Shown here one piece after another: positions 1-64,000 of a stretch of DNA of 64,000 nucleotides (position 1 is its first letter; the number at the start of each line of letters is the position of its first letter). The translations under genes were made by a program, and so were the position numbers. This DNA comes from Minisyncoccota bacterium (GTDB lineage: Bacteria; Patescibacteriota; Minisyncoccia; Minisyncoccales; JAQTVQ01). The stretch covers positions 15,313 through 79,312 of the forward strand of contig JBBABZ010000001.1 of the NCBI GenBank assembly GCA_041657385.1, written 5' to 3'. The notes beneath the pieces were generated by a model that saw only the letters and a list, made by a program, of their open reading frames with translations, was not told the DNA's origin and ran no database searches.

Positions 1-812
1 TCCGCGATCCCCTCTTTGATATTATTCCTTAAGGCCTCGGCATTTTCGAAATTGCCTAAACTTTTAACGAATTCTTCATTGACTTCCGGCAATTGAAGTT
101 TTTTAACAGCTTTTACGACCACCTTAACCTGCAAAACCTTATCCGGCTCCTCCTTGGATCTAAAACCGACTTCTTTTGACTCGCCGGTAATCACTCCGAC
201 CAAGCTGTCTTCAAATTCCTTAGGATATTGGCCCTTGCCGAGTATAAAAGCGTCGTTGCGCACTTTTCCTGCCTCGATCTCCGGGGAAGAAAAATCTATC
301 TCTATAAAATCATCGTTTTGAGCAGGATCTGCCTTATCGGCAAAAGATGCTCTGGATTTTTGGATATTGGAAATGGTCTCTTCCACCTCCTTATCCTCAA
401 TTTTAATTTCTTTTTTTTCGATCTTTTGGGCAATGGTTTTATAATCGGGTAATTTAAATTCCGGCATTATCTCAAACTCGGCTGAAAAAAGAAGCTCATT
501 CTCCTTGGCCATCTTTAACAGCTCTATCTGGGGCTGGGAAATAACCTCTATCATTTGCAGGGCCAATTCTTTAATGGCTTTCGGCCAAAGGTTATCAATG
601 GCCAAAGTTGCGCCTTCGACTAAAAGCTTCGCCGGGTCCAAGCTGGCTTCAACCATAGAAATCGGAGCTTGGCCCTTGCGGAAGCCGGGCAATTCGATCT
701 CTTTGCTGAAATTGGAAAGAGCCTTTTCGTAAAAAGGCTTGAACTCGTCCCAAGCCTGCTCGATCTCGATCTTAACTTTTGTTTTTTTGTTTTCTTTAAT
801 TGTAAGTTTCAT
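1..812 (-). CDS. tig: Trigger factor, N-terminal part (3' end lies beyond the window start)
   Basis: Absent from the ORF track because there is no stop in the window. The reverse strand from the ATG (complement of 810-812) reads MKLTIKENKKTKVKIEIEQAWDEFKPFYEKALSNFSKEIELPGFRKGQAPISMVEASLDP... GFRKGxxP is the trigger-factor N-domain signature. Confidence 0.85.
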   Translation of the reverse strand, partial: MKLTIKENKKTKVKIEIEQAWDEFKPFYEKALSNFSKEIELPGFRKGQAPISMVEASLDPAKLLVEGATLAIDNLWPKAIKELALQMIEVISQPQIELLKMAKENELLFSAEFEIMPEFKLPDYKTIAQKIEKKEIKIEDKEVEETISNIQKSRASFADKADPAQNDDFIEIDFSSPEIEAGKVRNDAFILGKGQYPKEFEDSLVGVITGESKEVGFRSKEEPDKVLQVKVVVKAVKKLQLPEVNEEFVKSLGNFENAEALRNNIKEGIA

Positions 813-894
813 GTAATTTTGATCTCACTATTTATAATCTTCCAAAAAGTTTAAAGGGGTCTAACCCCTTGCACAGAAGTTAAGCTTTTTTATG

Positions 895-992
895 ATTGAC
901 GCGCACTATGTCGCGACAAAATACAATTGTCGCGCACCGTGTCGCGCCAAAATATAATTGACGCGCATTGTCGCGCGTCGTGTCGCGCGTCC
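895..992. repeat. Three tandem ~31-bp units, each with two TG(T/A)CGCG motifs
   Basis: The units are ATTGACGCGCACTATGTCGCGACAAAATACA, ATTGTCGCGCACCGTGTCGCGCCAAAATATA and ATTGACGCGCATTGTCGCGCGTCGTGTCGCGCGTCC. They are GC-rich motifs in an AT-rich spacer between the nusA stop and the tig start. Confidence 0.75.
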
Positions 993-993
993 G

Positions 994-1018
994 CCAGAAA
1001 GGGCTAAACCCTTTCTGG
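994..1018 (-). terminator. Perfect 10-bp hairpin downstream of nusA
   Basis: CCAGAAAGGG-ctaaa-CCCTTTCTGG lies 14 nt after the nusA stop. There is no clear U-tract on the minus strand, so terminator function is uncertain. Confidence 0.4.
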
Positions 1019-1031
1019 AATTTGTCGCGCA

Positions 1032-2357
1032 TTATTTTTCGGTTTTAATTTTGGATTTTTTGGCTTTGGCCGGTTTTTTGGCTTTTTTATCAATCTTGAT
1101 CTCTTTGCTTTCCTCTTCCTTGCTCTCTGTCTGCGCAACGGACTGTGTTTCTTTTTCTTCTTGCCCAGCCTCTGAAATTTCTTCAGCATTTTCTTGTTGG
1201 CCTTCAGCTGCCTTTTCTTCCAATTGCTCCGGGCTTTTAACATCGATCTTCCAGCCGGTCAATTTGGCCGCCAGCCGGACATTTTGCCCCTCGCGGCCGA
1301 TAGCCAAAGACAATTGGTCGCTAGGCACTACCACTAAAGCGGTATTTCTAGGCAAAACCTTGACTTCGATCACTTTGGCCGGAGAAAGCGCATTAGCTAC
1401 ATATTTATCTGTTTGGTCGGAATATTCGACAATGTCGATCTTCTCTCCGCCCAGCTCGGATATAACGGCAGAAACCCTTACTCCCCTTTGGCCGACCATA
1501 GCGCCGATAGGATCAACGCCTTCGGCTAAAGAAGCTACCGACACTTTGGTTCTGGACCCGGCTTCGCGGGCGATTGATTTGATTTCGATCTGGCCGGCGG
1601 AAATTTCAGGCACCTCCAGCTCAAAAAGCCTGGAAATCAATTTTGGATAAGCGCGGGACAATAGAATAAAAGGCCCGCGGGAGCTCTCTTCTACTTTTAA
1701 AACAAAAACTTTCAGCCTTTGGCCGGAACGATAGAATTCCCCTCTCACCTGCTCTTCCCTGGGTAAATAGCCCAAGGTTTTGCCGAGATCCAAATAAAGG
1801 CCGCCGGATTCCACTCTCTGGATAATGCCGGAAATGATGTCCCCTTCCCTGGACCTATATTCCTCCATGATACCGATCCTTTCAGCCTCCCTTATTTTTT
1901 GAAGCACGACCTGTTTCGCTGTTTGCGAAGCAATACGGCCAAAATCGGTCTTTTCTTCCAAAGGAAAGATCAATTCTGTTCCGGATTCGGCTTTTTTGTC
2001 TATTTTCTTGGCTTCGTCAATCATAATATGCTTTTCCGAATTGAACCTGACTTTTTTTACCTCTCCATCGGCAACAGCCTCGGCTGCTTCCAGCTCGGCT
2101 TCAGTTTTGTTCTTCAACTCCTCCAGTTCGGCTTCGGAATAGATCATTGAATCATCAACCACGATCTTTACTTGCCAAAAATTAACCTTGCCGTTTTTAG
2201 GATCAAGCTTGGCTTTGATGATCTGGCCTTTTTGGCCGTATTCCTTTTTATAAGCTGAAGCTAAAGCCTGCTCGGTGATCTCGACCACCTTTTCCTGGGG
2301 CAAAGCCTTTTCTTCCGCGATCTGGGCGATCGCCGACGCGAATGATTTTAGATCCAT
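1032..2357 (-). CDS. nusA: Transcription termination/antitermination factor NusA with a Lys/Glu-rich C-terminal tail
   Basis: 441-aa ORF. The N-terminus reads MDLKSFASAIAQIAEEKALPQEKV. It has an S1-like segment (GDIISGIIQRVESGGLYLDLG) and KH-type segments (VDPIGAMVGQRGVRV, LAIGREGQNVRLAAKLTGWKIDV). Confidence 0.95.
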   Translation of the reverse strand: MDLKSFASAIAQIAEEKALPQEKVVEITEQALASAYKKEYGQKGQIIKAKLDPKNGKVNFWQVKIVVDDSMIYSEAELEELKNKTEAELEAAEAVADGEVKKVRFNSEKHIMIDEAKKIDKKAESGTELIFPLEEKTDFGRIASQTAKQVVLQKIREAERIGIMEEYRSREGDIISGIIQRVESGGLYLDLGKTLGYLPREEQVRGEFYRSGQRLKVFVLKVEESSRGPFILLSRAYPKLISRLFELEVPEISAGQIEIKSIAREAGSRTKVSVASLAEGVDPIGAMVGQRGVRVSAVISELGGEKIDIVEYSDQTDKYVANALSPAKVIEVKVLPRNTALVVVPSDQLSLAIGREGQNVRLAAKLTGWKIDVKSPEQLEEKAAEGQQENAEEISEAGQEEKETQSVAQTESKEEESKEIKIDKKAKKPAKAKKSKIKTEK

Positions 2358-2523
2358 ATTGTTTTGCTAGCCTTCGGCCGGAACGGCCTTTTGGCTTCAC
2401 TAATTATGTTTTACGATTATTTATACTATTTTTTTAAAAAAAAGACCGGGTTCAACCGGGCATGGTCATCAAAATCTGTCATTAACTGTCAATATAATAA
2501 CAGAAAGAGGAAAACTGTCAAGA

Positions 2524-2672
2524 TTAGCGCAAAGCGTAAAGTGCAAAGTGTAAAACAAAAGTGCAAAATTTAAAATATTCGTTTTCCAGTCGTTCGTTAT
2601 TTTTAGCTTTACGCTGTTATTTTACGCTTTTCGCTTTTAGCTTTACTCTTTCTTCCTTTGCTCTTTTCGTTT
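2524..2672. repeat. Heptamer-hairpin element, family A (AAAG units), copy A1
   Basis: The left arm is AGCGCAAAGCGTAAAGTGCAAAGTGTAAAAC, the core is TTTAAAATATTCGTT, and the right arm is TTTTAGCTTTACGCTGTTATTTTACGCTTTTCGCTTTTAGCTTTAC. Arms are period-7 and reverse-complementary. Confidence 0.8.
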
Positions 2673-2736
2673 TTTTTCAACTAAAGTATAATTAAGAAAC
2701 TAACCATAAAAATATTTCAGTTTCACGAAACTGGCA

Positions 2737-4206
2737 ATGAACTTGGAAATCCCCAAAGAAGTAAAATTTGTCCTTGATGGCTTGAAAACAAAAGGCTTTC
2801 AAGCTTATGCCGTTGGCGGCTGCGTCCGCGACATCCTAAGAGGGGAAAAACCTGCCGACTGGGATATAACGACCAATGCCGCTCCCGAGCAGATCGGTTC
2901 GATTTTTTTGGAAAGCTTCAGCAATAATAAATTCGGCACGGTTACGGTGATCGTCGAAAGCGAAGATCCGGCTTTGCGCGAAATAGAAGTTACGCCTTTC
3001 CGCACCGAACAAAACTATTCAGACAAAAGACACCCGGATGAAGTTAAATGGGCCAAAACTATCGAAGAAGACCTAAGCCGCCGGGATTTCACGGTCAATG
3101 CCTTGGCTTTGGACGAAACGGCAGGGAAGATAAGCATTATCGATCTATTCAACGGACAAAAAGACCTGCGTGATCAAATTATACGCACAGTCGGAAGCGC
3201 CGAGGAAAGATTCAACGAGGATGCCTTAAGGATGCTAAGGGCGATCCGTTTTTCCGCTACTTTGGGTGAAGACTGGAAGATCGAACCTCAAACCCAAAAA
3301 GCCATCGAATCAAACGCCCATTGGCTAAAAGCCATCTCTCAAGAAAGGATCAGCGAAGAGCTATGCAAAATAATAAAATCCAGGCAGGCGGCGCAGGGGA
3401 TAGAAACGTTAAGAATATATGGATTGCTGCAATATATCCTTCCGGAATTAATGGAAGGGTATAAAGTCGGGCAGAACAAGCACCATGTCTATGATGTTTA
3501 TGAACATTGCGTGCGCTGTTTGGACTTTACCGCCAAAAAAGATTTTAATTTCCATGTTCGGATGGCCTCTTTGCTCCACGATATCGGCAAGCCGCGTTCC
3601 AAAAGAGGGGAAGGCCTTAATTCCACTTTTTACGGCCATGATATTATCGGAGCCAAAATGTGCGCCCAAGCTTTACAGCGCTTGAAATTTTCCAAAAAAG
3701 ATAATGATAAAGTTACGCTTTTGGTCCGATACCATTTGTTTTATTACAATGTGGACGAAGTAGGGGAATCTTCCATCCGCCGCTTGGTGCGCAATGTCGG
3801 GCCGGAAAATATGGAAGAGCTATTGCAGGTCCGGATGGCCGACCGTATCGGCTCGGGCTGTCCCAAGGCAGAGCCATATAAACTAAGGCATTTGAAATAT
3901 ATCGTCGATAAAGTAGCCCAAGACCCGATCTCGGCCAAAATGCTCAAAGCCGACGGCCAAGATGTGATGAAGATATTGGAAATAAAACCCGGTCCGAAGA
4001 TCGGCGATATTTTGGATATTCTTTTGGGCATAGTTTTATTGGACCCCAAAAAAAATACCAAAAAATTCTTGGAAGGGGAGATCAAAAAATTGGGAAAAAT
4101 GTCCGATGAAGAACTGGCAGTTTTTTCCCAAAAAGCCAAAGAGGAGCGCGGCAAAACCGAAGTGAAGCGGGACGAAATGACGAAGAAGAAGTATTGGGTC
4201 ACTTAG
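2737..4206 (+). CDS. cca: CCA-adding tRNA nucleotidyltransferase with HD domain
   Basis: 489 aa. It has the PolyA-polymerase head motif GGCVRDILRGEKPADWDITT, RRDFTVNA, and an HD region (LLHDIGKP). Confidence 0.9.
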   Translation: MNLEIPKEVKFVLDGLKTKGFQAYAVGGCVRDILRGEKPADWDITTNAAPEQIGSIFLESFSNNKFGTVTVIVESEDPALREIEVTPFRTEQNYSDKRHPDEVKWAKTIEEDLSRRDFTVNALALDETAGKISIIDLFNGQKDLRDQIIRTVGSAEERFNEDALRMLRAIRFSATLGEDWKIEPQTQKAIESNAHWLKAISQERISEELCKIIKSRQAAQGIETLRIYGLLQYILPELMEGYKVGQNKHHVYDVYEHCVRCLDFTAKKDFNFHVRMASLLHDIGKPRSKRGEGLNSTFYGHDIIGAKMCAQALQRLKFSKKDNDKVTLLVRYHLFYYNVDEVGESSIRRLVRNVGPENMEELLQVRMADRIGSGCPKAEPYKLRHLKYIVDKVAQDPISAKMLKADGQDVMKILEIKPGPKIGDILDILLGIVLLDPKKNTKKFLEGEIKKLGKMSDEELAVFSQKAKEERGKTEVKRDEMTKKKYWVT

Positions 4207-4340
4207 AAGCGTAAAGTGCAAAGCGAAAAGCTTAAAGCAGCGAACGATCGTAGGACGAAAAGCGTTTGCAAACGCTTTTCGTCCTTGTTTTTAGCTTTAC
4301 GCTGTTATTTTACGCTTTTCGCTTTACACTTTACGCTTCT
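4207..4340. repeat. Heptamer-hairpin element, family A, copy A2, with a nested perfect 32-bp palindrome
   Basis: The arms are AAGCGTAAAGTGCAAAGCGAAAAGCTTAAAG and TTTTTAGCTTTACGCTGTTATTTTACGCTTTTCGCTTTACACTTTACGCTT. The centre, GGACGAAAAGCGTTTGCAAACGCTTTTCGTCC (4253-4284), is a perfect palindrome. Confidence 0.8.
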
Positions 4341-4402
4341 TGGTTTCACAAATTCCGAAAAATTTGCTAAGCTTTTAAGCGTCCTAAGAATAGAGACGTC
4401 AA

Positions 4403-4473
4403 CGGGGTGTAGTATACCGGCAGTACGTGCCCTTCGGGAGGGTAAAGACTGGGTTCAATTCCCAGCACCCCGA
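4403..4473 (+). tRNA. tRNA-Pro (anticodon CGG), CCA not encoded
   Basis: Hand-folded cloverleaf. Acceptor CGGGGTG/CACCCCG, D stem GTAT/GTAC, anticodon stem TGCCC/GGGTA with loop TTCGGGA, and T arm CTGGG-TTCAATT-CCCAG. The discriminator is A, followed by CTG. Confidence 0.85.
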
Positions 4474-4497
4474 CTGCTTAAATTAAAGTCCTTATCA

Positions 4498-4959
4498 ATG
4501 GAAACCAAGCTAGCCATTTTTGATTTCTCCGGCACTTTGGCTTACGGCAAGATAAGCGGCCAAAAACTTCTTGAAGACATGAGCAACTTAAGCTTCGAGC
4601 TTTTTGGCGACGCCCAAAAAGCTTTTGCTTTGCCTGTCCAAAAAGCGATTTTAACAGCCGCCGATCATTTTTTATTAAAAGGCTGCGACATTCCCAAAGA
4701 TATTAAAATTTTTACGCCTCTGGAAACAAAATATCTCAAGCCCGATCCCAGGGCTTTTCTTTTTGTGCTCGAACAGCTAGGCGTTAGCCCTCAACAAGCT
4801 GCGATGATAGGGGACGAAGTCGAAAGGGATCTGATCCCGGCCGTCGGCCTCGGGATGAAAGCCTTTTTGATTAACAGGGAAAACAAAGATATAAGCGTTT
4901 TGCCGAACGGCATCATAAGAATAAATTCTTTGAAAAAACTGGGAGAATACATCCGTTGA
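4498..4959 (+). CDS. Small HAD-superfamily hydrolase-like protein
   Basis: The track ORF 4216..4959 begins inside repeat A2 and runs through tRNA-Pro. The internal Met at 4498 gives METKLAIFDFSGTLAY (a HAD motif I-like sequence, with Ser in place of the second Asp) and a C-terminal IGDEVERDL. Confidence 0.6.
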   Translation: METKLAIFDFSGTLAYGKISGQKLLEDMSNLSFELFGDAQKAFALPVQKAILTAADHFLLKGCDIPKDIKIFTPLETKYLKPDPRAFLFVLEQLGVSPQQAAMIGDEVERDLIPAVGLGMKAFLINRENKDISVLPNGIIRINSLKKLGEYIR

Positions 4960-5023
4960 CAGGTTTTTCAAGGGTTGATACCCTCTAATAACTCATTAAA
5001 AAAGGAAAAAGGAAGCGATAGCA

Positions 5024-5158
5024 ATGGCATGTCCATATTCTGAAGAAGAGCGGTCAAAAAGAGATCCCAAACATTGTAGAAATGGGAGATCTAAAAAGAA
5101 ATTGCCTCTAGGCGATAACGCTGACTCTCTTCAAGAAGGAGAAAGAAGAAAACGCTAA
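5024..5158 (+). CDS. Possible 44-aa basic small protein
   Basis: ATG preceded by AAAGGAAAAAGGAAG. It reads MACPYSEEERSKRDPKHCRNGRSKKKLPLGDNADSLQEGERRKR and is followed by two hairpins. No homology was recognised, and it is below the size cutoff of the track. Confidence 0.25.
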   Translation: MACPYSEEERSKRDPKHCRNGRSKKKLPLGDNADSLQEGERRKR

Positions 5159-5169
5159 AATAGCGTTTT
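5149..5169 (+). terminator. Hairpin AAAACGCTA-aaa-TAGCGTTTT
   Basis: 9-bp stem overlapping the stop codon of the small ORF. The T-run forms part of the stem. Confidence 0.35.
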
Positions 5170-5210
5170 GAATCGGTGATAAAAGCCGTTCTTTTACAAT
5201 GTTCGCAATG

Positions 5211-5240
5211 CGCGCCTTTCAAAGGCGCGTTTGGGGTTTG
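5211..5240 (+). terminator. GC-rich palindrome CGCGCCTTTcAAAGGCGCG followed by TTTGGGGTTTG
   Basis: Inverted repeat seen directly. A T-rich tail follows it. Confidence 0.4.
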
Positions 5241-5388
5241 CCGGCATTAATTGCTTGCAACCCCGTTTTTTTTACCAAAATAATTGCCAGCCCTTTTTAA
5301 ACCAAGATTTTTTTGATAAACTAAATAAGATTTCAACGTTGCACTTTAGTTTCAAAAAAAAGAGTAAAGGATGGCATCGCCACGCTGA

Positions 5389-5477
5389 GAGCGAAGGAGG
5401 GCTTTGCCTCGCCGTAGCTCTAGCAAGAGCGAAGGAGGGCTTTGCCTCGCCGTAGCTCTAGCAAGAGCGAAGGAGGG
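5389..5477 (+). repeat. 38-bp tandem repeat (2.3 copies) running into the 5' end of tRNA-Ala
   Basis: The unit GAGCGAAGGAGGGCTTTGCCTCGCCGTAGCTCTAGCAA starts at 5389, 5427 and 5465. The third copy diverges exactly where tRNA-Ala begins. Confidence 0.85.
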
Positions 5478-5549
5478 GCCTGTAGTACAGTGGTAACACG
5501 CTGCATTCGCATTGCAGAGACGGGAGTCCGATTCTCCCCAGGTCCACCA
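5476..5549 (+). tRNA. tRNA-Ala (anticodon CGC), CCA encoded
   Basis: Acceptor GGGCCTG/CAGGTCC with the G3:U70 alanine identity pair. The anticodon stem is CTGCA/TGCAG with loop TTCGCAT, and the T arm is GGGAG-TCCGATT-CTCCC, followed by ACCA. The D stem is weak (2 Watson-Crick pairs). Confidence 0.8.
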
Positions 5550-5551
5550 CA

Positions 5552-5662
5552 GCTGGAATTTGGAAGCTGGAATTTGGAATCTAGAATCTAGAATTTAGAA
5601 TTCGGATTCCACATTCCATATTCTAAATTCTAAATTCCAGTTTTGAATTCCAGTCTTGAATT
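5552..5662. repeat. Heptamer-hairpin element, family B (GAAT units), copy B1
   Basis: Reads CTGGAATTTGGAAGCTGGAATTTGGAATCTAGAATCTAGAATTTAGAATTCGGATTCC | ACATTCCATATTCTAAATTCTAAATTCCAGTTTTGAATTCCAGTCTTGAA. Positions 5565-5659 look identical to 6387-6481. Confidence 0.85.
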
Positions 5663-5696
5663 GGTTTTTATAAGGCCAGCTAAAAGTTAGGAGGCT

Positions 5697-6413
5697 ATGA
5701 AAACAAAATTTCTTATTGCCGCGATAATCTTAACGGCCGCCGGGGCGGTATTTTTTCTTTGGTTGGGAAAACCAGATTCTCCGCTGGCCGAGCGAATTGC
5801 GCCGGTCTGGCAGACTCTGGAACAAGGAACGGGAACAATAATAGGGGAGGATATCAAATATTCTCCAAGCCACCCGCTGGTCGAGGCGGCGAAAAAACAG
5901 ATCGGAGTTGTTACGAAATATGACACCAGCTACTATCCGGACGGATATCCGCCAACAGACCGCGGAGCGTGCACTGATGTTATAGCACGGGCTCTAAAAA
6001 CCAACGGCTATGATCTGAAAGAAAAGATCGACGCGGATATGGCAGAATATCCGGACAAATATCCGAACGCATCGGATCCGAATATCAATTTCCGTCGGGT
6101 AACGAATGTAAAAATATTTTTAGATAACCACGCGCAAAAGTTATCTACCTGCATCACATCCGAATGTTTTGCGCAAGGTCTTTGGCAAGCAGGAGACATA
6201 GTAACCTTTGACCAAATTCCGGAAAGCTTATGGCACATTGCCATTGTTTCCAATAAAACGAAAAAAAATAACAACCTCGGAGGAGCAATGGTCCCTTTTT
6301 TGGTGCATAACCACGGAGGAGGCACGGTTGAAGACAATATGCTGTTAACTTGGCCCACGCCCATCACCGGCCATTACCGGACCTCAAGCTGGAATTTGGA
6401 ATCTAGAATCTAG
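5697..6413 (+). CDS. DUF1287 domain protein with N-terminal signal/anchor
   Basis: 238 aa with an AGGAGG SD. It reads YDTSYYPDGYPPTDRGACTDVIARALKTNGYDLKEKIDADM...NINFRRVTNV, which matches my recollection of the DUF1287 family. The last codons (WNLESRI*) are encoded by repeat B2. Confidence 0.7.
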   Translation: MKTKFLIAAIILTAAGAVFFLWLGKPDSPLAERIAPVWQTLEQGTGTIIGEDIKYSPSHPLVEAAKKQIGVVTKYDTSYYPDGYPPTDRGACTDVIARALKTNGYDLKEKIDADMAEYPDKYPNASDPNINFRRVTNVKIFLDNHAQKLSTCITSECFAQGLWQAGDIVTFDQIPESLWHIAIVSNKTKKNNNLGGAMVPFLVHNHGGGTVEDNMLLTWPTPITGHYRTSSWNLESRI

Positions 6414-6487
6414 AATTTAGAATTCGGATTCCACATTCCATATTCTAAATTCTAAATTCCAGTTTTGAATTCCAGTCTTGATTCCAG
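6387..6487. repeat. Heptamer-hairpin element, family B, copy B2
   Basis: 95 bp apparently identical to B1. It overlaps the 3' end and stop codon of the DUF1287 gene. Confidence 0.85.
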
Positions 6488-6515
6488 AAATAACGGCGAG
6501 AATAAATAACTAAAA

Positions 6516-6597
6516 ACGCAAAGCAACGGCGCCTGCCTATCAACAGACAGGTAAAGTTTAAAATATCATTCGTTATTTTGCGCTTTACACTTTTTAA
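6516..6597. repeat. Heptamer-hairpin element, family A, degenerate copy A3
   Basis: Reads CGCAAAGCAACGGCGCCTGCCTATCAACAGACAGGTAAAGTTTAAAATATCATTCGTTATTTTGCGCTTTACAC. It includes a decayed version of the GC palindrome and the family core. Confidence 0.65.
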
Positions 6598-6601
6598 CTC
6601 T

Positions 6602-7552
6602 ATGGCAAACCAACAACTGTTTGATTATATCAAGCAAGAAACCAATAAGGGATCGTCAAAAAACCAGATAAAAAAAGGCTTATCAAGCGCCGGCTGGCGG
6701 GAAGCCGATATCGACGAGGCTTTCGCGGCTGTTGAATCGCCAGATTATATACCGGCCCCCAGGGCGCCGATGGCTGCCGATACTAATCCTATCGAAGATG
6801 GCAATCTGATCGACGCTTTCTCGCTATTGAAAAAATCTTTTAAGGTTTACAAATCCCGCTTTTGGACGCTGATCGGAATATCGGCTGTTCCCGCTTTGCT
6901 GATGTTTCTCTTTTCCCTTGCTTCTATCTCCCTATCAGCAAAAATACAAGCACTGGAGGCGCCTTTCGTTCCAATGATGGGCCTTCTATGGTTCTTGATC
7001 TCCCTGTCTATCCAGTTTTGGTCGCAAATAGCCCTACTCTGCGCCATTAAAGGCAGGAACGAAAAGATAGAAGCCGGGGAATCTTTCCGCCGCGCTTGGC
7101 CAAAAATAAACTCCTTTGCTTGGGTTTCAATATTAACAGGGCTTATCGTAATGGGAGGATTAATGCTTTTCATAATCCCTGGCATTATTTTCTCTATCTG
7201 GTTTTGCTTTGCTTCTTATATCTTAATAAGCGAAAACATCGGCGGAATGGGTGCTTTAACAAGAAGCCGGGCTTATGTCCAAGGCTATTGGTGGGATATT
7301 TTTTGGCGGTTTATTACTTTAGGATTGATTTTGATCGGGCCGTTTATAATATTGGCGATGATCTTAGAGATGGCTACGGCCGGAATAACTCTTACCGCCG
7401 GCAAAGCAAACGCTTCGATCTTTTCCGATTTTATTAATTTTCTGATAACAACCTTTTTAACGCCTTTCTTCGCAACTTATTCTTTCTTGCTCTACGAGAA
7501 CCTGAAACAGCTTAAAGGATTTTCTACTTTTGAACCTAAAAACAAAGCTTAA
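6602..7552 (+). CDS. Polytopic membrane protein, function unknown
   Basis: The track start at 6578 lies in repeat A3. The ATG at 6602 gives MANQQLFDYIKQETNKGSSKNQIKKGLSSAGWREADIDEAF, followed by multiple hydrophobic helices. Confidence 0.6.
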   Translation: MANQQLFDYIKQETNKGSSKNQIKKGLSSAGWREADIDEAFAAVESPDYIPAPRAPMAADTNPIEDGNLIDAFSLLKKSFKVYKSRFWTLIGISAVPALLMFLFSLASISLSAKIQALEAPFVPMMGLLWFLISLSIQFWSQIALLCAIKGRNEKIEAGESFRRAWPKINSFAWVSILTGLIVMGGLMLFIIPGIIFSIWFCFASYILISENIGGMGALTRSRAYVQGYWWDIFWRFITLGLILIGPFIILAMILEMATAGITLTAGKANASIFSDFINFLITTFLTPFFATYSFLLYENLKQLKGFSTFEPKNKA

Positions 7553-7602
7553 TCCGCGGCCATAGTTCTTACGGATCAAGAAGCTATGCAGGCCGCTAAA
7601 TT

Positions 7603-7630
7603 TTGACTTTTGCCATTGAAAACGTAAAAT
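7603..7630 (+). promoter_or_regulatory. Sigma70-like promoter TTGACT-N16-TAAAAT
   Basis: The -35 element is at 7603-7608 and the -10 element at 7625-7630. Only 7 nt separate the -10 from the ATG at 7638. Confidence 0.45.
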
Positions 7631-7637
7631 TAAATCA

Positions 7638-8015
7638 ATGAGAACGATTTTACTTTTCTTTGAATGGTATTATAAAGATATTCCTCAAAAATTCTACAGA
7701 ATCTGGAGAAACTATCTCTGGTTTTGGAGTTATTACTTTTCTTTGGGGGACACTCTCCGAACGTTTTTTTCTCCCTGGAAAAGGATATACGAAAATTATG
7801 GCTCCGGGTTCAATATCCAAAAATGGCTTTCCGCTCTTCTTTTGAATTTATTCTCTTGCTTCATGGGCATGCTTTTTAGAAGCTTCCTGATAGCGGTCTT
7901 TCTGATCGCCGAGCTTCTCACTCTTGTTTCCGGGCTTCTTTTCCTGGTCTTTTGGCTGGTTTTTCCTTTGGCTTTGATAACAGCTTTCGCAGGGGGTTTA
8001 ATTTATATTATTTAA
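7638..8015 (+). CDS. Small membrane protein, unknown function
   Basis: 125 aa with a hydrophobic C-terminal half (LLLNLFSCFMGMLFRSFLIAVFLIAELLTLVSGLLFLVFWLVFPLALI). Confidence 0.55.
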   Translation: MRTILLFFEWYYKDIPQKFYRIWRNYLWFWSYYFSLGDTLRTFFSPWKRIYENYGSGFNIQKWLSALLLNLFSCFMGMLFRSFLIAVFLIAELLTLVSGLLFLVFWLVFPLALITAFAGGLIYII

Positions 8016-8042
8016 ATACGGGCAATTAAATTAGGATATTTT

Positions 8043-10559
8043 ATGCTTGATCTTAAAAATTCGCGGATCTCAAAAGCGATCTTCATTGAAAAATATTTCT
8101 TTCCTGGAGCGCTTGGCCCTCTAAAGACTCTTTTTGAGTTAATCTTTATATTGTTTTCAGCCTCCTACCTTAGCTATTCTTTTCTAGGTCCCATTCCATT
8201 TTCAAAAGAATCCATCTTGGGGGCCGCCTGGATATCGTTCTCTTTATGGGGATTCCTTTGGCTTTTTCTAAGCTTCTTCAGCCAAAAACTGAAAGAGCCT
8301 GCGATAAAAGAATCCGATAACTTGGCTGATTTTTTAGATCTGAACTCGGCCAAAGCCGTGACAAAAGCCATCCATTCTAAAAAATATTCTTTCAGCCTGT
8401 CTCTCTTTCTAATATTGGCGGAAATGCCCGAATTCAAACCGGCTTTTTCAAGACTTTTATTGTCTCGGGAAAAAATTTGCAAGTCTGCCCAAGAAATATG
8501 GGGAAAGGGGGAGGCTGGCGAAGGCAACCGGCTCGAAGAAGCGGAACAGGTTGTTATGTCCGCGCTTAAAATGGCGGCTTCGGAAAATTTGGAAAGAATT
8601 CCTGCTTCCCGCTTGCTGTTCGCCGTTATAGAAAGCCACCCCTTAGCCAAAAAAACTTTGTTTTCGCTCGGCATTTCTAAAAACGATATCGTGGAAACGG
8701 TCCTATGGCAAGAAAAAGCTTTGAACTCCCGAAAGATCGCAAAAAAATTCTGGCTGAAAAAAAATCTCTTGAAAGAAGACAGCATCGGCAGGCACTGGGC
8801 GGCCGGGCATACCTACTTCCTTAATCTTTACTCGCGCGATCTTGCAAATTTCAGAAAGACGCTTCCTTCTCTTGGAGTCATTCTGCATGAAAAACAAATA
8901 AAACAGCTGGAAGACGCTTTAATAGGCTCCAGCGGCGCTACTTCCGCCTTGCTGGTCGGAGAGCCAGGCGTTGGAAGAAAGATGATCTTATCCAATCTGG
9001 CAAATAAAATTTCAGAAGGGCGCAGCTACCGTCCGCTTAATTTCAACAGAATGGTCGAGATCAATATGCCTTCTTTGATAACCGCTTCCCAGAGCATTGA
9101 AGAACTCGAGGTCATTTTGAAATCAATATTCAACGAAGCGATGCGGGCTGGCAACGTCATTCTCGTCATCCGCGAGATCCATAATTACATAGGATCTCAT
9201 TTCGGGGCCAGGGATGTGGCAAAGGTCAACATTTCCGGAATACTGGCGGAATATGCCTCTCTGCCAGGGTTCCGCCTTATCGGCATCGCGACCCCCGAAG
9301 GATTCAACCGCGTTTGGCACCAAACCCAAGAAGTCCTCTCTCATTTCGCGAAAATAGAAGTGCCGCCAGCCACCCCGAAAGAAACGCTGGCAGTTTTGGA
9401 AGAAACAGCTTTGGAAATAGAAAGGCAAACGAAATTTTTGATCACTTTTCCGGCCCTTGAAGAAATAATCGAGCTTGCCGACCGTTATATTTCCGATACT
9501 CCGTTCCCCAAAAAAGCGCTGAATATTTTGGACGGAGTAATTATTTATAAAATAAGGAACGGCAGAAGGGGATCGAACTTGATCTTAAAAAAAGAAGTTG
9601 ATGCCTTGGTCTCCGAAAAGATCGAGATACCGGTAGGAGAAGCGAGTCAAAGGGAAAAAAATGTCCTGCTGAACCTGGAAGACATCATCCACCAGCGGCT
9701 CGTGGGCCAGGAAGAAGCCGTTTCCGAGATCGCTAATGCCCTGCGCCGCGCAAGGGCTGATATTAAAAACGGCAAAAGAACCTTGGGCAGTTTTCTTTTT
9801 CTGGGCCCGACCGGCGTTGGCAAGACAGAAACCGCCAAATGCCTGGCCAGAGCTTATTTCGGCTCGGAAAAAAAAATGATACGGCTCGATATGTCCGAAT
9901 ATCAAGAGATCGGTTCGATCAAAAAATTGATCGGCGACGGAGAAAACCCCGGATACTTTACGACAATGGTCAGGGAAGACCCTTTCTCCCTGATCCTGCT
10001 TGATGAAATTGAAAAGGCCCATCCAAATATCTTAGATCTCTTCCTGCAGATCTTGGACGAAGGACGATCAACCGACGGATCGGGCCGGACCGTTGATTTC
10101 CGAAACACCATTATCATCGCGACCTCGAACGCGGGGGCGGAATTGGTGAGAAACGCCGTTAGAAAAGGTAAAAATCTATCCGAATACAAGCAGGAATTCA
10201 TCGATGAAGTCCTGAAAAAGGGGCTTTTCAGACCGGAATTCCTGAACAGGTTCGATGCGATCGTTCTGTTCCGAACCCTCACGAAAGAACACCTTCAAAA
10301 AATCGCCCGGCTTATGCTTGAAGAGATAAAAAACGGCCTCGACCAAAAGGGAATAGACCTCGCGATCACTTCGGAGCTGGTTGAAAAAATGGCCGAGATC
10401 GGATTTTATCCCGAATTCGGAGCAAGAGAAATGCGAAGGGTCATCCAAGAAAAAGTTGAGAATAGCATTGCCAAAGCAATGTTATCCGGAAACCTCAAAA
10501 CCAGCGACAGCATAAAGATAGACCCCGAAACATTCAAAATACTGGAATCTAGAATTTAG
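8043..10559 (+). CDS. Clp/Hsp100-family double AAA+ ATPase with N-terminal transmembrane segments
   Basis: 838 aa. D2 is canonical (LFLGPTGVGKTETAK, LILLDEIEKAH, the sensor region and ATSN). D1 reads GEPGVGRKM and VILVIREIH. The N-terminal ~80 aa are hydrophobic. The last codons (ILESRI*) come from repeat B3. Confidence 0.8.
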   Translation: MLDLKNSRISKAIFIEKYFFPGALGPLKTLFELIFILFSASYLSYSFLGPIPFSKESILGAAWISFSLWGFLWLFLSFFSQKLKEPAIKESDNLADFLDLNSAKAVTKAIHSKKYSFSLSLFLILAEMPEFKPAFSRLLLSREKICKSAQEIWGKGEAGEGNRLEEAEQVVMSALKMAASENLERIPASRLLFAVIESHPLAKKTLFSLGISKNDIVETVLWQEKALNSRKIAKKFWLKKNLLKEDSIGRHWAAGHTYFLNLYSRDLANFRKTLPSLGVILHEKQIKQLEDALIGSSGATSALLVGEPGVGRKMILSNLANKISEGRSYRPLNFNRMVEINMPSLITASQSIEELEVILKSIFNEAMRAGNVILVIREIHNYIGSHFGARDVAKVNISGILAEYASLPGFRLIGIATPEGFNRVWHQTQEVLSHFAKIEVPPATPKETLAVLEETALEIERQTKFLITFPALEEIIELADRYISDTPFPKKALNILDGVIIYKIRNGRRGSNLILKKEVDALVSEKIEIPVGEASQREKNVLLNLEDIIHQRLVGQEEAVSEIANALRRARADIKNGKRTLGSFLFLGPTGVGKTETAKCLARAYFGSEKKMIRLDMSEYQEIGSIKKLIGDGENPGYFTTMVREDPFSLILLDEIEKAHPNILDLFLQILDEGRSTDGSGRTVDFRNTIIIATSNAGAELVRNAVRKGKNLSEYKQEFIDEVLKKGLFRPEFLNRFDAIVLFRTLTKEHLQKIARLMLEEIKNGLDQKGIDLAITSELVEKMAEIGFYPEFGAREMRRVIQEKVENSIAKAMLSGNLKTSDSIKIDPETFKILESRI

Positions 10560-10675
10560 AATTTGGAATTTGGAATACGGATTCAAGACTGGAATTTGGA
10601 ATCTAGAATTTAGAATTTAGAATTCGGATTCCACATTCCATATTCTAAATTCCAGATTCCAAATTCCAGATTCCA
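10541..10675. repeat. Heptamer-hairpin element, family B, copy B3
   Basis: Reads CTGGAATCTAGAATTTAGAATTTGGAATTTGGAATACGGATTCAAGACTGGAATTTGGAATCTAGAATTTAGAATTTAGAATTCGGATTCCACATTCCATATTCTAAATTCCAGATTCCAAATTCCAGATTCCAG. Confidence 0.85.
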
Positions 10676-10680
10676 GCAGA

Positions 10681-11259
10681 TTATTCTATGCAGCAGTTGA
10701 CGGCTTTTTTGACCATCTCTTTCAGCTTGGCCATTAGGCCATTCTTCTGCGGATCTGGCTGTTTTTCAACAAGATCATCGCTGGCGGCAGAGGCTACAAC
10801 CTGCTCAACGGATTTATCATCCATCTTTTTCACATCGCCGATATTGATCAGCTTCATATTCAATCCCCAAAACAGGGAATAAAGGCTGAACGCTTTATTG
10901 AAAAGACCATAGGCGACATCTTTTTTACCCATCGAAAGCTGTTTGGTCCCAACTTCCATTAATCTCATTGAAGCGGCCAGCAAATGCTTGGAAATGCACC
11001 AAACTTCGCCTTCGTATTCTTTGATGATCTCTTTCAACAGCTCCTTTCTCATCTCCCTCACGATATTTATCAAGTCGTAATACTCGTTCTTGCCGGTTTT
11101 GGCGCCGGTAAAGAAGAAGTGCTCCTCGATACTGATCAAATTCATAATAGCCAAGCTTAAATCCTGGTCCGAAGACAGGTCCATCTTGTCTTTTTTCTTC
11201 ATTTCATCGACTTTGGCCACGAACTCATTAAGGTCTTTGATGGGGTTGTTTGTTTGCAT
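10681..11259 (-). CDS. Hypothetical protein (192 aa) ending in CCIE
   Basis: Long ORF with no recognisable family and a predicted helical composition. The ATG lies 10 nt from the last heptamer of repeat A4. Confidence 0.5.
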   Translation of the reverse strand: MQTNNPIKDLNEFVAKVDEMKKKDKMDLSSDQDLSLAIMNLISIEEHFFFTGAKTGKNEYYDLINIVREMRKELLKEIIKEYEGEVWCISKHLLAASMRLMEVGTKQLSMGKKDVAYGLFNKAFSLYSLFWGLNMKLINIGDVKKMDDKSVEQVVASAASDDLVEKQPDPQKNGLMAKLKEMVKKAVNCCIE

Positions 11260-11267
11260 AGCGATAA

Positions 11268-11398
11268 AAGCGTAAAGCTAAAAGCGTAAAGCTAAAAGCG
11301 AAAAGTGTAAAGCAGCGAACGGATATTTTAAACTTTACCTGCCTACCGGCAGGCAGGCGCTGTTGTTTTGCGCTTTTCGCTTTACACTTTACGCTTTA
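11268..11398. repeat. Heptamer-hairpin element, family A, copy A4, with GC palindrome
   Basis: The left arm is AAAGCGT AAAGCTA AAAGCGT AAAGCTA AAAGCGA AAAGTGT AAAGCAG (exact period 7). The core is CGAACGGATATTTTAA and the palindrome is CCTGCCTACCGGCAGGCAGG (11339-11358). The right arm is TTTTGCGCTTTTCGCTTTACACTTTACGCTTT. Confidence 0.9.
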
Positions 11399-11427
11399 TT
11401 TATTTTGTTAAAAAATATCTCCGATAT

Positions 11428-11940
11428 TTACTTTGTTAAAAAATAAAAAACGATGCTCAATATAACAAGGGGGGCTATCGGCATCGCCATCTTCTCAAAG
11501 GGGAAATGGGCTTTGCCGCCGTTCTTTCCTTTCAAATATTCATACAAAGTTGCGCCAAAGTAAAAAGCGGCTGTTCCGACAATGATGCCAATGATAAGCT
11601 TATCTTTAAAACAAGAACATAAAAAAGCGATCGGATCGCCGACGATCCTGCTAAAGAAAAGGGATCCGATGGTCATGCCGAAATAAAGGGCGCCGACAAC
11701 AGTCCCCATAAAGCGGAATTTGATGTTTTTCCCTGCAAGCCAATTGATCGTCCAAAGGGTAAGGGAAAGCAATAAACCGCCTATCCAGAGGCCGCTTATA
11801 GTATCATCTATACCCAGCCAGCGGGACAATCCAAGGCCTGTTCCTACGGCCAGCGTGCATAAAGGGCATACTGCCAGCGCTTGTTCGGCAAACAACAAAC
11901 CCGCTACGGTAACGAAAGATAATAATGCTTTATTTTTCAT
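11428..11940 (-). CDS. Polytopic membrane protein with CPLC and CSC motifs (candidate thiol-disulfide partner)
   Basis: 170 aa. A signal-like N-terminus ends in ALAVCPLCTLAVG, followed by about 4 further hydrophobic helices and a second Cys pair (FLCSCF). It lies immediately downstream of the CPHC thioredoxin-fold gene on the same strand. Confidence 0.5.
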   Translation of the reverse strand: MKNKALLSFVTVAGLLFAEQALAVCPLCTLAVGTGLGLSRWLGIDDTISGLWIGGLLLSLTLWTINWLAGKNIKFRFMGTVVGALYFGMTIGSLFFSRIVGDPIAFLCSCFKDKLIIGIIVGTAAFYFGATLYEYLKGKNGGKAHFPFEKMAMPIAPLVILSIVFYFLTK

Positions 11941-11960
11941 GGACGTGTTAGGTTAAATGG

Positions 11961-12371
11961 CTAATTTTTCGCTTCTTGATCTTTTATTTTCTGCTCAAAA
12001 AAACCTTCTACCTTCGGCAAGCCGATAAGACAATTTGAGCCGGTCCACAAAAAAGGGATCATTATCTGTTTTGGGTCGGTGATACCGCAAACCTTGGCCG
12101 TAGAAACAAGTTCGTTGGAATTGTCTATATTCTCATAGACCTCTTTTGTCTGGTAGGGAACTTTTGATTGGACATCATTAGTTTCAAGCCAAGCCTCAAC
12201 ATCTTTGCAATGAGGACAGGTTGAACCGTAGTAAAGAACTATCTGTCCGGCTGGCGCCGGAAGGACTGGCTTGGCTTCTGCCGCTAAGGGCTTTTCTGAA
12301 GCCAAAACAAAAATAGCGGCAACGGATGCCAGAAGAAAGATCGCGGTTGAAAGAATTATTTTCTTGTTCAT
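11961..12371 (-). CDS. Exported thioredoxin/glutaredoxin-fold protein with a CPHC active site (DsbA-like)
   Basis: 136 aa. It has an N-terminal signal/anchor (MNKKIILSTAIFLLASVAAIFVLA) and LYYGSTCPHCKDVEAWL, a CPHC motif identical to the DsbA active-site tetrad. Confidence 0.65.
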   Translation of the reverse strand: MNKKIILSTAIFLLASVAAIFVLASEKPLAAEAKPVLPAPAGQIVLYYGSTCPHCKDVEAWLETNDVQSKVPYQTKEVYENIDNSNELVSTAKVCGITDPKQIMIPFLWTGSNCLIGLPKVEGFFEQKIKDQEAKN

Positions 12372-12490
12372 TTTCCTAAGTTGTTTTTAATTCCGTTTAT
12401 TTGCTGTAAAATTAAAATATATCAAAATCAGCCTTAAAGCAAATTTTCAATAAATTAATTATACATTATTTTTCAACAGCCAAACACACT

Positions 12491-12898
12491 ATGCCAACAG
12501 CTAAAGAAACCGGCCAGCTAGGGGAGCAGATGGCTATTGAATATTTGGAAAACAAAGGCTACGAAATACTGGACCGCAATTATGTCTTCCGCGTTCCGCA
12601 AGGGCCGCCGATGGGAGAAATAGATATTGTCGCCAAAAAAAATAAGATAGTTGTTTTTGTCGAGGTCAAAACATTGAGGGTAGACGAAAAGTCGGGAAGC
12701 GAGCCGCTTATCCGGCCCGAAGAAAAAGTCAATTACCAAAAAATGCGGAAATTGGCCAGGGCCGCAGAAAATTGGTTGATAAAAAACGAAATCGGTTTGG
12801 ACAAGCCCTGGCAAATTGATATAATTGCCGTAAAGATTTTTATTGGCCGGACCAAAATCGTCCATTTCGAAAATGCTGTTTCCAATTTTCAGCGATGA
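12491..12898 (+). CDS. yraN: YraN-family (UPF0102) endonuclease-like protein
   Basis: 135 aa. It reads GEQMAIEYLENKGYEILDRNY...GEIDIVAKKNKIVVFVEVKT, typical of this family. Confidence 0.8.
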   Translation: MPTAKETGQLGEQMAIEYLENKGYEILDRNYVFRVPQGPPMGEIDIVAKKNKIVVFVEVKTLRVDEKSGSEPLIRPEEKVNYQKMRKLARAAENWLIKNEIGLDKPWQIDIIAVKIFIGRTKIVHFENAVSNFQR

Positions 12899-12913
12899 TG
12901 TGGACAATCTTCA

Positions 12914-12941
12914 TTGACCTAAAATCTCTTTCAAATATAAT
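12914..12941 (+). promoter_or_regulatory. Sigma70-like promoter TTGACC-N16-TATAAT
   Basis: The -35 element is at 12914-12919 and a perfect -10 at 12936-12941. A nested GC-rich hairpin follows in the predicted 5' UTR (CTTGCC..GGTTGGAAGCCCTTCCGACC..GGCAAG, ~12946-12990). Confidence 0.5.
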
Positions 12942-13018
12942 TACGCTTGCCCGGTTGGAAGCCCTTCCGACCCCTGGCAAGAACAAAAGCTAAACTTAAC
13001 CCGTCAAATACAAAAACT

Positions 13019-13678
13019 ATGGACATTCAACAATACATTTTGCAAGCGCAAGCTCTTTTCGACCAAAGGCTTTCTTTCAGGATTGCGGCGGCGGTTTTCT
13101 TCTTCTTGATCGGCTGGGCCTTTTCTTGCTGGCTTGAAAAAAAATTGTCGCGAGTTTTGGAAAAGACAAATCTCAACAACCTGGCCAAAGGAAGCCAATT
13201 AAATGACGCGCTGGTTAAAAAAAATATCAGCATCAATCTTCCCAAATTCTTGGGCAAAATCCTTAAGTGGTCCCTTTTACTGGTAACCCTGATGATCTCG
13301 ACCGACATCGTGGATCTGCAACAAGTCAGCGGATTTTTAGTTTCTATGATAAAATTCCTGCCAAACATTTACATCTCCCTCTTTATTTTCTTCGTCGCCC
13401 TTTTCGCAGAAAACTTTTCCCGAAAGATCATCGTCGGCAATATTGAAGACGAAAAACTTGTTTATTCCAAAATTTTAGGAGAGGTTCTCAGATTTTCCAT
13501 CCGGGTTCTTGCTGTTTTGGCAATTCTATACCAGCTGAACATAGCCCAAGCTTTGGTATTAAGCATTTTCATCGCTTTTCTGGCCACCTTGGCTTTGGCC
13601 ATCGGCATTTCTTTCGGCATCGGCGGCAAAGATCTGGCCAAGAAAATTTTGGATGAAATTAAAAACAAGCTTTCCTAA
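13019..13678 (+). CDS. Membrane protein with conserved-TM-helix repeats (small mechanosensitive-channel-related?)
   Basis: The internal ATG at 13019 gives MDIQQYILQAQALFDQRLSFRIAAAVFFFLIGW. The region upstream of this ATG in the track ORF covers the promoter and hairpin. Several TM helices are present. Confidence 0.55.
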   Translation: MDIQQYILQAQALFDQRLSFRIAAAVFFFLIGWAFSCWLEKKLSRVLEKTNLNNLAKGSQLNDALVKKNISINLPKFLGKILKWSLLLVTLMISTDIVDLQQVSGFLVSMIKFLPNIYISLFIFFVALFAENFSRKIIVGNIEDEKLVYSKILGEVLRFSIRVLAVLAILYQLNIAQALVLSIFIAFLATLALAIGISFGIGGKDLAKKILDEIKNKLS

Positions 13679-13713
13679 AAATGTTAACAGCGGACCATAA
13701 AGAATAATCAGAC

Positions 13714-13741
13714 AGAGGGCGCGCCCCTCTCTTTTGCTTTT
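13714..13741 (+). terminator. Rho-independent terminator
   Basis: The stem AGAGGGCG/CGCCCCTCT is followed by CTTTTGCTTTT. Confidence 0.6.
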
Positions 13742-13772
13742 ATCAGGGCAATACCCCCTATCGCGGAGCCAA

Positions 13773-15587
13773 ATGGAAATTACAAAATTTATTATGAAAA
13801 CCATCACCCCCAAAGAGCTTAAAAAAATGATCATCTATTCCTGCCAAAGGATAGAAAGAGATAAAGAAAGCATAAACAAGATCAACGTTTTTCCCGTGCC
13901 CGACCAAGACACCGGGAACAATCTGGCCAAGACGCTGGGGGGAATAAAAAAAGCAATTGAAAATAAAAATTACGATTCGGCCGAAACTCTGGCCAACGAT
14001 ATTCTAGAAGCCTCTCTGGCCAGCGCCCAAGGAAACGCCGGAGTTATTTACACCGGCTTTTTGGCCGGATTTTTATCGCAAATAAACAAAAATGAAATTG
14101 ACGCTAAAATTTTGGGAATGGCTTTCCGCAAAGGCGCGGAGAGGGCAAGGCAATCGGTCCAAAATCCAAAAGAAGGAACGATCCTGGACGTGATCGCCGC
14201 CGCGGCTAAAAGCGTTGAGGAAGAAGCGGAAAAAGGAAGCGATGTTCCCTCTGCCCTAAAAACAGCCATCAAAGCCACAAACGAAGCCTTGCTAAAAACC
14301 CGCGAGCAAATGGCTATTTTTAAAAAAGCGAATGTGGTTGATGCCGGAGGCCTGGGTTTTTTAATGGTCATGGAAAGCTACCTTGAGGCTTTAAAAGACA
14401 AAAAAATGTCTTCTTCTGCCGAGGCAAAGCCTTCGGAAAAAGTTAAAAATATCATTCAGATCATCTCCGCCCGTTTTGAAGTAGTAGCTCTTATCGAAAA
14501 TCCCAGGCTCAATGATATTGAGATGCGCAAAGCTTTATCGCGCTTCGGAAACTCTTTGGACATCGTCCAGATCAAAAAGAAAATGAAGATCCATATCCAT
14601 ACCGATCTGCCGGACGATGTGATCGCCGCCATAAAACAAAAAGGCCAAATTCTTACTTTGAGGACGGAAGATATGGCTAAAGAAATTGTCGGCGAGCCTT
14701 CGATAAAAAAAGTTTCCATTGGATTGATCACCGATCCTCTCGCTAATTTAACCGATAAGATCATCGAACGCTACGATATAGAGATCGTCCAATACGTTTA
14801 CGACTGGCCGGAAGAAAATATGCTGCGAGGAGAAAATATCTATCAAAAAATGAGAGATGCCGCGAGCAAGGGAATAGCCAATCTGCCAAAAACTTCCCAG
14901 CCGAGCCCCAAAGATTTTCTGGATGCTTTCAAGAAAAGGCTTAGCCAGGGATATAAAGAGGTCCTTTGTATTAATTTTTCTTCCAAGCTGTCCGGCGGAT
15001 ACAATTCCGCCTGCCAGGCAAGGAACTTGCTCCCCGAAGAGCAAAAACAAAAAATCCATATATTCGACTCCCTTAATGCCGCCGCGGGCCAGGCTTTGAT
15101 CGTTTTAAAAGCCATTGAATTTATCCAAATGCAGAAAAATATAAAAGAAATTTTAATTGAGCTTAAAAAAGAATCCGATCGGGTCAAATTATACGGAATG
15201 CCCCAAGATCCGAAATGGCTGGAGTGGGGAGGCCGCATCAGCCACAGCCAAGCCCAATGGCTAAGGCGCCTTCAAAAGATCAGGGTTAACCCTTTGCTGG
15301 GGATCAAAAATGGAAAAATAGAAAAGATAGGATTCAGCACCGGAACGAAAGAAATGTCCGAAGCCATTTTTAAAAAAATTCTTTCCGAAACTAAAAAACT
15401 TAGAAAAGAGAACAAAAATATCCGAGTGGTCATCACTCATTGCGATAATCTGGAAGGAGCCCAAAAACTTAAAGAGATGCTAAGGCAGGAAAACTTCGAA
15501 GTTTCTTTCGTCAATTTGACCGACTCGATCATCGGAGTCCATGTGGGCCCGGGAGCATTGATAGCGGCATGGACGGAGATCGATTAA
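13773..15587 (+). CDS. DAK2-domain / DegV-domain fusion protein (fatty acid kinase FakA/YloV-like)
   Basis: The N-terminus has the DAK2 signature (INVFPVPDQDTGNNL, GNAGVIY). The C-terminal ~290 aa carry DegV motifs nearly matching the stand-alone DegV at 28381 (SSKLSGGYNSA, IGVHVGPGALIAAW). A GGAG lies 4 nt before the ATG at 13773; 13794 is an alternative start. Confidence 0.7.
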   Translation: MEITKFIMKTITPKELKKMIIYSCQRIERDKESINKINVFPVPDQDTGNNLAKTLGGIKKAIENKNYDSAETLANDILEASLASAQGNAGVIYTGFLAGFLSQINKNEIDAKILGMAFRKGAERARQSVQNPKEGTILDVIAAAAKSVEEEAEKGSDVPSALKTAIKATNEALLKTREQMAIFKKANVVDAGGLGFLMVMESYLEALKDKKMSSSAEAKPSEKVKNIIQIISARFEVVALIENPRLNDIEMRKALSRFGNSLDIVQIKKKMKIHIHTDLPDDVIAAIKQKGQILTLRTEDMAKEIVGEPSIKKVSIGLITDPLANLTDKIIERYDIEIVQYVYDWPEENMLRGENIYQKMRDAASKGIANLPKTSQPSPKDFLDAFKKRLSQGYKEVLCINFSSKLSGGYNSACQARNLLPEEQKQKIHIFDSLNAAAGQALIVLKAIEFIQMQKNIKEILIELKKESDRVKLYGMPQDPKWLEWGGRISHSQAQWLRRLQKIRVNPLLGIKNGKIEKIGFSTGTKEMSEAIFKKILSETKKLRKENKNIRVVITHCDNLEGAQKLKEMLRQENFEVSFVNLTDSIIGVHVGPGALIAAWTEID

Positions 15588-15621
15588 AAATCAAAAAATT
15601 GAAAATTAAAAATTCACACTT
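15586..15621. repeat. Half-copy of heptamer element family D (GAAAATT/CAATTTT units), D2
   Basis: TAAAAATCAAAAAATTGAAAATTAAAAATTCACACT matches the right arm of D1 (GAAATTGAAAATTGTAAATTAAAAATTCACGCT). Confidence 0.6.
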
Positions 15622-15626
15622 ATGTA
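15599..15626 (+). promoter_or_regulatory. Possible promoter inside the D-type arm (TTGAAA-N16-TATGTA)
   Basis: Hexamers seen directly. The equivalent D1 arm reads TTGTAA-N16-TATGAT. The -10 elements are weak. Confidence 0.25.
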
Positions 15627-15642
15627 TATAAAAGGAGTAGGA

Positions 15643-16743
15643 ATGACAAAATTCGATTACAGCCAAAAACCATGGTGGAAATTTGCCTATGAAGCGGCTT
15701 TGGAAGCGCTGGAAGATGCAAAGATGAGATCGTCCCAGCTTGATGCCATTGTTTTAAGCACTATTTCCAATGCAGGAGGCGGAGAGCATCAAACTCATAA
15801 AATTTCTTTGATCTCCGATCTATTCAAAACCCACGTCCCTATCATTGAAACTCCTTCCGTTTGCTCGGGCGGAGGAGTGGCCTTTTGGACGGCTAACCGG
15901 CTCGGCTTTAAAAACATTCTGGTTTTGAGCGGAGAAAAAGCGGTGGATAACCGCACTGAAATTACAACCGACCTGATCATGTCGGCCGCCGAACGCACAG
16001 TAGAACAAACAGAGGGTATGATCTTTCCCGCGCAGAATGCCCTTATCTGGCAGAACTACATGAAAAAATACGGAGCCACAATGGACGATCTTTCCTTGAT
16101 TGCTTACAAAAATCACCAAAATGCGGCCCTTAATCCCAAAGCTTATTACTATAAAAGAACGATGACCCTGGAAGATATTAAAAAATCTCCGGAAGTCGCT
16201 TCGCCCTTGCGCTTGATGGATTGCTCTATGTCGATCAACGGGGGAGCGGCCGTGGTCCTAACCCAGGAAAAAACCGAAGTGGAAGTGGCCGGCTCCGGTT
16301 TTGCCACCGATTATTTGCTTACTTTCGGCCGCGAAGAAACCGACCATTTTAAGGCTACGGAATTGGCAGCCAAGATCGCCTACGAACAAGCGGGCATTTC
16401 TCCAAAAGATATTAATGTCGCCGAACTGCATGATGCTTTCACGCCGATAGAGCTTTTTTCCTACGAAGATCTGGGTTTCGCGCCAAGAGGCCATGGAGCC
16501 GAGCTTATAAGATCCGGCAAGATAAATTTGGGAGGAGAGTTCCCGATCAATTCTTCCGGCGGATTAAAAGCCAAAGGCCATCCGATCTCGGTTACGGGCT
16601 TGGCGCAGATCTACGAAATAACGAAACAGCTTCGAGGGCAGTGCGGCGAACGCCAAGCAAAAAACGCCAGCATCGGATTGTGCCAGAATATCGGCGGAGC
16701 GGGAGGAAGCATTACCGTGAATATTTTGAGAAAGGTTAAATAG
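15643..16743 (+). CDS. Thiolase-fold acetyl-CoA C-acyltransferase, archaeal/SCP-x type
   Basis: The start at 15643 follows an AAGGAG SD. It has the nucleophile Cys context ETPSVCSGGG, GHPISVTG and CQNIGGAGGS at the C-terminus. The overall layout resembles the thiolases that pair with DUF35 proteins. Confidence 0.8.
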   Translation: MTKFDYSQKPWWKFAYEAALEALEDAKMRSSQLDAIVLSTISNAGGGEHQTHKISLISDLFKTHVPIIETPSVCSGGGVAFWTANRLGFKNILVLSGEKAVDNRTEITTDLIMSAAERTVEQTEGMIFPAQNALIWQNYMKKYGATMDDLSLIAYKNHQNAALNPKAYYYKRTMTLEDIKKSPEVASPLRLMDCSMSINGGAAVVLTQEKTEVEVAGSGFATDYLLTFGREETDHFKATELAAKIAYEQAGISPKDINVAELHDAFTPIELFSYEDLGFAPRGHGAELIRSGKINLGGEFPINSSGGLKAKGHPISVTGLAQIYEITKQLRGQCGERQAKNASIGLCQNIGGAGGSITVNILRKVK

Positions 16744-17248
16744 TTTTGAATCTAGAAAGAAGATCGTTGAAATATTTTTTGATCAAGGGGACGACCTCGA
16801 TGACGCAAACGCCTTTACCGGGCTGGCCGTAGACAACGGCCGTTCCTTCTTCGGATAAAAGCACGCAAGGAATGGCAAGCAAGTCTTCTTCCCCTTCAAC
16901 AAAAACATTTTTATTGAAAAAGACGGCTTCCTTGATAACCCCCCAAGCCTCTGACTGGATGGTTCCAGCCGGATTTTTTAGAAAAAGATCATAGCTTATA
17001 TCTTCAGGTATCTTCATCCTCCGGGTCTTGCCGTCAAAAATTTTAACGTTGGAAGATAAATTCAAGGAGCAATAATCTCCGACCGTGATCACTTTCTTAA
17101 ATTTTTTCCGCCAAGCAAGATGATTAAATTTTACCGCCACTTCTTTATCCGAACCGAAAACAGGCAAGCCAATAGGCTCTTGCAGCTCTCCCCTTAAAGA
17201 ATCCGGCAAAATATATGTTTGAAAAAAAATAGGCATAGATATCGGCAA
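16736..17248 (-). CDS. DUF359-family protein = archaeal-type GTP-dependent dephospho-CoA kinase
   Basis: 170 aa. It reads LRGELQEPIGLP, ITVGDYCS, IFDGKTRR, VEGEEDLLAIPCVLL and VVYGQPGKGVCVIEV. This matches the conserved blocks I recall for DUF359. Confidence 0.65.
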   Translation of the reverse strand: MPISMPIFFQTYILPDSLRGELQEPIGLPVFGSDKEVAVKFNHLAWRKKFKKVITVGDYCSLNLSSNVKIFDGKTRRMKIPEDISYDLFLKNPAGTIQSEAWGVIKEAVFFNKNVFVEGEEDLLAIPCVLLSEEGTAVVYGQPGKGVCVIEVVPLIKKYFNDLLSRFKTI

Positions 17249-17298
17249 CAGATTAAAAATTACCCTGTTTAAAAAACAAAATCAATAGAAATTAAAAA

Positions 17299-17317
17299 TT
17301 GCCTGCCGGCAGGCAGG
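17299..17317. repeat. Solo GC palindrome TTGCCTGCCGGCAGGCAGG
   Basis: It carries the same palindrome module found inside A4, A5, A8 and D1, here without heptamer arms. Confidence 0.7.
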
Positions 17318-17330
17318 AAAATTAAAGACT

Positions 17331-18362
17331 ATGTTTTATCAATGTCCGAAATGTAAAAAAACCTGGCAGCACCCGATCGAAAAATGTCCGGATTGTTTTG
17401 AGCTGTTGGAAAGGATGGCCAGCCAAAAAATCAAAGTCTCCGCTGTTTCCAAGATCAGCGTGCCTTCGCTGGCCCACCCGAAAATCCCTTATTTTACTTT
17501 GATCCTGGAAGACGAAGCGGGCAACAAATGGGCGCAAAAAAGCTTTAAAGAATATCAAGCAGGCCAAGAATTTTCTTATGCCTCTTCAAAAGACCCGAAT
17601 GCCGTAGCGATCTGGCGGATTAAATACGACCTGCTGGAAGCCATTGAAAAGCTGGTTGATCTGCTTGGCGGGCTGGAGATAACACCCGAAACGAAAATAT
17701 TGGTCCTTCCTGCTCTAAACGCTCCCAAACATTCTTATTTCGGCGAGAACACCACCCCGGAATTTTTAGAACAAACTATCCAATATTTAATAAGCCGCGG
17801 CGCTGGAAAAGAGAACATCCAGGTCGCCGGCCAAAGCTTCAACGATATTCCGATCGAAGCTTGCGCCCAAAAGTCCGGACTGCTCAAAGTCTGCTTGAAA
17901 TACAATATTGTTCCGCTTGATCTGGCAAAAAACGCTTTTACTAAAAAAAATGGCTTGGAAATCTCTGAAAATATTTTTTCAGCGGACTTGGCCATCAACC
18001 TTGCCGCGCTGAAGATCGGGCAGGCCTGCGCCTCCGAAAATCTGTTTAAGTTTTTGAAAAAAGAAAATTACCTGGGATTGAAATATCTTTACGGCCAAAA
18101 AGAAATTTTTGAAAAAATGGAAAGCGCCCTGCCTAAAATTCTGACCATAGCCGAGGCCGACCGGGTGCAAACTCCGGAAAAATTCATAAGCTTCCTGGGG
18201 CTAGCGCTGGCAGGGTCCAGCTCCCTTAATATAGATGCCGTTTTCAGCCAGCTCCGCCCGGCTAAAGCTTTGCCAGAAATCTTGTCGGATGTTAAAATCG
18301 GAGAGGTTATAATTGTCGGACGCACAATTGAAGAAGCCCAATTTGATAACAAAAATATTTAA
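17331..18362 (+). CDS. DUF35-like (Zn-ribbon + OB fold) fused to a DUF362-like domain
   Basis: The N-terminus is [20 protein letters not shown] followed by an OB-like segment. The C-terminal ~230 aa ([48 protein letters not shown]) resemble DUF362. Confidence 0.55.
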
Positions 18363-18378
18363 TGGTCAAACACAAATT

Positions 18379-19116
18379 ATGAAAAACAAAATTGTTTTGA
18401 TAACCGGAGCGTCGCAGGGAATAGGCAAAGCGATCGCCCTGAAATTCGCAGCGCTTGGCGCGCAAATCGCGCTTAACGACATTCCCAGCCAGGAAGAAAA
18501 TTTAAAGACCGCCAAATCGGAAATAGAAAAGCTCGGAGCCAAAGCCGAATATTTTATGGCCGACGTTTCCAAATTCGATGAAGTGGAAAAAATGATGGCC
18601 GGCATTAAAGAAAAATTCGGAGGCCTGGATGTTCTGGTGAACAACGCCGGCATTGCCAAGGATAGGACATTAGCCAAAATGACCGTTGAAGAATGGCAAA
18701 AAGTGATTGATATTGATTTGACTAGCGTTTTTAATTGCTCCAAACTAGCTTTGCCAATGCTTGTCCCGAACCAAGGAAGCATAGTCAGTCTTTCTTCGGT
18801 AGTCGGGCAGGAAGGAAATTTCGGACAGACCAATTACTCCGCAGCCAAAGCTGGCATTATTGGATTCACTAAATCATTGGCCAAAGAAGTCGGAAGGTTC
18901 GGCGTCAGGGTCAATGCGGTTGCTCCCGGATTTATTGAAACAAAAATGGCTGAAGCCATTCCCGAACAATTGAAAGCTACCGTTAAGCAGCTGACCTCTT
19001 TAGGAAGGTTCGGCCGGCCCGAAGAAGTGGCCAGCGTAATTGCCTTTCTTGCTTCGCCGGATGCTAGCTTTGTGACTGGAGTGGTTCTGAACATTGATGG
19101 AGGGCTGGCGATTTAA
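18379..19116 (+). CDS. fabG: 3-oxoacyl-[ACP/CoA] reductase, SDR family
   Basis: The ATG at 18379 gives [24 protein letters not shown], the Ser-Tyr-Lys context (SSVVG...YSAAKAG), PGFIET and the ending [14 protein letters not shown] are all present. Confidence 0.85.
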
Positions 19117-19222
19117 GCGAAAAGCTAAAAGCGAAAAGTGTAAAATAAACGAACGAATATTTTACGCTTTGCACTTTTGTTTTGCACTTTTCGCTTTACC
19201 TGCCTGCCGGCAGGCAGGCGCT
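19116..19222. repeat. Heptamer-hairpin element, family A, copy A5, with GC palindrome
   Basis: Reads AGCGAAAAGCTAAAAGCGAAAAGTGTAAAATAAACGAACGAATATTTTACGCTTTGCACTTTTGTTTTGCACTTTTCGCTTTA + CCTGCCTGCCGGCAGGCAGG (19199-19218). Confidence 0.85.
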
Positions 19223-19339
19223 TTCCAAAAATTTAAAGATTAAAATAATAAATAATAATTCCAAAAATCGAACAGCCAGTATCAAATAAATAAACAAAGG
19301 TTATTTGACATTAGGATTTTGAAATTTGGATTTAAGCAA

Positions 19340-20320
19340 ATGTTAGTGATAAACCAAAAACAGGTCAAAAAACTTCTTCCTTTAAGCGATATTAAAATCG
19401 TAGTTAAAGCGGTAGAGAACGCTTTCGGCGATTATGGCCGCGAGCTGGTCCAGATGCCCTGCAAGCAATACCTTTATTTCACCGAAAATAACGGCGACTT
19501 AAGGGTCATGCCTTCTTATTCTTCCGTCTTAAAAATGGCCGGAACAAAAATAGTCAATGTTCATCCAGACAATCCTAAAAAGGGCTTAGCCACTGTCATG
19601 GCCAGCATTATTTTGAACGATCCGAAAAACGGCATGCCCGTAGCGATGATGGATGGAAGTTATATCACCGCCATGAGAACCGGCGCCGCCGGGGCTGTTG
19701 CGGCCAAATACCTGGCCCGCGAAGACGCGGCCACTCTCGGAATAGTAGGAGCTGGCGTCCAAGCGATCTATCAAATAGCCGCCACTTCCAAAGTGCGCAA
19801 ATTAAAAGACATTGCTGTTTTCGATCCCAATAAAAAAGCTGCCGACAACCTGATCAAAATTTTAGCCAAAGAAGGGATAAAAGTCCGTGCCGCCGATAGC
19901 ATCGAAGAAGCTTGCGGAATGGATATCGTCACCACAACCACTCCCGTTAGAAAACCGATCGTCAAAAAAGAATGGATCAAGCCGGGAGCCCACATCAACG
20001 CCATCGGAGCCGATGCCGAAGGCAAAGAAGAGATAGAAGCGGAAGCCTTGAAAGGAATGAAAATAATTATCGATGACTGGGCGCAGGCCAGCCACTCGGG
20101 AGAGATCAATGTGCCTCTTAAACAAGGCGTTATAACCAAAGAAGATATTTGGGCCGGATTAGGAGATATAATTGCCGGGAAAAAACAAGGCAGAACCAAC
20201 GCCGAAGAAATAACCATCTTTGATTCCACCGGTCTCGGGCTCCAAGATCTTTATACCGCCGTGGAAGTAATGAAGCTGGCCAAGAAAGAGGGAGTGGGAA
20301 AAGAAATAGAACTGATCTAA
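19340..20320 (+). CDS. Ornithine cyclodeaminase / mu-crystallin family NAD(P) enzyme
   Basis: The ATG at 19340 gives MLVINQKQVKKLL. ITAMRTGAAGAVAAKYLAR and the Rossmann motif LGIVGAGVQA are typical of the family. Confidence 0.75.
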   Translation: MLVINQKQVKKLLPLSDIKIVVKAVENAFGDYGRELVQMPCKQYLYFTENNGDLRVMPSYSSVLKMAGTKIVNVHPDNPKKGLATVMASIILNDPKNGMPVAMMDGSYITAMRTGAAGAVAAKYLAREDAATLGIVGAGVQAIYQIAATSKVRKLKDIAVFDPNKKAADNLIKILAKEGIKVRAADSIEEACGMDIVTTTTPVRKPIVKKEWIKPGAHINAIGADAEGKEEIEAEALKGMKIIIDDWAQASHSGEINVPLKQGVITKEDIWAGLGDIIAGKKQGRTNAEEITIFDSTGLGLQDLYTAVEVMKLAKKEGVGKEIELI

Positions 20321-20335
20321 TAACTGGCAAAACTA

Positions 20336-20462
20336 GGTAAAGTGAAAAAGCGTAAAGTGCAAAGCGAAAAGCGCAAAACAACAGTGCAAAATTTAAAATA
20401 TTCGTTCGCTGTTTTTAGCTTTTCGCTGTTGCTTTACGCTTTGCGCTTTTAGCTTTACGCTT
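20336..20462. repeat. Heptamer-hairpin element, family A, copy A6
   Basis: Reads GGTAAAGTGAAAAAGCGTAAAGTGCAAAGCGAAAAGCGCAAAAC...TTTAAAATATTCGTTCGCTG...TTTTTAGCTTTTCGCTGTTGCTTTACGCTTTGCGCTTTTAGCTTTACGCTT. Confidence 0.9.
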
Positions 20463-20469
20463 AATCTCT

Positions 20470-21969
20470 ATGTTATATTCCAAAGACCAAATCAAAAATA
20501 TCATTCCCTATGATGACCCCTTCCTTTGGGTCGATGAGATCGAGAAGATCGAAGGCGATACAATTTTCGGTTCCAAGCAAACTTCTCCCCAAGATCCGTA
20601 TTTCAAGGGTCATTTCGTTGATTTTCCGATCATGCCGGGCGTTTTGGTCGTAGAAGGGCTTGCCCAAACTGGAACTCTTTTACTTCGCGAAAGGCTTGGC
20701 AGCAGCCACCAGCAAAAACATATCCTAGCCTATCAAGTAAGAAGCGCTATATTCTATTCGCCGATACTGCCCGGAGACAAGATCAAATACAAGGTCCGAT
20801 TGCTCGGTATATACGGCTCCAAGATCGCCAACTTCGTGGGAGAAGCTTATGTGGCAGATACTTTAAAATGCGAGCTTAGATTTTCAGCGGCCATTCTCGA
20901 CAAAAAAGAGATGCAGGAAAAATTCCTGGCCGACAGAACAAATTCCCAGCCGGAAAAGAAAAAACTGTTCGAGCTTCCAGCGCTAAAAGTAGGAAGATTT
21001 ACCGCAAAATTACCGATCATCCAAGGAGGAATGGCTGTCCGCGTTTCCCTTCATAAACTGGCTGGCAATGTCGCCAAAGAAGGCGGGGTAGGAATAATCG
21101 CCGTTTCGGGAATGAAGGATCCGCAGGAAGTAAAAGATGAGATCAGAAAAGCGCGCGCAATTGCCGGAGAAAACGGAGCGATCGGCATCAATATAATGGG
21201 AGTTGTCGGACAATTCAAACAGCTGGTAACCGCGGCGGTTGAAGAAAAAGTCGACCTGATAATCCAGGGAGCGGGATTCCGCACGGACATTTTCGAAATG
21301 ACCAGGGAAAGCTCCATCCCCGTTTTCGCCATGGCTTCATCAGCGAAAGTAGCTAAAAGGGCGGAAGAAGCTGGCGCATCGGCCGTTGTTGTTGAGGGTT
21401 GCGATGCCGGCGGCCACCTTGGATTCCCTCATGGACATCCTTTCCGTAAAACCATAGACATCATAAAGGAGGTCGTTAAAGAAGTGCGCATCCCCGTTAT
21501 CGCCGCTGGAGGCATTTTTGATGGAAAGGATATTGTAGAAATGTTAAGAGCCGGAGCGAAAGGCATTCAAATGGCGACCCGATTCGTTTCGACCGAAGAA
21601 TGCGATGCTGACATAAAATTCAAAGAAGCGCACATCAACGCAAAAAAAGAAGACATCGTTATCATCCATTCGCCAGTGGGCCTGCCCGGCCGAGCGATCA
21701 AAACCCCTTTTGTTGAAAAACTTTTGAAAGGAACTGCGCCCAAGCCCGACCCGATCGAGTGCCAAGGCTGTATAGGACCAGTTTGCGACAAAAGCTATTG
21801 CATCCTGAAAGTACTGGAAAACGCCCGGAAAGGAGACTTGGAAAACGGCCTGGTCTTTGCCGGAGCCAACGTTTGGAGAGTAAACAAAATGACAACGGTC
21901 AAAGCTTTAATAAAAGAACTGGTAGATGAAGCGAATGAAATACTGGCTAAGGAGCCGTTAATATCATAA
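20470..21969 (+). CDS. FabZ-like hot-dog dehydratase fused to a FabK/nitronate-monooxygenase-type enoyl reductase
   Basis: The N-terminus has YFKGHFVDFPIMPGVLVVEGLAQTG (the FabZ/FabA signature). From ~aa 175 it reads LPIIQGGMAVRVS...GVGIIA...VVVEGCDAGGHLG, a TIM-barrel FMN enoyl reductase. Confidence 0.8.
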   Translation: MLYSKDQIKNIIPYDDPFLWVDEIEKIEGDTIFGSKQTSPQDPYFKGHFVDFPIMPGVLVVEGLAQTGTLLLRERLGSSHQQKHILAYQVRSAIFYSPILPGDKIKYKVRLLGIYGSKIANFVGEAYVADTLKCELRFSAAILDKKEMQEKFLADRTNSQPEKKKLFELPALKVGRFTAKLPIIQGGMAVRVSLHKLAGNVAKEGGVGIIAVSGMKDPQEVKDEIRKARAIAGENGAIGINIMGVVGQFKQLVTAAVEEKVDLIIQGAGFRTDIFEMTRESSIPVFAMASSAKVAKRAEEAGASAVVVEGCDAGGHLGFPHGHPFRKTIDIIKEVVKEVRIPVIAAGGIFDGKDIVEMLRAGAKGIQMATRFVSTEECDADIKFKEAHINAKKEDIVIIHSPVGLPGRAIKTPFVEKLLKGTAPKPDPIECQGCIGPVCDKSYCILKVLENARKGDLENGLVFAGANVWRVNKMTTVKALIKELVDEANEILAKEPLIS

Positions 21970-21973
21970 ATAA

Positions 21974-22069
21974 AAAGCGTAAAGTGCAAAGCGAAAAGCG
22001 CAAAACAACAGTGTAAAGCTAAAAGCAACGAACGGATATTTTACACTTTTCGCTTTACGCTTTGCACTT
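21974..22069. repeat. Heptamer-hairpin element, family A, copy A7
   Basis: Reads AAAAGCGTAAAGTGCAAAGCGAAAAGCGCAAAACAACAGTGTAAAGCTAAAAGCAACGAACGGATATTTTACACTTTTCGCTTTACGCTTTGCACTT. Confidence 0.9.
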
Positions 22070-22079
22070 AATATCTCCT

Positions 22080-23018
22080 ATGTTTGAAACTAACAAACTG
22101 ACACAACTTCTCGGCATTGAGTATCCCGTCATCCAAGGCGGTATGGCTGGCATTTCCGAATCAAAACTGGTTTCGGCTGTTTCCAATGCCGGAGGATTAG
22201 GCACCATTGGCGCAGGATTGATGCCGGCTTCTTGGGTGGAGCAGGAGATCCAAAAAACCCGCCAGCTGACTTCAAAACCTTTTGCCGTAAATCTTTTTAT
22301 GCAAAACCAGAAGATTGAAGAAATAGTCAAAGCCATCATCAAAAATAAAGTTCCGATCGTCTTCATCGGAGGCGGCAATCCGATGCTGGTTATGCCTTAT
22401 TTAAAAAGCGCGGGCATCAAAACGATCCCGGTCGTCCCTTCTCCCAGGCTTGCCAAAAAAATGGAAGAAAACGACGCCGACGCAATAGTTGTTGAAGGGG
22501 TAGAATCAGGAGGCCATCTTGGGCCCAACACCACTTTTTGCTTGATCCCGCAAACCGTAGAGCTGGTTAAAAAAATCCCGATTATTGCCGCCGGAGGCAT
22601 TTTTGACGGACAAACCGCGGCGATGGCGATGGCTGCCGGAGCTGACGGCGTCCAAATAGGCACCCGCTTTTTGGCCACCCCTGAATGCATCATCTCCCAA
22701 AGCTATAAGCAAAAGATCGTCGACTCTTCAGCCGATGATATTGAAATTGTTCTGGCTTTTACCGGCCATCCCTTGCGCGTGATCAAAAACAAATGGGCCG
22801 AAGATATGAAAAAATTGGAAACAAAAAATGTTTTTCCCGAAGAGTTGAACGCGGGAAAGATCGCCGGATCCCTAGGAGGAGAAAATGTCGATAATATCCC
22901 TCTTTTAGCCGGGCTTTGCGCGGCCAGCATTAAAGATATAAAATCTTGCCAAGCGATCATTGAAGAGATCGCCAGCTCTTTAAAAAAATATGAACAAAGC
23001 CGTATCAACGATCTGTAA
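22080..23018 (+). CDS. fabK: FabK-type enoyl-[acyl-carrier] reductase II / nitronate monooxygenase family
   Basis: The ATG at 22080 gives MFETNKLTQLLGIEYPVIQGGMAGIS...AIVVEGVESGGHLG...AAGGIFDG. The track start at 22062 is a TTG inside repeat A7. Confidence 0.75.
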   Translation: MFETNKLTQLLGIEYPVIQGGMAGISESKLVSAVSNAGGLGTIGAGLMPASWVEQEIQKTRQLTSKPFAVNLFMQNQKIEEIVKAIIKNKVPIVFIGGGNPMLVMPYLKSAGIKTIPVVPSPRLAKKMEENDADAIVVEGVESGGHLGPNTTFCLIPQTVELVKKIPIIAAGGIFDGQTAAMAMAAGADGVQIGTRFLATPECIISQSYKQKIVDSSADDIEIVLAFTGHPLRVIKNKWAEDMKKLETKNVFPEELNAGKIAGSLGGENVDNIPLLAGLCAASIKDIKSCQAIIEEIASSLKKYEQSRINDL

Positions 23019-23643
23019 AGTATTGCTCAAACCCCTGATCGACCAATTGTTCATTAAAAAAGTGAATGGATTGGAAAATCTGCCAAAAAGTAATTTCATT
23101 TTAGCCGCAAATCACCAAAGCAATTTGGACCATGTGATCATCGGATCGTTTTGCGTGCCAAGAAGTTTCAAATTCATAGGCCAGGTGGATGGGCACAAGG
23201 GAATAAGTAAATTACTGGTTGATTTATTTTACGGTTTTTTCGGAGTTATTCCCTTAGACCGGGGCGACAGCGGATCTAAAAAATCGGCTATTAAAAAAGC
23301 TGTAGAATCTTTAAAAAAAGGCTACATCATTGGAATTTATCCAGAAGGCACTCGTACTCGCAGCGGCGAATTGGGAGAAGCTAAGCCTGGCGTGGCTAAA
23401 ATATTTTTGGGAAGCGGCGCGCCGATCGTTCCAATAGCGATCAAAGGAACTTTCGAATTATTCCCTCCTCACGGAAAATTGAAAATAAAACGCATAGTGG
23501 AAGTCGAGATCGGCCGGCCTATTTATTTTAAAAAAGAATTCAAAGCCGCTCAAAATTTGTCTTACCAGTCAGAAAAATATAAAAAACTTTGCCAAGGGAT
23601 ATCCGATAAAGTAATGGTAAAAATTTCCGATCTGATAAAATAA
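22990..23643 (+). CDS. plsC: 1-acyl-sn-glycerol-3-phosphate acyltransferase
   Basis: 217 aa. It has the NHQSNLD (HX4D) acyltransferase motif and IYPEGTRT. Confidence 0.8.
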   Translation: MNKAVSTICKVLLKPLIDQLFIKKVNGLENLPKSNFILAANHQSNLDHVIIGSFCVPRSFKFIGQVDGHKGISKLLVDLFYGFFGVIPLDRGDSGSKKSAIKKAVESLKKGYIIGIYPEGTRTRSGELGEAKPGVAKIFLGSGAPIVPIAIKGTFELFPPHGKLKIKRIVEVEIGRPIYFKKEFKAAQNLSYQSEKYKKLCQGISDKVMVKISDLIK

Positions 23644-23648
23644 TAGAT

Positions 23649-25184
23649 ATGCCAAAAATAAAAAAAATATTGATCGCCAACAGGGGAGAGGTGGCCCTGC
23701 GGGTCATCCGAACCTGCAAAGAGATGGGGATCAAAACGGTCGCCCTTTGCCCGATGCCGGGCCAGGAAAAATTCTTTTTGGAAACAAAATTAGCCGATGA
23801 ATATCGATTTTTAAATAAAGAAGGGGCTCAAGGCTATCTAGATGCCAAAAAAATCGTCGAAATAGCGAAAGAGGCAGAAGCCGACGCTATCCATCCGGGC
23901 TATGGCTTCCTTTCCGAAAATTGGAAATTCGCCGAACTTTGCCAAAAAAATAAGATCACCTTCATTGGGCCCAGTCCGGCAATTTTGAAAATTTTTGAGG
24001 ATAAGATCAAGGCTAAAAAATTCGCCAAGCTTGCGGGCCTGCCCACCTTGCCGGCCAGCGCCGGGTCTGTCAAAACCCAAAAAGATCTTATGAAATGGGC
24101 GGAAAAGATCGGCTCTCCTTTTGTTCTCAAAGCCCAGCGCGGCGGCGGGGGGATCGGCATAAGAATTATTGATGGAAAAATCACAGTGAACCAAATCTCC
24201 GAGATCTCTTCCGATATCCAAAGACAGATGTCGGTTTCTTTTGCTGACGCCGATTTCTTTTTGGAAAAATATCTGACCGAAGCCAAGCATATTGAATTTC
24301 AAATTCTAGGCGACGGAAAAAATTTCGTCCATCTGGGAGAAAGGGAATGCACCATCCAAAGAAGATTTCAAAAATTGCTGGAGGAAGCCCCGTCTTCTTT
24401 TCTTGATGAAAAATTAAGGAATAAAATGGGAAGCTTGGCGGTCGGCCTCGCCAAAAAATTAGGATATAAGGGCGCCGCCACGGTGGAATTTTTGATAGAT
24501 AAAAACAAAAATTTTTATTTTATGGAGGTCAATCCGCGGCTTCAAGTAGAGCACCCGATCACCGAAGCCATTACCGGAGTTGATATCGTAGCCCAGCAGA
24601 TAAAGATCAGCCAAGGCGAAGAGCTGGATTTCAAGCAAAAAGATATCCGCTTGAACGGCTGGGCTATAGAGGCCAGGATCAACGCCGAAGATCCCCAAAA
24701 AAAATTCCAGCCCGGGCCGGGCACGGTGCAAAAATACCTGCCGCCGGGAGGCCAGGGAATTTTTATGCATACCTTTTTGCAGCAAGGCCAGAAGATATAT
24801 CCTCATTTTGACTCAATGCTGGCCAAGCTGATCGCCTGCGGCAAAACCCGCCAAGAGGCTATTTCCAGGCTCAACCGCGCCTTGGACGAATTGGTCATAG
24901 AAGGAGTACCCACTACCGCTTCGTTCTTTAAAATCGTCCTCGCGGACAAATGTTTTCTAGGGGGAGATTTTTTTACTAATTTTATTGAACGGGAAGAGAT
25001 CGTTCAAAAACTTGCCGAAGGGCCGGCCCAGATCATCTGCGATTCTTGCGACCTAGACGAAGAAGACATCGCCCAGATCATTTTTCAGGTTTATCAAAAA
25101 ATGAAAAAAGAAAAAAAGACCGGATCACCGCAAAAAATTTCCAACTGGATCTTGTCCCAAAGGCTGAAAATGCTGGACAATTAG
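23649..25184 (+). CDS. accC: Biotin carboxylase subunit of an acyl-CoA carboxylase
   Basis: 511 aa. It reads KILIANRGEVALRVIRTCKEMGI, HPGYGFLSEN, the ATP-grasp segment ERECTIQRRFQKLLEEAP, and MEVNPRLQVEHPITE. Confidence 0.9.
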   Translation: MPKIKKILIANRGEVALRVIRTCKEMGIKTVALCPMPGQEKFFLETKLADEYRFLNKEGAQGYLDAKKIVEIAKEAEADAIHPGYGFLSENWKFAELCQKNKITFIGPSPAILKIFEDKIKAKKFAKLAGLPTLPASAGSVKTQKDLMKWAEKIGSPFVLKAQRGGGGIGIRIIDGKITVNQISEISSDIQRQMSVSFADADFFLEKYLTEAKHIEFQILGDGKNFVHLGERECTIQRRFQKLLEEAPSSFLDEKLRNKMGSLAVGLAKKLGYKGAATVEFLIDKNKNFYFMEVNPRLQVEHPITEAITGVDIVAQQIKISQGEELDFKQKDIRLNGWAIEARINAEDPQKKFQPGPGTVQKYLPPGGQGIFMHTFLQQGQKIYPHFDSMLAKLIACGKTRQEAISRLNRALDELVIEGVPTTASFFKIVLADKCFLGGDFFTNFIEREEIVQKLAEGPAQIICDSCDLDEEDIAQIIFQVYQKMKKEKKTGSPQKISNWILSQRLKMLDN

Positions 25185-25185
25185 C

Positions 25186-25621
25186 TAAATCAAATGTCAA
25201 ATCTCAAAAGTCAAAACCACAGCTTAAATCCTAAAAACGAACTAAAATTTCGCCGTTATCGCTTTTCCATTGATATTATCAATGCCAGCAAAGATTTCCC
25301 GAAAGAACGGACATTTGATATTATCGCCAAACAGTTGCTAAGAAGTTCTACCAGTATAGGCGCGAATATTGTTGAGGTAAAATCTTCAAGCTCCCGCAGG
25401 GATTTTATTAAATTTTATGAAATCGCTCTAAAATCCGCTAATGAAACAAAATATTGGCTTGGACTTTTAAGAGATGGTTTGAATTTTGACGGAGAAAAAA
25501 TAAATATATTCTTGGCTGAAGACGATGAGATATCAAAAATGATCGCCGCGAGCCTAATCACATTAAAAGGTAAAAGGCTTTAATCTATATGGTTTTGAGA
25601 TTTGACTTTTGAGTTTTGAAA
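25186..25621 (+). repeat. Heptamer-hairpin element family C (TCAAAA units), copy C1, carrying an ORF in its loop (IVS-like)
   Basis: The left arm is AAATCAAATGTCAAATCTCAAAAGTCAAAACCACAGC (25188-25224). The right arm is GGTTTTGAGATTTGACTTTTGAGTTTTGAAA (25591-25621). TCAAAACC pairs with GGTTTTGA, then arms match 5 of every 7 nt. Confidence 0.8.
25194..25583 (+). CDS. Four-helix-bundle protein (23S rRNA intervening-sequence protein family)
   Basis: 129 aa. It reads AKQLLRSSTSIGANIVEVKSSSSRRDFIKFYEIALKSANETKYWLGLL, matching the family signature (QL.RS..SI.ANI.EG...S..DF..F..IA.GS..E....L). The start codon and first ~14 codons lie in the repeat arm. Confidence 0.8.
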   Translation: MSNLKSQNHSLNPKNELKFRRYRFSIDIINASKDFPKERTFDIIAKQLLRSSTSIGANIVEVKSSSSRRDFIKFYEIALKSANETKYWLGLLRDGLNFDGEKINIFLAEDDEISKMIAASLITLKGKRL

Positions 25622-25628
25622 TAAGCTT

Positions 25629-26003
25629 ATGAAAATAAAGATCAAAGATAAAATTTACGATATTGAGATTTCCGAATCGCAAGAGGGGATCGTTATGATC
25701 AAGGTTAATGATCAAAATTTTGTTTTCCAAGAAAAAAACACTGTTAAAAATATACCGATCAAAGGGTCTAATGAAAGCGCGAAAATAGCTAAAAAAGAAA
25801 TTAGGGCGCCGATAACGGGAACTATTTCCAAAATTTTTACCAAAGAAGGAGAGATGATCGAACCGGGACAGAAAATTTTAAGCCTTTCGGCCATGAAAAT
25901 GGAAAACGAAATAATTTCCGAAGGCAAAGGCAAGATTAAAAAAATCAATGTAAAGGAAGGGCAGCTGGTAAAGGCGAATGAGCTGCTGGCAGAACTTGAA
26001 TAA
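25629..26003 (+). CDS. accB: Biotin carboxyl carrier protein (short form)
   Basis: 124 aa. It has a biotinyl-lysine motif (LSAMKMENEI) in a lipoyl/biotinyl fold C-terminus. Confidence 0.85.
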   Translation: MKIKIKDKIYDIEISESQEGIVMIKVNDQNFVFQEKNTVKNIPIKGSNESAKIAKKEIRAPITGTISKIFTKEGEMIEPGQKILSLSAMKMENEIISEGKGKIKKINVKEGQLVKANELLAELE

Positions 26004-26005
26004 CT

Positions 26006-26158
26006 GCGTAAATTTTCAATTTACAATTCTCAATTTTCCTGCCTACCGGCAGGCAGGCAATGAATGTTTCAATTTTCAAAAATTCCGTTATCGTCATTGA
26101 AGCATTGGAACATTGTAATTTCATTGGAAATTGAAAATTGTAAATTAAAAATTCACGC
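26006..26158. repeat. Heptamer-hairpin element family D (CAATTTT units), copy D1, with GC palindrome
   Basis: The left arm is GCGTAAATTTTCAATTTACAATTCTCAATTTTC. The palindrome is CCTGCCTACCGGCAGGCAGG (26038-26057). The right arm is GAAATTGAAAATTGTAAATTAAAAATTCACGC. Confidence 0.85.
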
Positions 26159-26160
26159 TT

Positions 26161-26691
26161 ATGATCATAAAATCATTCTCTCAGCTAGATTCTACCAACA
26201 CCAAGGCCAAAGAGCTCGCCCAAAACGGCGCCGCGCCTTGGACTGTTGTCATTGCCGATGAACAAACCAACGGTTATGGCAAAGACCAGCGCGGCTGGTT
26301 TTCTCCAAAAGGCGGCCTTTATTTTTCCATCATCCTTCCTGAAAGCAATATCGACGACCTTCAAACGCTAACCATTTTAGCGGCTTTTGCAGCGGCAAAA
26401 ACAATAATGGAAGAATTCAATTTGCAAACTTTTATCAAGCTGCCGAACGATGTCTGGACGAACAATAAAAAAATAGCGGGCATCCTGACCGAAAACATCA
26501 TTTCCGGAAAAAAAATAAAACATTCGGTCATGGGCATAGGCCTCGATACCAATATTGAAAAATTCCCAAAAGAGTTGGCAAGTATCGCCACTTCGCTTAG
26601 AATAGAGCTAGGCAGGGAAGTGGACGATAAAGACCTAATGGAAAAGATAGTAGGAGAACTTAAAAAACAGTTAGAGACGATAAGCAGATAA
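26161..26691 (+). CDS. birA: Biotin--[acetyl-CoA-carboxylase] ligase, catalytic domain only
   Basis: 176 aa. It reads LDSTNTKAKELA, QTNGYGKDQRGWFSPKGGLYFS and NDVWTNNKKIAGILTE. There is no N-terminal HTH. Confidence 0.85.
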   Translation: MIIKSFSQLDSTNTKAKELAQNGAAPWTVVIADEQTNGYGKDQRGWFSPKGGLYFSIILPESNIDDLQTLTILAAFAAAKTIMEEFNLQTFIKLPNDVWTNNKKIAGILTENIISGKKIKHSVMGIGLDTNIEKFPKELASIATSLRIELGREVDDKDLMEKIVGELKKQLETISR

Positions 26692-26695
26692 ATGG

Positions 26696-26824
26696 CTCAA
26701 AAATCAAATCTCAAAATTCAAAACCACAACTAAAAACCAAAAAGCTAAGCGTTATTTAATAAATTATAAAAAGTTAAAAAGTTTTAAATTATAGTTTTGA
26801 GCTTTGACTTTTAAGTTTTGAATT
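26696..26824. repeat. Heptamer-hairpin element family C, copy C2 (ORF-less)
   Basis: The left arm is CTCAAAAATCAAATCTCAAAATTCAAAACCACAAC and the right arm is AGTTTTGAGCTTTGACTTTTAAGTTTTGAATT. The 67-nt loop retains sequence resembling both ends of the C1 insert. Confidence 0.8.
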
Positions 26825-26832
26825 AGAATACT

Positions 26833-28371
26833 ATGTCTTTTGAAAAACAGATCAAAAAACTAAATGAGGAGATCGCGGCGCTCGACAGTCCGGAGATGGC
26901 TGCCAAACAGCACCAAAAAGGAAAGCTGACGGCGCGGGAAAGGATCGGCATCCTCTTAGACAAAGATAGTTTCGTTGAACTTAATCCATTCGTCCAATCC
27001 CGCTTCAATGATTATGGAATGGACCAAAAAAAATTTCCAGGAGACGCGGTGGTCTCCGGTTTTGGCAAGATCAACGGACGGCAAGTCTGCGTCTACAGCC
27101 AGGACTTTTCTAAAATCGGCGGTTCTTTGGGAGAAATGCACGGCCAAAAAATAATTAACGCCATAAAAATGGCCAGGCAAACCGGCTGCCCGACGATCGG
27201 GATCATCGACAGCGGAGGCGCCCGCATCCAAGAAGGAATAGCCAGCCTTGACGGCTATGCCGGAATTTTCAGGGAGATGGTCAAGGCTTCCGGCATTATT
27301 CCTCAAATTTCAATTATCCTGGGCCCTTCAGCCGGCGGAGCTTCTTACGCCCCCGGACTTTCCGACTTTATTTTTATGGTTGAAGGAATTTCTCAAATGT
27401 ATATCACCGGGCCGGAAGTGATAAAATCCGTAACCGGGGAAAATATTTCTTTTAATGATCTTGGCGGAGCTTCAGTCCACTCTTTGCAAAGCGGATGCGC
27501 CCATTTCGTCTCCCAAAATGAAAACGAATGTTTGGAAGGCGTTAAAAAACTTTTGGGTTATCTGCCGCAAAATAATTTGGAAAATCCTCCGGCTAAAAAC
27601 TCTTTCGGCACGGCCGATCTCTGTCCTAAACTCCTGGAAATAGTACCGGAAGAAGAAGGGAAGGGATACGACATGAAAGAAGTGGTTAAGGAAATTTTCG
27701 ATCTTGATTCTTTTTTTGAAGTCCAAGCCGGATTCGCCCCCAACTCTATTGCCGGCTTTGCCCGCTTAGGAGGGCAAACCGTCGGCATCGCGGCCAATCA
27801 GACCAAATCAATGGCCGGAACCCTGGACGTCAATTCTTCGGATAAGATCGCTAGATTTGTCCGGCTTTGCGATGCTTTTAACATCCCCATCATCAATTTG
27901 ATCGATACCCCCGGATATCTTCCCGGCACCGACCAGGAGCACAAAGGCATTATCCGGCACGGCGCTAAAATCCTGTATGCTTATGCCGAAGCCAGCGTTC
28001 CCAAGATCAGTCTTATTTTAAGAAAAGCCTTCGGCGGAGCCTATATCGCCCTGGCTTCCAAAGAGCTGGGATATGACAAAGTCATTGCCTGGCCTTCCGC
28101 CCAGATCGGAGTGATGGGTCCGAAACAAGCGGTAAAAATAATTTTCCACAGAGAATTGGAAAACAGCCAGGACCCGGACAGGCTTGAAAAAGAAAAAATC
28201 CTCGAACTGTCCGAAACTTTTTTGAGCCCGTGGCAAGCGGCCCGGCTAGGAAAATTAGATTTGATCATCGATCCCCAAGAAACCCGGTCCGTATTATTCA
28301 AACTGCTGGAATCCCTGCTCAACAAACGCGAAAGCAAAGCCCCTAGAAAGCACGGTAATATTCCTCTATAA
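26833..28371 (+). CDS. Acyl-CoA carboxylase carboxyltransferase subunit (PccB/AccD5-like, fused alpha+beta CT)
   Basis: 512 aa. It reads GKLTARERI, GDAVVSGFGKINGRQV, IDSGGARIQEG and AFGGAYIA, typical of propionyl/acetyl-CoA carboxyltransferases. Confidence 0.85.
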   Translation: MSFEKQIKKLNEEIAALDSPEMAAKQHQKGKLTARERIGILLDKDSFVELNPFVQSRFNDYGMDQKKFPGDAVVSGFGKINGRQVCVYSQDFSKIGGSLGEMHGQKIINAIKMARQTGCPTIGIIDSGGARIQEGIASLDGYAGIFREMVKASGIIPQISIILGPSAGGASYAPGLSDFIFMVEGISQMYITGPEVIKSVTGENISFNDLGGASVHSLQSGCAHFVSQNENECLEGVKKLLGYLPQNNLENPPAKNSFGTADLCPKLLEIVPEEEGKGYDMKEVVKEIFDLDSFFEVQAGFAPNSIAGFARLGGQTVGIAANQTKSMAGTLDVNSSDKIARFVRLCDAFNIPIINLIDTPGYLPGTDQEHKGIIRHGAKILYAYAEASVPKISLILRKAFGGAYIALASKELGYDKVIAWPSAQIGVMGPKQAVKIIFHRELENSQDPDRLEKEKILELSETFLSPWQAARLGKLDLIIDPQETRSVLFKLLESLLNKRESKAPRKHGNIPL

Positions 28372-28380
28372 TATCAATAT

Positions 28381-29250
28381 ATGACAAAGATCAGCCTTAT
28401 TGTCGGCCAAAGCGCTTCTCTGCCAAAACAAATAATGGAAAGATATTCTCTGACCATGATCCCTTTTATTGTTGATTGGAAAGCCGATAAGGATAACCTT
28501 GACCCGAAAAGCATTTTTCAAAAAATGGCCGATGCCGAAGCTGGCAATGCAAGCGATCTTCCTAAAACATCCCATCCCGCGCCATGGCTCTTCAAGAAAT
28601 TTTTTGAAGAAAAAATTACAAATTCCGATTCGGTTCTTTTTATTTCTCTAAGCTCGAAGCTGTCAGCCACTTCCGAGGCCGCCTCATTTGGAAAAGAAAT
28701 GCTGAAACCGGGAGATAAAAAAAAGGTTTTTATTTTCGATTGCCAAAATGCCAGCGCCGGAGAAGGCTTGATCGCAATTAAAGTTGCGGAGCTGATCAGT
28801 CAAGGCAGGCCGGTTGAGGAGGCTGTTAAAGAGCTGGAAATATTCAGACAAAAAGTCTGCACCTTGGCCAGCCTTAAAGATTTGAAATGGCTGGAAAAAG
28901 GAGGAAGGATAAGCCATTTAACCAAATCAATATTATCCACTTTCCAAAAACTAGGGATCAGCCTTCTTTTCGGGATTAAAAACGGCCGCGTTGAAGCTGT
29001 TAGCTTGGGTTTTAAACAAAAAACTCAAGCCGCGGTTATTTTCGATTTTTTCAAAAAAAACTGCAAAAAGGGGAAATTCCGAATTGCCATAGCTCACGCT
29101 CAAAACGAGCAGGCCGCAGACGAACTTAAAAATTTGATCCAAAAAAAATGTCCCTCATCTGAAATAATTTTCACCGGGCCGATCGATAATATTATTGGAA
29201 TACATGTCGGACCAGGCGCCCTGATTTGCGCCTGGCATCCGCTAGACTAA
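28381..29250 (+). CDS. DegV-family fatty-acid-binding protein (FakB-like)
   Basis: 289 aa. It reads LPKTSHPAP, SLSSKLSATSEAA and IIGIHVGPGALICAW. Confidence 0.85.
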   Translation: MTKISLIVGQSASLPKQIMERYSLTMIPFIVDWKADKDNLDPKSIFQKMADAEAGNASDLPKTSHPAPWLFKKFFEEKITNSDSVLFISLSSKLSATSEAASFGKEMLKPGDKKKVFIFDCQNASAGEGLIAIKVAELISQGRPVEEAVKELEIFRQKVCTLASLKDLKWLEKGGRISHLTKSILSTFQKLGISLLFGIKNGRVEAVSLGFKQKTQAAVIFDFFKKNCKKGKFRIAIAHAQNEQAADELKNLIQKKCPSSEIIFTGPIDNIIGIHVGPGALICAWHPLD

Positions 29251-29254
29251 TACA

Positions 29255-29935
29255 ATGCCCGCTTCTTATTTTTTAATATCCCTTTTCTCTTACCTGCTCG
29301 GTTCAATACCGGCCGCTATTTTAATTGGAAAACTTTTCACCAAGAAAAATTTTCAAGAAGAGGGAAGCGGCAATCTTGGCGCCACCAACGCTTTAAGAAT
29401 CGTCAGCAAAGAAAAAGGGAAATTCTGGGGAACCGCGGCCTTTCTTGCCGTTTTTCTTTTTGACGCCAGCAAAGCAGTGGCCGCTTGTTTGATCGCAACG
29501 AACTTTATTCCCGATCGGACCGCAGCTTTAACTCTGGCCGCCTTTTTTACCGTTCTTGGCCATAATTATTCATTGTTTTTAAAATTCCGGGGAGGGAGGG
29601 GAGCTGCTTCCTTGCTTGGCGTCCTCTTATTTTTCGATTGGCGCGTCTTTTTAGCTTGGGTTGGAACTTTTTTGGCCGTAGCCGTTATCTTTGAGGCTGT
29701 TGAAAGCAAAAAAATCGACAAAAAAATAGTGGCCAGAGCCGCTAACCGCCAAATTATCGGCCGTCTTGTTGGAGAGGTCTTAGCCCTTATTCCCATCTAC
29801 CTTCTCAATCAAACTCTTTTTTGGCCAACCCTTTTCGCTACGCCATTGATCCTTATCAAACATAAAGAAAGGGTGAAAAGACAGTTGCAAGAGATAGCTG
29901 AAAGCGTAAAGCTAAAAGCGCAAAGCGTAAAGTAA
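29255..29935 (+). CDS. plsY: Glycerol-3-phosphate acyltransferase PlsY (acyl-phosphate dependent)
   Basis: 226 aa. It reads YLLGSIP and GSGNLGATNALR. The last ~11 codons (ESVKLKAQSVK*) are encoded by repeat A8. Confidence 0.85.
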   Translation: MPASYFLISLFSYLLGSIPAAILIGKLFTKKNFQEEGSGNLGATNALRIVSKEKGKFWGTAAFLAVFLFDASKAVAACLIATNFIPDRTAALTLAAFFTVLGHNYSLFLKFRGGRGAASLLGVLLFFDWRVFLAWVGTFLAVAVIFEAVESKKIDKKIVARAANRQIIGRLVGEVLALIPIYLLNQTLFWPTLFATPLILIKHKERVKRQLQEIAESVKLKAQSVK

Positions 29936-30063
29936 CAGCGCCTGCCTGCCGGTAGGCAGGTAAAGCTAAAAGCAACGAACGGATATTTTTAGCTTTACGC
30001 TTTTGTTTTGCGCTTTTCGCTTTGCACTTTACGCTTCCTTGCTTTACGCTTCCTTACGCTTTT
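29900..30063. repeat. Heptamer-hairpin element, family A, copy A8, with GC palindrome
   Basis: Reads GAAAGCGTAAAGCTAAAAGCGCAAAGCGTAAAGTAACAGCG + CCTGCCTGCCGGTAGGCAGG (29941-29960) + TAAAGCTAAAAGCAACGAACGGATATTTTTAGCTTTACGCTTTTGTTTTGCGCTTTTCGCTTTGCACTTTACGCTTCCTTGCTTTACGCTT. Confidence 0.9.
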
Positions 30064-30107
30064 TTGATTTTTTGACGGTTTTCTGATAAAATAACCCTAG
30101 AAATTTC

Positions 30108-30181
30108 GCCCTCGTGGTGTAATGGATAACATGTCTGCCTTCGAAGCAGAAGACTTGCAGGTTCGACTCCTGCCGAGGGCA
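30108..30181 (+). tRNA. tRNA-Arg (anticodon TCG), CCA not encoded
   Basis: Acceptor GCCCTCG/CGAGGGC, D stem GTGT/ACAT, anticodon stem TCTGC/GCAGA with loop CTTCGAA, and T arm GCAGG-TTCGACT-CCTGC. The variable region is 6 nt by my fold. Confidence 0.8.
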
Positions 30182-30220
30182 CGTCCGGTCTTGACCGGAC
30201 GCCCGGTCGGATGACCGGGC
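30182..30220 (+). other. Two consecutive GC-rich hairpins directly after tRNA-Arg
   Basis: CGTCCGGTC-tt-GACCGGACG is followed by CCCGGTC-ggat-GACCGGG. Both share the core CCGGTC...GACCGG. Confidence 0.6.
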
Positions 30221-30263
30221 GGATACTGTTGCCGGCTATTAATTTTTAGGTAGCAACCAAACA

Positions 30264-30671
30264 ATGGTCTTGACTAAAAACAAAAAAAATTTCATTATCT
30301 TAGCGGGAGCCCTGTCTCTGTTTTTGTTTTCCGGAGGTGAAGCCTTAGCCGCTGGGATTGTTCCTTGCGGAGGAACGGATTGCACTCTTTGCGATCTCTT
30401 TAAAATGGTTGAGAACATCGTGAACCAGATATTTTATTATCTGGTTCCATCAATCGCCGTTTTGCTTGTTGTTTATGGCGGATTTTTATTAATTACAGCC
30501 AGGGGAGATGGCAACTCTGAAAATGTGAAAAAAGCTAAAGCCGCTTTAACCGCTGTTGCCGTAGGGTTGCTTATAATTTACGGTTCATATATCGCTGTAA
30601 ATGAAATACTAAGAGCCGTGGGCGTAAAAACAGTCTGGCAGCAAGGGTGGTACCAAATTGATTGCCAGTAA
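30264..30671 (+). CDS. TrbC/VirB2-like T4SS pilin-domain protein (CPR type)
   Basis: 135 aa. A signal peptide is followed by GIVPCGGTDCTLCDLFKMVENIVNQIF, two TM helices flanking GDGNSENVKKAK, and a C-terminal Cys. The same layout recurs at 41.6 kb and 42.7 kb. Confidence 0.65.
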   Translation: MVLTKNKKNFIILAGALSLFLFSGGEALAAGIVPCGGTDCTLCDLFKMVENIVNQIFYYLVPSIAVLLVVYGGFLLITARGDGNSENVKKAKAALTAVAVGLLIIYGSYIAVNEILRAVGVKTVWQQGWYQIDCQ

Positions 30672-30676
30672 AAGAA

Positions 30677-30749
30677 GCCCCTATAGCTCAATTGGTAGAG
30701 CAGTTGCCTCTTAAGCAATTGGTTACAGGTTCGAGTCCTGTTGGGGGCA
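30677..30749 (+). tRNA. tRNA-Lys (anticodon CTT), CCA not encoded
   Basis: Acceptor GCCCCTA/TGGGGGC, D arm GCTC-AATTGGTA-GAGC, anticodon stem GTTGC/GCAAT with loop CTCTTAA, and T arm ACAGG-TTCGAGT-CCTGT. Confidence 0.9.
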
Positions 30750-30959
30750 CAAATTAGGAATTAGCTTGTATAAAATTATTGAATATTTAATAAAGGTCGA
30801 CAATTGAAAAGATTAACTGGGGCATACGATCTGAAACCTGAAATGTTTAGCGATTGCCGCGATCAATGGCTAAAGATCTCAAGTTACAGATTGCGAGTTC
30901 CAGAGACCAAACATTATAGAAAAAGAGAAGATAATAAGAATTAAACAAATACACACAAT

Positions 30960-31220
30960 ATGTTCAAACCAGAAGAAAAAGCCAAGATCATTGGCGAATA
31001 TAAAATTCACGAAACCGATACCGGTTCCGTTGATGTCCAGATCGCCTTGCTGACCGAAGAGATCAAAAGGCTTTTGGAACATTTTAAAACCCACAAAAAA
31101 GACCTTCATTCCAAGCGCGGCCTTTTAAAAATGGTTGCCAAAAGAAGAAAACTTTTAAAAGTTTTAGCTAAGGAAGACGAAAAAAGGCATAGCGCCCTTG
31201 TTAAAAAATTAGGCTTATAA
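30960..31220 (+). CDS. rpsO: 30S ribosomal protein S15
   Basis: 86 aa. It reads HETDTGSVDVQIALLTEEIKRLLEHFKTHKKDLHSKRGLLKMVAKRRKLL. Confidence 0.95.
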   Translation: MFKPEEKAKIIGEYKIHETDTGSVDVQIALLTEEIKRLLEHFKTHKKDLHSKRGLLKMVAKRRKLLKVLAKEDEKRHSALVKKLGL

Positions 31221-31225
31221 AATTG

Positions 31226-31732
31226 ATGCCAAAACTTGGACAAAAAGAGCAGAGAGTGGCCGTATTGATCGATGTTCAGAACATGTATTATTCAGCCCGG
31301 AACTTATACCAGGCGAAGGTTAATTTTACCGAATTGCTCAAAAATGCAGTCAATGGCCGGAAACTTATCCGCGCCATTGCTTATGTCGTCAAAAGCGAAG
31401 CCCAGGATTCTGATCCGTTTTTCAAAGCTCTCGAACATATCGGCATTGAACTGAAGATGAAAGATTTGCAAATTTTCCCGGGCGGCCTGAAAAAAGGCGA
31501 CTGGGATGTTGGTATTGCCATGGATGCAGTCAGGCTAAGCTCTTCAGTAGACTCGATCGTTCTGGTTTCCGGAGACGGAGACTTTTTGCCCTTGGTAGAT
31601 TACATCAAAAATGCCACTCCCACCCGCTTAGAAGTAATGGGCTTTGGCCGGACCACTTCCGGAAAGCTGAAAGAAGCGGCTGACAATTATTTTGACTTGG
31701 AAGAAAACAAACAAAAATATTTAATACCTTAA
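31226..31732 (+). CDS. NYN-domain (LabA/DUF88-like) putative RNase
   Basis: It reads RVAVLIDVQNMYYSARNLY...AIAYV...VLVSGDGDFLPLVDYIKN. The ATG is at 31226; the track start at 31223 is a TTG. Confidence 0.75.
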   Translation: MPKLGQKEQRVAVLIDVQNMYYSARNLYQAKVNFTELLKNAVNGRKLIRAIAYVVKSEAQDSDPFFKALEHIGIELKMKDLQIFPGGLKKGDWDVGIAMDAVRLSSSVDSIVLVSGDGDFLPLVDYIKNATPTRLEVMGFGRTTSGKLKEAADNYFDLEENKQKYLIP

Positions 31733-31736
31733 TTTT

Positions 31737-33845
31737 ATGGAAGACAAAATTTTTAAATTAGAGATCGGACCGAAAACGCTAGAGATCAATACGCGCAATT
31801 TCGCCAGAAACGCCAACGGTTCCGTTTTAGTCAAATATGGAGACACAACCGTTTTGGCTACCTGTGTAATGTCAAAAAAACCTTTGGAAAAAATGGATTT
31901 TTTCCCTTTGATGGTTGAATATTCCGAACGGTATTACGCCGCTGGAAAAATTTTAGGATCCAGGTTCATCCGCCGGGAGGGAAGGCCTACCGATGAAGCC
32001 ATTTTAATTTCCAGGATCATTGATCGCACCTTGCGGCCGCTTTTCCCAACAAGCCTCAACCGCGAAGTTCAAATAGTCATCACTTGCTTATCTTGGGACG
32101 GAGAAAACGATCCTGCAACCTTGGGTCTTTTTGCCGCTTCGCTTGGCCTCTTGATCTCAGATATTCCTTGGAATGGGCCAACCGCCGCTGTCCGGCTTTC
32201 CAAAAACGAACAGATCAAGCTTTTCCCGAATTATCAAGAAAGGGAAGAAGGCATATATGACCTGATCGTAGCGGGAGTCGATTCCGAAAAAGGAATCCTT
32301 GTTAATATGATCGAAGGGCAAGCAAAAGAAGCATCCGAGCAGGCTATTTTCGAAGCTTTCGATTTTGCCAAGCCGGAAATAAAAAAACTGCTGGATCTCC
32401 AAAAAACGATCCAAAAAGAAATTGGCAAAGAAAAAATAAAAATAGCCGAAAGAACAATAGACAAAAATTTTAAAGACAGCGTCAAAGAATTTTTGGGCGG
32501 AAAGATAGAACAAGTTATGATGGCCTCGGCAAACAAAGACGGCGCCGCCGATTCCAACGAAATGTCTTTGTCCGATCTTAAAAACAATTTGAAAGAATTT
32601 TTGAAAGATCAGGATCAAGACAAATTAAATTACGCTTCCGAAATATTTGAAAAAGAAGTGGAGAAAACCTTTGAAGGTAATATTTTAAAAAATGAAAGAA
32701 GGCCGGACGGCAGAGGACTGGATCAAGTAAGAGAGCTTTCTTGCGAAGTCGCTTTGTTGCCTCGCATGCATGGTTGCGGACTGTTTTCCCGCGGAGAAAC
32801 CAGCGCCTTGTCTGTTTTGACCTTAGGCGCCCCGGGCGACCAAAAATTAATGGACGGAATGGAAGTCAGAGGGAAAAAAAGATTTATGCACCATTATAAT
32901 TTCCTGCCTTATTGCACCGGAGAAGTAAAACCGATGCGCGGAACCGGCCGCCGCGAGGTAGGGCATGGTATGCTTGGTGAAAAAGCTATTTTGCCAATGC
33001 TCCCGACCGTTGAAGAGTTTCCTTACACTATCCGAATCGTTTCCGAAGTCCTTTCCTCGAACGGATCATCTTCTATGGCTTCAACTTGCGCTGCAAGCTT
33101 AGCCTTAATGGATGCCGGCGTGCCGATCAAGAGACCGGTAGCCGGAATCGCTATGGGATTGGTCACTGACGGAGAAAACTATAAAATCTTAACCGATATC
33201 CAAGGACCGGAAGACCACCACGGACATATGGACTTTAAAGTGGCTGGAACAAAAGATGGCGTAAATGCCATCCAGCTTGATGTAAAAACATTAGGACTGA
33301 CCAAACAGATATTGGAAGAAACCATGATCAAGGCGAAAAAAGCCCGCGAAACGATCCTGGCCAAAATGCAATCTATCATTGCAGAGCCCCGCAAAGAGCT
33401 TTCCAAATACGCCCCCAGGATCTTTATCTTTGTTATAAAGCCGGATAAGATTCGCGAAGTGATCGGTCCCGGAGGCAAAATAATCAATGAGATCATCGAC
33501 CAATGCAATGTTTCCATCGACATTGAAGACGACGGAAAGGTTTTCATTACCGGCGAAAATGAAGAATCGGCTAAAAAAGCTTTAGAATGGGTCAAAAACA
33601 TCGTCCGCGAAGTGGAAGTGGGAGAAATTTTCCCAGAGGGGAAAGTAGTAAGAATTTTGGATTTCGGCGCTTTCGTCGAAATCTTGCCGGGACAAGATGG
33701 AATGGTGCACATCTCCCAGCTGGCTGACCGCCGGGTGGAGAAGGTTACAGATGTGGTAAATATCGGCGATGTCATCCCTGTGAAAGTTATTTCTATTGAC
33801 CAACAGGGCCGAATTAATTTATCATTAAAAGAAGCCAAGAGATAG
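31737..33845 (+). CDS. pnp: Polyribonucleotide nucleotidyltransferase (PNPase)
   Basis: 702 aa with two RNase PH domains, a KH domain (VIGPGGKIINEI) and an S1 domain (GEIFPEGKVVRILDFGAFVEILPGQDGMVHISQL). Confidence 0.95.
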   Translation: MEDKIFKLEIGPKTLEINTRNFARNANGSVLVKYGDTTVLATCVMSKKPLEKMDFFPLMVEYSERYYAAGKILGSRFIRREGRPTDEAILISRIIDRTLRPLFPTSLNREVQIVITCLSWDGENDPATLGLFAASLGLLISDIPWNGPTAAVRLSKNEQIKLFPNYQEREEGIYDLIVAGVDSEKGILVNMIEGQAKEASEQAIFEAFDFAKPEIKKLLDLQKTIQKEIGKEKIKIAERTIDKNFKDSVKEFLGGKIEQVMMASANKDGAADSNEMSLSDLKNNLKEFLKDQDQDKLNYASEIFEKEVEKTFEGNILKNERRPDGRGLDQVRELSCEVALLPRMHGCGLFSRGETSALSVLTLGAPGDQKLMDGMEVRGKKRFMHHYNFLPYCTGEVKPMRGTGRREVGHGMLGEKAILPMLPTVEEFPYTIRIVSEVLSSNGSSSMASTCAASLALMDAGVPIKRPVAGIAMGLVTDGENYKILTDIQGPEDHHGHMDFKVAGTKDGVNAIQLDVKTLGLTKQILEETMIKAKKARETILAKMQSIIAEPRKELSKYAPRIFIFVIKPDKIREVIGPGGKIINEIIDQCNVSIDIEDDGKVFITGENEESAKKALEWVKNIVREVEVGEIFPEGKVVRILDFGAFVEILPGQDGMVHISQLADRRVEKVTDVVNIGDVIPVKVISIDQQGRINLSLKEAKR

Positions 33846-33899
33846 TTCTTGGAAAAAATTCTGCGGCTTAAAAAATAATTAAAAAATCGGCAAACCTCT

Positions 33900-35591
33900 A
33901 TGTCAGAAGAAATCAAAGATCTATTTCAAAGAGAAAATATTAGAACGATGAAAAAAGACTTGAGAGGTCTTGCCGAATTGGAAACTCAAGGCAAAAAAGA
34001 GCAGCTCTTGAATGCTCCGAAAAAAGAAAAAAACGCTGTTCCGATCCCGCCGCTAAACATAAAGATGCCAGTCCCCGGACAGGCAGAAGAAAAGTCTTCA
34101 GTATCTGATGCCTCTCAACAGCTGGCAAACAGATTCTCTCAGATCAAAAAAGAGCAAGAAGAAAAAGCCAGAATTTTTGAAGAACGGCAGCAAAAAGAAT
34201 CGGAAGGGCAAAAAACAGCCGAACAAAAAAAGAAAGAAGAAGAGCAAAAAGAAAAAGAAAGGCTTGAAAAAGCTCTCTCCGCCGCCCAAGAAAATATTAT
34301 TAATACGGCAAAGGTCCCGCCCGCTTCTTCCAAAACAGCGCAAGCTCCAGCTGCCGCAACCTCCTCCTCGCCGATTTCCATTACCGTAAAAACTCCCGAT
34401 CCGGCATCCCTTAAAAACAACCCTGGCAAAGATCAATATAAAGAAGCGGTAGAAACAGCTGGAAAACCAGAAGATCCTAAAATGTTTGCCAAAAAAGGAA
34501 TGCCCTTTTTCAATATTTTCAGACCCCAACAAAAACCAAAAGACCAAGCCTCTCAATCTGCAGCCGTGAAGCAAGAAAACTCAAAAATTCCTTCCGAAGG
34601 ATCTCCAAAGAAAAATCAAGAAGTCCAGCTTAAACCGGCAGACCCAATGCCCCAAAAATCAAACGAAAAAAAAGAAAATATTCCCGAAGGAAAGCCGGCG
34701 GCCCAGCCGATCCAAGCCAAGGCAATTAATCCCATTGATGAAAAAGAGATGATCAGATCATTGGACGAGAGGGAAAAAAATATAGATAAAGACCTTTCAA
34801 AGATCTCTCAAGAAAAAATACCGGTAAAGATCAGATCCGAAGAAATTTCCAAAGAAATAGAAAAAATGAGACAAATGCAGCTGCAAGGGATCTTGGCCAA
34901 AGAAGCGGAGGTGGAGTCGGCTATAAAACAGCTCGATCTTAAAGAAAAATCGGCTGCTTCAGCCGATGAAAAAAGAAAAACAGAAGCTGAAAGGCAAGAG
35001 ATCGAACCGCGCCGAGAGAAAATAGAAGAGCAAAGATATCAAGTTGAAGACAGCATAAAAAGCCTGGAAGCCCAGCTTAATGAGTGCGAAAACAATTATT
35101 TGCGCATTTCAGAAAAAGAGAAAAAATTGCTTAAGGAAAAGGCTGATATAAAAAACCAAAAAGAAATAATCATCCTTTCCGGCAAAAAAAATGCCTTGGA
35201 GCGATCCTTGAAGGAGCTAAATGAAAAGACAGATTCTTTAAAAAACGGCCTGGCTGCCATTTTAAAAGAAAAAAACGAGCTGGAAGAAAAATTGGTTAGA
35301 ACATCTAAGGAAGAGCAAGAAACTGAAGCTAAAATTGAGATACTGGAAAATCAAGAAGCCAGCACCAAAGAACCCATCCATCTTAGAGAGATCGAAGCTC
35401 AAAGAAAAATATTGGCGGGGAAACGCAAAGAAACGGAAAAAACGAGGTGGGAGGCAGAAGACCAAAAAAAAGGGATAGGAACGAAAGAAAGCGAGATCAA
35501 AAAAGAGTACCAATCGGCAGTAAAAAAAATAGAGGAAAGCTCAAAGGAATTAAAAACGATCGAAGATAGATTGGACCAATGCAATGGCTAA
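33900..35591 (+). CDS. Lys/Glu-rich coiled-coil protein, unknown function
   Basis: 563 aa of low-complexity, charged sequence. No family was recognised. The antisense ORFs in the track are artefacts of this composition. Confidence 0.5.
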   Translation: MSEEIKDLFQRENIRTMKKDLRGLAELETQGKKEQLLNAPKKEKNAVPIPPLNIKMPVPGQAEEKSSVSDASQQLANRFSQIKKEQEEKARIFEERQQKESEGQKTAEQKKKEEEQKEKERLEKALSAAQENIINTAKVPPASSKTAQAPAAATSSSPISITVKTPDPASLKNNPGKDQYKEAVETAGKPEDPKMFAKKGMPFFNIFRPQQKPKDQASQSAAVKQENSKIPSEGSPKKNQEVQLKPADPMPQKSNEKKENIPEGKPAAQPIQAKAINPIDEKEMIRSLDEREKNIDKDLSKISQEKIPVKIRSEEISKEIEKMRQMQLQGILAKEAEVESAIKQLDLKEKSAASADEKRKTEAERQEIEPRREKIEEQRYQVEDSIKSLEAQLNECENNYLRISEKEKKLLKEKADIKNQKEIIILSGKKNALERSLKELNEKTDSLKNGLAAILKEKNELEEKLVRTSKEEQETEAKIEILENQEASTKEPIHLREIEAQRKILAGKRKETEKTRWEAEDQKKGIGTKESEIKKEYQSAVKKIEESSKELKTIEDRLDQCNG

Positions 35592-35685
35592 ACAATCATC
35601 TTTCGTAAAAATCTTAATCAGACTTTTAATTTTAATAATTTTAGGGGCAATAACAGCTGCGGCGGTATTTTTATTTAAAAAATAA
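35584..35685 (+). CDS. Possible 33-aa single-pass membrane peptide overlapping the upstream stop (ATGGCTAA)
   Basis: It reads MAKQSSFVKILIRLLILIILGAITAAAVFLFKK. Its start overlaps the stop codon of 33900..35591, and it is below the track cutoff. Confidence 0.3.
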   Translation: MAKQSSFVKILIRLLILIILGAITAAAVFLFKK

Positions 35686-35715
35686 TCCAAGCTGGCATTT
35701 TGTTCCAACTGTAAA

Positions 35716-36075
35716 ATGGCAAATAAGGAATTCTTAGAAAAAATAAAATCGGAACTTGAACAGAAAAAAGATGCTTTGAGAAAAGAACTAAGCGGTTTTG
35801 CCAATGAAAGCCCGGGGGACAAAAAAGATTGGAACGCCCGCTACCCGCAATTTGAGGGGAGCGGACTGGAAGACGAAGCCGACGAGGTGGAAGAATACGG
35901 AAGTCTTCTTTCGATCGAGAAGATCATGGAAAAAAAGCTCAAAGATATCGACGCCGCGCTGGAAAAGATCGAAAAAAATACTTACGGCATCTGCGAAAAA
36001 TGCGGCGTGGAAATTTCCCAAGCCAGGCTGGAAGTCTGCCCGGAAGCCCGATGGTGCTCTAGCTGTATTCAATAA
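35716..36075 (+). CDS. DksA/TraR-family C4 zinc-finger protein
   Basis: 119 aa with a coiled-coil N-terminus and a C-terminal YGICEKCGVEISQARLEVCPEARWCSSC. Confidence 0.75.
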   Translation: MANKEFLEKIKSELEQKKDALRKELSGFANESPGDKKDWNARYPQFEGSGLEDEADEVEEYGSLLSIEKIMEKKLKDIDAALEKIEKNTYGICEKCGVEISQARLEVCPEARWCSSCIQ

Positions 36076-36107
36076 ATTTTTATATCTAACCTTACCCGCA
36101 AAAAGGT

Positions 36108-36140
36108 TTGAAAATTAAAAATTGAAAATTAAAAATTTTT
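36108..36140. repeat. Half-copy of heptamer element family D, D3
   Basis: It reads TTGAAAATTAAAAATTGAAAATTAAAAATTTTT, with period-7 units. Confidence 0.55.
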
Positions 36141-36148
36141 AGCGGAGG

Positions 36149-37684
36149 ATGCCTATTAAAATTTTCTCGGCTGCCCTGAACGGCCTTGATGCGCAGATCA
36201 TAGAAGCGGAGATAGACGCTTCTTATGGTTTGCGCTGTTTTAATATTGTCGGACTGGCCGACAAAACCATCCAAGAATCAAAAGAAAGGATCAGCGCAGC
36301 TATTAAAAGCTCCCATTTAAAAAGCCCCTCATCTCAAGCGATCAAGCTTTTGGTCAGCCTCGCTCCGGCTGGCCTAAAAAAAGAAGGGTCCTTATACGAC
36401 CTGCCCATTGCTCTGGGCTATCTCTTAGCTTCAAAACAAGCTCTTTTTGCAACAACCGGCAAAATAATAATAGGGGAACTGTCCCTTGACGGCGCTCTGC
36501 GGCCGATCAGAGGCAGCCTCATCATCGCCGCCAAAGCCAAAGACGAAGGATTTAAAGAAATAATTTTGCCTCAAGCCAATTCCAAGGAAGCGGCTTTGAT
36601 AGAGGGCATAGAAGTGATCGGGGTTAAAACCCTTGCGGATGCTTTAGCTTATCTGGAAGGCCGGACAGAGATTATTCCGGCTGTTAGCGATCCGCAAAGC
36701 TGTGAAAGCTTATCTTTAGATAAAAATTCTTTTTTAGAAGATTTGGGCTGGATACAAGGCCAAGAACTAGCCAAAAGAGCCTTAGAGGTAGCCGCCGCCG
36801 GCGGGCATAATCTTTTGATGGAGGGACCTCCCGGCACCGGCAAAACATTATTAGCCAAGGCTATGGCTTCCATTTTACCGCCTCTGTCTTTTGAGGAATC
36901 CCTAGAGGTCACTAAAATTTACAGCGCCAGCGGCCTTCTTCTTGAAAATAATTTTATTCTCAAAAACCGGCCTTTCCGCGCCCCGCACCACACTGCTTCA
37001 GGAGCTTCTTTGATCGGCGGCGGCAATCCTTTGATGCCGGGAGAAATAACTTTAGCCCACCGGGGAATTTTATTTTTAGATGAATTCCCGGAATTCCACC
37101 GCGATGTTTTGGAAAGCCTGCGCCAGCCGATGGAAGAGGGGGCTATTTCCATTTTACGCTCCAATAGCCGCGCCAAACTGCCTGCCCGCTTCACCTTAGT
37201 AGCCGCAGCCAATCCTTGCCCTTGCGGCAATTTCGGCGACCCCGAAAAAGAATGCTCCTGTGCCCCAGGGCAGGTCTTGAAATACCGCCGCAAGCTTTCC
37301 GGCCCGATAATGGACCGGATCGACCTGTTTATCAAGGTTCCTCAAATAAAATTCGAAAAACTTACGGCCAAAGAAAACAAGAACCAAAGCGAAAAAATAA
37401 AAGAAAAGGTCAGTCAGGCCAGGATCATCCAAAAACAAAGGCTAGAAAAAATCCCCGGGATATTTACCAATAGCGAATTGGCCGTTCCTCAAATAGAAGA
37501 GTTTTGCCAAATAGACAGCGAGTCAAGGGAAATATTGAAAAAGGCGGTTGACTCCGGCAAGCTTTCAGCCCGCAGCTTTCATAAAGTTTTAAAAGTGGCC
37601 CGCACCATAGCCGATCTGGAAAATTCAACGGGAATAAAAAACTCCCATATAATGGAAGCTTTGATGTATCGGCAAAAAATTTAA
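36149..37684 (+). CDS. comM: YifB/ComM-family Mg-chelatase-like AAA+ ATPase
   Basis: 511 aa with a GGAGG SD. It has a Lon-protease-like N-domain, Walker A (GPPGTGKTLLAK), GILFLDEFPEF and a C-terminal ChlI-like domain. Confidence 0.9.
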   Translation: MPIKIFSAALNGLDAQIIEAEIDASYGLRCFNIVGLADKTIQESKERISAAIKSSHLKSPSSQAIKLLVSLAPAGLKKEGSLYDLPIALGYLLASKQALFATTGKIIIGELSLDGALRPIRGSLIIAAKAKDEGFKEIILPQANSKEAALIEGIEVIGVKTLADALAYLEGRTEIIPAVSDPQSCESLSLDKNSFLEDLGWIQGQELAKRALEVAAAGGHNLLMEGPPGTGKTLLAKAMASILPPLSFEESLEVTKIYSASGLLLENNFILKNRPFRAPHHTASGASLIGGGNPLMPGEITLAHRGILFLDEFPEFHRDVLESLRQPMEEGAISILRSNSRAKLPARFTLVAAANPCPCGNFGDPEKECSCAPGQVLKYRRKLSGPIMDRIDLFIKVPQIKFEKLTAKENKNQSEKIKEKVSQARIIQKQRLEKIPGIFTNSELAVPQIEEFCQIDSESREILKKAVDSGKLSARSFHKVLKVARTIADLENSTGIKNSHIMEALMYRQKI

Positions 37685-37688
37685 AAAC

Positions 37689-38672
37689 TTATTTCTTAAA
37701 AGACAGGTTAGAGCCGTATTTATATTTGGCGATGGGATTGGCAGTGCCGCGGACATCGAAATGCAAATGGCAGCCGGTTACGCCGACAACCTGGCCGGTA
37801 TTGCCTATATATCCGATCAATTGGCCCTGAGAAACATTTTCTCCTGCCAACACCAAAATTTTGGAAAGGTGGGCATAGATAGTGACAACGCTATTCGGAT
37901 GGATGATATTGACATAATTGCCGAACGGCCATTGGTTGGTGGCTATTTGGATTTTCCCGCCGGCGGCGGCAAAAACAGGGGTGCCGCATTGATTGGCAAT
38001 ATCAACAGCATTAAAGAAATGAAGCGTTTGCGTGATCTTTCCGGTTGTCGGGAGAATAAAGAATCCATCCGGTAAAACATTCCCAACGTTTCGGGCTAGA
38101 ACCGGAGCGATGGCGGCCGTAGGAGCCGAGATCTTTCCCTCAGGGACAACTATGATGTCTCCTACCGTTAATGCGGAGTTGGCATTAAGCTGATTAAAAG
38201 CGATGATTTGATCTTGGTCTGCTTTATAGAGCTTGGCTATTTGGGAAATCGTTTCTTTGTCGTTGATAATGTGCATTACGCCCGAAGTCGGCAAAACGAC
38301 CAACTTCTGTCCAGCCTTAACGGCCGATCCTTTTTTTAAGTCGTTAGCCCAAAGAATCGTCTCCAAGCTGATCTTAAACTTCTCGGCAAGGCTGGCTAGA
38401 GTGTCTCCTTCTTTTACGGTATACTGGATAATATCGCGCTCTCCTTGCTCTGCCTGGCTTATTTCTTCGCTCAAATCAGCCATGGTCGCCAATGTTTGAG
38501 GCTTTACAAAAATAGGAGAGGGCACGCTTTTTAAGCTGGTGCCCTCTAATATAACTAAATTTTGAGCTGAATCTACAGTGTTTTGAGCGCTCAAAAGCGC
38601 GCAAGTAAGGGATTTTCCAGTTGTTTTTTTAGGGTCAACGCAACTGCTGCCATCGTTAACGGTTTTTGCCAA
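37689..38672 (-). CDS. LysM-domain M23 family metallopeptidase
   Basis: It has two LysM-like segments (YTVKEGDTLASLAEKF, HIINDKETISQIAKLY) and M23 motifs (NIIHPNSVVTIYAHLS, GNTGQVVGVTGCHLHFDV). The frame stays open upstream to 38762 and encodes a TM helix, so the true start is probably upstream (see findings). Confidence 0.8.
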   Translation of the reverse strand: MAKTVNDGSSCVDPKKTTGKSLTCALLSAQNTVDSAQNLVILEGTSLKSVPSPIFVKPQTLATMADLSEEISQAEQGERDIIQYTVKEGDTLASLAEKFKISLETILWANDLKKGSAVKAGQKLVVLPTSGVMHIINDKETISQIAKLYKADQDQIIAFNQLNANSALTVGDIIVVPEGKISAPTAAIAPVLARNVGNVLPDGFFILPTTGKITQTLHFFNAVDIANQCGTPVFAAAGGKIQIATNQWPFGNYVNIIHPNSVVTIYAHLSKILVLAGENVSQGQLIGYIGNTGQVVGVTGCHLHFDVRGTANPIAKYKYGSNLSFKK

Positions 38673-38826
38673 GCTGAAAAAGGCAAAAACAACGAAGACT
38701 CCTAAAAAGCAAAAAAGAAGGCCCTTTTTGTTTAAGCCGCCTTTCGTTCCTCTTAGATTCAGACCCTTAATTAAAGATTGGAAATAATTAGAAATACGTT
38801 ATATAATTTAAAGGTTTTAAGCTTAA

Positions 38827-39666
38827 ATGTCAAGCCAATTGTCCACAATTAAACAGACTAAGGAGCTTTTGGAAAAATACGGCTTATCCCCTAGAAAAGG
38901 GCTGGGCCAGAACTTTTTGGTAAATAAAGGAGTGGTTGAAAAATTGATCAAGGCCGGGCAGATAGAAAAAACCGACCTTGTCTTGGAAGTCGGGCCGGGC
39001 ATCGGCGTTTTAACCAAAGAGCTGGCCAAAGCATCCCGAAAAGTGATCGCCGTTGAGAAAGATCCTCAAATGGTTGAAATTTTATCCAAAGAGCTAGCCG
39101 AGCTTCAAATTGATAATGTAGAGATCGTCCAAGATGATATTATGGAATTTTTAGAAAAAGGAGGATTGGCCGGCCAAGAGTATAAGGTTGCCGGAAACAT
39201 TCCTTTTTATTTGACCGCCCATTTGATCCGCCTTCTTTTGGAAATGCCCCAGCCGCCCAAAGATATGGTTTTTGTTTTGCAAAAAGAAGTCGGCCAGCGC
39301 ATCGCAAGCCTGCCGCCGAAAATGACCCTGCTCTCCGCATCGGTCCAATTTTACGCCCAGCCCAAGCTGTCCGGCTATATTAAAAGGCATTCCTTCTGGC
39401 CGGTCCCGGCCGTGGACGCGGCAATCATCAGAATCACGCCAAAAAATCCGACGCCGGAGGTTGGCCGCGATCTTTTTTTCAAAATTTTGAAAGCCGGCTT
39501 TTCCCAGCCGCGCAAACAGCTTATTAACAACTTATCAAACTCGTTAAAAACTGATAAAATAGAAATCAATAATTGGCTTTTAAAAAATAACATCCAGCCC
39601 GCCCAAAGAGCGGAAACTTTATCGATAGGGGACTGGATAAATTTAACCCAAAGCTATCATTCTTAA
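38827..39666 (+). CDS. rsmA: 16S rRNA (adenine1518/1519-N6)-dimethyltransferase
   Basis: 279 aa. It reads LGQNFLVNKGVVEKL and VLEVGPGIGVLTKEL. Confidence 0.9.
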   Translation: MSSQLSTIKQTKELLEKYGLSPRKGLGQNFLVNKGVVEKLIKAGQIEKTDLVLEVGPGIGVLTKELAKASRKVIAVEKDPQMVEILSKELAELQIDNVEIVQDDIMEFLEKGGLAGQEYKVAGNIPFYLTAHLIRLLLEMPQPPKDMVFVLQKEVGQRIASLPPKMTLLSASVQFYAQPKLSGYIKRHSFWPVPAVDAAIIRITPKNPTPEVGRDLFFKILKAGFSQPRKQLINNLSNSLKTDKIEINNWLLKNNIQPAQRAETLSIGDWINLTQSYHS

Positions 39667-39669
39667 AAA

Positions 39670-41970
39670 ATGACCCGCCGTTCTATTTATTTCGCCGCGA
39701 TAATAATCCTCTTTTTTTCTTTGGCCGGGCCATGCCTGGCTGCTTGCGGCAGCTCTTGGTACGGATGCGTAGGAGGCCACAGCAATTCCTGCTCGGACGA
39801 TCTTTGGTTTTATACACAATCCTGCGGCGGATATAACGACAAAGGGCAGTGCTTGAGCTGCCTTACCAATCAAGTTTTATCACAGGACTGTTTTGAATGG
39901 GAACAATGCAGCAGCGGCGCGGCTAAATGCCAATGCTGCGGCGATTGCTTCGGCACTCCAAAAAATCCAAGATACTACGACAACCCCACTTATTCCGACC
40001 AGCCGGACAAAAGCCAAAATTCTCAAAGCATCGATCTTCCCTTAAAGCTGGACTGGGATGACGTCCTCGGCTGGAAAGACGGCTGGACGCAAAACGGAAA
40101 CAAACAATCCTGCTCCAGAAACTGCGCGAATTCTTACCGTTTGACTATCTACGACACAAAGGCAAAAAAAGAAGTCATTAATAAAGTCTTAACAAAGTCA
40201 GAATACAATATCCGCGAAGACAAAGGGCCCTGTTTTTTAGAATCCAGCCGCACTTATGAATGGCACGTCCAAGCCTGCTGCGATTCTAATGGAACCACTT
40301 GCGGCCCGGCCAGCAATTGGAGTTTTACCACTAGCCTAGCACCGGAATTGGATTCTCCTTACGATCCAGATTGGGCCGGCCCGGAAAAAATAGAGAATGT
40401 CGATCTTCCGGTTTCTTTGAAATGGTGCAAGATCAACGAAACCAATTCCCACGACATAAGATTCTTTCTTGTAAAAAACGGGGTGGAACAATGTCATCCA
40501 AGCCTTTTGAACGGAACCGAATGCACCACTTATCCTTTCAACTTAAAAACTCAAACCAATTCCGAAATAACGGTTTTCCAAGACACTGACCTGAATTTCT
40601 TTACTAAAAGCAGCGAATACCGCTGGGAAATTTCTTCCTGTAAAGGCTATGTAAATTCCGAATGCGAGCTTTTCGGCCAGAAATGGTCTTTTTCCACCAA
40701 GGACACCAATTTGATTGCCGCTTCGGGCTATCTCCCTTCAAACGATCCGACAGGAGCAACCCCCATCGGCCTTCCGGTAGATTTCAGCTGGGTCAAAACA
40801 CCCGGAGCCAACTCTTATATTTTTGAACTGAACCCCGTGAACATTAAAAAGACTCTCAACTCAACTGGCCTGCAAATCGACTCTCCTTCTTTACAGTTGA
40901 CGTCCTCCTATAATTGGAGAGTAAAACCTTGCTGGGATTTTGAAGGAAAAGACTGCGAAGATTTCAGCCAAACTTATTATTTCACAACCACCGGCCTGCC
41001 GCCGGTTAATATCAATGTCGACGCCGTATCGTTTCCGGTTGAGATCGATTGGGGTAATGTCAGCGGAGCGTCTTCTTACTATTATCAGCTAGCTTCGGAT
41101 GCCGGCTTTCAAAATATCATTGAAGGAAAGGATGCCAGCCAAAACAAAATAAGTTTTGATTATACTAAGATCAAACAGGAAACCGATTATTGGTTCCGCT
41201 TAAAAACCTGCGCCCATCAAAACGGAGAGCTCTGCGGCGATTGGAGCCAGACAAAAAACTTTAAAACGATCAAACTGGCATCCCCCGCAAACATTAAACC
41301 TCAAAATGGCTCCGTTCTTTCGACGAGCCAAGCGCAAACCTTTTCCTGGAACCCGGTTCCGGCCGCGAAGTATTATAAATATTCTTTAAAATACGCCGAG
41401 ATGGCTGCCGAAGAAACCAATGAAAAATGCCCAGCCCTGCTTAACCAACTCCAAGAAAAAATTACAGCCAACACAAATGCCATAGAGATCATGGACTGCA
41501 AAGGAAAATACCAGCTTCAAGCTCAAGCCTGTATGGAAGCAGATTGCAAGGCCGAGACATCGGGCAGCTGGTCTGCGGTGCAAGAGTTTAGTATAAAATC
41601 AGGAGTCGCTTCAAAAGACCTCCAAGGCAAGGGATTCATCCCTTGCGGCTTGTCAGCCGATGATCCAACAACCCCTTGGGACGAAAGCCAAAGATGCGAG
41701 ATAAAACACTTGTTCATTCTATTGAATATGATCATAAATTTCTTGATGTGGACGCTCGTGCCGATCGTCCTTCTCTTCTTGATGCTGGCTTCCGGAGCGA
41801 TCTTTTATTTCTCGATGGGCAGGGAAGACCCCTTGCCGCGGATCAAGTCTTTATGGAAAGCCGCCGGCATCGGCCTTGGCATTATTTTCTTATCTTGGTT
41901 CATTATCAATATCAGCTTGTCATTGGTCGGATTTAAATTCGGCGCCTTTGGCAAATGGTGGAATTTTTAA
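39670..41970 (+). CDS. Large secreted Cys-rich repeat protein with a C-terminal T4SS-pilin-like membrane domain
   Basis: 766 aa. After a signal peptide come at least 5 repeats of the pattern [LF]xW..V.GA..Y...Y.WRV..C....C..WS....F.T. The C-terminus (GFIPCGLSADDPTTPWDESQRCEIKHLFILLNMIINFLMWTLVPIV...) parallels the pilin at 30264. Confidence 0.65.
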   Translation: MTRRSIYFAAIIILFFSLAGPCLAACGSSWYGCVGGHSNSCSDDLWFYTQSCGGYNDKGQCLSCLTNQVLSQDCFEWEQCSSGAAKCQCCGDCFGTPKNPRYYDNPTYSDQPDKSQNSQSIDLPLKLDWDDVLGWKDGWTQNGNKQSCSRNCANSYRLTIYDTKAKKEVINKVLTKSEYNIREDKGPCFLESSRTYEWHVQACCDSNGTTCGPASNWSFTTSLAPELDSPYDPDWAGPEKIENVDLPVSLKWCKINETNSHDIRFFLVKNGVEQCHPSLLNGTECTTYPFNLKTQTNSEITVFQDTDLNFFTKSSEYRWEISSCKGYVNSECELFGQKWSFSTKDTNLIAASGYLPSNDPTGATPIGLPVDFSWVKTPGANSYIFELNPVNIKKTLNSTGLQIDSPSLQLTSSYNWRVKPCWDFEGKDCEDFSQTYYFTTTGLPPVNINVDAVSFPVEIDWGNVSGASSYYYQLASDAGFQNIIEGKDASQNKISFDYTKIKQETDYWFRLKTCAHQNGELCGDWSQTKNFKTIKLASPANIKPQNGSVLSTSQAQTFSWNPVPAAKYYKYSLKYAEMAAEETNEKCPALLNQLQEKITANTNAIEIMDCKGKYQLQAQACMEADCKAETSGSWSAVQEFSIKSGVASKDLQGKGFIPCGLSADDPTTPWDESQRCEIKHLFILLNMIINFLMWTLVPIVLLFLMLASGAIFYFSMGREDPLPRIKSLWKAAGIGLGIIFLSWFIINISLSLVGFKFGAFGKWWNF

Positions 41971-41974
41971 AATT

Positions 41975-42643
41975 ATGCCTAAACTTAAAATAACATTTCT
42001 AATTTTTATAGGCCTTATGGCTGTTCTTTTGGTTTCCAATTGGGCGTCAACGAGCTATCTGAAAAATCAAATAAAAAAAATCCAGCCGCAAAACGGCGAG
42101 GATCAAACTTCTTCCGCAAGCAGCACGCCTCTTTCGATCGAAGAGATTATCAAAGAGAGCAGCTATAAAACCCTTAAAACAGCTGACCAAAAATTATCGA
42201 TCAAGTGCCCGATCGATTGGGTTGAAATAGGGGAAGAAAAAATATTAAAATATTTCGACGCTGAAACGGTCAGCCGATATCAGATAAAAATTCCTTTGGC
42301 CGCTGTAAAAAAAGACGGGGCCCAGCTGATGGTCACGGAAATTTTTATGGACTCGACCAGCACTCTCAAAGACGCTCTGTCTGCAAACGAAGAAATATAC
42401 AAAAAAACAGGGCAAGATGTTAATATTTTGTTGCAAAGCGAAAAAGAAAAAGAGCTGTATTTTGAAGCCGAATATACCCAAAAAGAGGAAAAAATGACCA
42501 GCCAGGAAAAAATATTGGAAACTGCGGACGATCAAGAAAAAAAACATTTTTACATTGTTTCGGTTGTCGTTCCAAGCGATCTGTCAAAAAATTATCAAGA
42601 AACAGGAAGCGAGATGCTAAGCTCTATTCAAATTAATAATTAA
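41975..42643 (+). CDS. Secreted/anchored hypothetical protein
   Basis: The ATG at 41975 gives MPKLKITFLIFIGLMAVLLVSNWAS. The track start at 41876 overlaps the previous gene. Confidence 0.5.
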   Translation: MPKLKITFLIFIGLMAVLLVSNWASTSYLKNQIKKIQPQNGEDQTSSASSTPLSIEEIIKESSYKTLKTADQKLSIKCPIDWVEIGEEKILKYFDAETVSRYQIKIPLAAVKKDGAQLMVTEIFMDSTSTLKDALSANEEIYKKTGQDVNILLQSEKEKELYFEAEYTQKEEKMTSQEKILETADDQEKKHFYIVSVVVPSDLSKNYQETGSEMLSSIQINN

Positions 42644-42663
42644 TTTGTGGTATAATATCGGCA

Positions 42664-43650
42664 ATGAAAATAGCAAAAAAAATTATTTTTTCTTTAATGG
42701 TTTTGGGCCTACTGGCCCCTTTAAAAATTTTTGCGCTGGAAATAGATTGGCCGGCTTCTCCGGCTGGCACAAATCTGTCAGATCAAAGCACTCTCACAGA
42801 GCTGACCAAATACTCTTACGAATGGGCGATAACACTGGGCATCTTGGCTTTTTTTGTTTCAATAGTTATTAACGGAGTTAAGTATATGACCTCAACCGGT
42901 GATCCCGGCAAAACTGCGAATGTGCGCAAAAGAATACAATCCTCGGCCGCGGGACTGGGCTTACTTCTTGGCTCTTGGATCCTTTTAAACTTCTTGAACC
43001 CAAGATTAACCACTCTTTTTATTCCTGATCCAAACCAAGATTTAGCCACGCAAATGATTGAATATGAAGACTTCAGCAAACTTAAAGAAAACTCCTGCGA
43101 TCTTATAATTATTTATCCTAAAAAAAATTACGAAGAAGATAGTAACTTTGATCCACCAAAAGAAGTTCTTTATAACAGCGCAAAATCTCCCATAGATTTC
43201 AAAGTAAGTTTTTTTCCTCATTCTTTAAAAGTGTTGAAACAAATTAAAGGAGACGAACAATTAGTCTTAATGGACCAAGCAAACAGGCTGATCAGGGAAG
43301 AAAATGAAAAAATCAGAAAAGCAAATGAAGAAATGGTAAGATCGGGAGTTCAGGGGCCACCACAAGTGGAAAAACCGGAAAAAACTTTAAACGAGGCCAT
43401 AAAAGAAAAATACGGTTCTGACCCTTTTCCTTATAGTGGGGGGCTTTTTGTTGATGCCCCTCCTGGCTGTGTTGCATACTTCTACAGAAAAGACCCTAAA
43501 TATTTGTCGACGAGCATCTTTGGAACAGAGGATGTTCTAGCTTTTCAAATGTATGGCAGTAATCCTGATTTTAATACTCTTTATTCTGAAAACGAACTGA
43601 ATCAGATTAAAAAATTCAGAGTGGTTATCCCTGGTACTGTGAGTGAGTAA
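42664..43650 (+). CDS. T4SS-pilin-like N-terminal domain protein with an extra C-terminal domain
   Basis: 328 aa. A signal is followed by LEIDWPASPAGTNL...YSYEWAITLGILAFFVSIVINGVKYMTSTGDPGKTANVRKRIQSSAAGLGLLLGSWILLNFL. This gives two TM helices flanking a G-D-P loop, as in TrbC/VirB2-like pilins. Confidence 0.55.
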   Translation: MKIAKKIIFSLMVLGLLAPLKIFALEIDWPASPAGTNLSDQSTLTELTKYSYEWAITLGILAFFVSIVINGVKYMTSTGDPGKTANVRKRIQSSAAGLGLLLGSWILLNFLNPRLTTLFIPDPNQDLATQMIEYEDFSKLKENSCDLIIIYPKKNYEEDSNFDPPKEVLYNSAKSPIDFKVSFFPHSLKVLKQIKGDEQLVLMDQANRLIREENEKIRKANEEMVRSGVQGPPQVEKPEKTLNEAIKEKYGSDPFPYSGGLFVDAPPGCVAYFYRKDPKYLSTSIFGTEDVLAFQMYGSNPDFNTLYSENELNQIKKFRVVIPGTVSE

Positions 43651-43694
43651 TTAATTAACTTCTTGCTTCTATTTTTTTTAGGACTAAAAATAAC

Positions 43695-45917
43695 ATGATC
43701 CCAAAAAAATATTATTATTTTCTCGCAATTTTCATCGCTTTTTTTGGCTTGTTTTTTGTTGTAAAAACAGCTTCCGCCGGCGGGATACCTTTTATTTCAG
43801 AGCTTCCCTCCAGTGAAGGATTTTTAAGCTCAATCGAAGAAATAGCCGGCCCCATCCTGCAAGAAGCAATAGGTCTTTTTACTGCGATCATCAAAGCCTT
43901 TGTAATGGTTTTTGTATCCGCCCATCTCTTGGATTGGGCGATGACCCAGCCCATAGGCCTTGATGATAAACTCGTGACAACAGGCTGGGCCTTTACTTTA
44001 GCTCTGACAAATTTGATCTTTATTTTTATCATCCTTTATATCGCCATAAAGCAGATCGTCAGCGACGAAGGAGATATGAACTCTATTAAAAAATACCTTC
44101 CCAGATTAATAACCACTATTCTACTGGTAAATTTTGGCGTGGTTTTTATAAAAATGGCGATCGATATCGCCTTTATTTTGCAAAGGAGCATGGTTCCCTC
44201 TGATTCAAGCCTGGCTTTTAACAGCCTATCCGGATTGGAACAACAGATTAGCGGGATTTTAATAAGTTATGGACTCTACTTTGGCGCAGGGATTCTTGCT
44301 TCTTTCCTGCCGTCAGCCGCAGCTGTCTGGCAAGGATTAGCCTGGCCGACATATATTTTAATGGCGCCGGCAAGGATCAGCGCCGAGATCCAAATTTATG
44401 TTTGCAACACTTTGGCAGGCATTTATTTTCTTTATGCCTTATATTTTATAATAAGGATCTATGTAATTAAAATTTTAACCATAATTTTCCCTTTAGCTTT
44501 TGCCTGTTACGCCATCCCAAGCGAAGGCGCCCAAAAATTATGGAAACAATGGTCTAACTTTTTTATCACTTGGGTCTTTTTCCCTATACCCTTGCTCTTT
44601 TTCCTGGTCCTCGGGCTTAAATTGCTTCAAGACATAATGCCGGCTGGAATGGCTGCAATGGCAACCCCCCTTGCTTTCTGGCAAATAGCTACAAATGGAA
44701 ATTTGCTCAGCCCAGCTGTAAACTACTATATCGCCCTTATCGCTTACCTTGCCACTTTAGCTTATCTGAAAGTTAAATTTTCGCCAAGCCTCGATATTGG
44801 AGGAATAAAGGGAGGGGCACTGATAGACAAGGGGAAAAACTTTGTTCTTAACAGGGCTAAACAATCCTTCGCCGGGGCCGCTGTCAACCAGCGGGCAAGA
44901 GAAAAAACCGTACAGGCAGAAGAAGCAAGCGGCAAAAAATCAGGATGGATGAAAAGAACGGGGATGATGGCCGGCTCTCTTGCTGCGGGAGTGGTAGAAA
45001 ATGAATTTAGAAGCTCCGGAACTACTTCCAACATAGAGCTTGCCAAGGCTATTAAAGAAAAAAAAGAAGAATACAAAAAACAATTCGGAGAAGATATGGA
45101 AAGCGCCTCAAAATTTTTCAACGACCCTTCGTCAGCTCCGAAGACAGATCTCGAAAAAAGAGCTTTTTCTTCATACCTTGTTGATAATGCCAAAAGCGGC
45201 GAAGACTTAAAAAAGGCTTTGGACGGCGGCGGATTTTTAAAGAGATCTTTTAAGATAGAAAATCTCAAAGAAAGAAAAGCCAGAGTAACGATGAAAGTGG
45301 AGGACCTGCTCAAGGCCTCGGACGAAAAAACCGCAGATGCCTTAAAAAGGAGTATGATCGGCGAAACAGTTGTTGAATCAAAATTGTGGAATTTGACCGG
45401 CGGCAGCAAAGATATCAAGTCAAAATTCACACTCGCTGAAGAAGAGGTTAAAAAGGTCGTTGGAGGAGCCAAAAGCGAGGAAGACATGAAGCAGTTTATC
45501 CCAGGCTTTGAAAAAGACCCAGCCGCTCTTGAAAAAATAATGGAATTTGACGTTGAACAGCTTACGGCGCTAGCGAAAACCCATCGCTCCGCGCTTAAAG
45601 AATATGTCAAAAAGGTCAATGAAAAAGGCGTTGAAGATTTTGCAAAAGACCACGCCAGCCAGATGATGTTTATAGTTGGAACCGCCGGCCAAGCCGTCTT
45701 GCGGGATAAAGACAACAATGTCCTTGATAAAAAAGCGATTCAAGAAATGATAAGCGGAGTTAAAAAACACCAAGAGGACCCACCTATAGCTGGGTTTGCG
45801 CCAGAGAAAAAAGAGGCCTCGCCCGAACCTCCCAAAACGACAGAAGAAAAGGTAGAAGGGACGGGGGGCAGAAAATCTACAGCCGAAAGGATAAACGAAA
45901 AAAGAAATAAGGGATAA
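43695..45917 (+). CDS. Polytopic membrane protein, putative VirB6/TrbL/PrgH-like T4SS channel component with a long charged C-terminal tail
   Basis: 740 aa with about 8 hydrophobic helices in the first 370 aa, then a Lys/Glu-rich tail. The call rests on its position between the pilin-like genes and PrgI/VirB4, with no motif-level match. Confidence 0.4.
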   Translation: MIPKKYYYFLAIFIAFFGLFFVVKTASAGGIPFISELPSSEGFLSSIEEIAGPILQEAIGLFTAIIKAFVMVFVSAHLLDWAMTQPIGLDDKLVTTGWAFTLALTNLIFIFIILYIAIKQIVSDEGDMNSIKKYLPRLITTILLVNFGVVFIKMAIDIAFILQRSMVPSDSSLAFNSLSGLEQQISGILISYGLYFGAGILASFLPSAAAVWQGLAWPTYILMAPARISAEIQIYVCNTLAGIYFLYALYFIIRIYVIKILTIIFPLAFACYAIPSEGAQKLWKQWSNFFITWVFFPIPLLFFLVLGLKLLQDIMPAGMAAMATPLAFWQIATNGNLLSPAVNYYIALIAYLATLAYLKVKFSPSLDIGGIKGGALIDKGKNFVLNRAKQSFAGAAVNQRAREKTVQAEEASGKKSGWMKRTGMMAGSLAAGVVENEFRSSGTTSNIELAKAIKEKKEEYKKQFGEDMESASKFFNDPSSAPKTDLEKRAFSSYLVDNAKSGEDLKKALDGGGFLKRSFKIENLKERKARVTMKVEDLLKASDEKTADALKRSMIGETVVESKLWNLTGGSKDIKSKFTLAEEEVKKVVGGAKSEEDMKQFIPGFEKDPAALEKIMEFDVEQLTALAKTHRSALKEYVKKVNEKGVEDFAKDHASQMMFIVGTAGQAVLRDKDNNVLDKKAIQEMISGVKKHQEDPPIAGFAPEKKEASPEPPKTTEEKVEGTGGRKSTAERINEKRNKG

Positions 45918-45930
45918 AAACGTCAAAACA

Positions 45931-45962
45931 AAAGAGGCCGATTAAATTGGCCTCTTTTTTGT
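45931..45962. terminator. Bidirectional rho-independent terminator between convergent genes
   Basis: AAAAGAGGCC-gattaaatt-GGCCTCTTTTTT, with an A-run and a T-run on either side. Confidence 0.75.
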
Positions 45963-45968
45963 TGTTCT

Positions 45969-47048
45969 TTAACCCTTTCTTTTGTCTGGCTTTTTCGTCA
46001 AGCTCTTAGCAATTTCGGGGAAATTAGATCCTATCCCGCGTATATGCTCGCTCTTCAAATCCACCACTAAAGATGAGACTGTAAGCAACGCCGTCTGATA
46101 AATAGCCGCTCCTTCTTCCTTCCCAAACCTTTCTATCAACATCTTGATCATCGCCTCTTCTCCATCTTTATAGAGAAACGCTGCCGCCTTACTTCCCTCC
46201 GCTTTCAAGATAGCGGCTTTTTTTTCTCCTTCAGCCTTTTCGATTGCTGCCTCCTTTTCTTTGGTCGCGATATATTTCGCGGCAATGATCTTCTCCCAAT
46301 CTGGCGGAGGCATGATATTCTGCACTTGAATATCGGAAAGTTCTATTCCATAATCAATCAACAATTCCTCAATAATGGACCTTTCGTTGGAATATCCGGC
46401 TCCTTTTTTCTTTTCTTCACTGTTGCCTTTAGAATCTTCGGGCAGTCTTTTTTCTCTTAACATCTTCATAAAAGTAGCACCCAAATCTCCCTTTTCTTTG
46501 ACCATTGATTCTAGCGTCTTCTCTCCGATAACGTCTCGGATAACCGGTCCGGTTTTGTTAACCAACATTTCCATCCAATTTTCACAGTCGAAAAGCGCTT
46601 TCTTGGGGTTAACCACTTTGGCCGTATAAATTATCCCCACTGAAGCTAGCCTGACCTGGTTAGAATCTAATGGCGCAAGAATATCCGCATAATACAAGTC
46701 ACTTTTGAGGAAGACATAATCTATTATTCTCAAGTCATGGTGATCTTTTTCTCCTCTCTGATTGACCGACGTCCATTCCCAAGGATATTCATAAATATAA
46801 TCCAGCGGATTAATGCTGAAAAATCTTATTCCTCCTAAAAAATGGCCATGACTTTTCTCTCCAGGGGAGAGGGGAACTATATTCCATTCACGATCAAACT
46901 TATACCCGTCATAATTCAAAAGCCCTCCTCTGAATTCTCCATATCTTACAATAATTTTGCAATAACCATTCTCGATTTGCGTATAGAATCTCCGCTTTTT
47001 ATAATCAGCTATTTTTTCCTTTGACTTTAGTGTTGCTTCTCCTTCCAT
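45969..47048 (-). CDS. SPFH/band-7 (prohibitin/flotillin-like) domain protein
   Basis: 359 aa. The C-terminal region (IQVQNIMPPPDWEKIIAAKYIATKEKEAAIEKAEGEKKAAILKAEGSKAAA) is typical of SPFH proteins. Confidence 0.6.
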   Translation of the reverse strand: MEGEATLKSKEKIADYKKRRFYTQIENGYCKIIVRYGEFRGGLLNYDGYKFDREWNIVPLSPGEKSHGHFLGGIRFFSINPLDYIYEYPWEWTSVNQRGEKDHHDLRIIDYVFLKSDLYYADILAPLDSNQVRLASVGIIYTAKVVNPKKALFDCENWMEMLVNKTGPVIRDVIGEKTLESMVKEKGDLGATFMKMLREKRLPEDSKGNSEEKKKGAGYSNERSIIEELLIDYGIELSDIQVQNIMPPPDWEKIIAAKYIATKEKEAAIEKAEGEKKAAILKAEGSKAAAFLYKDGEEAMIKMLIERFGKEEGAAIYQTALLTVSSLVVDLKSEHIRGIGSNFPEIAKSLTKKPDKRKG

Positions 47049-47320
47049 ATTTCTTTCTTTAAAAGATCTTCTTCAGCCTTGGCGTTACCCTTGGCTGAAA
47101 AGATAACCCTTTAAAGGTTACGTTTATTATTTCAGCCTTGGTTTAAGCCAAGTTTAGATGATTATTTTATACAATATTTTAGTTATTCTGTCAAATATTT
47201 TTATAAACTAAAAACCCTCCAAAAAACACGCTCAACTCTGCGAGTAAGTTGAAATTTTTACAGGATAGGGGAAAAATCTGCTTTTGACAAAAGCGGATTT
47301 ATGTTAAAATATTTTTAAGC

Positions 47321-47821
47321 ATGCAAAAAGAAATTTCAGAACAACAATTTTGGGAGGCATACGATGCTATCCCCGCTGAATTGCAGGATGCGATTTTTTC
47401 CGAAAAAACGGCAAAAGCCATTTTCAATGCTTGTGTCGAAAATGGCATAGAAGATGAAAGAATATCTAAGGTCGCTAAAAACGTCGGAGATGTCCTTTTG
47501 GGCCTTCTTTCTCCTGAACAATTACAGCCAACGCTGGAACTTGATCTAAATTTAGAGTCGCAAGCATCGGAAAATATCTGCCAAGCGATATATAATACTA
47601 TCTTTGAACCAGTCCGCTCGCAGCTCGCAGAGCTTTATCTCCATAATAATGAAGAGAGAAAAGAAACAAAAATAAAAATAGAGGTCGAACCAAAAATAGA
47701 GAAACCTTCATCTGAAGATGTACTAGGTAACAATCCTAAAAAAGAAGACAAAAAACCTATCCCTGCCAAATCGGCGACAGAAAAGTCTTCTTCTGTTTCC
47801 TACCGCGAGCCAATCGGCTAA
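47321..47821 (+). CDS. Hypothetical protein
   Basis: 166-aa ORF with an acidic N-terminal half and a Lys-rich C-terminal tail. No family was recognised. Confidence 0.45.
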   Translation: MQKEISEQQFWEAYDAIPAELQDAIFSEKTAKAIFNACVENGIEDERISKVAKNVGDVLLGLLSPEQLQPTLELDLNLESQASENICQAIYNTIFEPVRSQLAELYLHNNEERKETKIKIEVEPKIEKPSSEDVLGNNPKKEDKKPIPAKSATEKSSSVSYREPIG

Positions 47822-47835
47822 CCTCAAATCAAACT

Positions 47836-48252
47836 ATGCAATTCCAAGTTCCTCAATTCATAGAACACGAAGCAAAAATTTTAGGACCCCTGACTTTCAG
47901 GCAGACTATTTTTATGGGCATTGCCGCCATGGTCTGCTTTATGCTTTATTTTGCTTTTGGCAAAACTAATTTCTTTTTATTCATCTTGTCATCTATCTTG
48001 ATCGTAGGAGGAACGGCAGCTCTGGCTTTTGTCAAAATTAGCGGGCAGACCTTATCTTTGATCGTAAAAAATTTTTTCATTTTCAGCCTAGCCCCGAAAC
48101 TCTATCTTTGGAAAAGGAAGGAGACTGCGGTATATTTTGAAAAATCTCCAATTAAGCCCGTTGGAAAAGAAGAGCCGAAAAACTCTCCGCTTAAAATAGT
48201 GAAAGGCAGCAATATAAAAGATTTAAGTAAAAAATTGGATTTCGGCGGATAA
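47836..48252 (+). CDS. PrgI-family (VirB3-like) T4SS membrane protein
   Basis: It reads MQFQVPQFIEHEAKILGPLTFRQTIFMGIAAMVCFMLYF, the characteristic PrgI-family N-terminus, followed by two TM helices. Confidence 0.7.
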   Translation: MQFQVPQFIEHEAKILGPLTFRQTIFMGIAAMVCFMLYFAFGKTNFFLFILSSILIVGGTAALAFVKISGQTLSLIVKNFFIFSLAPKLYLWKRKETAVYFEKSPIKPVGKEEPKNSPLKIVKGSNIKDLSKKLDFGG

Positions 48253-48259
48253 ATTTATT

Positions 48260-48901
48260 ATGGCAAAGATCGCAACCCAACAATTTCTTCCCATCGACCA
48301 AATCAGAGAAGGAGTACTGCTCTTAAAAGACAGATCTATGAGGGGGGTCATTATGATCTCTTCTTTGAATTTCGCCTTGAAATCGGAAGATGAACAAACG
48401 GCCATCATCTACCAATTCCAAAATTTCCTAAATTCTCTGGATTTTTCCTGCCAAATAATCGCTCAATCTCGAAAATTAAACATAACCGGATACCTCGAAA
48501 AGCTCAAAGAGATAGAAAAGGCCCAGCAAAACGAACTTCTCAAAACGCAGACGGCTGAATATCGCAAATTCATTGAACAAATAATAAGCGGGGGATCGAT
48601 CATGTCAAAAAGTTTTTATACCGTTGTCCCTTATTATCCTTTAATAGATATTCCTGGAGCTCCTGGAGCAAAACAAAAAAAAGATGCCAGCAGGGCTAGT
48701 TTGACCGAAGAAAAATTCCAGCGCGGAAAATATCAGTTATGGCAAAGGATGGAATATGTTGTTTTGGGGTTAAGGCGCTGCGGCTTAAGAGGAAGCCCTC
48801 TCAACACCCCTGAACTGATCGAATTGCTTTGGGCCCATCATCATCCAAAAGAAGCAGAATCCGGATATTATCCTGAATTGCCCCCGGAAATGTTAATTTA
48901 A
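48260..48901 (+). CDS. VirB4/TraE-type N-terminal domain as a separate ORF
   Basis: It reads TQQFLPIDQIREGVLLLKDRSMRGVIMISSLNFALKSEDEQTAIIYQFQNFLNSLDFSCQIIAQS, which resembles the N-terminus of Gram-positive VirB4-like ATPases. Confidence 0.5.
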   Translation: MAKIATQQFLPIDQIREGVLLLKDRSMRGVIMISSLNFALKSEDEQTAIIYQFQNFLNSLDFSCQIIAQSRKLNITGYLEKLKEIEKAQQNELLKTQTAEYRKFIEQIISGGSIMSKSFYTVVPYYPLIDIPGAPGAKQKKDASRASLTEEKFQRGKYQLWQRMEYVVLGLRRCGLRGSPLNTPELIELLWAHHHPKEAESGYYPELPPEMLI

Positions 48902-48924
48902 TATATTAAAAAGCCTTAATCTCA

Positions 48925-50694
48925 ATGAATTTTCTTAAAAAAGGTGAACGGGAGAAATTTTTTGAAGCGGAAAAGATGGACGCAAAAGACATCATCGCCC
49001 CCGCCTCGATCGAGATCAAACAAAGCAATATAAAGTTAGGCGAAAAATTAGCTAAAACCTACTTTGTTTTTTCCTATCCAAGATACCTTACTACCGGCTG
49101 GCTTTCCCCGATCATTAATTTAGATATTCCCCTGGATATCTCTTTCTTTTTTCATCCAGTGGAAACCGGCGATGTCTTAAAAAAAATGCGTCGCAAAGTT
49201 ACCGAAATACAGGCCGAACTTTTAGAGAGGGAAGAAAAAGGGTTGGTTCGCGATCCTTCGCTCGAAACCGCTTACAATGACTTGGAGAACCTGCGCGACA
49301 GCCTCCAAACCGCGCAAGAAAAAATGTTTAAATTTGGATTATATATTACCGTCTACGCCGACACCGAAGCCCAGCTCACAGATGTTGAGACGACCCTAAG
49401 ATCAGTGCTTGAATCGCGTTTGATCTATCTAAAGCCGGCTCTCTGCCAGCAAAAAGAAGGATTTATCTCTGTCTCGCCATACGCTATAGACCAATTGCAA
49501 GTCCACACCAGCATCAATACCGGCCCATTGTCTTCTGTTTTTCCTTTTGTTTCTTTTGACCTTAGCTCTAATGAAGGAATTTTGTACGGCATGAATAAGC
49601 ATAATAATTCCCTGGTTCTGTTCGACCGCTTTACCCTGGAAAACGCCAATATGGTCATTTTCGCCAAATCCGGATCAGGAAAATCTTACGCGGTCAAACT
49701 AGAGGTATTGCGATCTTTAATGATGGGAGTGGAAGGGATTATCGTTGACCCGGAAAACGAATATGAAATGCTTTCCGATTCGGTTGGAGGCTCCTTTTTT
49801 AAAATCTCTTTAAGCTCGGATGATCATATCAATCCTTTTGATCTGCCGATCCCCCGCGAAGATGAAAAAGCGGAAGATGTTTTAAGGTCAAACATCATCA
49901 ACCTTGTTGGGCTTATCAGGATCATGCTTGGAGGGCTGAACCCGGAGGAGGATGCGATCATCGACCGCGCGCTGGCTGAAACTTATGCCGCCAAAGATAT
50001 CACGCCGGATTCCGACCAATCAAAATGGAAAGAGAATACCCCGATCTTATCGGATTTGGAATCAGTTTTGGAAACAATGCAAGGAGCGGAATCACTGGTC
50101 CAAAGAATAAGAAAATTCACTCGCGGAACATTTTCTTCTTTCTTTAATCAGCAATCCAATATTTCTATGGATAAACAGTTGGTTGTTTTCGGGATCAGAG
50201 ATATGGAAGACGAGTTAAGGCCGATGGCAATGTTTATTATTATGCGCTATATTTGGAACGAGATCCGATCCGAATTGAAAAAAAGGATATTAGTGATCGA
50301 TGAGGCTTGGTGGCTGATGCAGTCCGAAGACGGAGCCTCTTTCTTATATGGCATGGCCAAGCGCGCCCGCAAATATTGGCTGGGAGTAACCACTATCACT
50401 CAAGATGTTTCCGATTTTATGAAATCTTCCTATGGCAAACCGATCATCACTAATTCCTCTCTCCAGCTTCTTCTCAAACAGAGCCCAGCTACTGTTGATA
50501 TTCTTCAGCAAACTTTTAACCTGACCGACCAAGAAAAATTTTTACTGCTTGAAACGCCGATAGGAGAGGGAATTTTTTTCGCCGGACAAAAACATGTATC
50601 TATTAAAATAGTCGCTTCTTATACAGAGGACCAGATTATAACCTCCAGTCCAGAGCAAATCTTAAAGATCAAAGAAGCTAAAAAAAATATCTGA
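48925..50694 (+). CDS. virB4: VirB4/TraC/TrbE-family T4SS ATPase (AAA-like, DUF87 type)
   Basis: 589 aa. It reads DIIAPASIEIKQSNIKLGEKLAKTYFVFSYPRYLTTGWL, with Walker A (IFAKSGSGKSYAVK) and Walker B (ILVIDEAWWLM). Confidence 0.8.
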   Translation: MNFLKKGEREKFFEAEKMDAKDIIAPASIEIKQSNIKLGEKLAKTYFVFSYPRYLTTGWLSPIINLDIPLDISFFFHPVETGDVLKKMRRKVTEIQAELLEREEKGLVRDPSLETAYNDLENLRDSLQTAQEKMFKFGLYITVYADTEAQLTDVETTLRSVLESRLIYLKPALCQQKEGFISVSPYAIDQLQVHTSINTGPLSSVFPFVSFDLSSNEGILYGMNKHNNSLVLFDRFTLENANMVIFAKSGSGKSYAVKLEVLRSLMMGVEGIIVDPENEYEMLSDSVGGSFFKISLSSDDHINPFDLPIPREDEKAEDVLRSNIINLVGLIRIMLGGLNPEEDAIIDRALAETYAAKDITPDSDQSKWKENTPILSDLESVLETMQGAESLVQRIRKFTRGTFSSFFNQQSNISMDKQLVVFGIRDMEDELRPMAMFIIMRYIWNEIRSELKKRILVIDEAWWLMQSEDGASFLYGMAKRARKYWLGVTTITQDVSDFMKSSYGKPIITNSSLQLLLKQSPATVDILQQTFNLTDQEKFLLLETPIGEGIFFAGQKHVSIKIVASYTEDQIITSSPEQILKIKEAKKNI

Positions 50695-50700
50695 AAACAA

Positions 50701-50727
50701 AAAAGCCCTTAAGGGCTTTTTTGTTTT
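50701..50727. terminator. Bidirectional terminator AAAAGCCCTTAAGGGCTTTTTTGTTTT
   Basis: A perfect palindrome flanked by A- and T-runs, between convergent virB4 and jag. Confidence 0.75.
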
Positions 50728-50811
50728 CAGAATAAATTTTATAATTTCCATTTGGCTCTGCTGTCGGGAGGGGCAACTCGCTCCCCGAGGCGGAAGCCCG
50801 CCCCGATAAAA

Positions 50812-51255
50812 TTAAACTGGTCTGACCACGATTCTCCTCTCTGGATTTTCTCCCACGCTTTCTGTTTTTATATCGGTTCGGTTGGCCAGCTCCATATGGA
50901 CTATGCGGCGGTCAAAAGCGGAAAGGGGAGGCATCAACTTTTCTCTCTTAGATGAAGCCACTTCATCCGCCGCGGTTCGAGCAATGTCTTTTAAATAATC
51001 TATTTTCCTTTTTTTGTAATCTTCTATATCTAAATTTAAAAATATTTCTTCTTTTAAGGCTTTTTTAATGATCTTGGCTAAAAGATGCTGAAGGTCGGCC
51101 AATGTTTGGCCGTTTTGCCCGATCAAGATCCTGGCTTCCTCCGATTTTAGGCCAATATTCAAAACTCCGTCTTTTAAAGAAACTTCCGCGGACACAAGGC
51201 AATCCATTTTTTCAAAAAAAGTTCTTACTATTTCTTCTGAAATTTTTATGTCCAT
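50812..51255 (-). CDS. jag: Jag/KhpB-like RNA-binding protein (KH + R3H)
   Basis: 147 aa. It reads IGQNGQTLADLQHL (KH) and LSAFDRRIVHMELANRTDIKTESVGENPERRIVVRP (R3H). Confidence 0.85.
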   Translation of the reverse strand: MDIKISEEIVRTFFEKMDCLVSAEVSLKDGVLNIGLKSEEARILIGQNGQTLADLQHLLAKIIKKALKEEIFLNLDIEDYKKRKIDYLKDIARTAADEVASSKREKLMPPLSAFDRRIVHMELANRTDIKTESVGENPERRIVVRPV

Positions 51256-51256
51256 T

Positions 51257-51982
51257 TTATTGAACTGTTTTTTTATTAAAAACCAAATAATTTTGGCCGA
51301 TGGAAAGAACCGTGTTCACCAGCCAATAAAGCCCTAAGCCGGATGGAAGGGAGGCTAATATCATTATAGTCATAATGGGGAAGAAATAAAGGATATATTT
51401 TTGCATCATAGAAGAGAACTGGCCCATTTGGTCGCCGCTAACCGGTTTTGGAGGATTGGCTGGCAGGCTGGTTTTAGTTTGAAAGTATTGCGCAATGCCG
51501 ACTACAACCGCAAGAAAAATATTAGCCTTGGAAAGATCCATGCCTAAGAACATCTGGTTTATCTCTTGAGGCCTCGGCACGAAAGAGTACAAAAGATCTA
51601 AATGGCTTTGGCCTATTCCAGTTTGGAATATTTGATAGAGCGCTATAAAAATCGGCAGTTGGATCAAAAGGGGTAAAAATCCGGCAAAGGGATTGAACTT
51701 TTTTTCTTTGTAAAGCTTCATCATCTCCTCTGCCTGTTTTTGCTTGTCATCCTTGTATTTTTTTTGGAGATCGTTTATCTTCGGCTGCAACTCATTCATT
51801 GTTTTCTGGGACTTTAAAGATTGCTGGGTGGAAGGGAAAAGGACTATTTTAAGCAATAAAGTGATCAAAATGATCGCGATTCCTAAATTTTGGCCGGGGA
51901 TAAAAACATAAAGAGCTATTAAAAGATTGACCAGCGGCTGATAGAAAAAAAGATGAAAAAAATTGCCGATAAACTGAAACAT
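51257..51982 (-). CDS. yidC: Membrane protein insertase YidC (short form)
   Basis: 241 aa. It reads LKIVLFPSTQQSLKSQKTMNELQPKINDLQKKYKDDKQKQAEEMMKLYKEKKFNPFAGFLPLLIQLPIFIALY. Confidence 0.9.
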   Translation of the reverse strand: MFQFIGNFFHLFFYQPLVNLLIALYVFIPGQNLGIAIILITLLLKIVLFPSTQQSLKSQKTMNELQPKINDLQKKYKDDKQKQAEEMMKLYKEKKFNPFAGFLPLLIQLPIFIALYQIFQTGIGQSHLDLLYSFVPRPQEINQMFLGMDLSKANIFLAVVVGIAQYFQTKTSLPANPPKPVSGDQMGQFSSMMQKYILYFFPIMTIMILASLPSGLGLYWLVNTVLSIGQNYLVFNKKTVQ

Positions 51983-51985
51983 AGG

Positions 51986-52330
51986 TTATTTTTTTAAAAA
52001 ACTGATTTTTTGAAGGCTGCTTTCTATGATAGAAAGCTTTTCTTGATACCCTTCGTTTTTTATAAGGGGCCAGGCTATAAAAACCAGATCATATCCCTTC
52101 TTTATTTTATTAATGTTTTTCCAAATAATTTCTCTTATTTGGCGCTTGATCTTGTTGCGGTCAACCGCTTTTTTCGCCGTCTTCTTACTGACGATTATCC
52201 CAAAACGGCTCTGGGGAAGATTATTTTCAACGGTTTTTAAAAAAAGGGTTTTTTGTTTAAACCCTTTTCCTTGTTTCAAAACTTTTTCAAAGTCCCTCTT
52301 TTTTACTAGCCTGTTCTCTTTCGGCAGCAT
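51986..52330 (-). CDS. rnpA: Ribonuclease P protein component
   Basis: 114 aa. It reads LPKENRLVKKRDFEKVLKQGK...GIIVSKKTAKKAVDRNKIKRQIREI. Confidence 0.9.
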   Translation of the reverse strand: MLPKENRLVKKRDFEKVLKQGKGFKQKTLFLKTVENNLPQSRFGIIVSKKTAKKAVDRNKIKRQIREIIWKNINKIKKGYDLVFIAWPLIKNEGYQEKLSIIESSLQKISFLKK

Positions 52331-52383
52331 ATTGAGTCTTTTTGGCTTTGACTAAAATTAAAACCGCCTTGATAAAAAAGATC

Positions 52384-52518
52384 CTAGACGGTTAATTGCC
52401 AGCGGCCCTTTTGTCTTCTTCTTGCTAAAGTCCTTTGGCCTCCTTTGGTGTTTTTTCTAGCCAAAAATCCATGGGTCCTTGCTCTTTTTTTCTTTTTGGG
52501 ATTATAGGTTACGCTCAT
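52384..52518 (-). CDS. rpmH: 50S ribosomal protein L34
   Basis: Not in the ORF track (44 aa). The reverse strand reads [44 protein letters not shown]. The stop is the complement of 52384-52386. Confidence 0.9.
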
Positions 52519-52585
52519 GCACCTAAATATAGCAAAAATTGGGTTTTTGTCAATTTGTTTTTACCAGAGAAAAGATAATAACAGT

Positions 52586-52651
52586 TTTTCCACAGCTCTT
52601 GCACAGAAATTTAAAAAACATAAAGAATGCCTCATTCTTTACTTATCCACA
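52586..52651. promoter_or_regulatory. DnaA boxes upstream of dnaA
   Basis: There is a perfect TTATCCACA at 52643-52651 and a TTTTCCACA at 52586-52594, in the rpmH-dnaA divergent spacer. Confidence 0.65.
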
Positions 52652-52782
52652 GCTTATGCTCTATAATAATTTCACCCGCTAAAAGTTTCATTTTTTGCTG
52701 AAATATCTTCTAAAAATCATCCCAGCGATTAGCCGATCCTAAAAATTAACAGGTAACTTCATTTAAGATTTAAGGCAAATCT

Positions 52783-54147
52783 ATGACATACCAAGAACTC
52801 TGGCAAACCGTATTGGCGCAAATCCAGCTTAATATTTCTCCTGCTAATTTCGCGACGTGGTTCGCAAGCACCAAGATCGCTTCCCAGGAAGAGGGGATGA
52901 TAATCGTTTCTGTGCCAAACTCCTTTGCCAAAGAATGGCTGGAGCAAAAATACAACAAAGAGATCTTAAAAATATTAAGGGCCTTAGATTCAAGCATTAA
53001 AGAAATAAGCTATCAAATAGATTTTCCGGCGGTAAAAATAAAGGAGCTAGTAAAGCAGCCCGAGCCCCAAGAACTTCCAATGGAGCAGCTCGGGTTTGCC
53101 GAGCTGGAAACAGATAAAGAAACAAACCTTAATCCAAAATATAATTTTCAAAATTTTATAGTCGGACCCTTTAATGAATTGGCATATGCCGCAGCCAAAG
53201 CTATTGTTAAGGAGCCTGGAAAGGTTTATAACCCGCTGTTTATTTACGGCGGGGTAGGATTGGGAAAAACCCATTTATTACAAGCTGTCGGGAACGAGCT
53301 GTCTAAAAAAAATCCGCCGTGCAAGGTTAAATACGTCCCGTCCGACAAATTGATCTCCGCTATCGTTAGTTCTATCCGAAACAATAGCATTGAAGATTTA
53401 AAAGCCAGCTTAAGAAAGGTTGATGTTTTAATAGTAGATGATGTCCAATTTTTTGCCGGAAAAGAAAAAACCCAAGAAGAATTTTTCCACACGTTTAACG
53501 ATCTCTACCAAAGAGGAAAACAAATAATCCTTTCTTCCGACCGCCCTCCTAAAGCCATCCCGGCGATCACGGAAAGATTAAAATCAAGATTTGAGGGGGG
53601 GATGGTGGCCGATGTCAGCCTGCCGGATTACGAAACAAGGCTGGCTATTTTAAAGCAAAAAACAGTGGAAAAAAACGCTGAAGTCCCGGAAAAGGCCTTG
53701 GAATATATCGCGGCTAATATCCAAAAAAACGTCAGAGAGATTGAAAGCGCTTTGAATAGGCTTTTGATTTTTCAAAAGATAAACAATAAGGTTCCCAGTT
53801 TTGAAGAAGCAAAAAAACTTTTAAGGAATATTATTGTTTCTCCGTCTAAATTCACCAATCCAACCCATATACTCCAAACCATAAGCGAATTTTACGACCT
53901 TGACGACAAAAATTTATTTTATTCTTCCCGCAAAAAAGAGTTTGTTAAACCTCGCCAACTGGCTATGTATTTATTGAGAAAAGAATTAAGCTTCTCTTTT
54001 CCGGCTATCGGCCGAAAATTCGGAGGAAAAGACCACACAACTGTAATGCATGCCTGCCAATTAATAGACCGCGAAATACAAGAAAGTGAAAAATTTTCCC
54101 AGGAAGTTGATTTGATCCTGCAAAAAATTTACACGCTGGACGCATAG
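52783..54147 (+). CDS. dnaA: Chromosomal replication initiator DnaA
   Basis: 454 aa. It reads NPLFIYGGVGLGKTHLLQAVGN, VLIVDDVQFFAGKEKTQEEFFHTFN, and a C-terminal DNA-binding domain (GGKDHTTVMHA). Confidence 0.95.
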   Translation: MTYQELWQTVLAQIQLNISPANFATWFASTKIASQEEGMIIVSVPNSFAKEWLEQKYNKEILKILRALDSSIKEISYQIDFPAVKIKELVKQPEPQELPMEQLGFAELETDKETNLNPKYNFQNFIVGPFNELAYAAAKAIVKEPGKVYNPLFIYGGVGLGKTHLLQAVGNELSKKNPPCKVKYVPSDKLISAIVSSIRNNSIEDLKASLRKVDVLIVDDVQFFAGKEKTQEEFFHTFNDLYQRGKQIILSSDRPPKAIPAITERLKSRFEGGMVADVSLPDYETRLAILKQKTVEKNAEVPEKALEYIAANIQKNVREIESALNRLLIFQKINNKVPSFEEAKKLLRNIIVSPSKFTNPTHILQTISEFYDLDDKNLFYSSRKKEFVKPRQLAMYLLRKELSFSFPAIGRKFGGKDHTTVMHACQLIDREIQESEKFSQEVDLILQKIYTLDA

Positions 54148-54420
54148 TTATTTTTAAAAAACTGTGGATTATTTGTTAAGAAAACATTCATAACTCATTG
54201 TGAGAAATAGGGGATAAAAAGGGCTTATTTTTTTTCTAAATTATCACCTCGATTTCTATCCATTAATTCAACACGGCTTCCCACTTATTTTTCCACCATC
54301 TATCCATAAATATTTTTTACCATAAGGCTTTCAAAGATTGGATTTCCAGATATTATCCACAGAAAAAAAGCTCAATATAATAACAATAAATAAAATAAAT
54401 TTTTAATAAATTATTATATT
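54148..54420. other. Candidate oriC (DnaA boxes plus AT-rich unwinding region)
   Basis: TGTGGATTA lies at 54163-54171 and a perfect TTATCCACA at 54353-54361. Weaker boxes are also present (TCTATCCAT x2, TTTTCCACC). A nearly pure A/T stretch at 54371-54420 abuts dnaN. Confidence 0.6.
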
Positions 54421-55566
54421 ATGAAAATTACTTTATTAACCAAGACTCTGAAAAAAGGGCTGGCCGTGGTCGAAAAAATTGCCGGCAGGGTTTCGACCTT
54501 GCCCATCTTAAATAACGTTTTAATTGAGGTGTCTCCGAATTTTATAAAATTATCCACAACTGATTTGGAGTTGGGAGCTCAATGGTGGGGTCTTTGCAAG
54601 ACCGAAAAAGACGGAAAAATAACCATTCCGGCCAAGTTTTTTTCACAACTGGTAAACTCCTTAAGCGATGAGAAAATAGAGATTGAAGAGAAAAATAAAA
54701 CAATTTTTATTGAAAGCAAAAATTATAAAACCCAAATTAAGGGTTTTTCCGCCGACGACTTTCCAATTATCCCCTCTTTTTCCAAAGATACCTTTATTGA
54801 AATAAATAGTAAAAAACTAAAAGACGGATTATCTGAAGTTATTGATTTTACCAGCCTGTCCCAAGTTAGGCCGGAAATTTCCGGAGTCTATTTTTTATTC
54901 AACAATGATGGATTAAAACTAGTGACTACCGACAGTTTTCGTTTAGCTGAAAAAACAATAACCTTTTCGGAAAAAAAAGAAGAATATAAAAATCTTTTTG
55001 AGAAAGAAATAAACTTTATACTTCCGCAAAAAACAGCAAAAGAATTAATTGCTATTCTGGGCGATACCGTAAAAAACACTAGAATTTATTTATCCGAATC
55101 GCAGGTTATGTTTGAAACGTTATTGCAAGAAACAGACCACCCGGAAGTTAATCTGGTTTCCCGCCTAATAGAAGGGGAATACCCGACCTATCAAGAGATC
55201 ATCCCAAAAGAAAGCCAGACAAAAATAACGATCAATAAAGATGAATTTATCAAACAGTTGAAAATAGCCAGCTTATTTGGAGGGAAAATAAATGAAATAA
55301 AAATAAAAGCCGATGCCGAAACGAAAGAATTTGAAATTTTAAGCCAAGACCCCGACCTGGGAGAAAGCAAGTCTAATATTGCCGCCAAAATAGAAGGGGA
55401 AAAAGCGGATATTTCTTTTAATTGGAGATTTGTTTTAGACGGTCTGGCCCATATTAAAAGCTCGGAAGTATTTTTCGGCCTGCATGATAATAAGGGCCCG
55501 GCGATATTAAAGCCGATCGGCGACGCAAGCTATCTTTACGTGGTAATGCCGATCAATCCTGACTAA
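54421..55566 (+). CDS. dnaN: DNA polymerase III beta sliding clamp
   Basis: 381 aa. The N-terminus reads LKKGLAVVEKIAGRVSTLPILNNVLIEV. The length is typical for a three-domain clamp, and the ending is LYVVMPI. Confidence 0.9.
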   Translation: MKITLLTKTLKKGLAVVEKIAGRVSTLPILNNVLIEVSPNFIKLSTTDLELGAQWWGLCKTEKDGKITIPAKFFSQLVNSLSDEKIEIEEKNKTIFIESKNYKTQIKGFSADDFPIIPSFSKDTFIEINSKKLKDGLSEVIDFTSLSQVRPEISGVYFLFNNDGLKLVTTDSFRLAEKTITFSEKKEEYKNLFEKEINFILPQKTAKELIAILGDTVKNTRIYLSESQVMFETLLQETDHPEVNLVSRLIEGEYPTYQEIIPKESQTKITINKDEFIKQLKIASLFGGKINEIKIKADAETKEFEILSQDPDLGESKSNIAAKIEGEKADISFNWRFVLDGLAHIKSSEVFFGLHDNKGPAILKPIGDASYLYVVMPINPD

Positions 55567-55614
55567 TCGCGATTAGAATTTTTAATTCCGCCGAATGGCG
55601 GATCAATTTTCAAA

Positions 55615-55643
55615 CAAAAAAATCCGCTATAGCGGATTTTTTT
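55615..55643. terminator. Bidirectional terminator AAAAAAATCCGCTatAGCGGATTTTTTT
   Basis: A hairpin with flanking A- and T-runs between convergent dnaN and the PBP gene. A second small hairpin, TCCGCC-gaat-GGCGGA, lies at 55587-55602. Confidence 0.75.
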
Positions 55644-55649
55644 ACTTTT

Positions 55650-57683
55650 TTAGAGTTTTTCTCCAGTTGTAGTATTGTAAAGGGCTTTGACCGGGGCGGT
55701 TATGGGCGTTCCGGTTGTTGTTGTGGCTGTTGTAGAGGAGTTATTCTCTATTGGCAGGTTTATCATCGGCTCTCCTAGCTTAGGCAGCGCCTGGAGCATA
55801 AATGCTCGCCAGATCGGGCCGGCCATGGCCTCGCTGATCTTTTGCATTGGGGCGCGGTTATTGTTCCCAGTCCAAACTCCGACAGCTAAACGGGGGGTGA
55901 ATCCGATGGTCCAGCCGTCTTTATTCTCTTGGGTGGTTCCGGTCTTAACTGAAACCTTATAGTTTTCAAAATAAAGATTTGAATGGTACCCGAATATCGG
56001 AGCCCGGGCATTATTATCCGACAAAATATCGGTCATAAGGTCGCAGACATTTTTTTCCAAAACTTTTTTTGGAGTGGGATTGTTCTCGTAAAGAACATTT
56101 TTGTCGGCGTCTTCTATTTTTAATATGGCCGAGGCGGGAATGCGGTATCCGCCATTGGCAAAAACACTGTAGCCGGAAACCATATCGATCAATTTAACGT
56201 CTCCTGCGCCGAGCACTAATGGCAAGCCATAAAAAGAAGACGGCTCATTGAGGGTCGAAATACCCATTGATTTTGCCAGGGCGATGCTATCATCTAGTCC
56301 AGCCATATCCCGTAAGACCTTTAAGGCTGGAATATTTAATGATTGGGCTAGCGCGTTTCTTAAAGTGATGGGGCCGCGAAACCTGCCATCGTAATTTGAA
56401 GGGATATAATGTTTGCCTCCGAAAACTCCAAAATCTGTCTGCTCGTCAACAACAATACTGTTGCCGGTGAAGCCTTTGCGAAAAGCTTCAGCGTAAACAA
56501 AAGGTTTAAAAGATGAACCAGGCTGGCGGTTTCCTTGGGTGGCAACATTAAAGTCGGGGACGAATTTACAGGTGGTTGCCGGATCGCATCCTTCAGGGTA
56601 AGGACTTCCTTCTGGATCGGCCGAGCCAACCATGGCGAGCACTTCTCCGGTTTTTGGATCAATTGCAACTAGGGCGCCGTTATATGCGCCATAAGCTTTG
56701 TTCTTTTCTGTTCCTTCTTTAACTTCTTTTTCCGCGGCGCGCTGCAGATCCCAATCAAGGGTGGTATAGATCTTTAATCCTTTGGTTTCTAAAAAGGATT
56801 GGCCGTATTTATTTTCCAGCTGCTGTTTAACGTAATTAACAAAATGAGGGGAAAGGGTTTTGGGAAGTTTGTCAAAAGTTAAAACTTCTTTTTTAGCCGT
56901 TTCAGCTTCATCTTTTGTTATATAGTTTTCTTGGGCCATTCTGTCTAAAACATAATCTTTCCTTATTAAAAGACCGTCCAAGTGGCTGCCATAAGGATTG
57001 TAATAGCTAGGGATTTGAATAACCGCAGCTAAAAGGGCGGCTTGGGCCAGGCTTATTTCAGAAACAGGCTTATTAAAATAAGATAAAGAAGCTTCTTGAG
57101 CGCCGTAAATATTTACGCCAAACGGCACTTGGTTTAAATACCATTCTAATATTTGCGTTTTGGAATATTTACTGTCCAGCTCAATCGACAAGACAGCCTC
57201 TTTAATTTTTCTGTCGATACTTTTTGTATTAGTTAATAGAGAAGACCTGATCAGCTGTTGGGTAATAGTGGAAGCTCCTTGCTTAGCTTCTTTGGTCTCG
57301 ATGTCTACTTTTATCGCCCTGGCTAATCCTTGAAAATCAATGCCGTGATGCTGGTAAAATCTGGCATCTTCAACAGCCACTACCGCTTCTTGTAAATTTT
57401 TAGGAAGTTTATCAATGGTCAAATATGTCCTTTTCTCTTCTCCGTAAATGCTGGATAAAACAATTGCTCCAGTCCGGTCGTAAATTTTTGTCGCTTGATT
57501 GATTATGTTTTCGTTGAAATTTTCAGGCCTAGGCAAGTCTTTTGTGTAAATAAAAAATAAAGTTGCGGTCAAGAGGCCCCCAAGCACGATCGCGCCAAGG
57601 GTGATCTTTAAAATAAAAAACAGGCCTTTTCCGAGACCGTTTATCGTTTTATAAACTATTAAAGATCTTTTTCTCTGAACCAT
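55650..57683 (-). CDS. Bifunctional class A penicillin-binding protein (glycosyltransferase + transpeptidase)
   Basis: 677 aa with an N-terminal TM. It has GT51 motifs (EDARFYQHHGID, GASTITQQL) and transpeptidase motifs SSFKP, SNY and KTGT. Confidence 0.9.
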   Translation of the reverse strand: MVQRKRSLIVYKTINGLGKGLFFILKITLGAIVLGGLLTATLFFIYTKDLPRPENFNENIINQATKIYDRTGAIVLSSIYGEEKRTYLTIDKLPKNLQEAVVAVEDARFYQHHGIDFQGLARAIKVDIETKEAKQGASTITQQLIRSSLLTNTKSIDRKIKEAVLSIELDSKYSKTQILEWYLNQVPFGVNIYGAQEASLSYFNKPVSEISLAQAALLAAVIQIPSYYNPYGSHLDGLLIRKDYVLDRMAQENYITKDEAETAKKEVLTFDKLPKTLSPHFVNYVKQQLENKYGQSFLETKGLKIYTTLDWDLQRAAEKEVKEGTEKNKAYGAYNGALVAIDPKTGEVLAMVGSADPEGSPYPEGCDPATTCKFVPDFNVATQGNRQPGSSFKPFVYAEAFRKGFTGNSIVVDEQTDFGVFGGKHYIPSNYDGRFRGPITLRNALAQSLNIPALKVLRDMAGLDDSIALAKSMGISTLNEPSSFYGLPLVLGAGDVKLIDMVSGYSVFANGGYRIPASAILKIEDADKNVLYENNPTPKKVLEKNVCDLMTDILSDNNARAPIFGYHSNLYFENYKVSVKTGTTQENKDGWTIGFTPRLAVGVWTGNNNRAPMQKISEAMAGPIWRAFMLQALPKLGEPMINLPIENNSSTTATTTTGTPITAPVKALYNTTTGEKL

Positions 57684-57708
57684 ATTTTAGGCCTTTTAAC
57701 TTTGTTTG

Positions 57709-57803
57709 TTGGGGCAAGCATTCGAGGCTTGCACCAAGAGGATTCCAAAGGGGCGGTTTCCTTTGGCCGCAAGATCGGGGCTAAGACCCCGATCGAGGAA
57801 TCC
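57709..57803. ncRNA. Unclassified GC-rich structured segment (hairpin plus three-way junction)
   Basis: H1 is TTGG-G-GCAAGC-attcgag-GCTTGC-A-CCAA. P1 is GGATTCC (57740-46) paired with GGAATCC (57797-803), enclosing AAAGG-ggcggttt-CCTTT and GATCGGGG-ctaaga-CCCCGATC. Strand and identity are unknown. Confidence 0.35.
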
Positions 57804-57904
57804 GTGGAAATTATAAGATTTATTTTATCACTATAAGCCAAAACATCAACCGGAAAATTTTTACAAAAACTATTTTTTAAGATAAGCTGGAAAAGTAAAA
57901 TTAT

Positions 57905-59122
57905 ATGAAAAACAACATTTCTAAACAAGAAAAAATAGAAGAGATATTAACCAGGGGAGTAGAGCAGGTTTTTGATCTTGAGCATTTGAAAAAAGCGCTG
58001 GCTGGCGAAAAATTGAATATTAAGCATGGCGTGGACCCGACCGGGCCGAAGATCCATCTAGGCAGAGCTTCTGCTCTTTTGAAATTAAAGGATCTGCAAG
58101 ACCTCGGACATCAGATCATTTTGATCATCGGCGACTTTACCGCCCAGATTGGCGATGCTTCCGATAAAACAGCTATGCGGAAAGATCTTTCAGAAGAAGA
58201 AATAAAGAAAAATATGGCCGATTATTTGCCTCAAATCGGAAGAGTTTTGGACATGGAAAAGACGAAGGTCTATTATAATGGAGAATGGTTAAGCCGTCTT
58301 GCCATCAAAAACCTATTTTTGATCGCGCAGAATTTTACCGCCCAGCAAATGATCCAGCGCAGGAATTTTAAAGAGCGTTGGGACCAAGATAAGCCGATCG
58401 GGCTGCACGAACTCTTATATCCTCTTTTCCAAGGGTATGATTCAGTGGCGATCAGGGCTGACTTGGAAGTGGGCGGGTATGACCAGCTATTTAATATTCA
58501 AACGGGCCGCGAGGTTCAAAAGTTTTTCGGCCAAAAACAGCAAGATATAATGTCTTTAAAAATGCTTATCGGGCCGGATGGGCGCAAAATGTCAACGAGT
58601 TGGGGGAATGTTATTAATATTATTGATGCTCCCCAGCAAATATACGGGATGATCATGTCTATGAGAGACGAGCTGATGTTTGATTATTTTGAGATATGCA
58701 CCCGCGTCCCAATGTCCAGAGTCGCTGAATTAAAAAAGGAAATGAAAGAAGAAAAGATCAACCCTCGCGACATTAAAAAAGAGCTGGCCAGGGAGATCGT
58801 AAATATCTTCCACGGGCCAGAGGCAGCGGCTTTAGCCGAGCAGGAATTTGAGAATGTTTTTAAAGACAAAAAGCTCCCTTCGGAAATTACTCAAATAGGA
58901 ATAAGCGGTAAAGAAGATATTGGCATTTCAGATTTGCTTGTGGCTTTAGGTTTGGCGCCGTCAAAAGCCGAAGCCAAGCGCTTAATAGGGCAAAAAGGAG
59001 TAAAAATGGGAGAAGGAGAAAACCTTATAGTTAAAGAAGATTGGCAGGAGAAAATAAAGATCGAGGATGGGATGATCATCCAGGTGGGAAAAAGGAAATT
59101 TGCTAAAATTAAAAAAGTTTAG
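57905..59122 (+). CDS. tyrS: Tyrosine--tRNA ligase
   Basis: 405 aa. It reads GVDPTGPKIHLGRA (HIGH-type) and KMSTS (KMSKS-type), with a C-terminal S4-like domain (LLVALGLAPSKAEAKRLIGQKGVKM). Confidence 0.9.
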   Translation: MKNNISKQEKIEEILTRGVEQVFDLEHLKKALAGEKLNIKHGVDPTGPKIHLGRASALLKLKDLQDLGHQIILIIGDFTAQIGDASDKTAMRKDLSEEEIKKNMADYLPQIGRVLDMEKTKVYYNGEWLSRLAIKNLFLIAQNFTAQQMIQRRNFKERWDQDKPIGLHELLYPLFQGYDSVAIRADLEVGGYDQLFNIQTGREVQKFFGQKQQDIMSLKMLIGPDGRKMSTSWGNVINIIDAPQQIYGMIMSMRDELMFDYFEICTRVPMSRVAELKKEMKEEKINPRDIKKELAREIVNIFHGPEAAALAEQEFENVFKDKKLPSEITQIGISGKEDIGISDLLVALGLAPSKAEAKRLIGQKGVKMGEGENLIVKEDWQEKIKIEDGMIIQVGKRKFAKIKKV

Positions 59123-59619
59123 CGTTTTATAATTTTCAAGGCATCAGATCCGCAAATCGCAGCTGCTAGAGCGTCCGCCGCATCGTCGGGCTTTGGCAGC
59201 TCTTTTAAATTTAAAAGAAGCTGGACCATTTTTTGGACTTGCATTTTTTCCGCCCGTCCGTATCCGCAAACACTGCTTTTTATTTGCAAAGGAGTGAACT
59301 CGTAGATATCAACTCCTTTTTTAGCTATTTCCAATAAAATAACCCCGCGCGCTTGGCTGACGGGCAGAGCTGTTTTTAAGTTTTTGAAAAAAAAGAGGCT
59401 TTCAACAACTACGGCTTGCGGCTTGTATCTTTCCAGCAGTTTTATCAGATCAGAGCTGATCTGCATCAGTCTTTTTGCCGTTTCTATCTTCGGACTGGTT
59501 TTAATGACGCCATAGCCGATACAGGCCAAAGTTTTTTCTTTTTTATTTTTTGGGATCTTGCTTTCAATGATCCCATAGCCGGTAGTGGCTGTGCCCGGAT
59601 CGATTCCCAGAATGATCAT
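59119..59619 (-). CDS. ruvC: Crossover junction endodeoxyribonuclease RuvC
   Basis: MIILGIDPGTATTGYGII from the ATG at 59619. The track start at 59649 lies inside the upstream hairpin. Confidence 0.85.
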   Translation of the reverse strand: MIILGIDPGTATTGYGIIESKIPKNKKEKTLACIGYGVIKTSPKIETAKRLMQISSDLIKLLERYKPQAVVVESLFFFKNLKTALPVSQARGVILLEIAKKGVDIYEFTPLQIKSSVCGYGRAEKMQVQKMVQLLLNLKELPKPDDAADALAAAICGSDALKIIKR

Positions 59620-59637
59620 TTTTGGGCCAATTAGCAA

Positions 59638-59660
59638 TTTGTCCCGCATAGCGGGACAAA
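59638..59660. other. Perfect 10-bp hairpin TTTGTCCCGC-ata-GCGGGACAAA between yebC and ruvC
   Basis: Inverted repeat seen directly, with no U-tract. It may be an intra-operon processing or attenuation site. Confidence 0.5.
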
Positions 59661-59668
59661 CAATTTAT

Positions 59669-60400
59669 TTAGAATTTTAAATTTGAGAAAGCCCTTGAGA
59701 TATCATCTCCGCCCTCTAGCTCCTCCAGAAGTTTTTGATTGGCAGCCATAATTTTTTCATCAGCGGCAACTTCTTCTTTTGGAAACCAGCCAAGAGAAAC
59801 TTCTTCGGTCTTTATTCCTTTTGCTTCAATAGTTTTTTTAATCTGTCCCAGTTCTTCTGATTTTGTGTAAATTTCCAAGATGTCTTCATCCCAGCTGGTA
59901 TTTTCCGCTCCAGCCTCAATAGCCACCATTTCAAGATCTTCTTTCGATTGGTTCTCGGGGGATTGATTTTTAGCATCGATAACTATATATCCTTTGTTGT
60001 CAAACATCCAGCGGATAGCTCCTTCATTTACAATCTTGCCATTATTTTTATTAAGAACCATCCTTGCTTCGCCCAAGGATCTGTTTTTGTTGTCGGTGAT
60101 GCCTTCTGCTATTATCGCTATCCCTCCGGGGCCATAGGCTTCCACGGAAAATTCTTCAAGGGCCGCTCCCGGCAGTTTGCCGGCTCCTCTTAAAATTGCG
60201 CGTTCAATATTTTCGCGAGGCATATTAAAGCCATGAGCTTTATCAATGACCGCTTTTAGCTTGTAGTTAGTCTCCGGGTTTTCGCCGGATTTAGCTTCAA
60301 CTGAAATTTCCCTAGCTAATTTGGAAAAAACAGAACTGCGCTGCGCATCGGCTAACCCTTTTTTATGTTTTATTCCTGCCCAATGAGAATGACCGCTCAT
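59669..60400 (-). CDS. yebC: YebC/PmpR-family DNA-binding regulator
   Basis: 243 aa. It reads MSGHSHWAGIKHKKGLADAQRSSVFSKLAREI. Confidence 0.9.
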   Translation of the reverse strand: MSGHSHWAGIKHKKGLADAQRSSVFSKLAREISVEAKSGENPETNYKLKAVIDKAHGFNMPRENIERAILRGAGKLPGAALEEFSVEAYGPGGIAIIAEGITDNKNRSLGEARMVLNKNNGKIVNEGAIRWMFDNKGYIVIDAKNQSPENQSKEDLEMVAIEAGAENTSWDEDILEIYTKSEELGQIKKTIEAKGIKTEEVSLGWFPKEEVAADEKIMAANQKLLEELEGGDDISRAFSNLKF

Positions 60401-60413
60401 AAGTTCTTCGCCT

Positions 60414-60455
60414 CGCCGTAGTCCTGAGTTTATCGAAGGACGAAGGCGGGTTTTT
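60414..60455. other. Hairpin related to the 38-bp tRNA-Ala-associated repeat
   Basis: CGCCGTAGTCCT-gagtttatcga-AGGACGAAGGCG is followed by GGTTTTT. It shares GCCTCGCCGTAG...CGAAGG with the unit at 5389-5477. Confidence 0.5.
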
Positions 60456-60461
60456 AATTAT

Positions 60462-61217
60462 TTAATTAATTTTTTGTTTTAAACTCCTTTTTAAAACTAT
60501 AATAATTATTCCGTTGAAAATTGCAAGGATAAACGCCCAAACTTTTGTTTTCAAACTGATCATTTGGAAATTCTTGGCACTATTATCCATACTGGCATTA
60601 AGATCGGCAGAGTTAATCGTTTCGATTTTTTCCAGTTTTGCTGATCCAAGCTTAGCTTTTTGGACAACCAAGCTGTTTTGAAATTTAGGCGTGCCCCCGA
60701 GGGGAATGCTCGTTTGCCAGTTGCTGGCGGAGGATCCATCTTTTTCAGGGCTGATCCTTTCCATGGTTTGTTTGGAGACATTGTCGCCGCCAAACCAACC
60801 TTGGGAGCAATCGATTTCGTCAACAAGAATTCCTGCCTTATTATAGAGACCGATTTTTTGCCCCTTATTAACTAAAGAGCCCTTAAAGATCATATCAGCT
60901 GGGATATTTGGTAAAGTTTGGTCGTCAGATCTTTCTAAAAGGTAAAAACCCTTAGCGGGAATCATCCCTTTTAAATTAACCTGAAAAGAGTCTTGGACCA
61001 TTAAGCTCCAGCCGTTTAAGTTTATACCATAATTAGCGTTATTGTAAAGCTCCAGCCACTCGTCGCTGGCTGTTTTTTCGGTTCCCATCCAGGACACTTC
61101 ATTAATTGCGATTTCTTTATTTTCCGCGGCAGAACATTGAGAAGCCAGGGAAAAAACCCAAGAAGAGAAAACAAAAACCAAGATTAGATCAAGTAAAACT
61201 GTTGGTCTTGCTGCCAT
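60462..61217 (-). CDS. Lamin-tail-domain (LTD) protein with signal peptide and C-terminal TM anchor
   Basis: 251 aa. It reads INEVSWMGTEKTASDEWLELYNNANYGINLNGWSL, the LTD signature, with a hydrophobic C-terminus (VWAFILAIFNGIIIIVL). The start overlaps the ruvB 3' end by 34 nt. Confidence 0.7.
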   Translation of the reverse strand: MAARPTVLLDLILVFVFSSWVFSLASQCSAAENKEIAINEVSWMGTEKTASDEWLELYNNANYGINLNGWSLMVQDSFQVNLKGMIPAKGFYLLERSDDQTLPNIPADMIFKGSLVNKGQKIGLYNKAGILVDEIDCSQGWFGGDNVSKQTMERISPEKDGSSASNWQTSIPLGGTPKFQNSLVVQKAKLGSAKLEKIETINSADLNASMDNSAKNFQMISLKTKVWAFILAIFNGIIIIVLKRSLKQKIN

Positions 61218-62200
61218 TTTATTTTTAGATGGTCATATGCCAGCTTAGTGGCGACGCGGCCCTGGGTTGTCCTTTCGACCAGCCCTAATTGCATTAAATA
61301 AGGCTCGTAGAGATTTAAAATAGTATCTTCTTCTTCTGCCGAGGCCGCGGCCAATGATTTTATCCCTACCGGCCCCCCTTGGAATTTATTGATCAGAATT
61401 TCTAAAAGCCTTCGATCGGACGGTCCCAACCCGATCTCGTCGATCTCTAAAAATCCCAGAGAGCTTTTGACGATTTCTTTAGTGACGATCCCTTGTCCTT
61501 CCACTTCGGCAAAATCGCGGACGCGTTTTAACAAGTTATTGGCTATGCGGGGAGTGAAACGGGAACTGCGGGCTAAAATATACAAAGCGTCAGATTCGAT
61601 CTTTACCTTGAGAATGTCGGCTGATCTTTGTAATATTTTTTCCAGCTCCGTCTGCCCGTAAAAATTCAATTGATAAACTCCGCCAAAGCGGCTGCGAAGA
61701 GGAGGGGAGATGAGCCCCACTCTGGTGGTGGCTCCGATCAAGGTGAATTTCGGCAAATTAAGCTCAAGCGTTTTAGCCATCGGGCCCTTGCCAAGAACGA
61801 TGTTCATTCTAAAATCTTCAATGGCCGGGTAGAGATATTCTTCAACGGTTTTGCAGATGCGGTGGATCTCATCAATAAATAAAACATCCCCTTCGGAAAG
61901 GTTGGTTAAAAGGGCGGCCAAGTCTCCGATTTTTTCGATGGCTGGACCGGAGGTTGTCTTTATGTTAGAATCTAGCTCCTTAGCAATAAGATAAGCTAGG
62001 CTGGTTTTTCCTAAGCCCGCATTGCCGTAAAAAAGCAGGTGGTCGGGCGGTTCTTTTCGTTTCTTCGCCGCGTCGATCATCACCTTAACATTCTTTTTTA
62101 TTTTCTCCTGGCCAATATAATCATTCCAAGCTTGAGGCCTTAAAGTTGAATCTATTTTTTCGTCCACTTCTTCGATTGAGAGTTTTTTCTTGACAGACAT
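61184..62200 (-). CDS. ruvB: Holliday junction branch migration helicase RuvB
   Basis: 338 aa. It reads LRPQAWNDYIGQEKIK, LFYGNAGLGKTSLA, LFIDEIHR and ATTRVGLISPPLRSRFG. Confidence 0.95.
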   Translation of the reverse strand: MSVKKKLSIEEVDEKIDSTLRPQAWNDYIGQEKIKKNVKVMIDAAKKRKEPPDHLLFYGNAGLGKTSLAYLIAKELDSNIKTTSGPAIEKIGDLAALLTNLSEGDVLFIDEIHRICKTVEEYLYPAIEDFRMNIVLGKGPMAKTLELNLPKFTLIGATTRVGLISPPLRSRFGGVYQLNFYGQTELEKILQRSADILKVKIESDALYILARSSRFTPRIANNLLKRVRDFAEVEGQGIVTKEIVKSSLGFLEIDEIGLGPSDRRLLEILINKFQGGPVGIKSLAAASAEEEDTILNLYEPYLMQLGLVERTTQGRVATKLAYDHLKIKWQQDQQFYLI

Positions 62201-62228
62201 TTTGAATTGTGTTATATTGGGAAAACAA

Positions 62229-62357
62229 AAACAACTTCTAGACTGGGGGTAGGGATTTCTTCTGATTTGGACAATCTGGATTCGTCTGGGCTGCTCCTCA
62301 AAGAAATTCTGCGCCTTAGTAAGCCTATACTAAAGTCCCCCAGTCCAGGGGTTGTTT
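62229..62357. ncRNA. Unclassified structured element closed by a long-range helix
   Basis: AAACAAC..GACTGGGGG (62229-62249) pairs with CCCCCAGTC..GTTGTTT (62337-62357). Internal helices are ATTTCTT/AAGAAAT and TTAGTA-agccta-TACTAA. A T-run follows on the plus strand. Confidence 0.35.
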
Positions 62358-62370
62358 TTTTATATAAAAA

Positions 62371-63666
62371 CTAACCGACCGCTTTTTCTATCTCTTCGAT
62401 AGTGGTTGATCCTTCTAAGACCTTTAAAAATCCGTCTGTTTTCATCGGGATCATCCCTTTTTCTTTAGCTTTTTTGGCTAGCTCAGAGATAGTGGGGTTA
62501 ATGGCTATGAAGTTTTCCAGCTCGCTATCCATTTTAATAGCTTCGTATATGCCGATCCGGCCCTTGTATCCGGTAGAATTACAGTATTCGCAGCCCTTTG
62601 GTTCATAAACAACAAGGTCTTCTGTTTTTGGATAGTTTTTAAGGACCTCTGCTGGAGCGTCTTTCAGAAATTCTTCCACCTTTTTAATTTCTTCCGGAGC
62701 GGCCGGCCGAGGCTCTGCGCATTTTTTGCAAATTTTTCTAACCAGTCTTTGGGCAATGATCAAATTGATAGCCGGCCCAATGTTGTAAGCCTTTACTTCC
62801 ATGCTGGTCAAACGGGAGATAGTGCCGGCGGCATTGTTCGTGTGTAGAGTGCTGAAAACCAAATGTCCGGTCAAGGAAGCTTGAAGGGATATCTCGGCAG
62901 TCTCCAAATCTCTTATTTCTCCGACCAGTATGACGTCGGGGTCCTGCCTCACGATCGATTTCAGGCCGGAAGCGAAGTCATAGCCTTTTTCCGGAGCTAC
63001 CTGCGTTTGGGAAATATCGTCTAAATGGTATTCGATCGGATCTTCAATGGTAATGATCTTAATTTCAGGATCCCTTATCTTTTTTAAAAAGGCGTAAAGG
63101 GTGGTTGTTTTTCCTGATCCTGTCGGTCCGGTAACGATGATCATTCCGTTGGGTTTTTTGATCTCTTTAGTAAATATCTCATAAAGATCGTTTCTTAACC
63201 CAAGGTCTTCCAAACTGATCAAACTTTTCGGATTTAAAATTCTTAAGACAGCCGTTTCGCCGTATTGAGTGGGGAGGGTTGAGGATCTTATCTCTATCTC
63301 AAGGTCGGGCAGAGAGATCGAGAACCGTCCATCTTGAGGTTTGTCTTCAATGTTGAGCTTGAGCCCGGATAAGAGCTTGATCCTTGAAGTCAATAAAGCC
63401 TGTTTTTCAGGTTCGAAAATTATAACATCATGCAGGCAGCCGTCTAATCTGACCCTTAATTTGGCTTGTTTCTCTTGGGCTTCCAAATGCAAGTCGGAGC
63501 AGCCGAGAGAGATGGCCCCGGCTAAAATAGTTTTCAGGATAGAAGAAGTATCTTTTTCCAGCGATGCGTTAATAGATCCTTGGAAATCAGTTAAATTTTT
63601 GACTTCAATGTCCACTTGGTCCAAGAGGTCTTTTTCGATTTGAATTTTTCCGCTGATTTGCTGCAT
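62371..63666 (-). CDS. pilB: GspE/PilB-family type II/IV secretion (type IV pilus assembly) ATPase, short form
   Basis: 431 aa. It has Walker A (VTGPTGSGKTTTLYA), the Asp box (VRQDPDVILVGEIRD), the His box (TGHLVFSTLHTN) and a tetracysteine region (CKKC...CEYC). Confidence 0.9.
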   Translation of the reverse strand: MQQISGKIQIEKDLLDQVDIEVKNLTDFQGSINASLEKDTSSILKTILAGAISLGCSDLHLEAQEKQAKLRVRLDGCLHDVIIFEPEKQALLTSRIKLLSGLKLNIEDKPQDGRFSISLPDLEIEIRSSTLPTQYGETAVLRILNPKSLISLEDLGLRNDLYEIFTKEIKKPNGMIIVTGPTGSGKTTTLYAFLKKIRDPEIKIITIEDPIEYHLDDISQTQVAPEKGYDFASGLKSIVRQDPDVILVGEIRDLETAEISLQASLTGHLVFSTLHTNNAAGTISRLTSMEVKAYNIGPAINLIIAQRLVRKICKKCAEPRPAAPEEIKKVEEFLKDAPAEVLKNYPKTEDLVVYEPKGCEYCNSTGYKGRIGIYEAIKMDSELENFIAINPTISELAKKAKEKGMIPMKTDGFLKVLEGSTTIEEIEKAVG

Positions 63667-63703
63667 GTGATTAATTTACCACAGATGAAGCCGGCGGCCT
63701 AGC

Positions 63704-64000
63704 TTATTGGCGGCCGATAGCGTTCAGCGCTTCTTTTTTAGCTGACGCCAGATCTGATTGCCGGGACAAAAAGACAAGGCCCGTTCCCTTTTTCCTCCCT
63801 TCGAAATATTGATTCATTTTTTCAACGTATTCCTCTTTGTCCGAGTAAAAAATACCCATGATCTTATTTGATCCGTTTTTAGCTTCCGCTTTCCATAGGA
63901 GCAGAAAAGACGGGAGGAAAAGCCGTGTCTTGATCTTGGAGATAACAAACCCAAGATCTTTTGGCGACGCTCCGGCCGATTCAAAATCTTTTTCAGCCAA
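63704..64000 (-). CDS. C-terminal fragment of an unidentified protein (5' end beyond the window)
   Basis: The frame is open to the window edge, so the leading M in the track is probably not the real start. No family was recognised. Confidence 0.35.
   Translation of the reverse strand: MAEKDFESAGASPKDLGFVISKIKTRLFLPSFLLLWKAEAKNGSNKIMGIFYSDKEEYVEKMNQYFEGRKKGTGLVFLSRQSDLASAKKEALNAIGRQ

Follow-up and report, generated by a model that had tools for sequence, protein, structure and literature searches.

THE C1 LOCUS

The DNA analysed here (the window) is a 64-kb stretch from a Minisyncoccota bacterium. In the spacer between accC and the gene for the biotin carboxyl carrier protein (BCCP), it carries a short gene for a four-helix-bundle (4HB) protein enclosed by two arms of tandem heptamers, an element referred to here as C1 (Table 1). 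Gene calls and Pfam matches bear out the gene order that an earlier note on this DNA had given, accC - C1 - BCCP - D1 - BPL/birA-like - C2 - carboxyltransferase, in which D1 and C2 are hairpins without an ORF. The left arm of C1 follows the accC stop codon after a gap of 5 nt, and the right arm stops 9 nt short of the BCCP start codon.

Table 1. Features of the C1 locus and heptamer hairpins elsewhere in the window
Feature	Position	Strand	Basis or sequence
accC (biotin carboxylase), upstream host gene	23649..25184	+	Pfam Biotin_carb_N / CPSase_L_D2 / Biotin_carb_C
C1 left arm	25190..25219	+	TCAAATG TCAAATC TCAAAAG TCAAAAC + CA; fold, period 7
4HB protein gene	25194..25583	+	129 aa, pI 9.7
C1 right arm	25590..25619	+	TGGTTTTGAGATTTGACTTTTGAGTTTTGA
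BCCP gene, downstream host gene	25629..26003	+	Pfam Biotin_lipoyl; orthologues
D1, ORF-less hairpin with AATTTTC-type heptamer arms	26006..26158	+	inverted repeat; GC-rich mini-hairpin inside at 26038-26057
Biotin-protein ligase gene, birA-like	26161..26691	+	Pfam BPL_LplA_LipB
C2, ORF-less derivative of a C1-type cassette	26696..26824	+	arms and loop ends in common with C1
Carboxyltransferase gene	26833..28371	+	Pfam Carboxyl_trans
A-type ORF-less heptamer hairpin, example	20341..20469		GCGTAAA / GTGCAAA / GCGAAAA
Further A-type copies	~2526-2674, 4194-4351, 11265-11398, 19103-19208, 21957-22094, 29896-30036
B-type ORF-less heptamer hairpin, example	10541..10678		GGAATTT / AGAATCT
Further B-type copies	5548-5645, 6384-6481

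The C1 arms are 30 nt each, 80% complementary and 370 nt apart, and the inverted-repeat score of the flanks is 36, against a maximum of 28 among 1000 shuffles. In the predicted RNA fold the arms pair as 5-bp helices split by 2x2 mismatches, with the two variable positions of each heptamer mostly mismatched, and the element as a whole folds with z = -3.0. Beyond the left arm, a weaker extension (CCACAGCTTAAATCC...) reaches to ~25245. The geometry likened in the earlier note to that of rRNA intervening sequences (IVSs), with an ORF in the loop of a stem made of terminal inverted repeats, is thus present, although two of its details need correction: the ATG (25194) does lie inside the left arm, but the well-paired arm spans the first ~9 codons rather than ~14, pairing farther on being weak; and the right arm does come close behind the stop codon, but at a distance of 6 to 7 nt, not 8.

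No sigma-70-like promoter was found immediately upstream of the 4HB ORF. An Rfam search of the 64-kb window returned 4 tRNAs only, with no rRNA, and the window held neither a second 4HB ORF nor an RNase III signature. No catalytic mobility protein was seen in the window, and near C1, where the neighbours are acc genes, there is no reverse transcriptase or TR/VR repeat pair.

THE FOUR-HELIX-BUNDLE PROTEIN

Assignment of the C1 protein to the 4HB family, as the earlier note had proposed, agrees with profile searches, with a sequence match to 2RLD (E = 3e-17) and with the fold. The profile matches are to PF05635, 23S_rRNA_IVP (E 8.6e-23, 81 bits, cutoff 33.8), and to TIGR02436, "four helix bundle protein" (E 3.2e-25, 88.5 bits, cutoff 24). 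The AlphaFold (AF2) model has four helices (pLDDT 87.7) and a disordered stretch at residues 1-11; the N-terminal tail, MSNLKSQNH, is a translation of the arm heptamers. The best structural matches in Foldseek were 2RLD (TM 0.78/0.90) and 2GSC (TM 0.74/0.84), whose crystals contain 5 chains each. Resemblance to Avd (4DWL, 8UB7) is at the level of the fold only (TM ~0.8 relative to the target, E ~0.2-0.3), with 10-12% identity.

The conserved motif of the family is GxxRxxxSxxxNxxE (PMC3936711); the part RxxxSxxxNxxE occupies residues 50-61 of the C1 protein (RSSTSIGANIVE), and the position of the G is taken by Q in its clade. With a median dN/dS of 0.066 for the gene, the protein is under strong purifying selection. 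Pfam and TIGR profiles gave no match to a catalytic family in the ORF, and we know of no catalytic mobility function for a 129-aa four-helix bundle. The family is represented by 5,890 sequences (representatives of 50%-identity clusters) that match the C1 protein at E <= 0.001.

HEPTAMER ARMS AROUND HOMOLOGUES

The earlier note had tied the 4HB gene to its C-type arms, and that tie survives the check on other genes of the family, which are flanked in the same manner: heptamer arms bracket 57 of the 75 homologues, which come from many phyla, whereas 16 of the 421 control ORFs have them. Complementarity between the two arms is 81% when they are aligned in the true register; it falls to 58% if they are displaced by 7 or 14 nt and to 27% for other displacements. 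The arms of both sides hold a unique inner motif, CCACAGC / TTACAAT, at a mirrored position. Divergent paralogues also have arms (8 of 10), each built from a heptamer of its own. Cultured bacteria carry the same arrangement. All 8 of the plasmid-borne genes that were inspected (from Dolichospermum, two strains of Nostoc, Planktothrix, Gloeocapsa, Treponema, Bernardetia and Chlorohelix) have heptamer arrays inverted on both flanks; the arrays of Dolichospermum and N. flagelliforme are perfect and fully complementary, and other copies are less regular. The heptamers in these cultured carriers are TAATTCG, AGGTCGG, AATCGTA, TTTAGAT, GAAAGTG and GATTAGT. Nostoc is the source of 19 of the 34 plasmid records with a 4HB homologue.

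The arms track the protein clade (Spearman 0.57 for the co-variation of arm and protein, a value reached in 0 of 500 permutations). This is consistent with the suggestion, also made in the earlier note, that the 4HB protein acts in trans as the partner of the hairpins, but co-inheritance of gene and arms explains it equally well. No relatives were found in viral contigs, and an exact-match search with the sarcin-ricin-loop motif revealed no 23S context in 80 homologous loci.

ORF-LESS HAIRPINS

The sequences of C1 and C2 can be aligned over ~53 nt at their left ends and ~58 nt at their right ends. The left end of C2 (~26696-26745) consists of the arm and about 20 further nt as in C1, its right end (~26767-26824) retains the last 7 codons and the stop codon of the C1 ORF, and the ~25 nt between them are unrelated. 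The loop ends of the two elements had been said to resemble each other on both sides. On the right they do, with a similarity score of 26 that none of 1000 shuffles and none of 216 AT-rich control segments matched; the left loop end, taken alone, gave no significant similarity. The predicted C2 hairpin (-16.3 kcal/mol, z = -0.7) is no stabler than shuffled sequence. Of the autonomous and internally deleted pair that the earlier note had recognised in C1 and C2, the second half holds, C2 being an ORF-less derivative, whereas C1 is at most putatively "autonomous": its 4HB protein has no known catalytic mobility function, and no target-site duplication was seen at the inspected junctions.

Arms of the A type, which in the window occur on ORF-less hairpins (Table 1), also flank main-clade 4HB genes at four loci elsewhere (L123, L011, L028 and L059), and a divergent 4HB gene, that of L124, has flanking arms of the D type. 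An exact A-type 23-mer is present in 28 metagenome contigs of 35-63% GC, and the AT-rich element sits within genomes of 61-63% GC. None of the loci examined had a 4HB gene with arms of the B type (GGAATTT). GGAATTT arrays adjoin the Dolichospermum 4HB cassette. ORF-less hairpins greatly outnumber intact, ORF-bearing copies. Because their arms are common to ORF-bearing cassettes, C2, D1 and the A-type hairpins are, on sequence grounds, best read as ORF-less, MITE-like derivatives of 4HB cassettes.

INSERTION INTO OPERON SPACERS

C1 is an insertion, given that in relatives the orthologous accC-BCCP spacer is empty, at 16 nt in L089 and 27 nt in L090; in L086 and L088 it has different fillers. 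Each of the three acc-operon spacers is occupied by a hairpin, both in the window and in most relatives, and the heptamer family found in any one of them varies between close relatives. The mobile unit runs from arm to arm: between two loci of one genome, L020 and L023, similarity begins at the left arm and stops at the right arm.

Conservation of the neighbours of 4HB genes is rare (150 neighbouring proteins fall into 126 clusters), and the host operons are unrelated to one another (for example DISARM, MmeI, DUF1156/HEPN, acc). The upstream gene is nevertheless co-oriented with the 4HB gene in 69 of 74 cases, against a background of 71.5% (p = 3e-6), and the arms fit tightly between genes, with median distances of 6 nt from the upstream stop codon to the first arm and 11 nt from the second arm to the next start codon. 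By eye, no target-site duplication was evident at the junctions in the window, at L020/L023 or on the plasmids, where the arm ends are fuzzy.

DISCUSSION

Several known systems bear comparison with C1. The rRNA IVSs that carry an S23p ORF (in Leptospira, Coxiella burnetii and CPR rRNA genes) share with it the protein family and the placement of the ORF in a stem-loop, and like the C1 cassettes they are sporadic, horizontally acquired and transcribed only within a host transcript. The Coxiella 23S IVS, which is excised by RNase III, even has heptamer repeats (GACAGAT) in its stem region, upstream of the S23p ORF, such that heptamers adjoin the ORF start as they do in C1 (PMC4990558). However, C1 occupies the spacer of a protein-coding operon rather than a 16S or 23S rRNA helix, its start codon lies inside the arm, and ORF-less derivatives are abundant. 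Moreover, the Coxiella protein has been argued to be probably not made, and its ORF was judged to be decaying (PMC4990558), unlike the strongly conserved protein of the 4HB cassettes. Pairs of autonomous transposons and MITEs resemble the cassettes in their terminal inverted repeats, in internally deleted copies that keep both ends, and in dispersed copies, presence/absence polymorphism and unrelated hosts. The cassettes, in turn, have no recognisable transposase, no target-site duplication was found at the inspected junctions, and they are strictly oriented with host transcription and wedged from stop to start. REP/BIME palindromes are likewise short and intergenic, fill spacers in operons and occur in many copies per genome, but they lack the internal 7-nt periodicity of the heptamer hairpins, and their associated protein is a Y1 (RAYT) transposase instead of a 4HB protein.

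Tandem heptanucleotide repeats in cyanobacteria are the STRR sequences. Those of Nostoc, Xanthomonas and Beggiatoaceae are, like the ones in the window, tandem, intergenic and near start codons. Yet the heptamer repeats described to date (cyanobacteria, Nostoc, Xanthomonas, Beggiatoaceae) are direct arrays without a linked gene, whereas the arrays of the window and the cassettes come as inverted pairs that surround a specific gene or stem from pairs that did. The repeat unit of Nostoc 7120, TTCAAAA / TTTTGAA, is the C-type unit, and its binding partner is unidentified (bioRxiv 10.1101/2022.06.06.494920). In the literature searched, the Coxiella IVS heptamers were the only published link between PF05635 and heptamer hairpins; reports of the family in cas loci or beside CRISPR arrays do not mention repeats (PMC3936711, PMC10910872).

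Mismatches in the arms comprise 78 G.U and 95 A.C pairs, with 318 of transversion type making up the majority; the excess of G.U over A.C by which RNA-level selection in the arms was tested is absent, and nothing in the pattern favours selection on a paired RNA over inverted repeats of the DNA. Processing of the C1 mRNA by RNase III, the other suggestion of the earlier note, is something that we infer by analogy with rRNA IVSs, and the 5-bp blocks with 2x2 loops predicted for the C1 stem would make a poor classical substrate for the enzyme.

It is possible, although in our estimate unlikely, that the whole system works at the level of DNA, as a transposon with its MITEs. The arms would then be terminal inverted repeats of reiterated protein-binding heptamers, in parallel with the subterminal repeats of Tn7, Mu or CACTA elements, and the 4HB protein would be a mobility factor that binds the ends and cooperates with a nuclease or recombinase supplied by the host or by an unlinked gene, with RNA folding and RNase III irrelevant. 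Such a scheme sits well with element boundaries that coincide with the outer arm ends, with the excess of ORF-less over ORF-bearing copies, with mismatch types that are strand symmetric, as DNA predicts, with the mirrored inner motif and with identical 23-mers across hosts of 35-63% GC. It sits poorly with a protein that has no catalytic domain and the fold of 2RLD, 2GSC and Avd, and with junctions at which no target-site duplication was seen on inspection. Nor would co-orientation with host transcription and stop-to-start placement be expected of a purely DNA-level element, and processing at the RNA level has been demonstrated for the rRNA IVS relatives (PMC4990558). We consider it more doubtful still that the hairpins serve the host as cis-acting elements of its operons (mRNA processing or stability signals, terminators, or translational couplers of the REP/BIME kind), with the 4HB protein as their dedicated trans regulator and C1 as the locus of that regulator. 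The occupation of all three acc spacers in the window and most relatives, the precision with which hairpins fill them and the purifying selection on the protein would all suit a host function, and the TTCAAAA repeats of Nostoc 7120 affect expression of recF and recO (bioRxiv 10.1101/2022.06.06.494920). Against this, the heptamer family of a given spacer differs between close relatives, two of which have an empty accC-BCCP spacer; the AT-rich element resides in genomes of 61-63% GC; a single cassette type occurs in operons as unrelated as DISARM, MmeI, DUF1156/HEPN and acc; and one genome contains an arm-to-arm duplication.

Two further readings were rejected. A remnant of a diversity-generating retroelement (DGR), with the ORF as its Avd accessory gene, is highly improbable. 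Avd is a basic four-helix bundle like the C1 protein and forms a pentamer in an RNA-protein complex (4DWL; PDB 8UB7, 8UB8), the folds are similar (TM ~0.8 relative to the target for 4DWL and 8UB7), and no other family occurs as often near DGR reverse transcriptases as PF05635 (PMC10053308). Unlike Avd loci, however, C1 has acc genes as neighbours and no reverse transcriptase or template/variable repeat pair nearby, and it was on the missing reverse transcriptase that the reading was dropped; in addition, the sequence matches are to the 2RLD/TIGR02436 branch rather than to Avd, and the 80 homologous loci have diverse housekeeping neighbours. We give practically no credence to chance, by which the arms would be ordinary microsatellites of an AT-rich region and the likeness of C1 and C2 a matter of composition. 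The region is AT rich, the left loop end alone is not significant and C2 folds no better than shuffles, but the shuffle and control-ORF tests (36 against at most 28 for the inverted repeat; 0 of 1000 shuffles and 0 of 216 segments for the right end; arms at 57 of 75 homologues and at 16 of 421 controls) disposed of this explanation.

On balance, we think that C1 is probably an IVS-type mobile cassette of operon spacers and that the ORF-less hairpins are its derivatives. C1 would be an intact copy of a widespread, horizontally moving cassette of ~410-580 nt, made up of a promoter-less PF05635 gene and inverted arms of 30-55 nt, each a short array of tandem heptamers. Such a cassette would lie from stop to start in a spacer in the orientation of the host operon, and so would be transcribed from the host promoter. 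In the operon transcript the arms may pair and bury the 4HB start codon; RNase III, as in the 23S rRNA intervening sequences, would cut the paired arms and release the cassette, leaving the flanking cistrons unharmed. Harmless release of this kind could be the reason that the elements survive nowhere but in the spacers between cistrons and at expendable tips of rRNA helices. The protein, which is basic, Avd-like and probably pentameric, may bind its own heptamer arrays (~4-6 heptamers per arm) and be needed for maintenance or spread of the cassette, acting in trans for ORF-less copies. Counting against a selfish element, the same three spacers hold heptamer hairpins of other families in acc relatives, and the hairpins could be useful to the host.

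A broader proposal, which we put forward tentatively and with something short of even confidence, is that PF05635 proteins are the missing partner of bacterial tandem heptamer repeats, those of cyanobacteria included. Each clade would have its specific heptamer, self-propagating units of gene and inverted arrays would seed the ORF-less hairpins across intergenic spacers, and ORF-bearing rRNA IVSs would be the subset that landed in rRNA.

The S23p (23S_rRNA_IVP) family comprises thousands of clusters and has had crystal structures since 2006 without an assigned function, while tandem heptamer repeats, with their "unidentified interacting partner," have been on record for decades in cyanobacteria, Xanthomonas and Beggiatoaceae. 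Our data tie this orphan family and these repeats together as one physical unit that moves, a gene with inverted heptamer arrays, of which the rRNA IVSs are probably one special case, and the function of both therefore becomes directly testable in cultivable organisms. The link may explain the recurrent "association" of the family with CRISPR-array finders and with defence operons, cas included. Those who annotate CPR genomes can now recognise many intergenic hairpins as derivatives of a single class of element.

Results

The element between accC and BCCP (C1) had been described in the earlier note as a gene for a four-helix-bundle (4HB) protein held between heptamer-repeat arms, and this is borne out with small coordinate corrections. 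The family assignment was likewise confirmed by profile searches against PF05635 (E = 8.6e-23) and TIGR02436, "four helix bundle protein" (E = 3.2e-25), and the ORF matches PDB entry 2RLD in sequence (E = 3e-17). An AlphaFold model built with 20 homologues (mean pLDDT 87.7, N-terminus disordered) has helices at residues 13-32, 39-64, 68-95 and 100-125; its nearest solved folds are 2RLD and 2GSC, and Avd, the accessory protein of diversity-generating retroelements (4DWL, 8UB7), resembles it at the fold level only. The protein carries the family motif RxxxSxxxNxxE and is basic (pI 9.7; charge of +4.6 on the N-terminal 24 residues), and an identical database entry is sourced to Candidatus Paceibacterota, a CPR lineage. 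The window itself has a GC content of 42.6%.

Each C1 arm contains four heptamers, TCAAANN at the left and complements at the right, and the flank inverted-repeat score is 36, against a maximum of 28 in 1000 shuffles. In the predicted RNA fold (z = -3.0 for the whole element), the two variable positions of the heptamers form 2x2 mismatches, and between these the arms pair in 5-bp helices. The accC stop lies 5 nt from the left arm, and 9 nt separate the right arm from the BCCP start codon; no promoter-like site was found directly 5' of the ORF.

Features of the C1 region and of other hairpins in the window
Feature	Position	Strand	Description
4HB ORF	25194-25583	+	129 aa; PF05635 23S_rRNA_IVP
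C1 arms	25190-25219 and 25590-25619		30 nt each, 80% complementary, 370 nt apart
Host genes around C1		+	accC, BCCP, biotin-protein ligase, carboxyltransferase
C2	26696-26824		aligns with C1 at both ends
-35/-10-like match	26804-26832		TTGACT, 17 nt, AATACT; in C2 right arm
CCTGCC(N3-8)GGCAGG mini-hairpins	11338-11357, 17302-17317, 19199-19218, 26038-26057, 29941-29960
A-type loop motif GCAACGAACGGATATTTTA	~2575-2600, 11320-11335, 19150-19165, 20398-20412, 22012-22032, 29975-29995
Tandem repeat	5388-5477		38 nt, 2.4 copies, 100% identity
tRNA gene	5476-5546
B-type hairpin	5548-5645
Hairpin pair, A-type	20341-22094		brackets gene 20470-21969
Hairpin pair, B-type	5548-6481		brackets gene 5697-6413

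The arms are a general property of these genes. Nineteen close homologues, retrieved and aligned, share an N-terminal peptide, SKLKxQNHNxKxK, which is (TCAAAAN)3 plus the following arm sequence translated in frame. We then fetched 80 loci encoding homologues 44-65% identical to the window protein, from Patescibacteria, Chloroflexota, Omnitrophota, Planctomycetota, Verrucomicrobiota, Bacteroidota, Thermodesulfovibrionales, Atribacterota and one archaeal bin. Inverted heptamer arms bracket 57 of the 75 scorable 4HB genes, against 16 of 421 other ORFs in the same loci. In the true register the arms are 81% complementary; the figure falls to 58% when they are offset by 7 or 14 nt and to 27% for other offsets. 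Moreover, a unique inner motif (CCACAGC, CTACAGC or TTACAAT) occupies mirrored positions on both arms, which makes these true inverted repeats and not merely two microsatellites. Ten further, more divergent paralogues occur in the fetched loci; eight are bracketed likewise, with heptamers of their own (CAGACAT, GTATTTG, CGAATCA, GTAATTA, AATCAGA, AATGTCA), and the other two are a truncated fragment and a gene without arms. Arm similarity grows with protein-core similarity (Spearman 0.57, matched by none of 500 permutations).

A plasmid tblastn search yielded 34 records (19 from Nostoc), and all eight copies inspected (Dolichospermum, N. flagelliforme, N. punctiforme PCC 73102, Planktothrix, Gloeocapsa, Treponema, Bernardetia and Chlorohelix) have inverted heptamer arrays on both flanks, such as (TAATTCG)5 ... 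(CGAATTA)5, AGGTCGG, AATCGTA, TTTAGAT, GAAAGTG and GATTAGT. Those of Dolichospermum and N. flagelliforme are perfect and fully complementary, and the other six less regular. In the Dolichospermum plasmid pAfl69 (locus L091, 1400-1450), (TAATTCG)5 is followed in tandem by (TTTGGAA)6, the window's B-type unit GGAATTT, 5' of the 4HB gene; only (TAATTCG)5 has an inverted partner downstream.

The cassette, gene plus arms, is inserted between cistrons and co-oriented with host transcription, and it behaves as a mobile unit. It measures a median 446 nt from arm to arm (range, 410-581), starts a median 6 nt after the upstream stop and ends a median 11 nt before the next start. The 4HB gene is co-oriented with its upstream gene in 69 of 74 cases (background 71.5%, p = 3e-6) and with both neighbours in 55 of 70. 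Purifying selection on the protein core is strong (median dN/dS 0.066, 33 pairs). Clustering of the 150 immediate neighbours gave 126 groups; in cultured strains the neighbours include DISARM drmD with MmeI, DUF1156 with a HEPN protein, a helicase with a methyltransferase, and recF. In one WOR-3 genome, two cassettes (L020 and L023) encode proteins 90% identical, and nucleotide similarity runs from the left arm to the right arm end between unrelated flanks. Across alignment columns ~214-330, the 5' third of the ORF is ~75% identical, against ~97% in the 3' two-thirds; this unevenness suggests recombination or gene conversion between cassettes. In plasmids of Gloeocapsa PCC 7428, a cyanobacterium (L095), and Ca. 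Chlorohelix, a member of the Chloroflexota (L098), the same cassette with TTTAGAT-type arms separates the same two genes, for DUF1156 and a Swt1-family HEPN protein, and the entire defence operon, cassette included, appears to have been transferred.

The order NMO, acyltransferase, accC, BCCP, birA, CT (carboxyltransferase), DegV is kept in four relatives as far as the contigs reach. The accC-BCCP spacer, 444 nt in the window, is empty in L089 (16 nt; BCCP 68% identical) and L090 (27 nt; 70%), and holds an ORF-less hairpin in L086 (D-type; BCCP 82% identical) and L088 (C-like; 76%). Heptamer hairpins also occupy the spacers on either side of birA (BCCP-birA and birA-CT), wherever these can be read, in each of the four relatives; that of L090 between BCCP and birA is weak, and the birA-CT spacer of L086 runs past the contig end. 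Heptamer family varies among genomes with BCCP 65-82% identical. The comparison shows that heptamer hairpins are swapped rapidly at fixed positions of this operon.

C2, the ORF-less relative 5' of the carboxyltransferase gene, aligns with C1 over ~53 nt at the left (TCAAA..TCAAAACCACA[G/A]CT.AAA.CC.AAAA) and ~58 nt at the right, with ~25 nt unrelated to C1 between. Of the likeness claimed in the earlier note for both loop ends, the right end stood (score 26, matched by 0/1000 shuffles and by 0/216 equally AT-rich window segments, maximum 22); the left match was not significant on its own. The right alignment takes in the final seven codons and stop of the C1 ORF, and since C-terminal codons lie outside the arms in the wider family, their retention argues for C2 being, as had been proposed, an internally deleted derivative of an ORF-bearing copy. 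The C2 hairpin is no more stable than shuffled sequence. Its right arm contains a -35/-10-like match ending 1 nt before the carboxyltransferase start codon; the TTGAC of T-rich arms could lend such hairpins outward promoter activity.

The window holds ~13 heptamer hairpins in four families, and the others are best placed in the same class as C1. Main-clade 4HB genes lie directly between A-type arms (GCGTAAA / GTGCAAA / GCGAAAA) in L123, L011, L028 and L059, and in L124 a divergent 4HB gene is enclosed by D-type (AATTTTC) arms, its start codon inside an arm as in C1; no 4HB gene with B-type arms was found in the fetched loci. Exact copies of one A-type 23-mer, GCGTAAAGTGCAAAGCGAAAAGC, are present on 28 metagenome contigs of 35 to 63% GC; on 27 of them the 23-mer does not adjoin a 4HB gene (two of these have one elsewhere), which implies that ORF-less copies greatly outnumber intact ones.

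Besides their arms, A-type hairpins have a conserved motif in their loops, GCAACGAACGGATATTTTA in one orientation or the other, which makes family A a dispersed element with conserved internal sequence and not heptamer arrays alone. A GC-rich mini-hairpin occurs five times in the window (0.04 expected), three inside A- or D-type hairpins and one just past a right arm, and also in ORF-less hairpins of L088 and L090; it looks like shared cargo or a terminator-like module. All heptamer hairpins lie within the first ~36 kb (1-36200); the last ~28 kb (36200-64000) yielded none. Same-family pairs bracket whole genes, at which the window's highest flank inverted-repeat scores (90 and 84) are found; the arrangement resembles a composite element. 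A perfect tandem repeat extends over the start of a tRNA gene, which is followed by a B-type hairpin.

Discussion

In Coxiella, the terminal-inverted-repeat stem of the rRNA intervening sequence (IVS), which has heptamer repeats at its 5' end, is cut by RNase III (PMC4990558). By analogy, C1-type arms would pair in the operon transcript and then be cut, in which case insertion would be tolerated only where a cut left unligated does no harm. The 4HB protein may bind its own heptamer arrays, as arm-protein co-variation, its basic charge and the Avd analogy suggest. The two mechanistic proposals of the earlier note, that the mRNA would be cut by RNase III at the hairpins and that the 4HB protein may be their trans-acting partner, are plausible hypotheses.

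A DNA-level mechanism, in which the arms are terminal inverted repeats built of reiterated binding sites, is a serious rival. Across 58 arm pairs, mismatches are not biased towards wobble pairs (G.U 78, A.C 95, other 318), a count that lends no support to RNA-specific selection on the arms, and the reading as RNA is further tempered by the C1 stem, broken every 7 nt, and the weak stem of C2. It is also possible that the hairpins serve the host, given that in relatives, too, most of these acc spacers are occupied by a hairpin of one family or another.

The closest known system is the ORF-bearing rRNA IVS, which C1 matches in protein family, stem-loop geometry, heptamers and sporadic distribution; unlike those elements, C1 lies outside rRNA, their defining location. 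Annotations of PF05635 genes outside rRNA are widespread; such genes have been recorded within cas loci (PMC3936711) and beside CRISPR arrays (PMC10910872), and in CPR genomes they are reported in rRNA insertions (PMC11270868). Heptamer repeats without a known partner have been described in Nostoc, Xanthomonas and Beggiatoaceae (PMC4692102, PMC4679880, bioRxiv 10.1101/2022.06.06.494920), the Nostoc heptamer TTCAAAA being the window's C-type unit. A full-text literature search of incomplete coverage found no published link between this family and flanking heptamer arms outside rRNA. The structural and evolutionary part of the earlier note's interpretation is supported and extends well past the window. 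Gene and arms are conserved as a unit across phyla, and the cassette has ORF-less derivatives.
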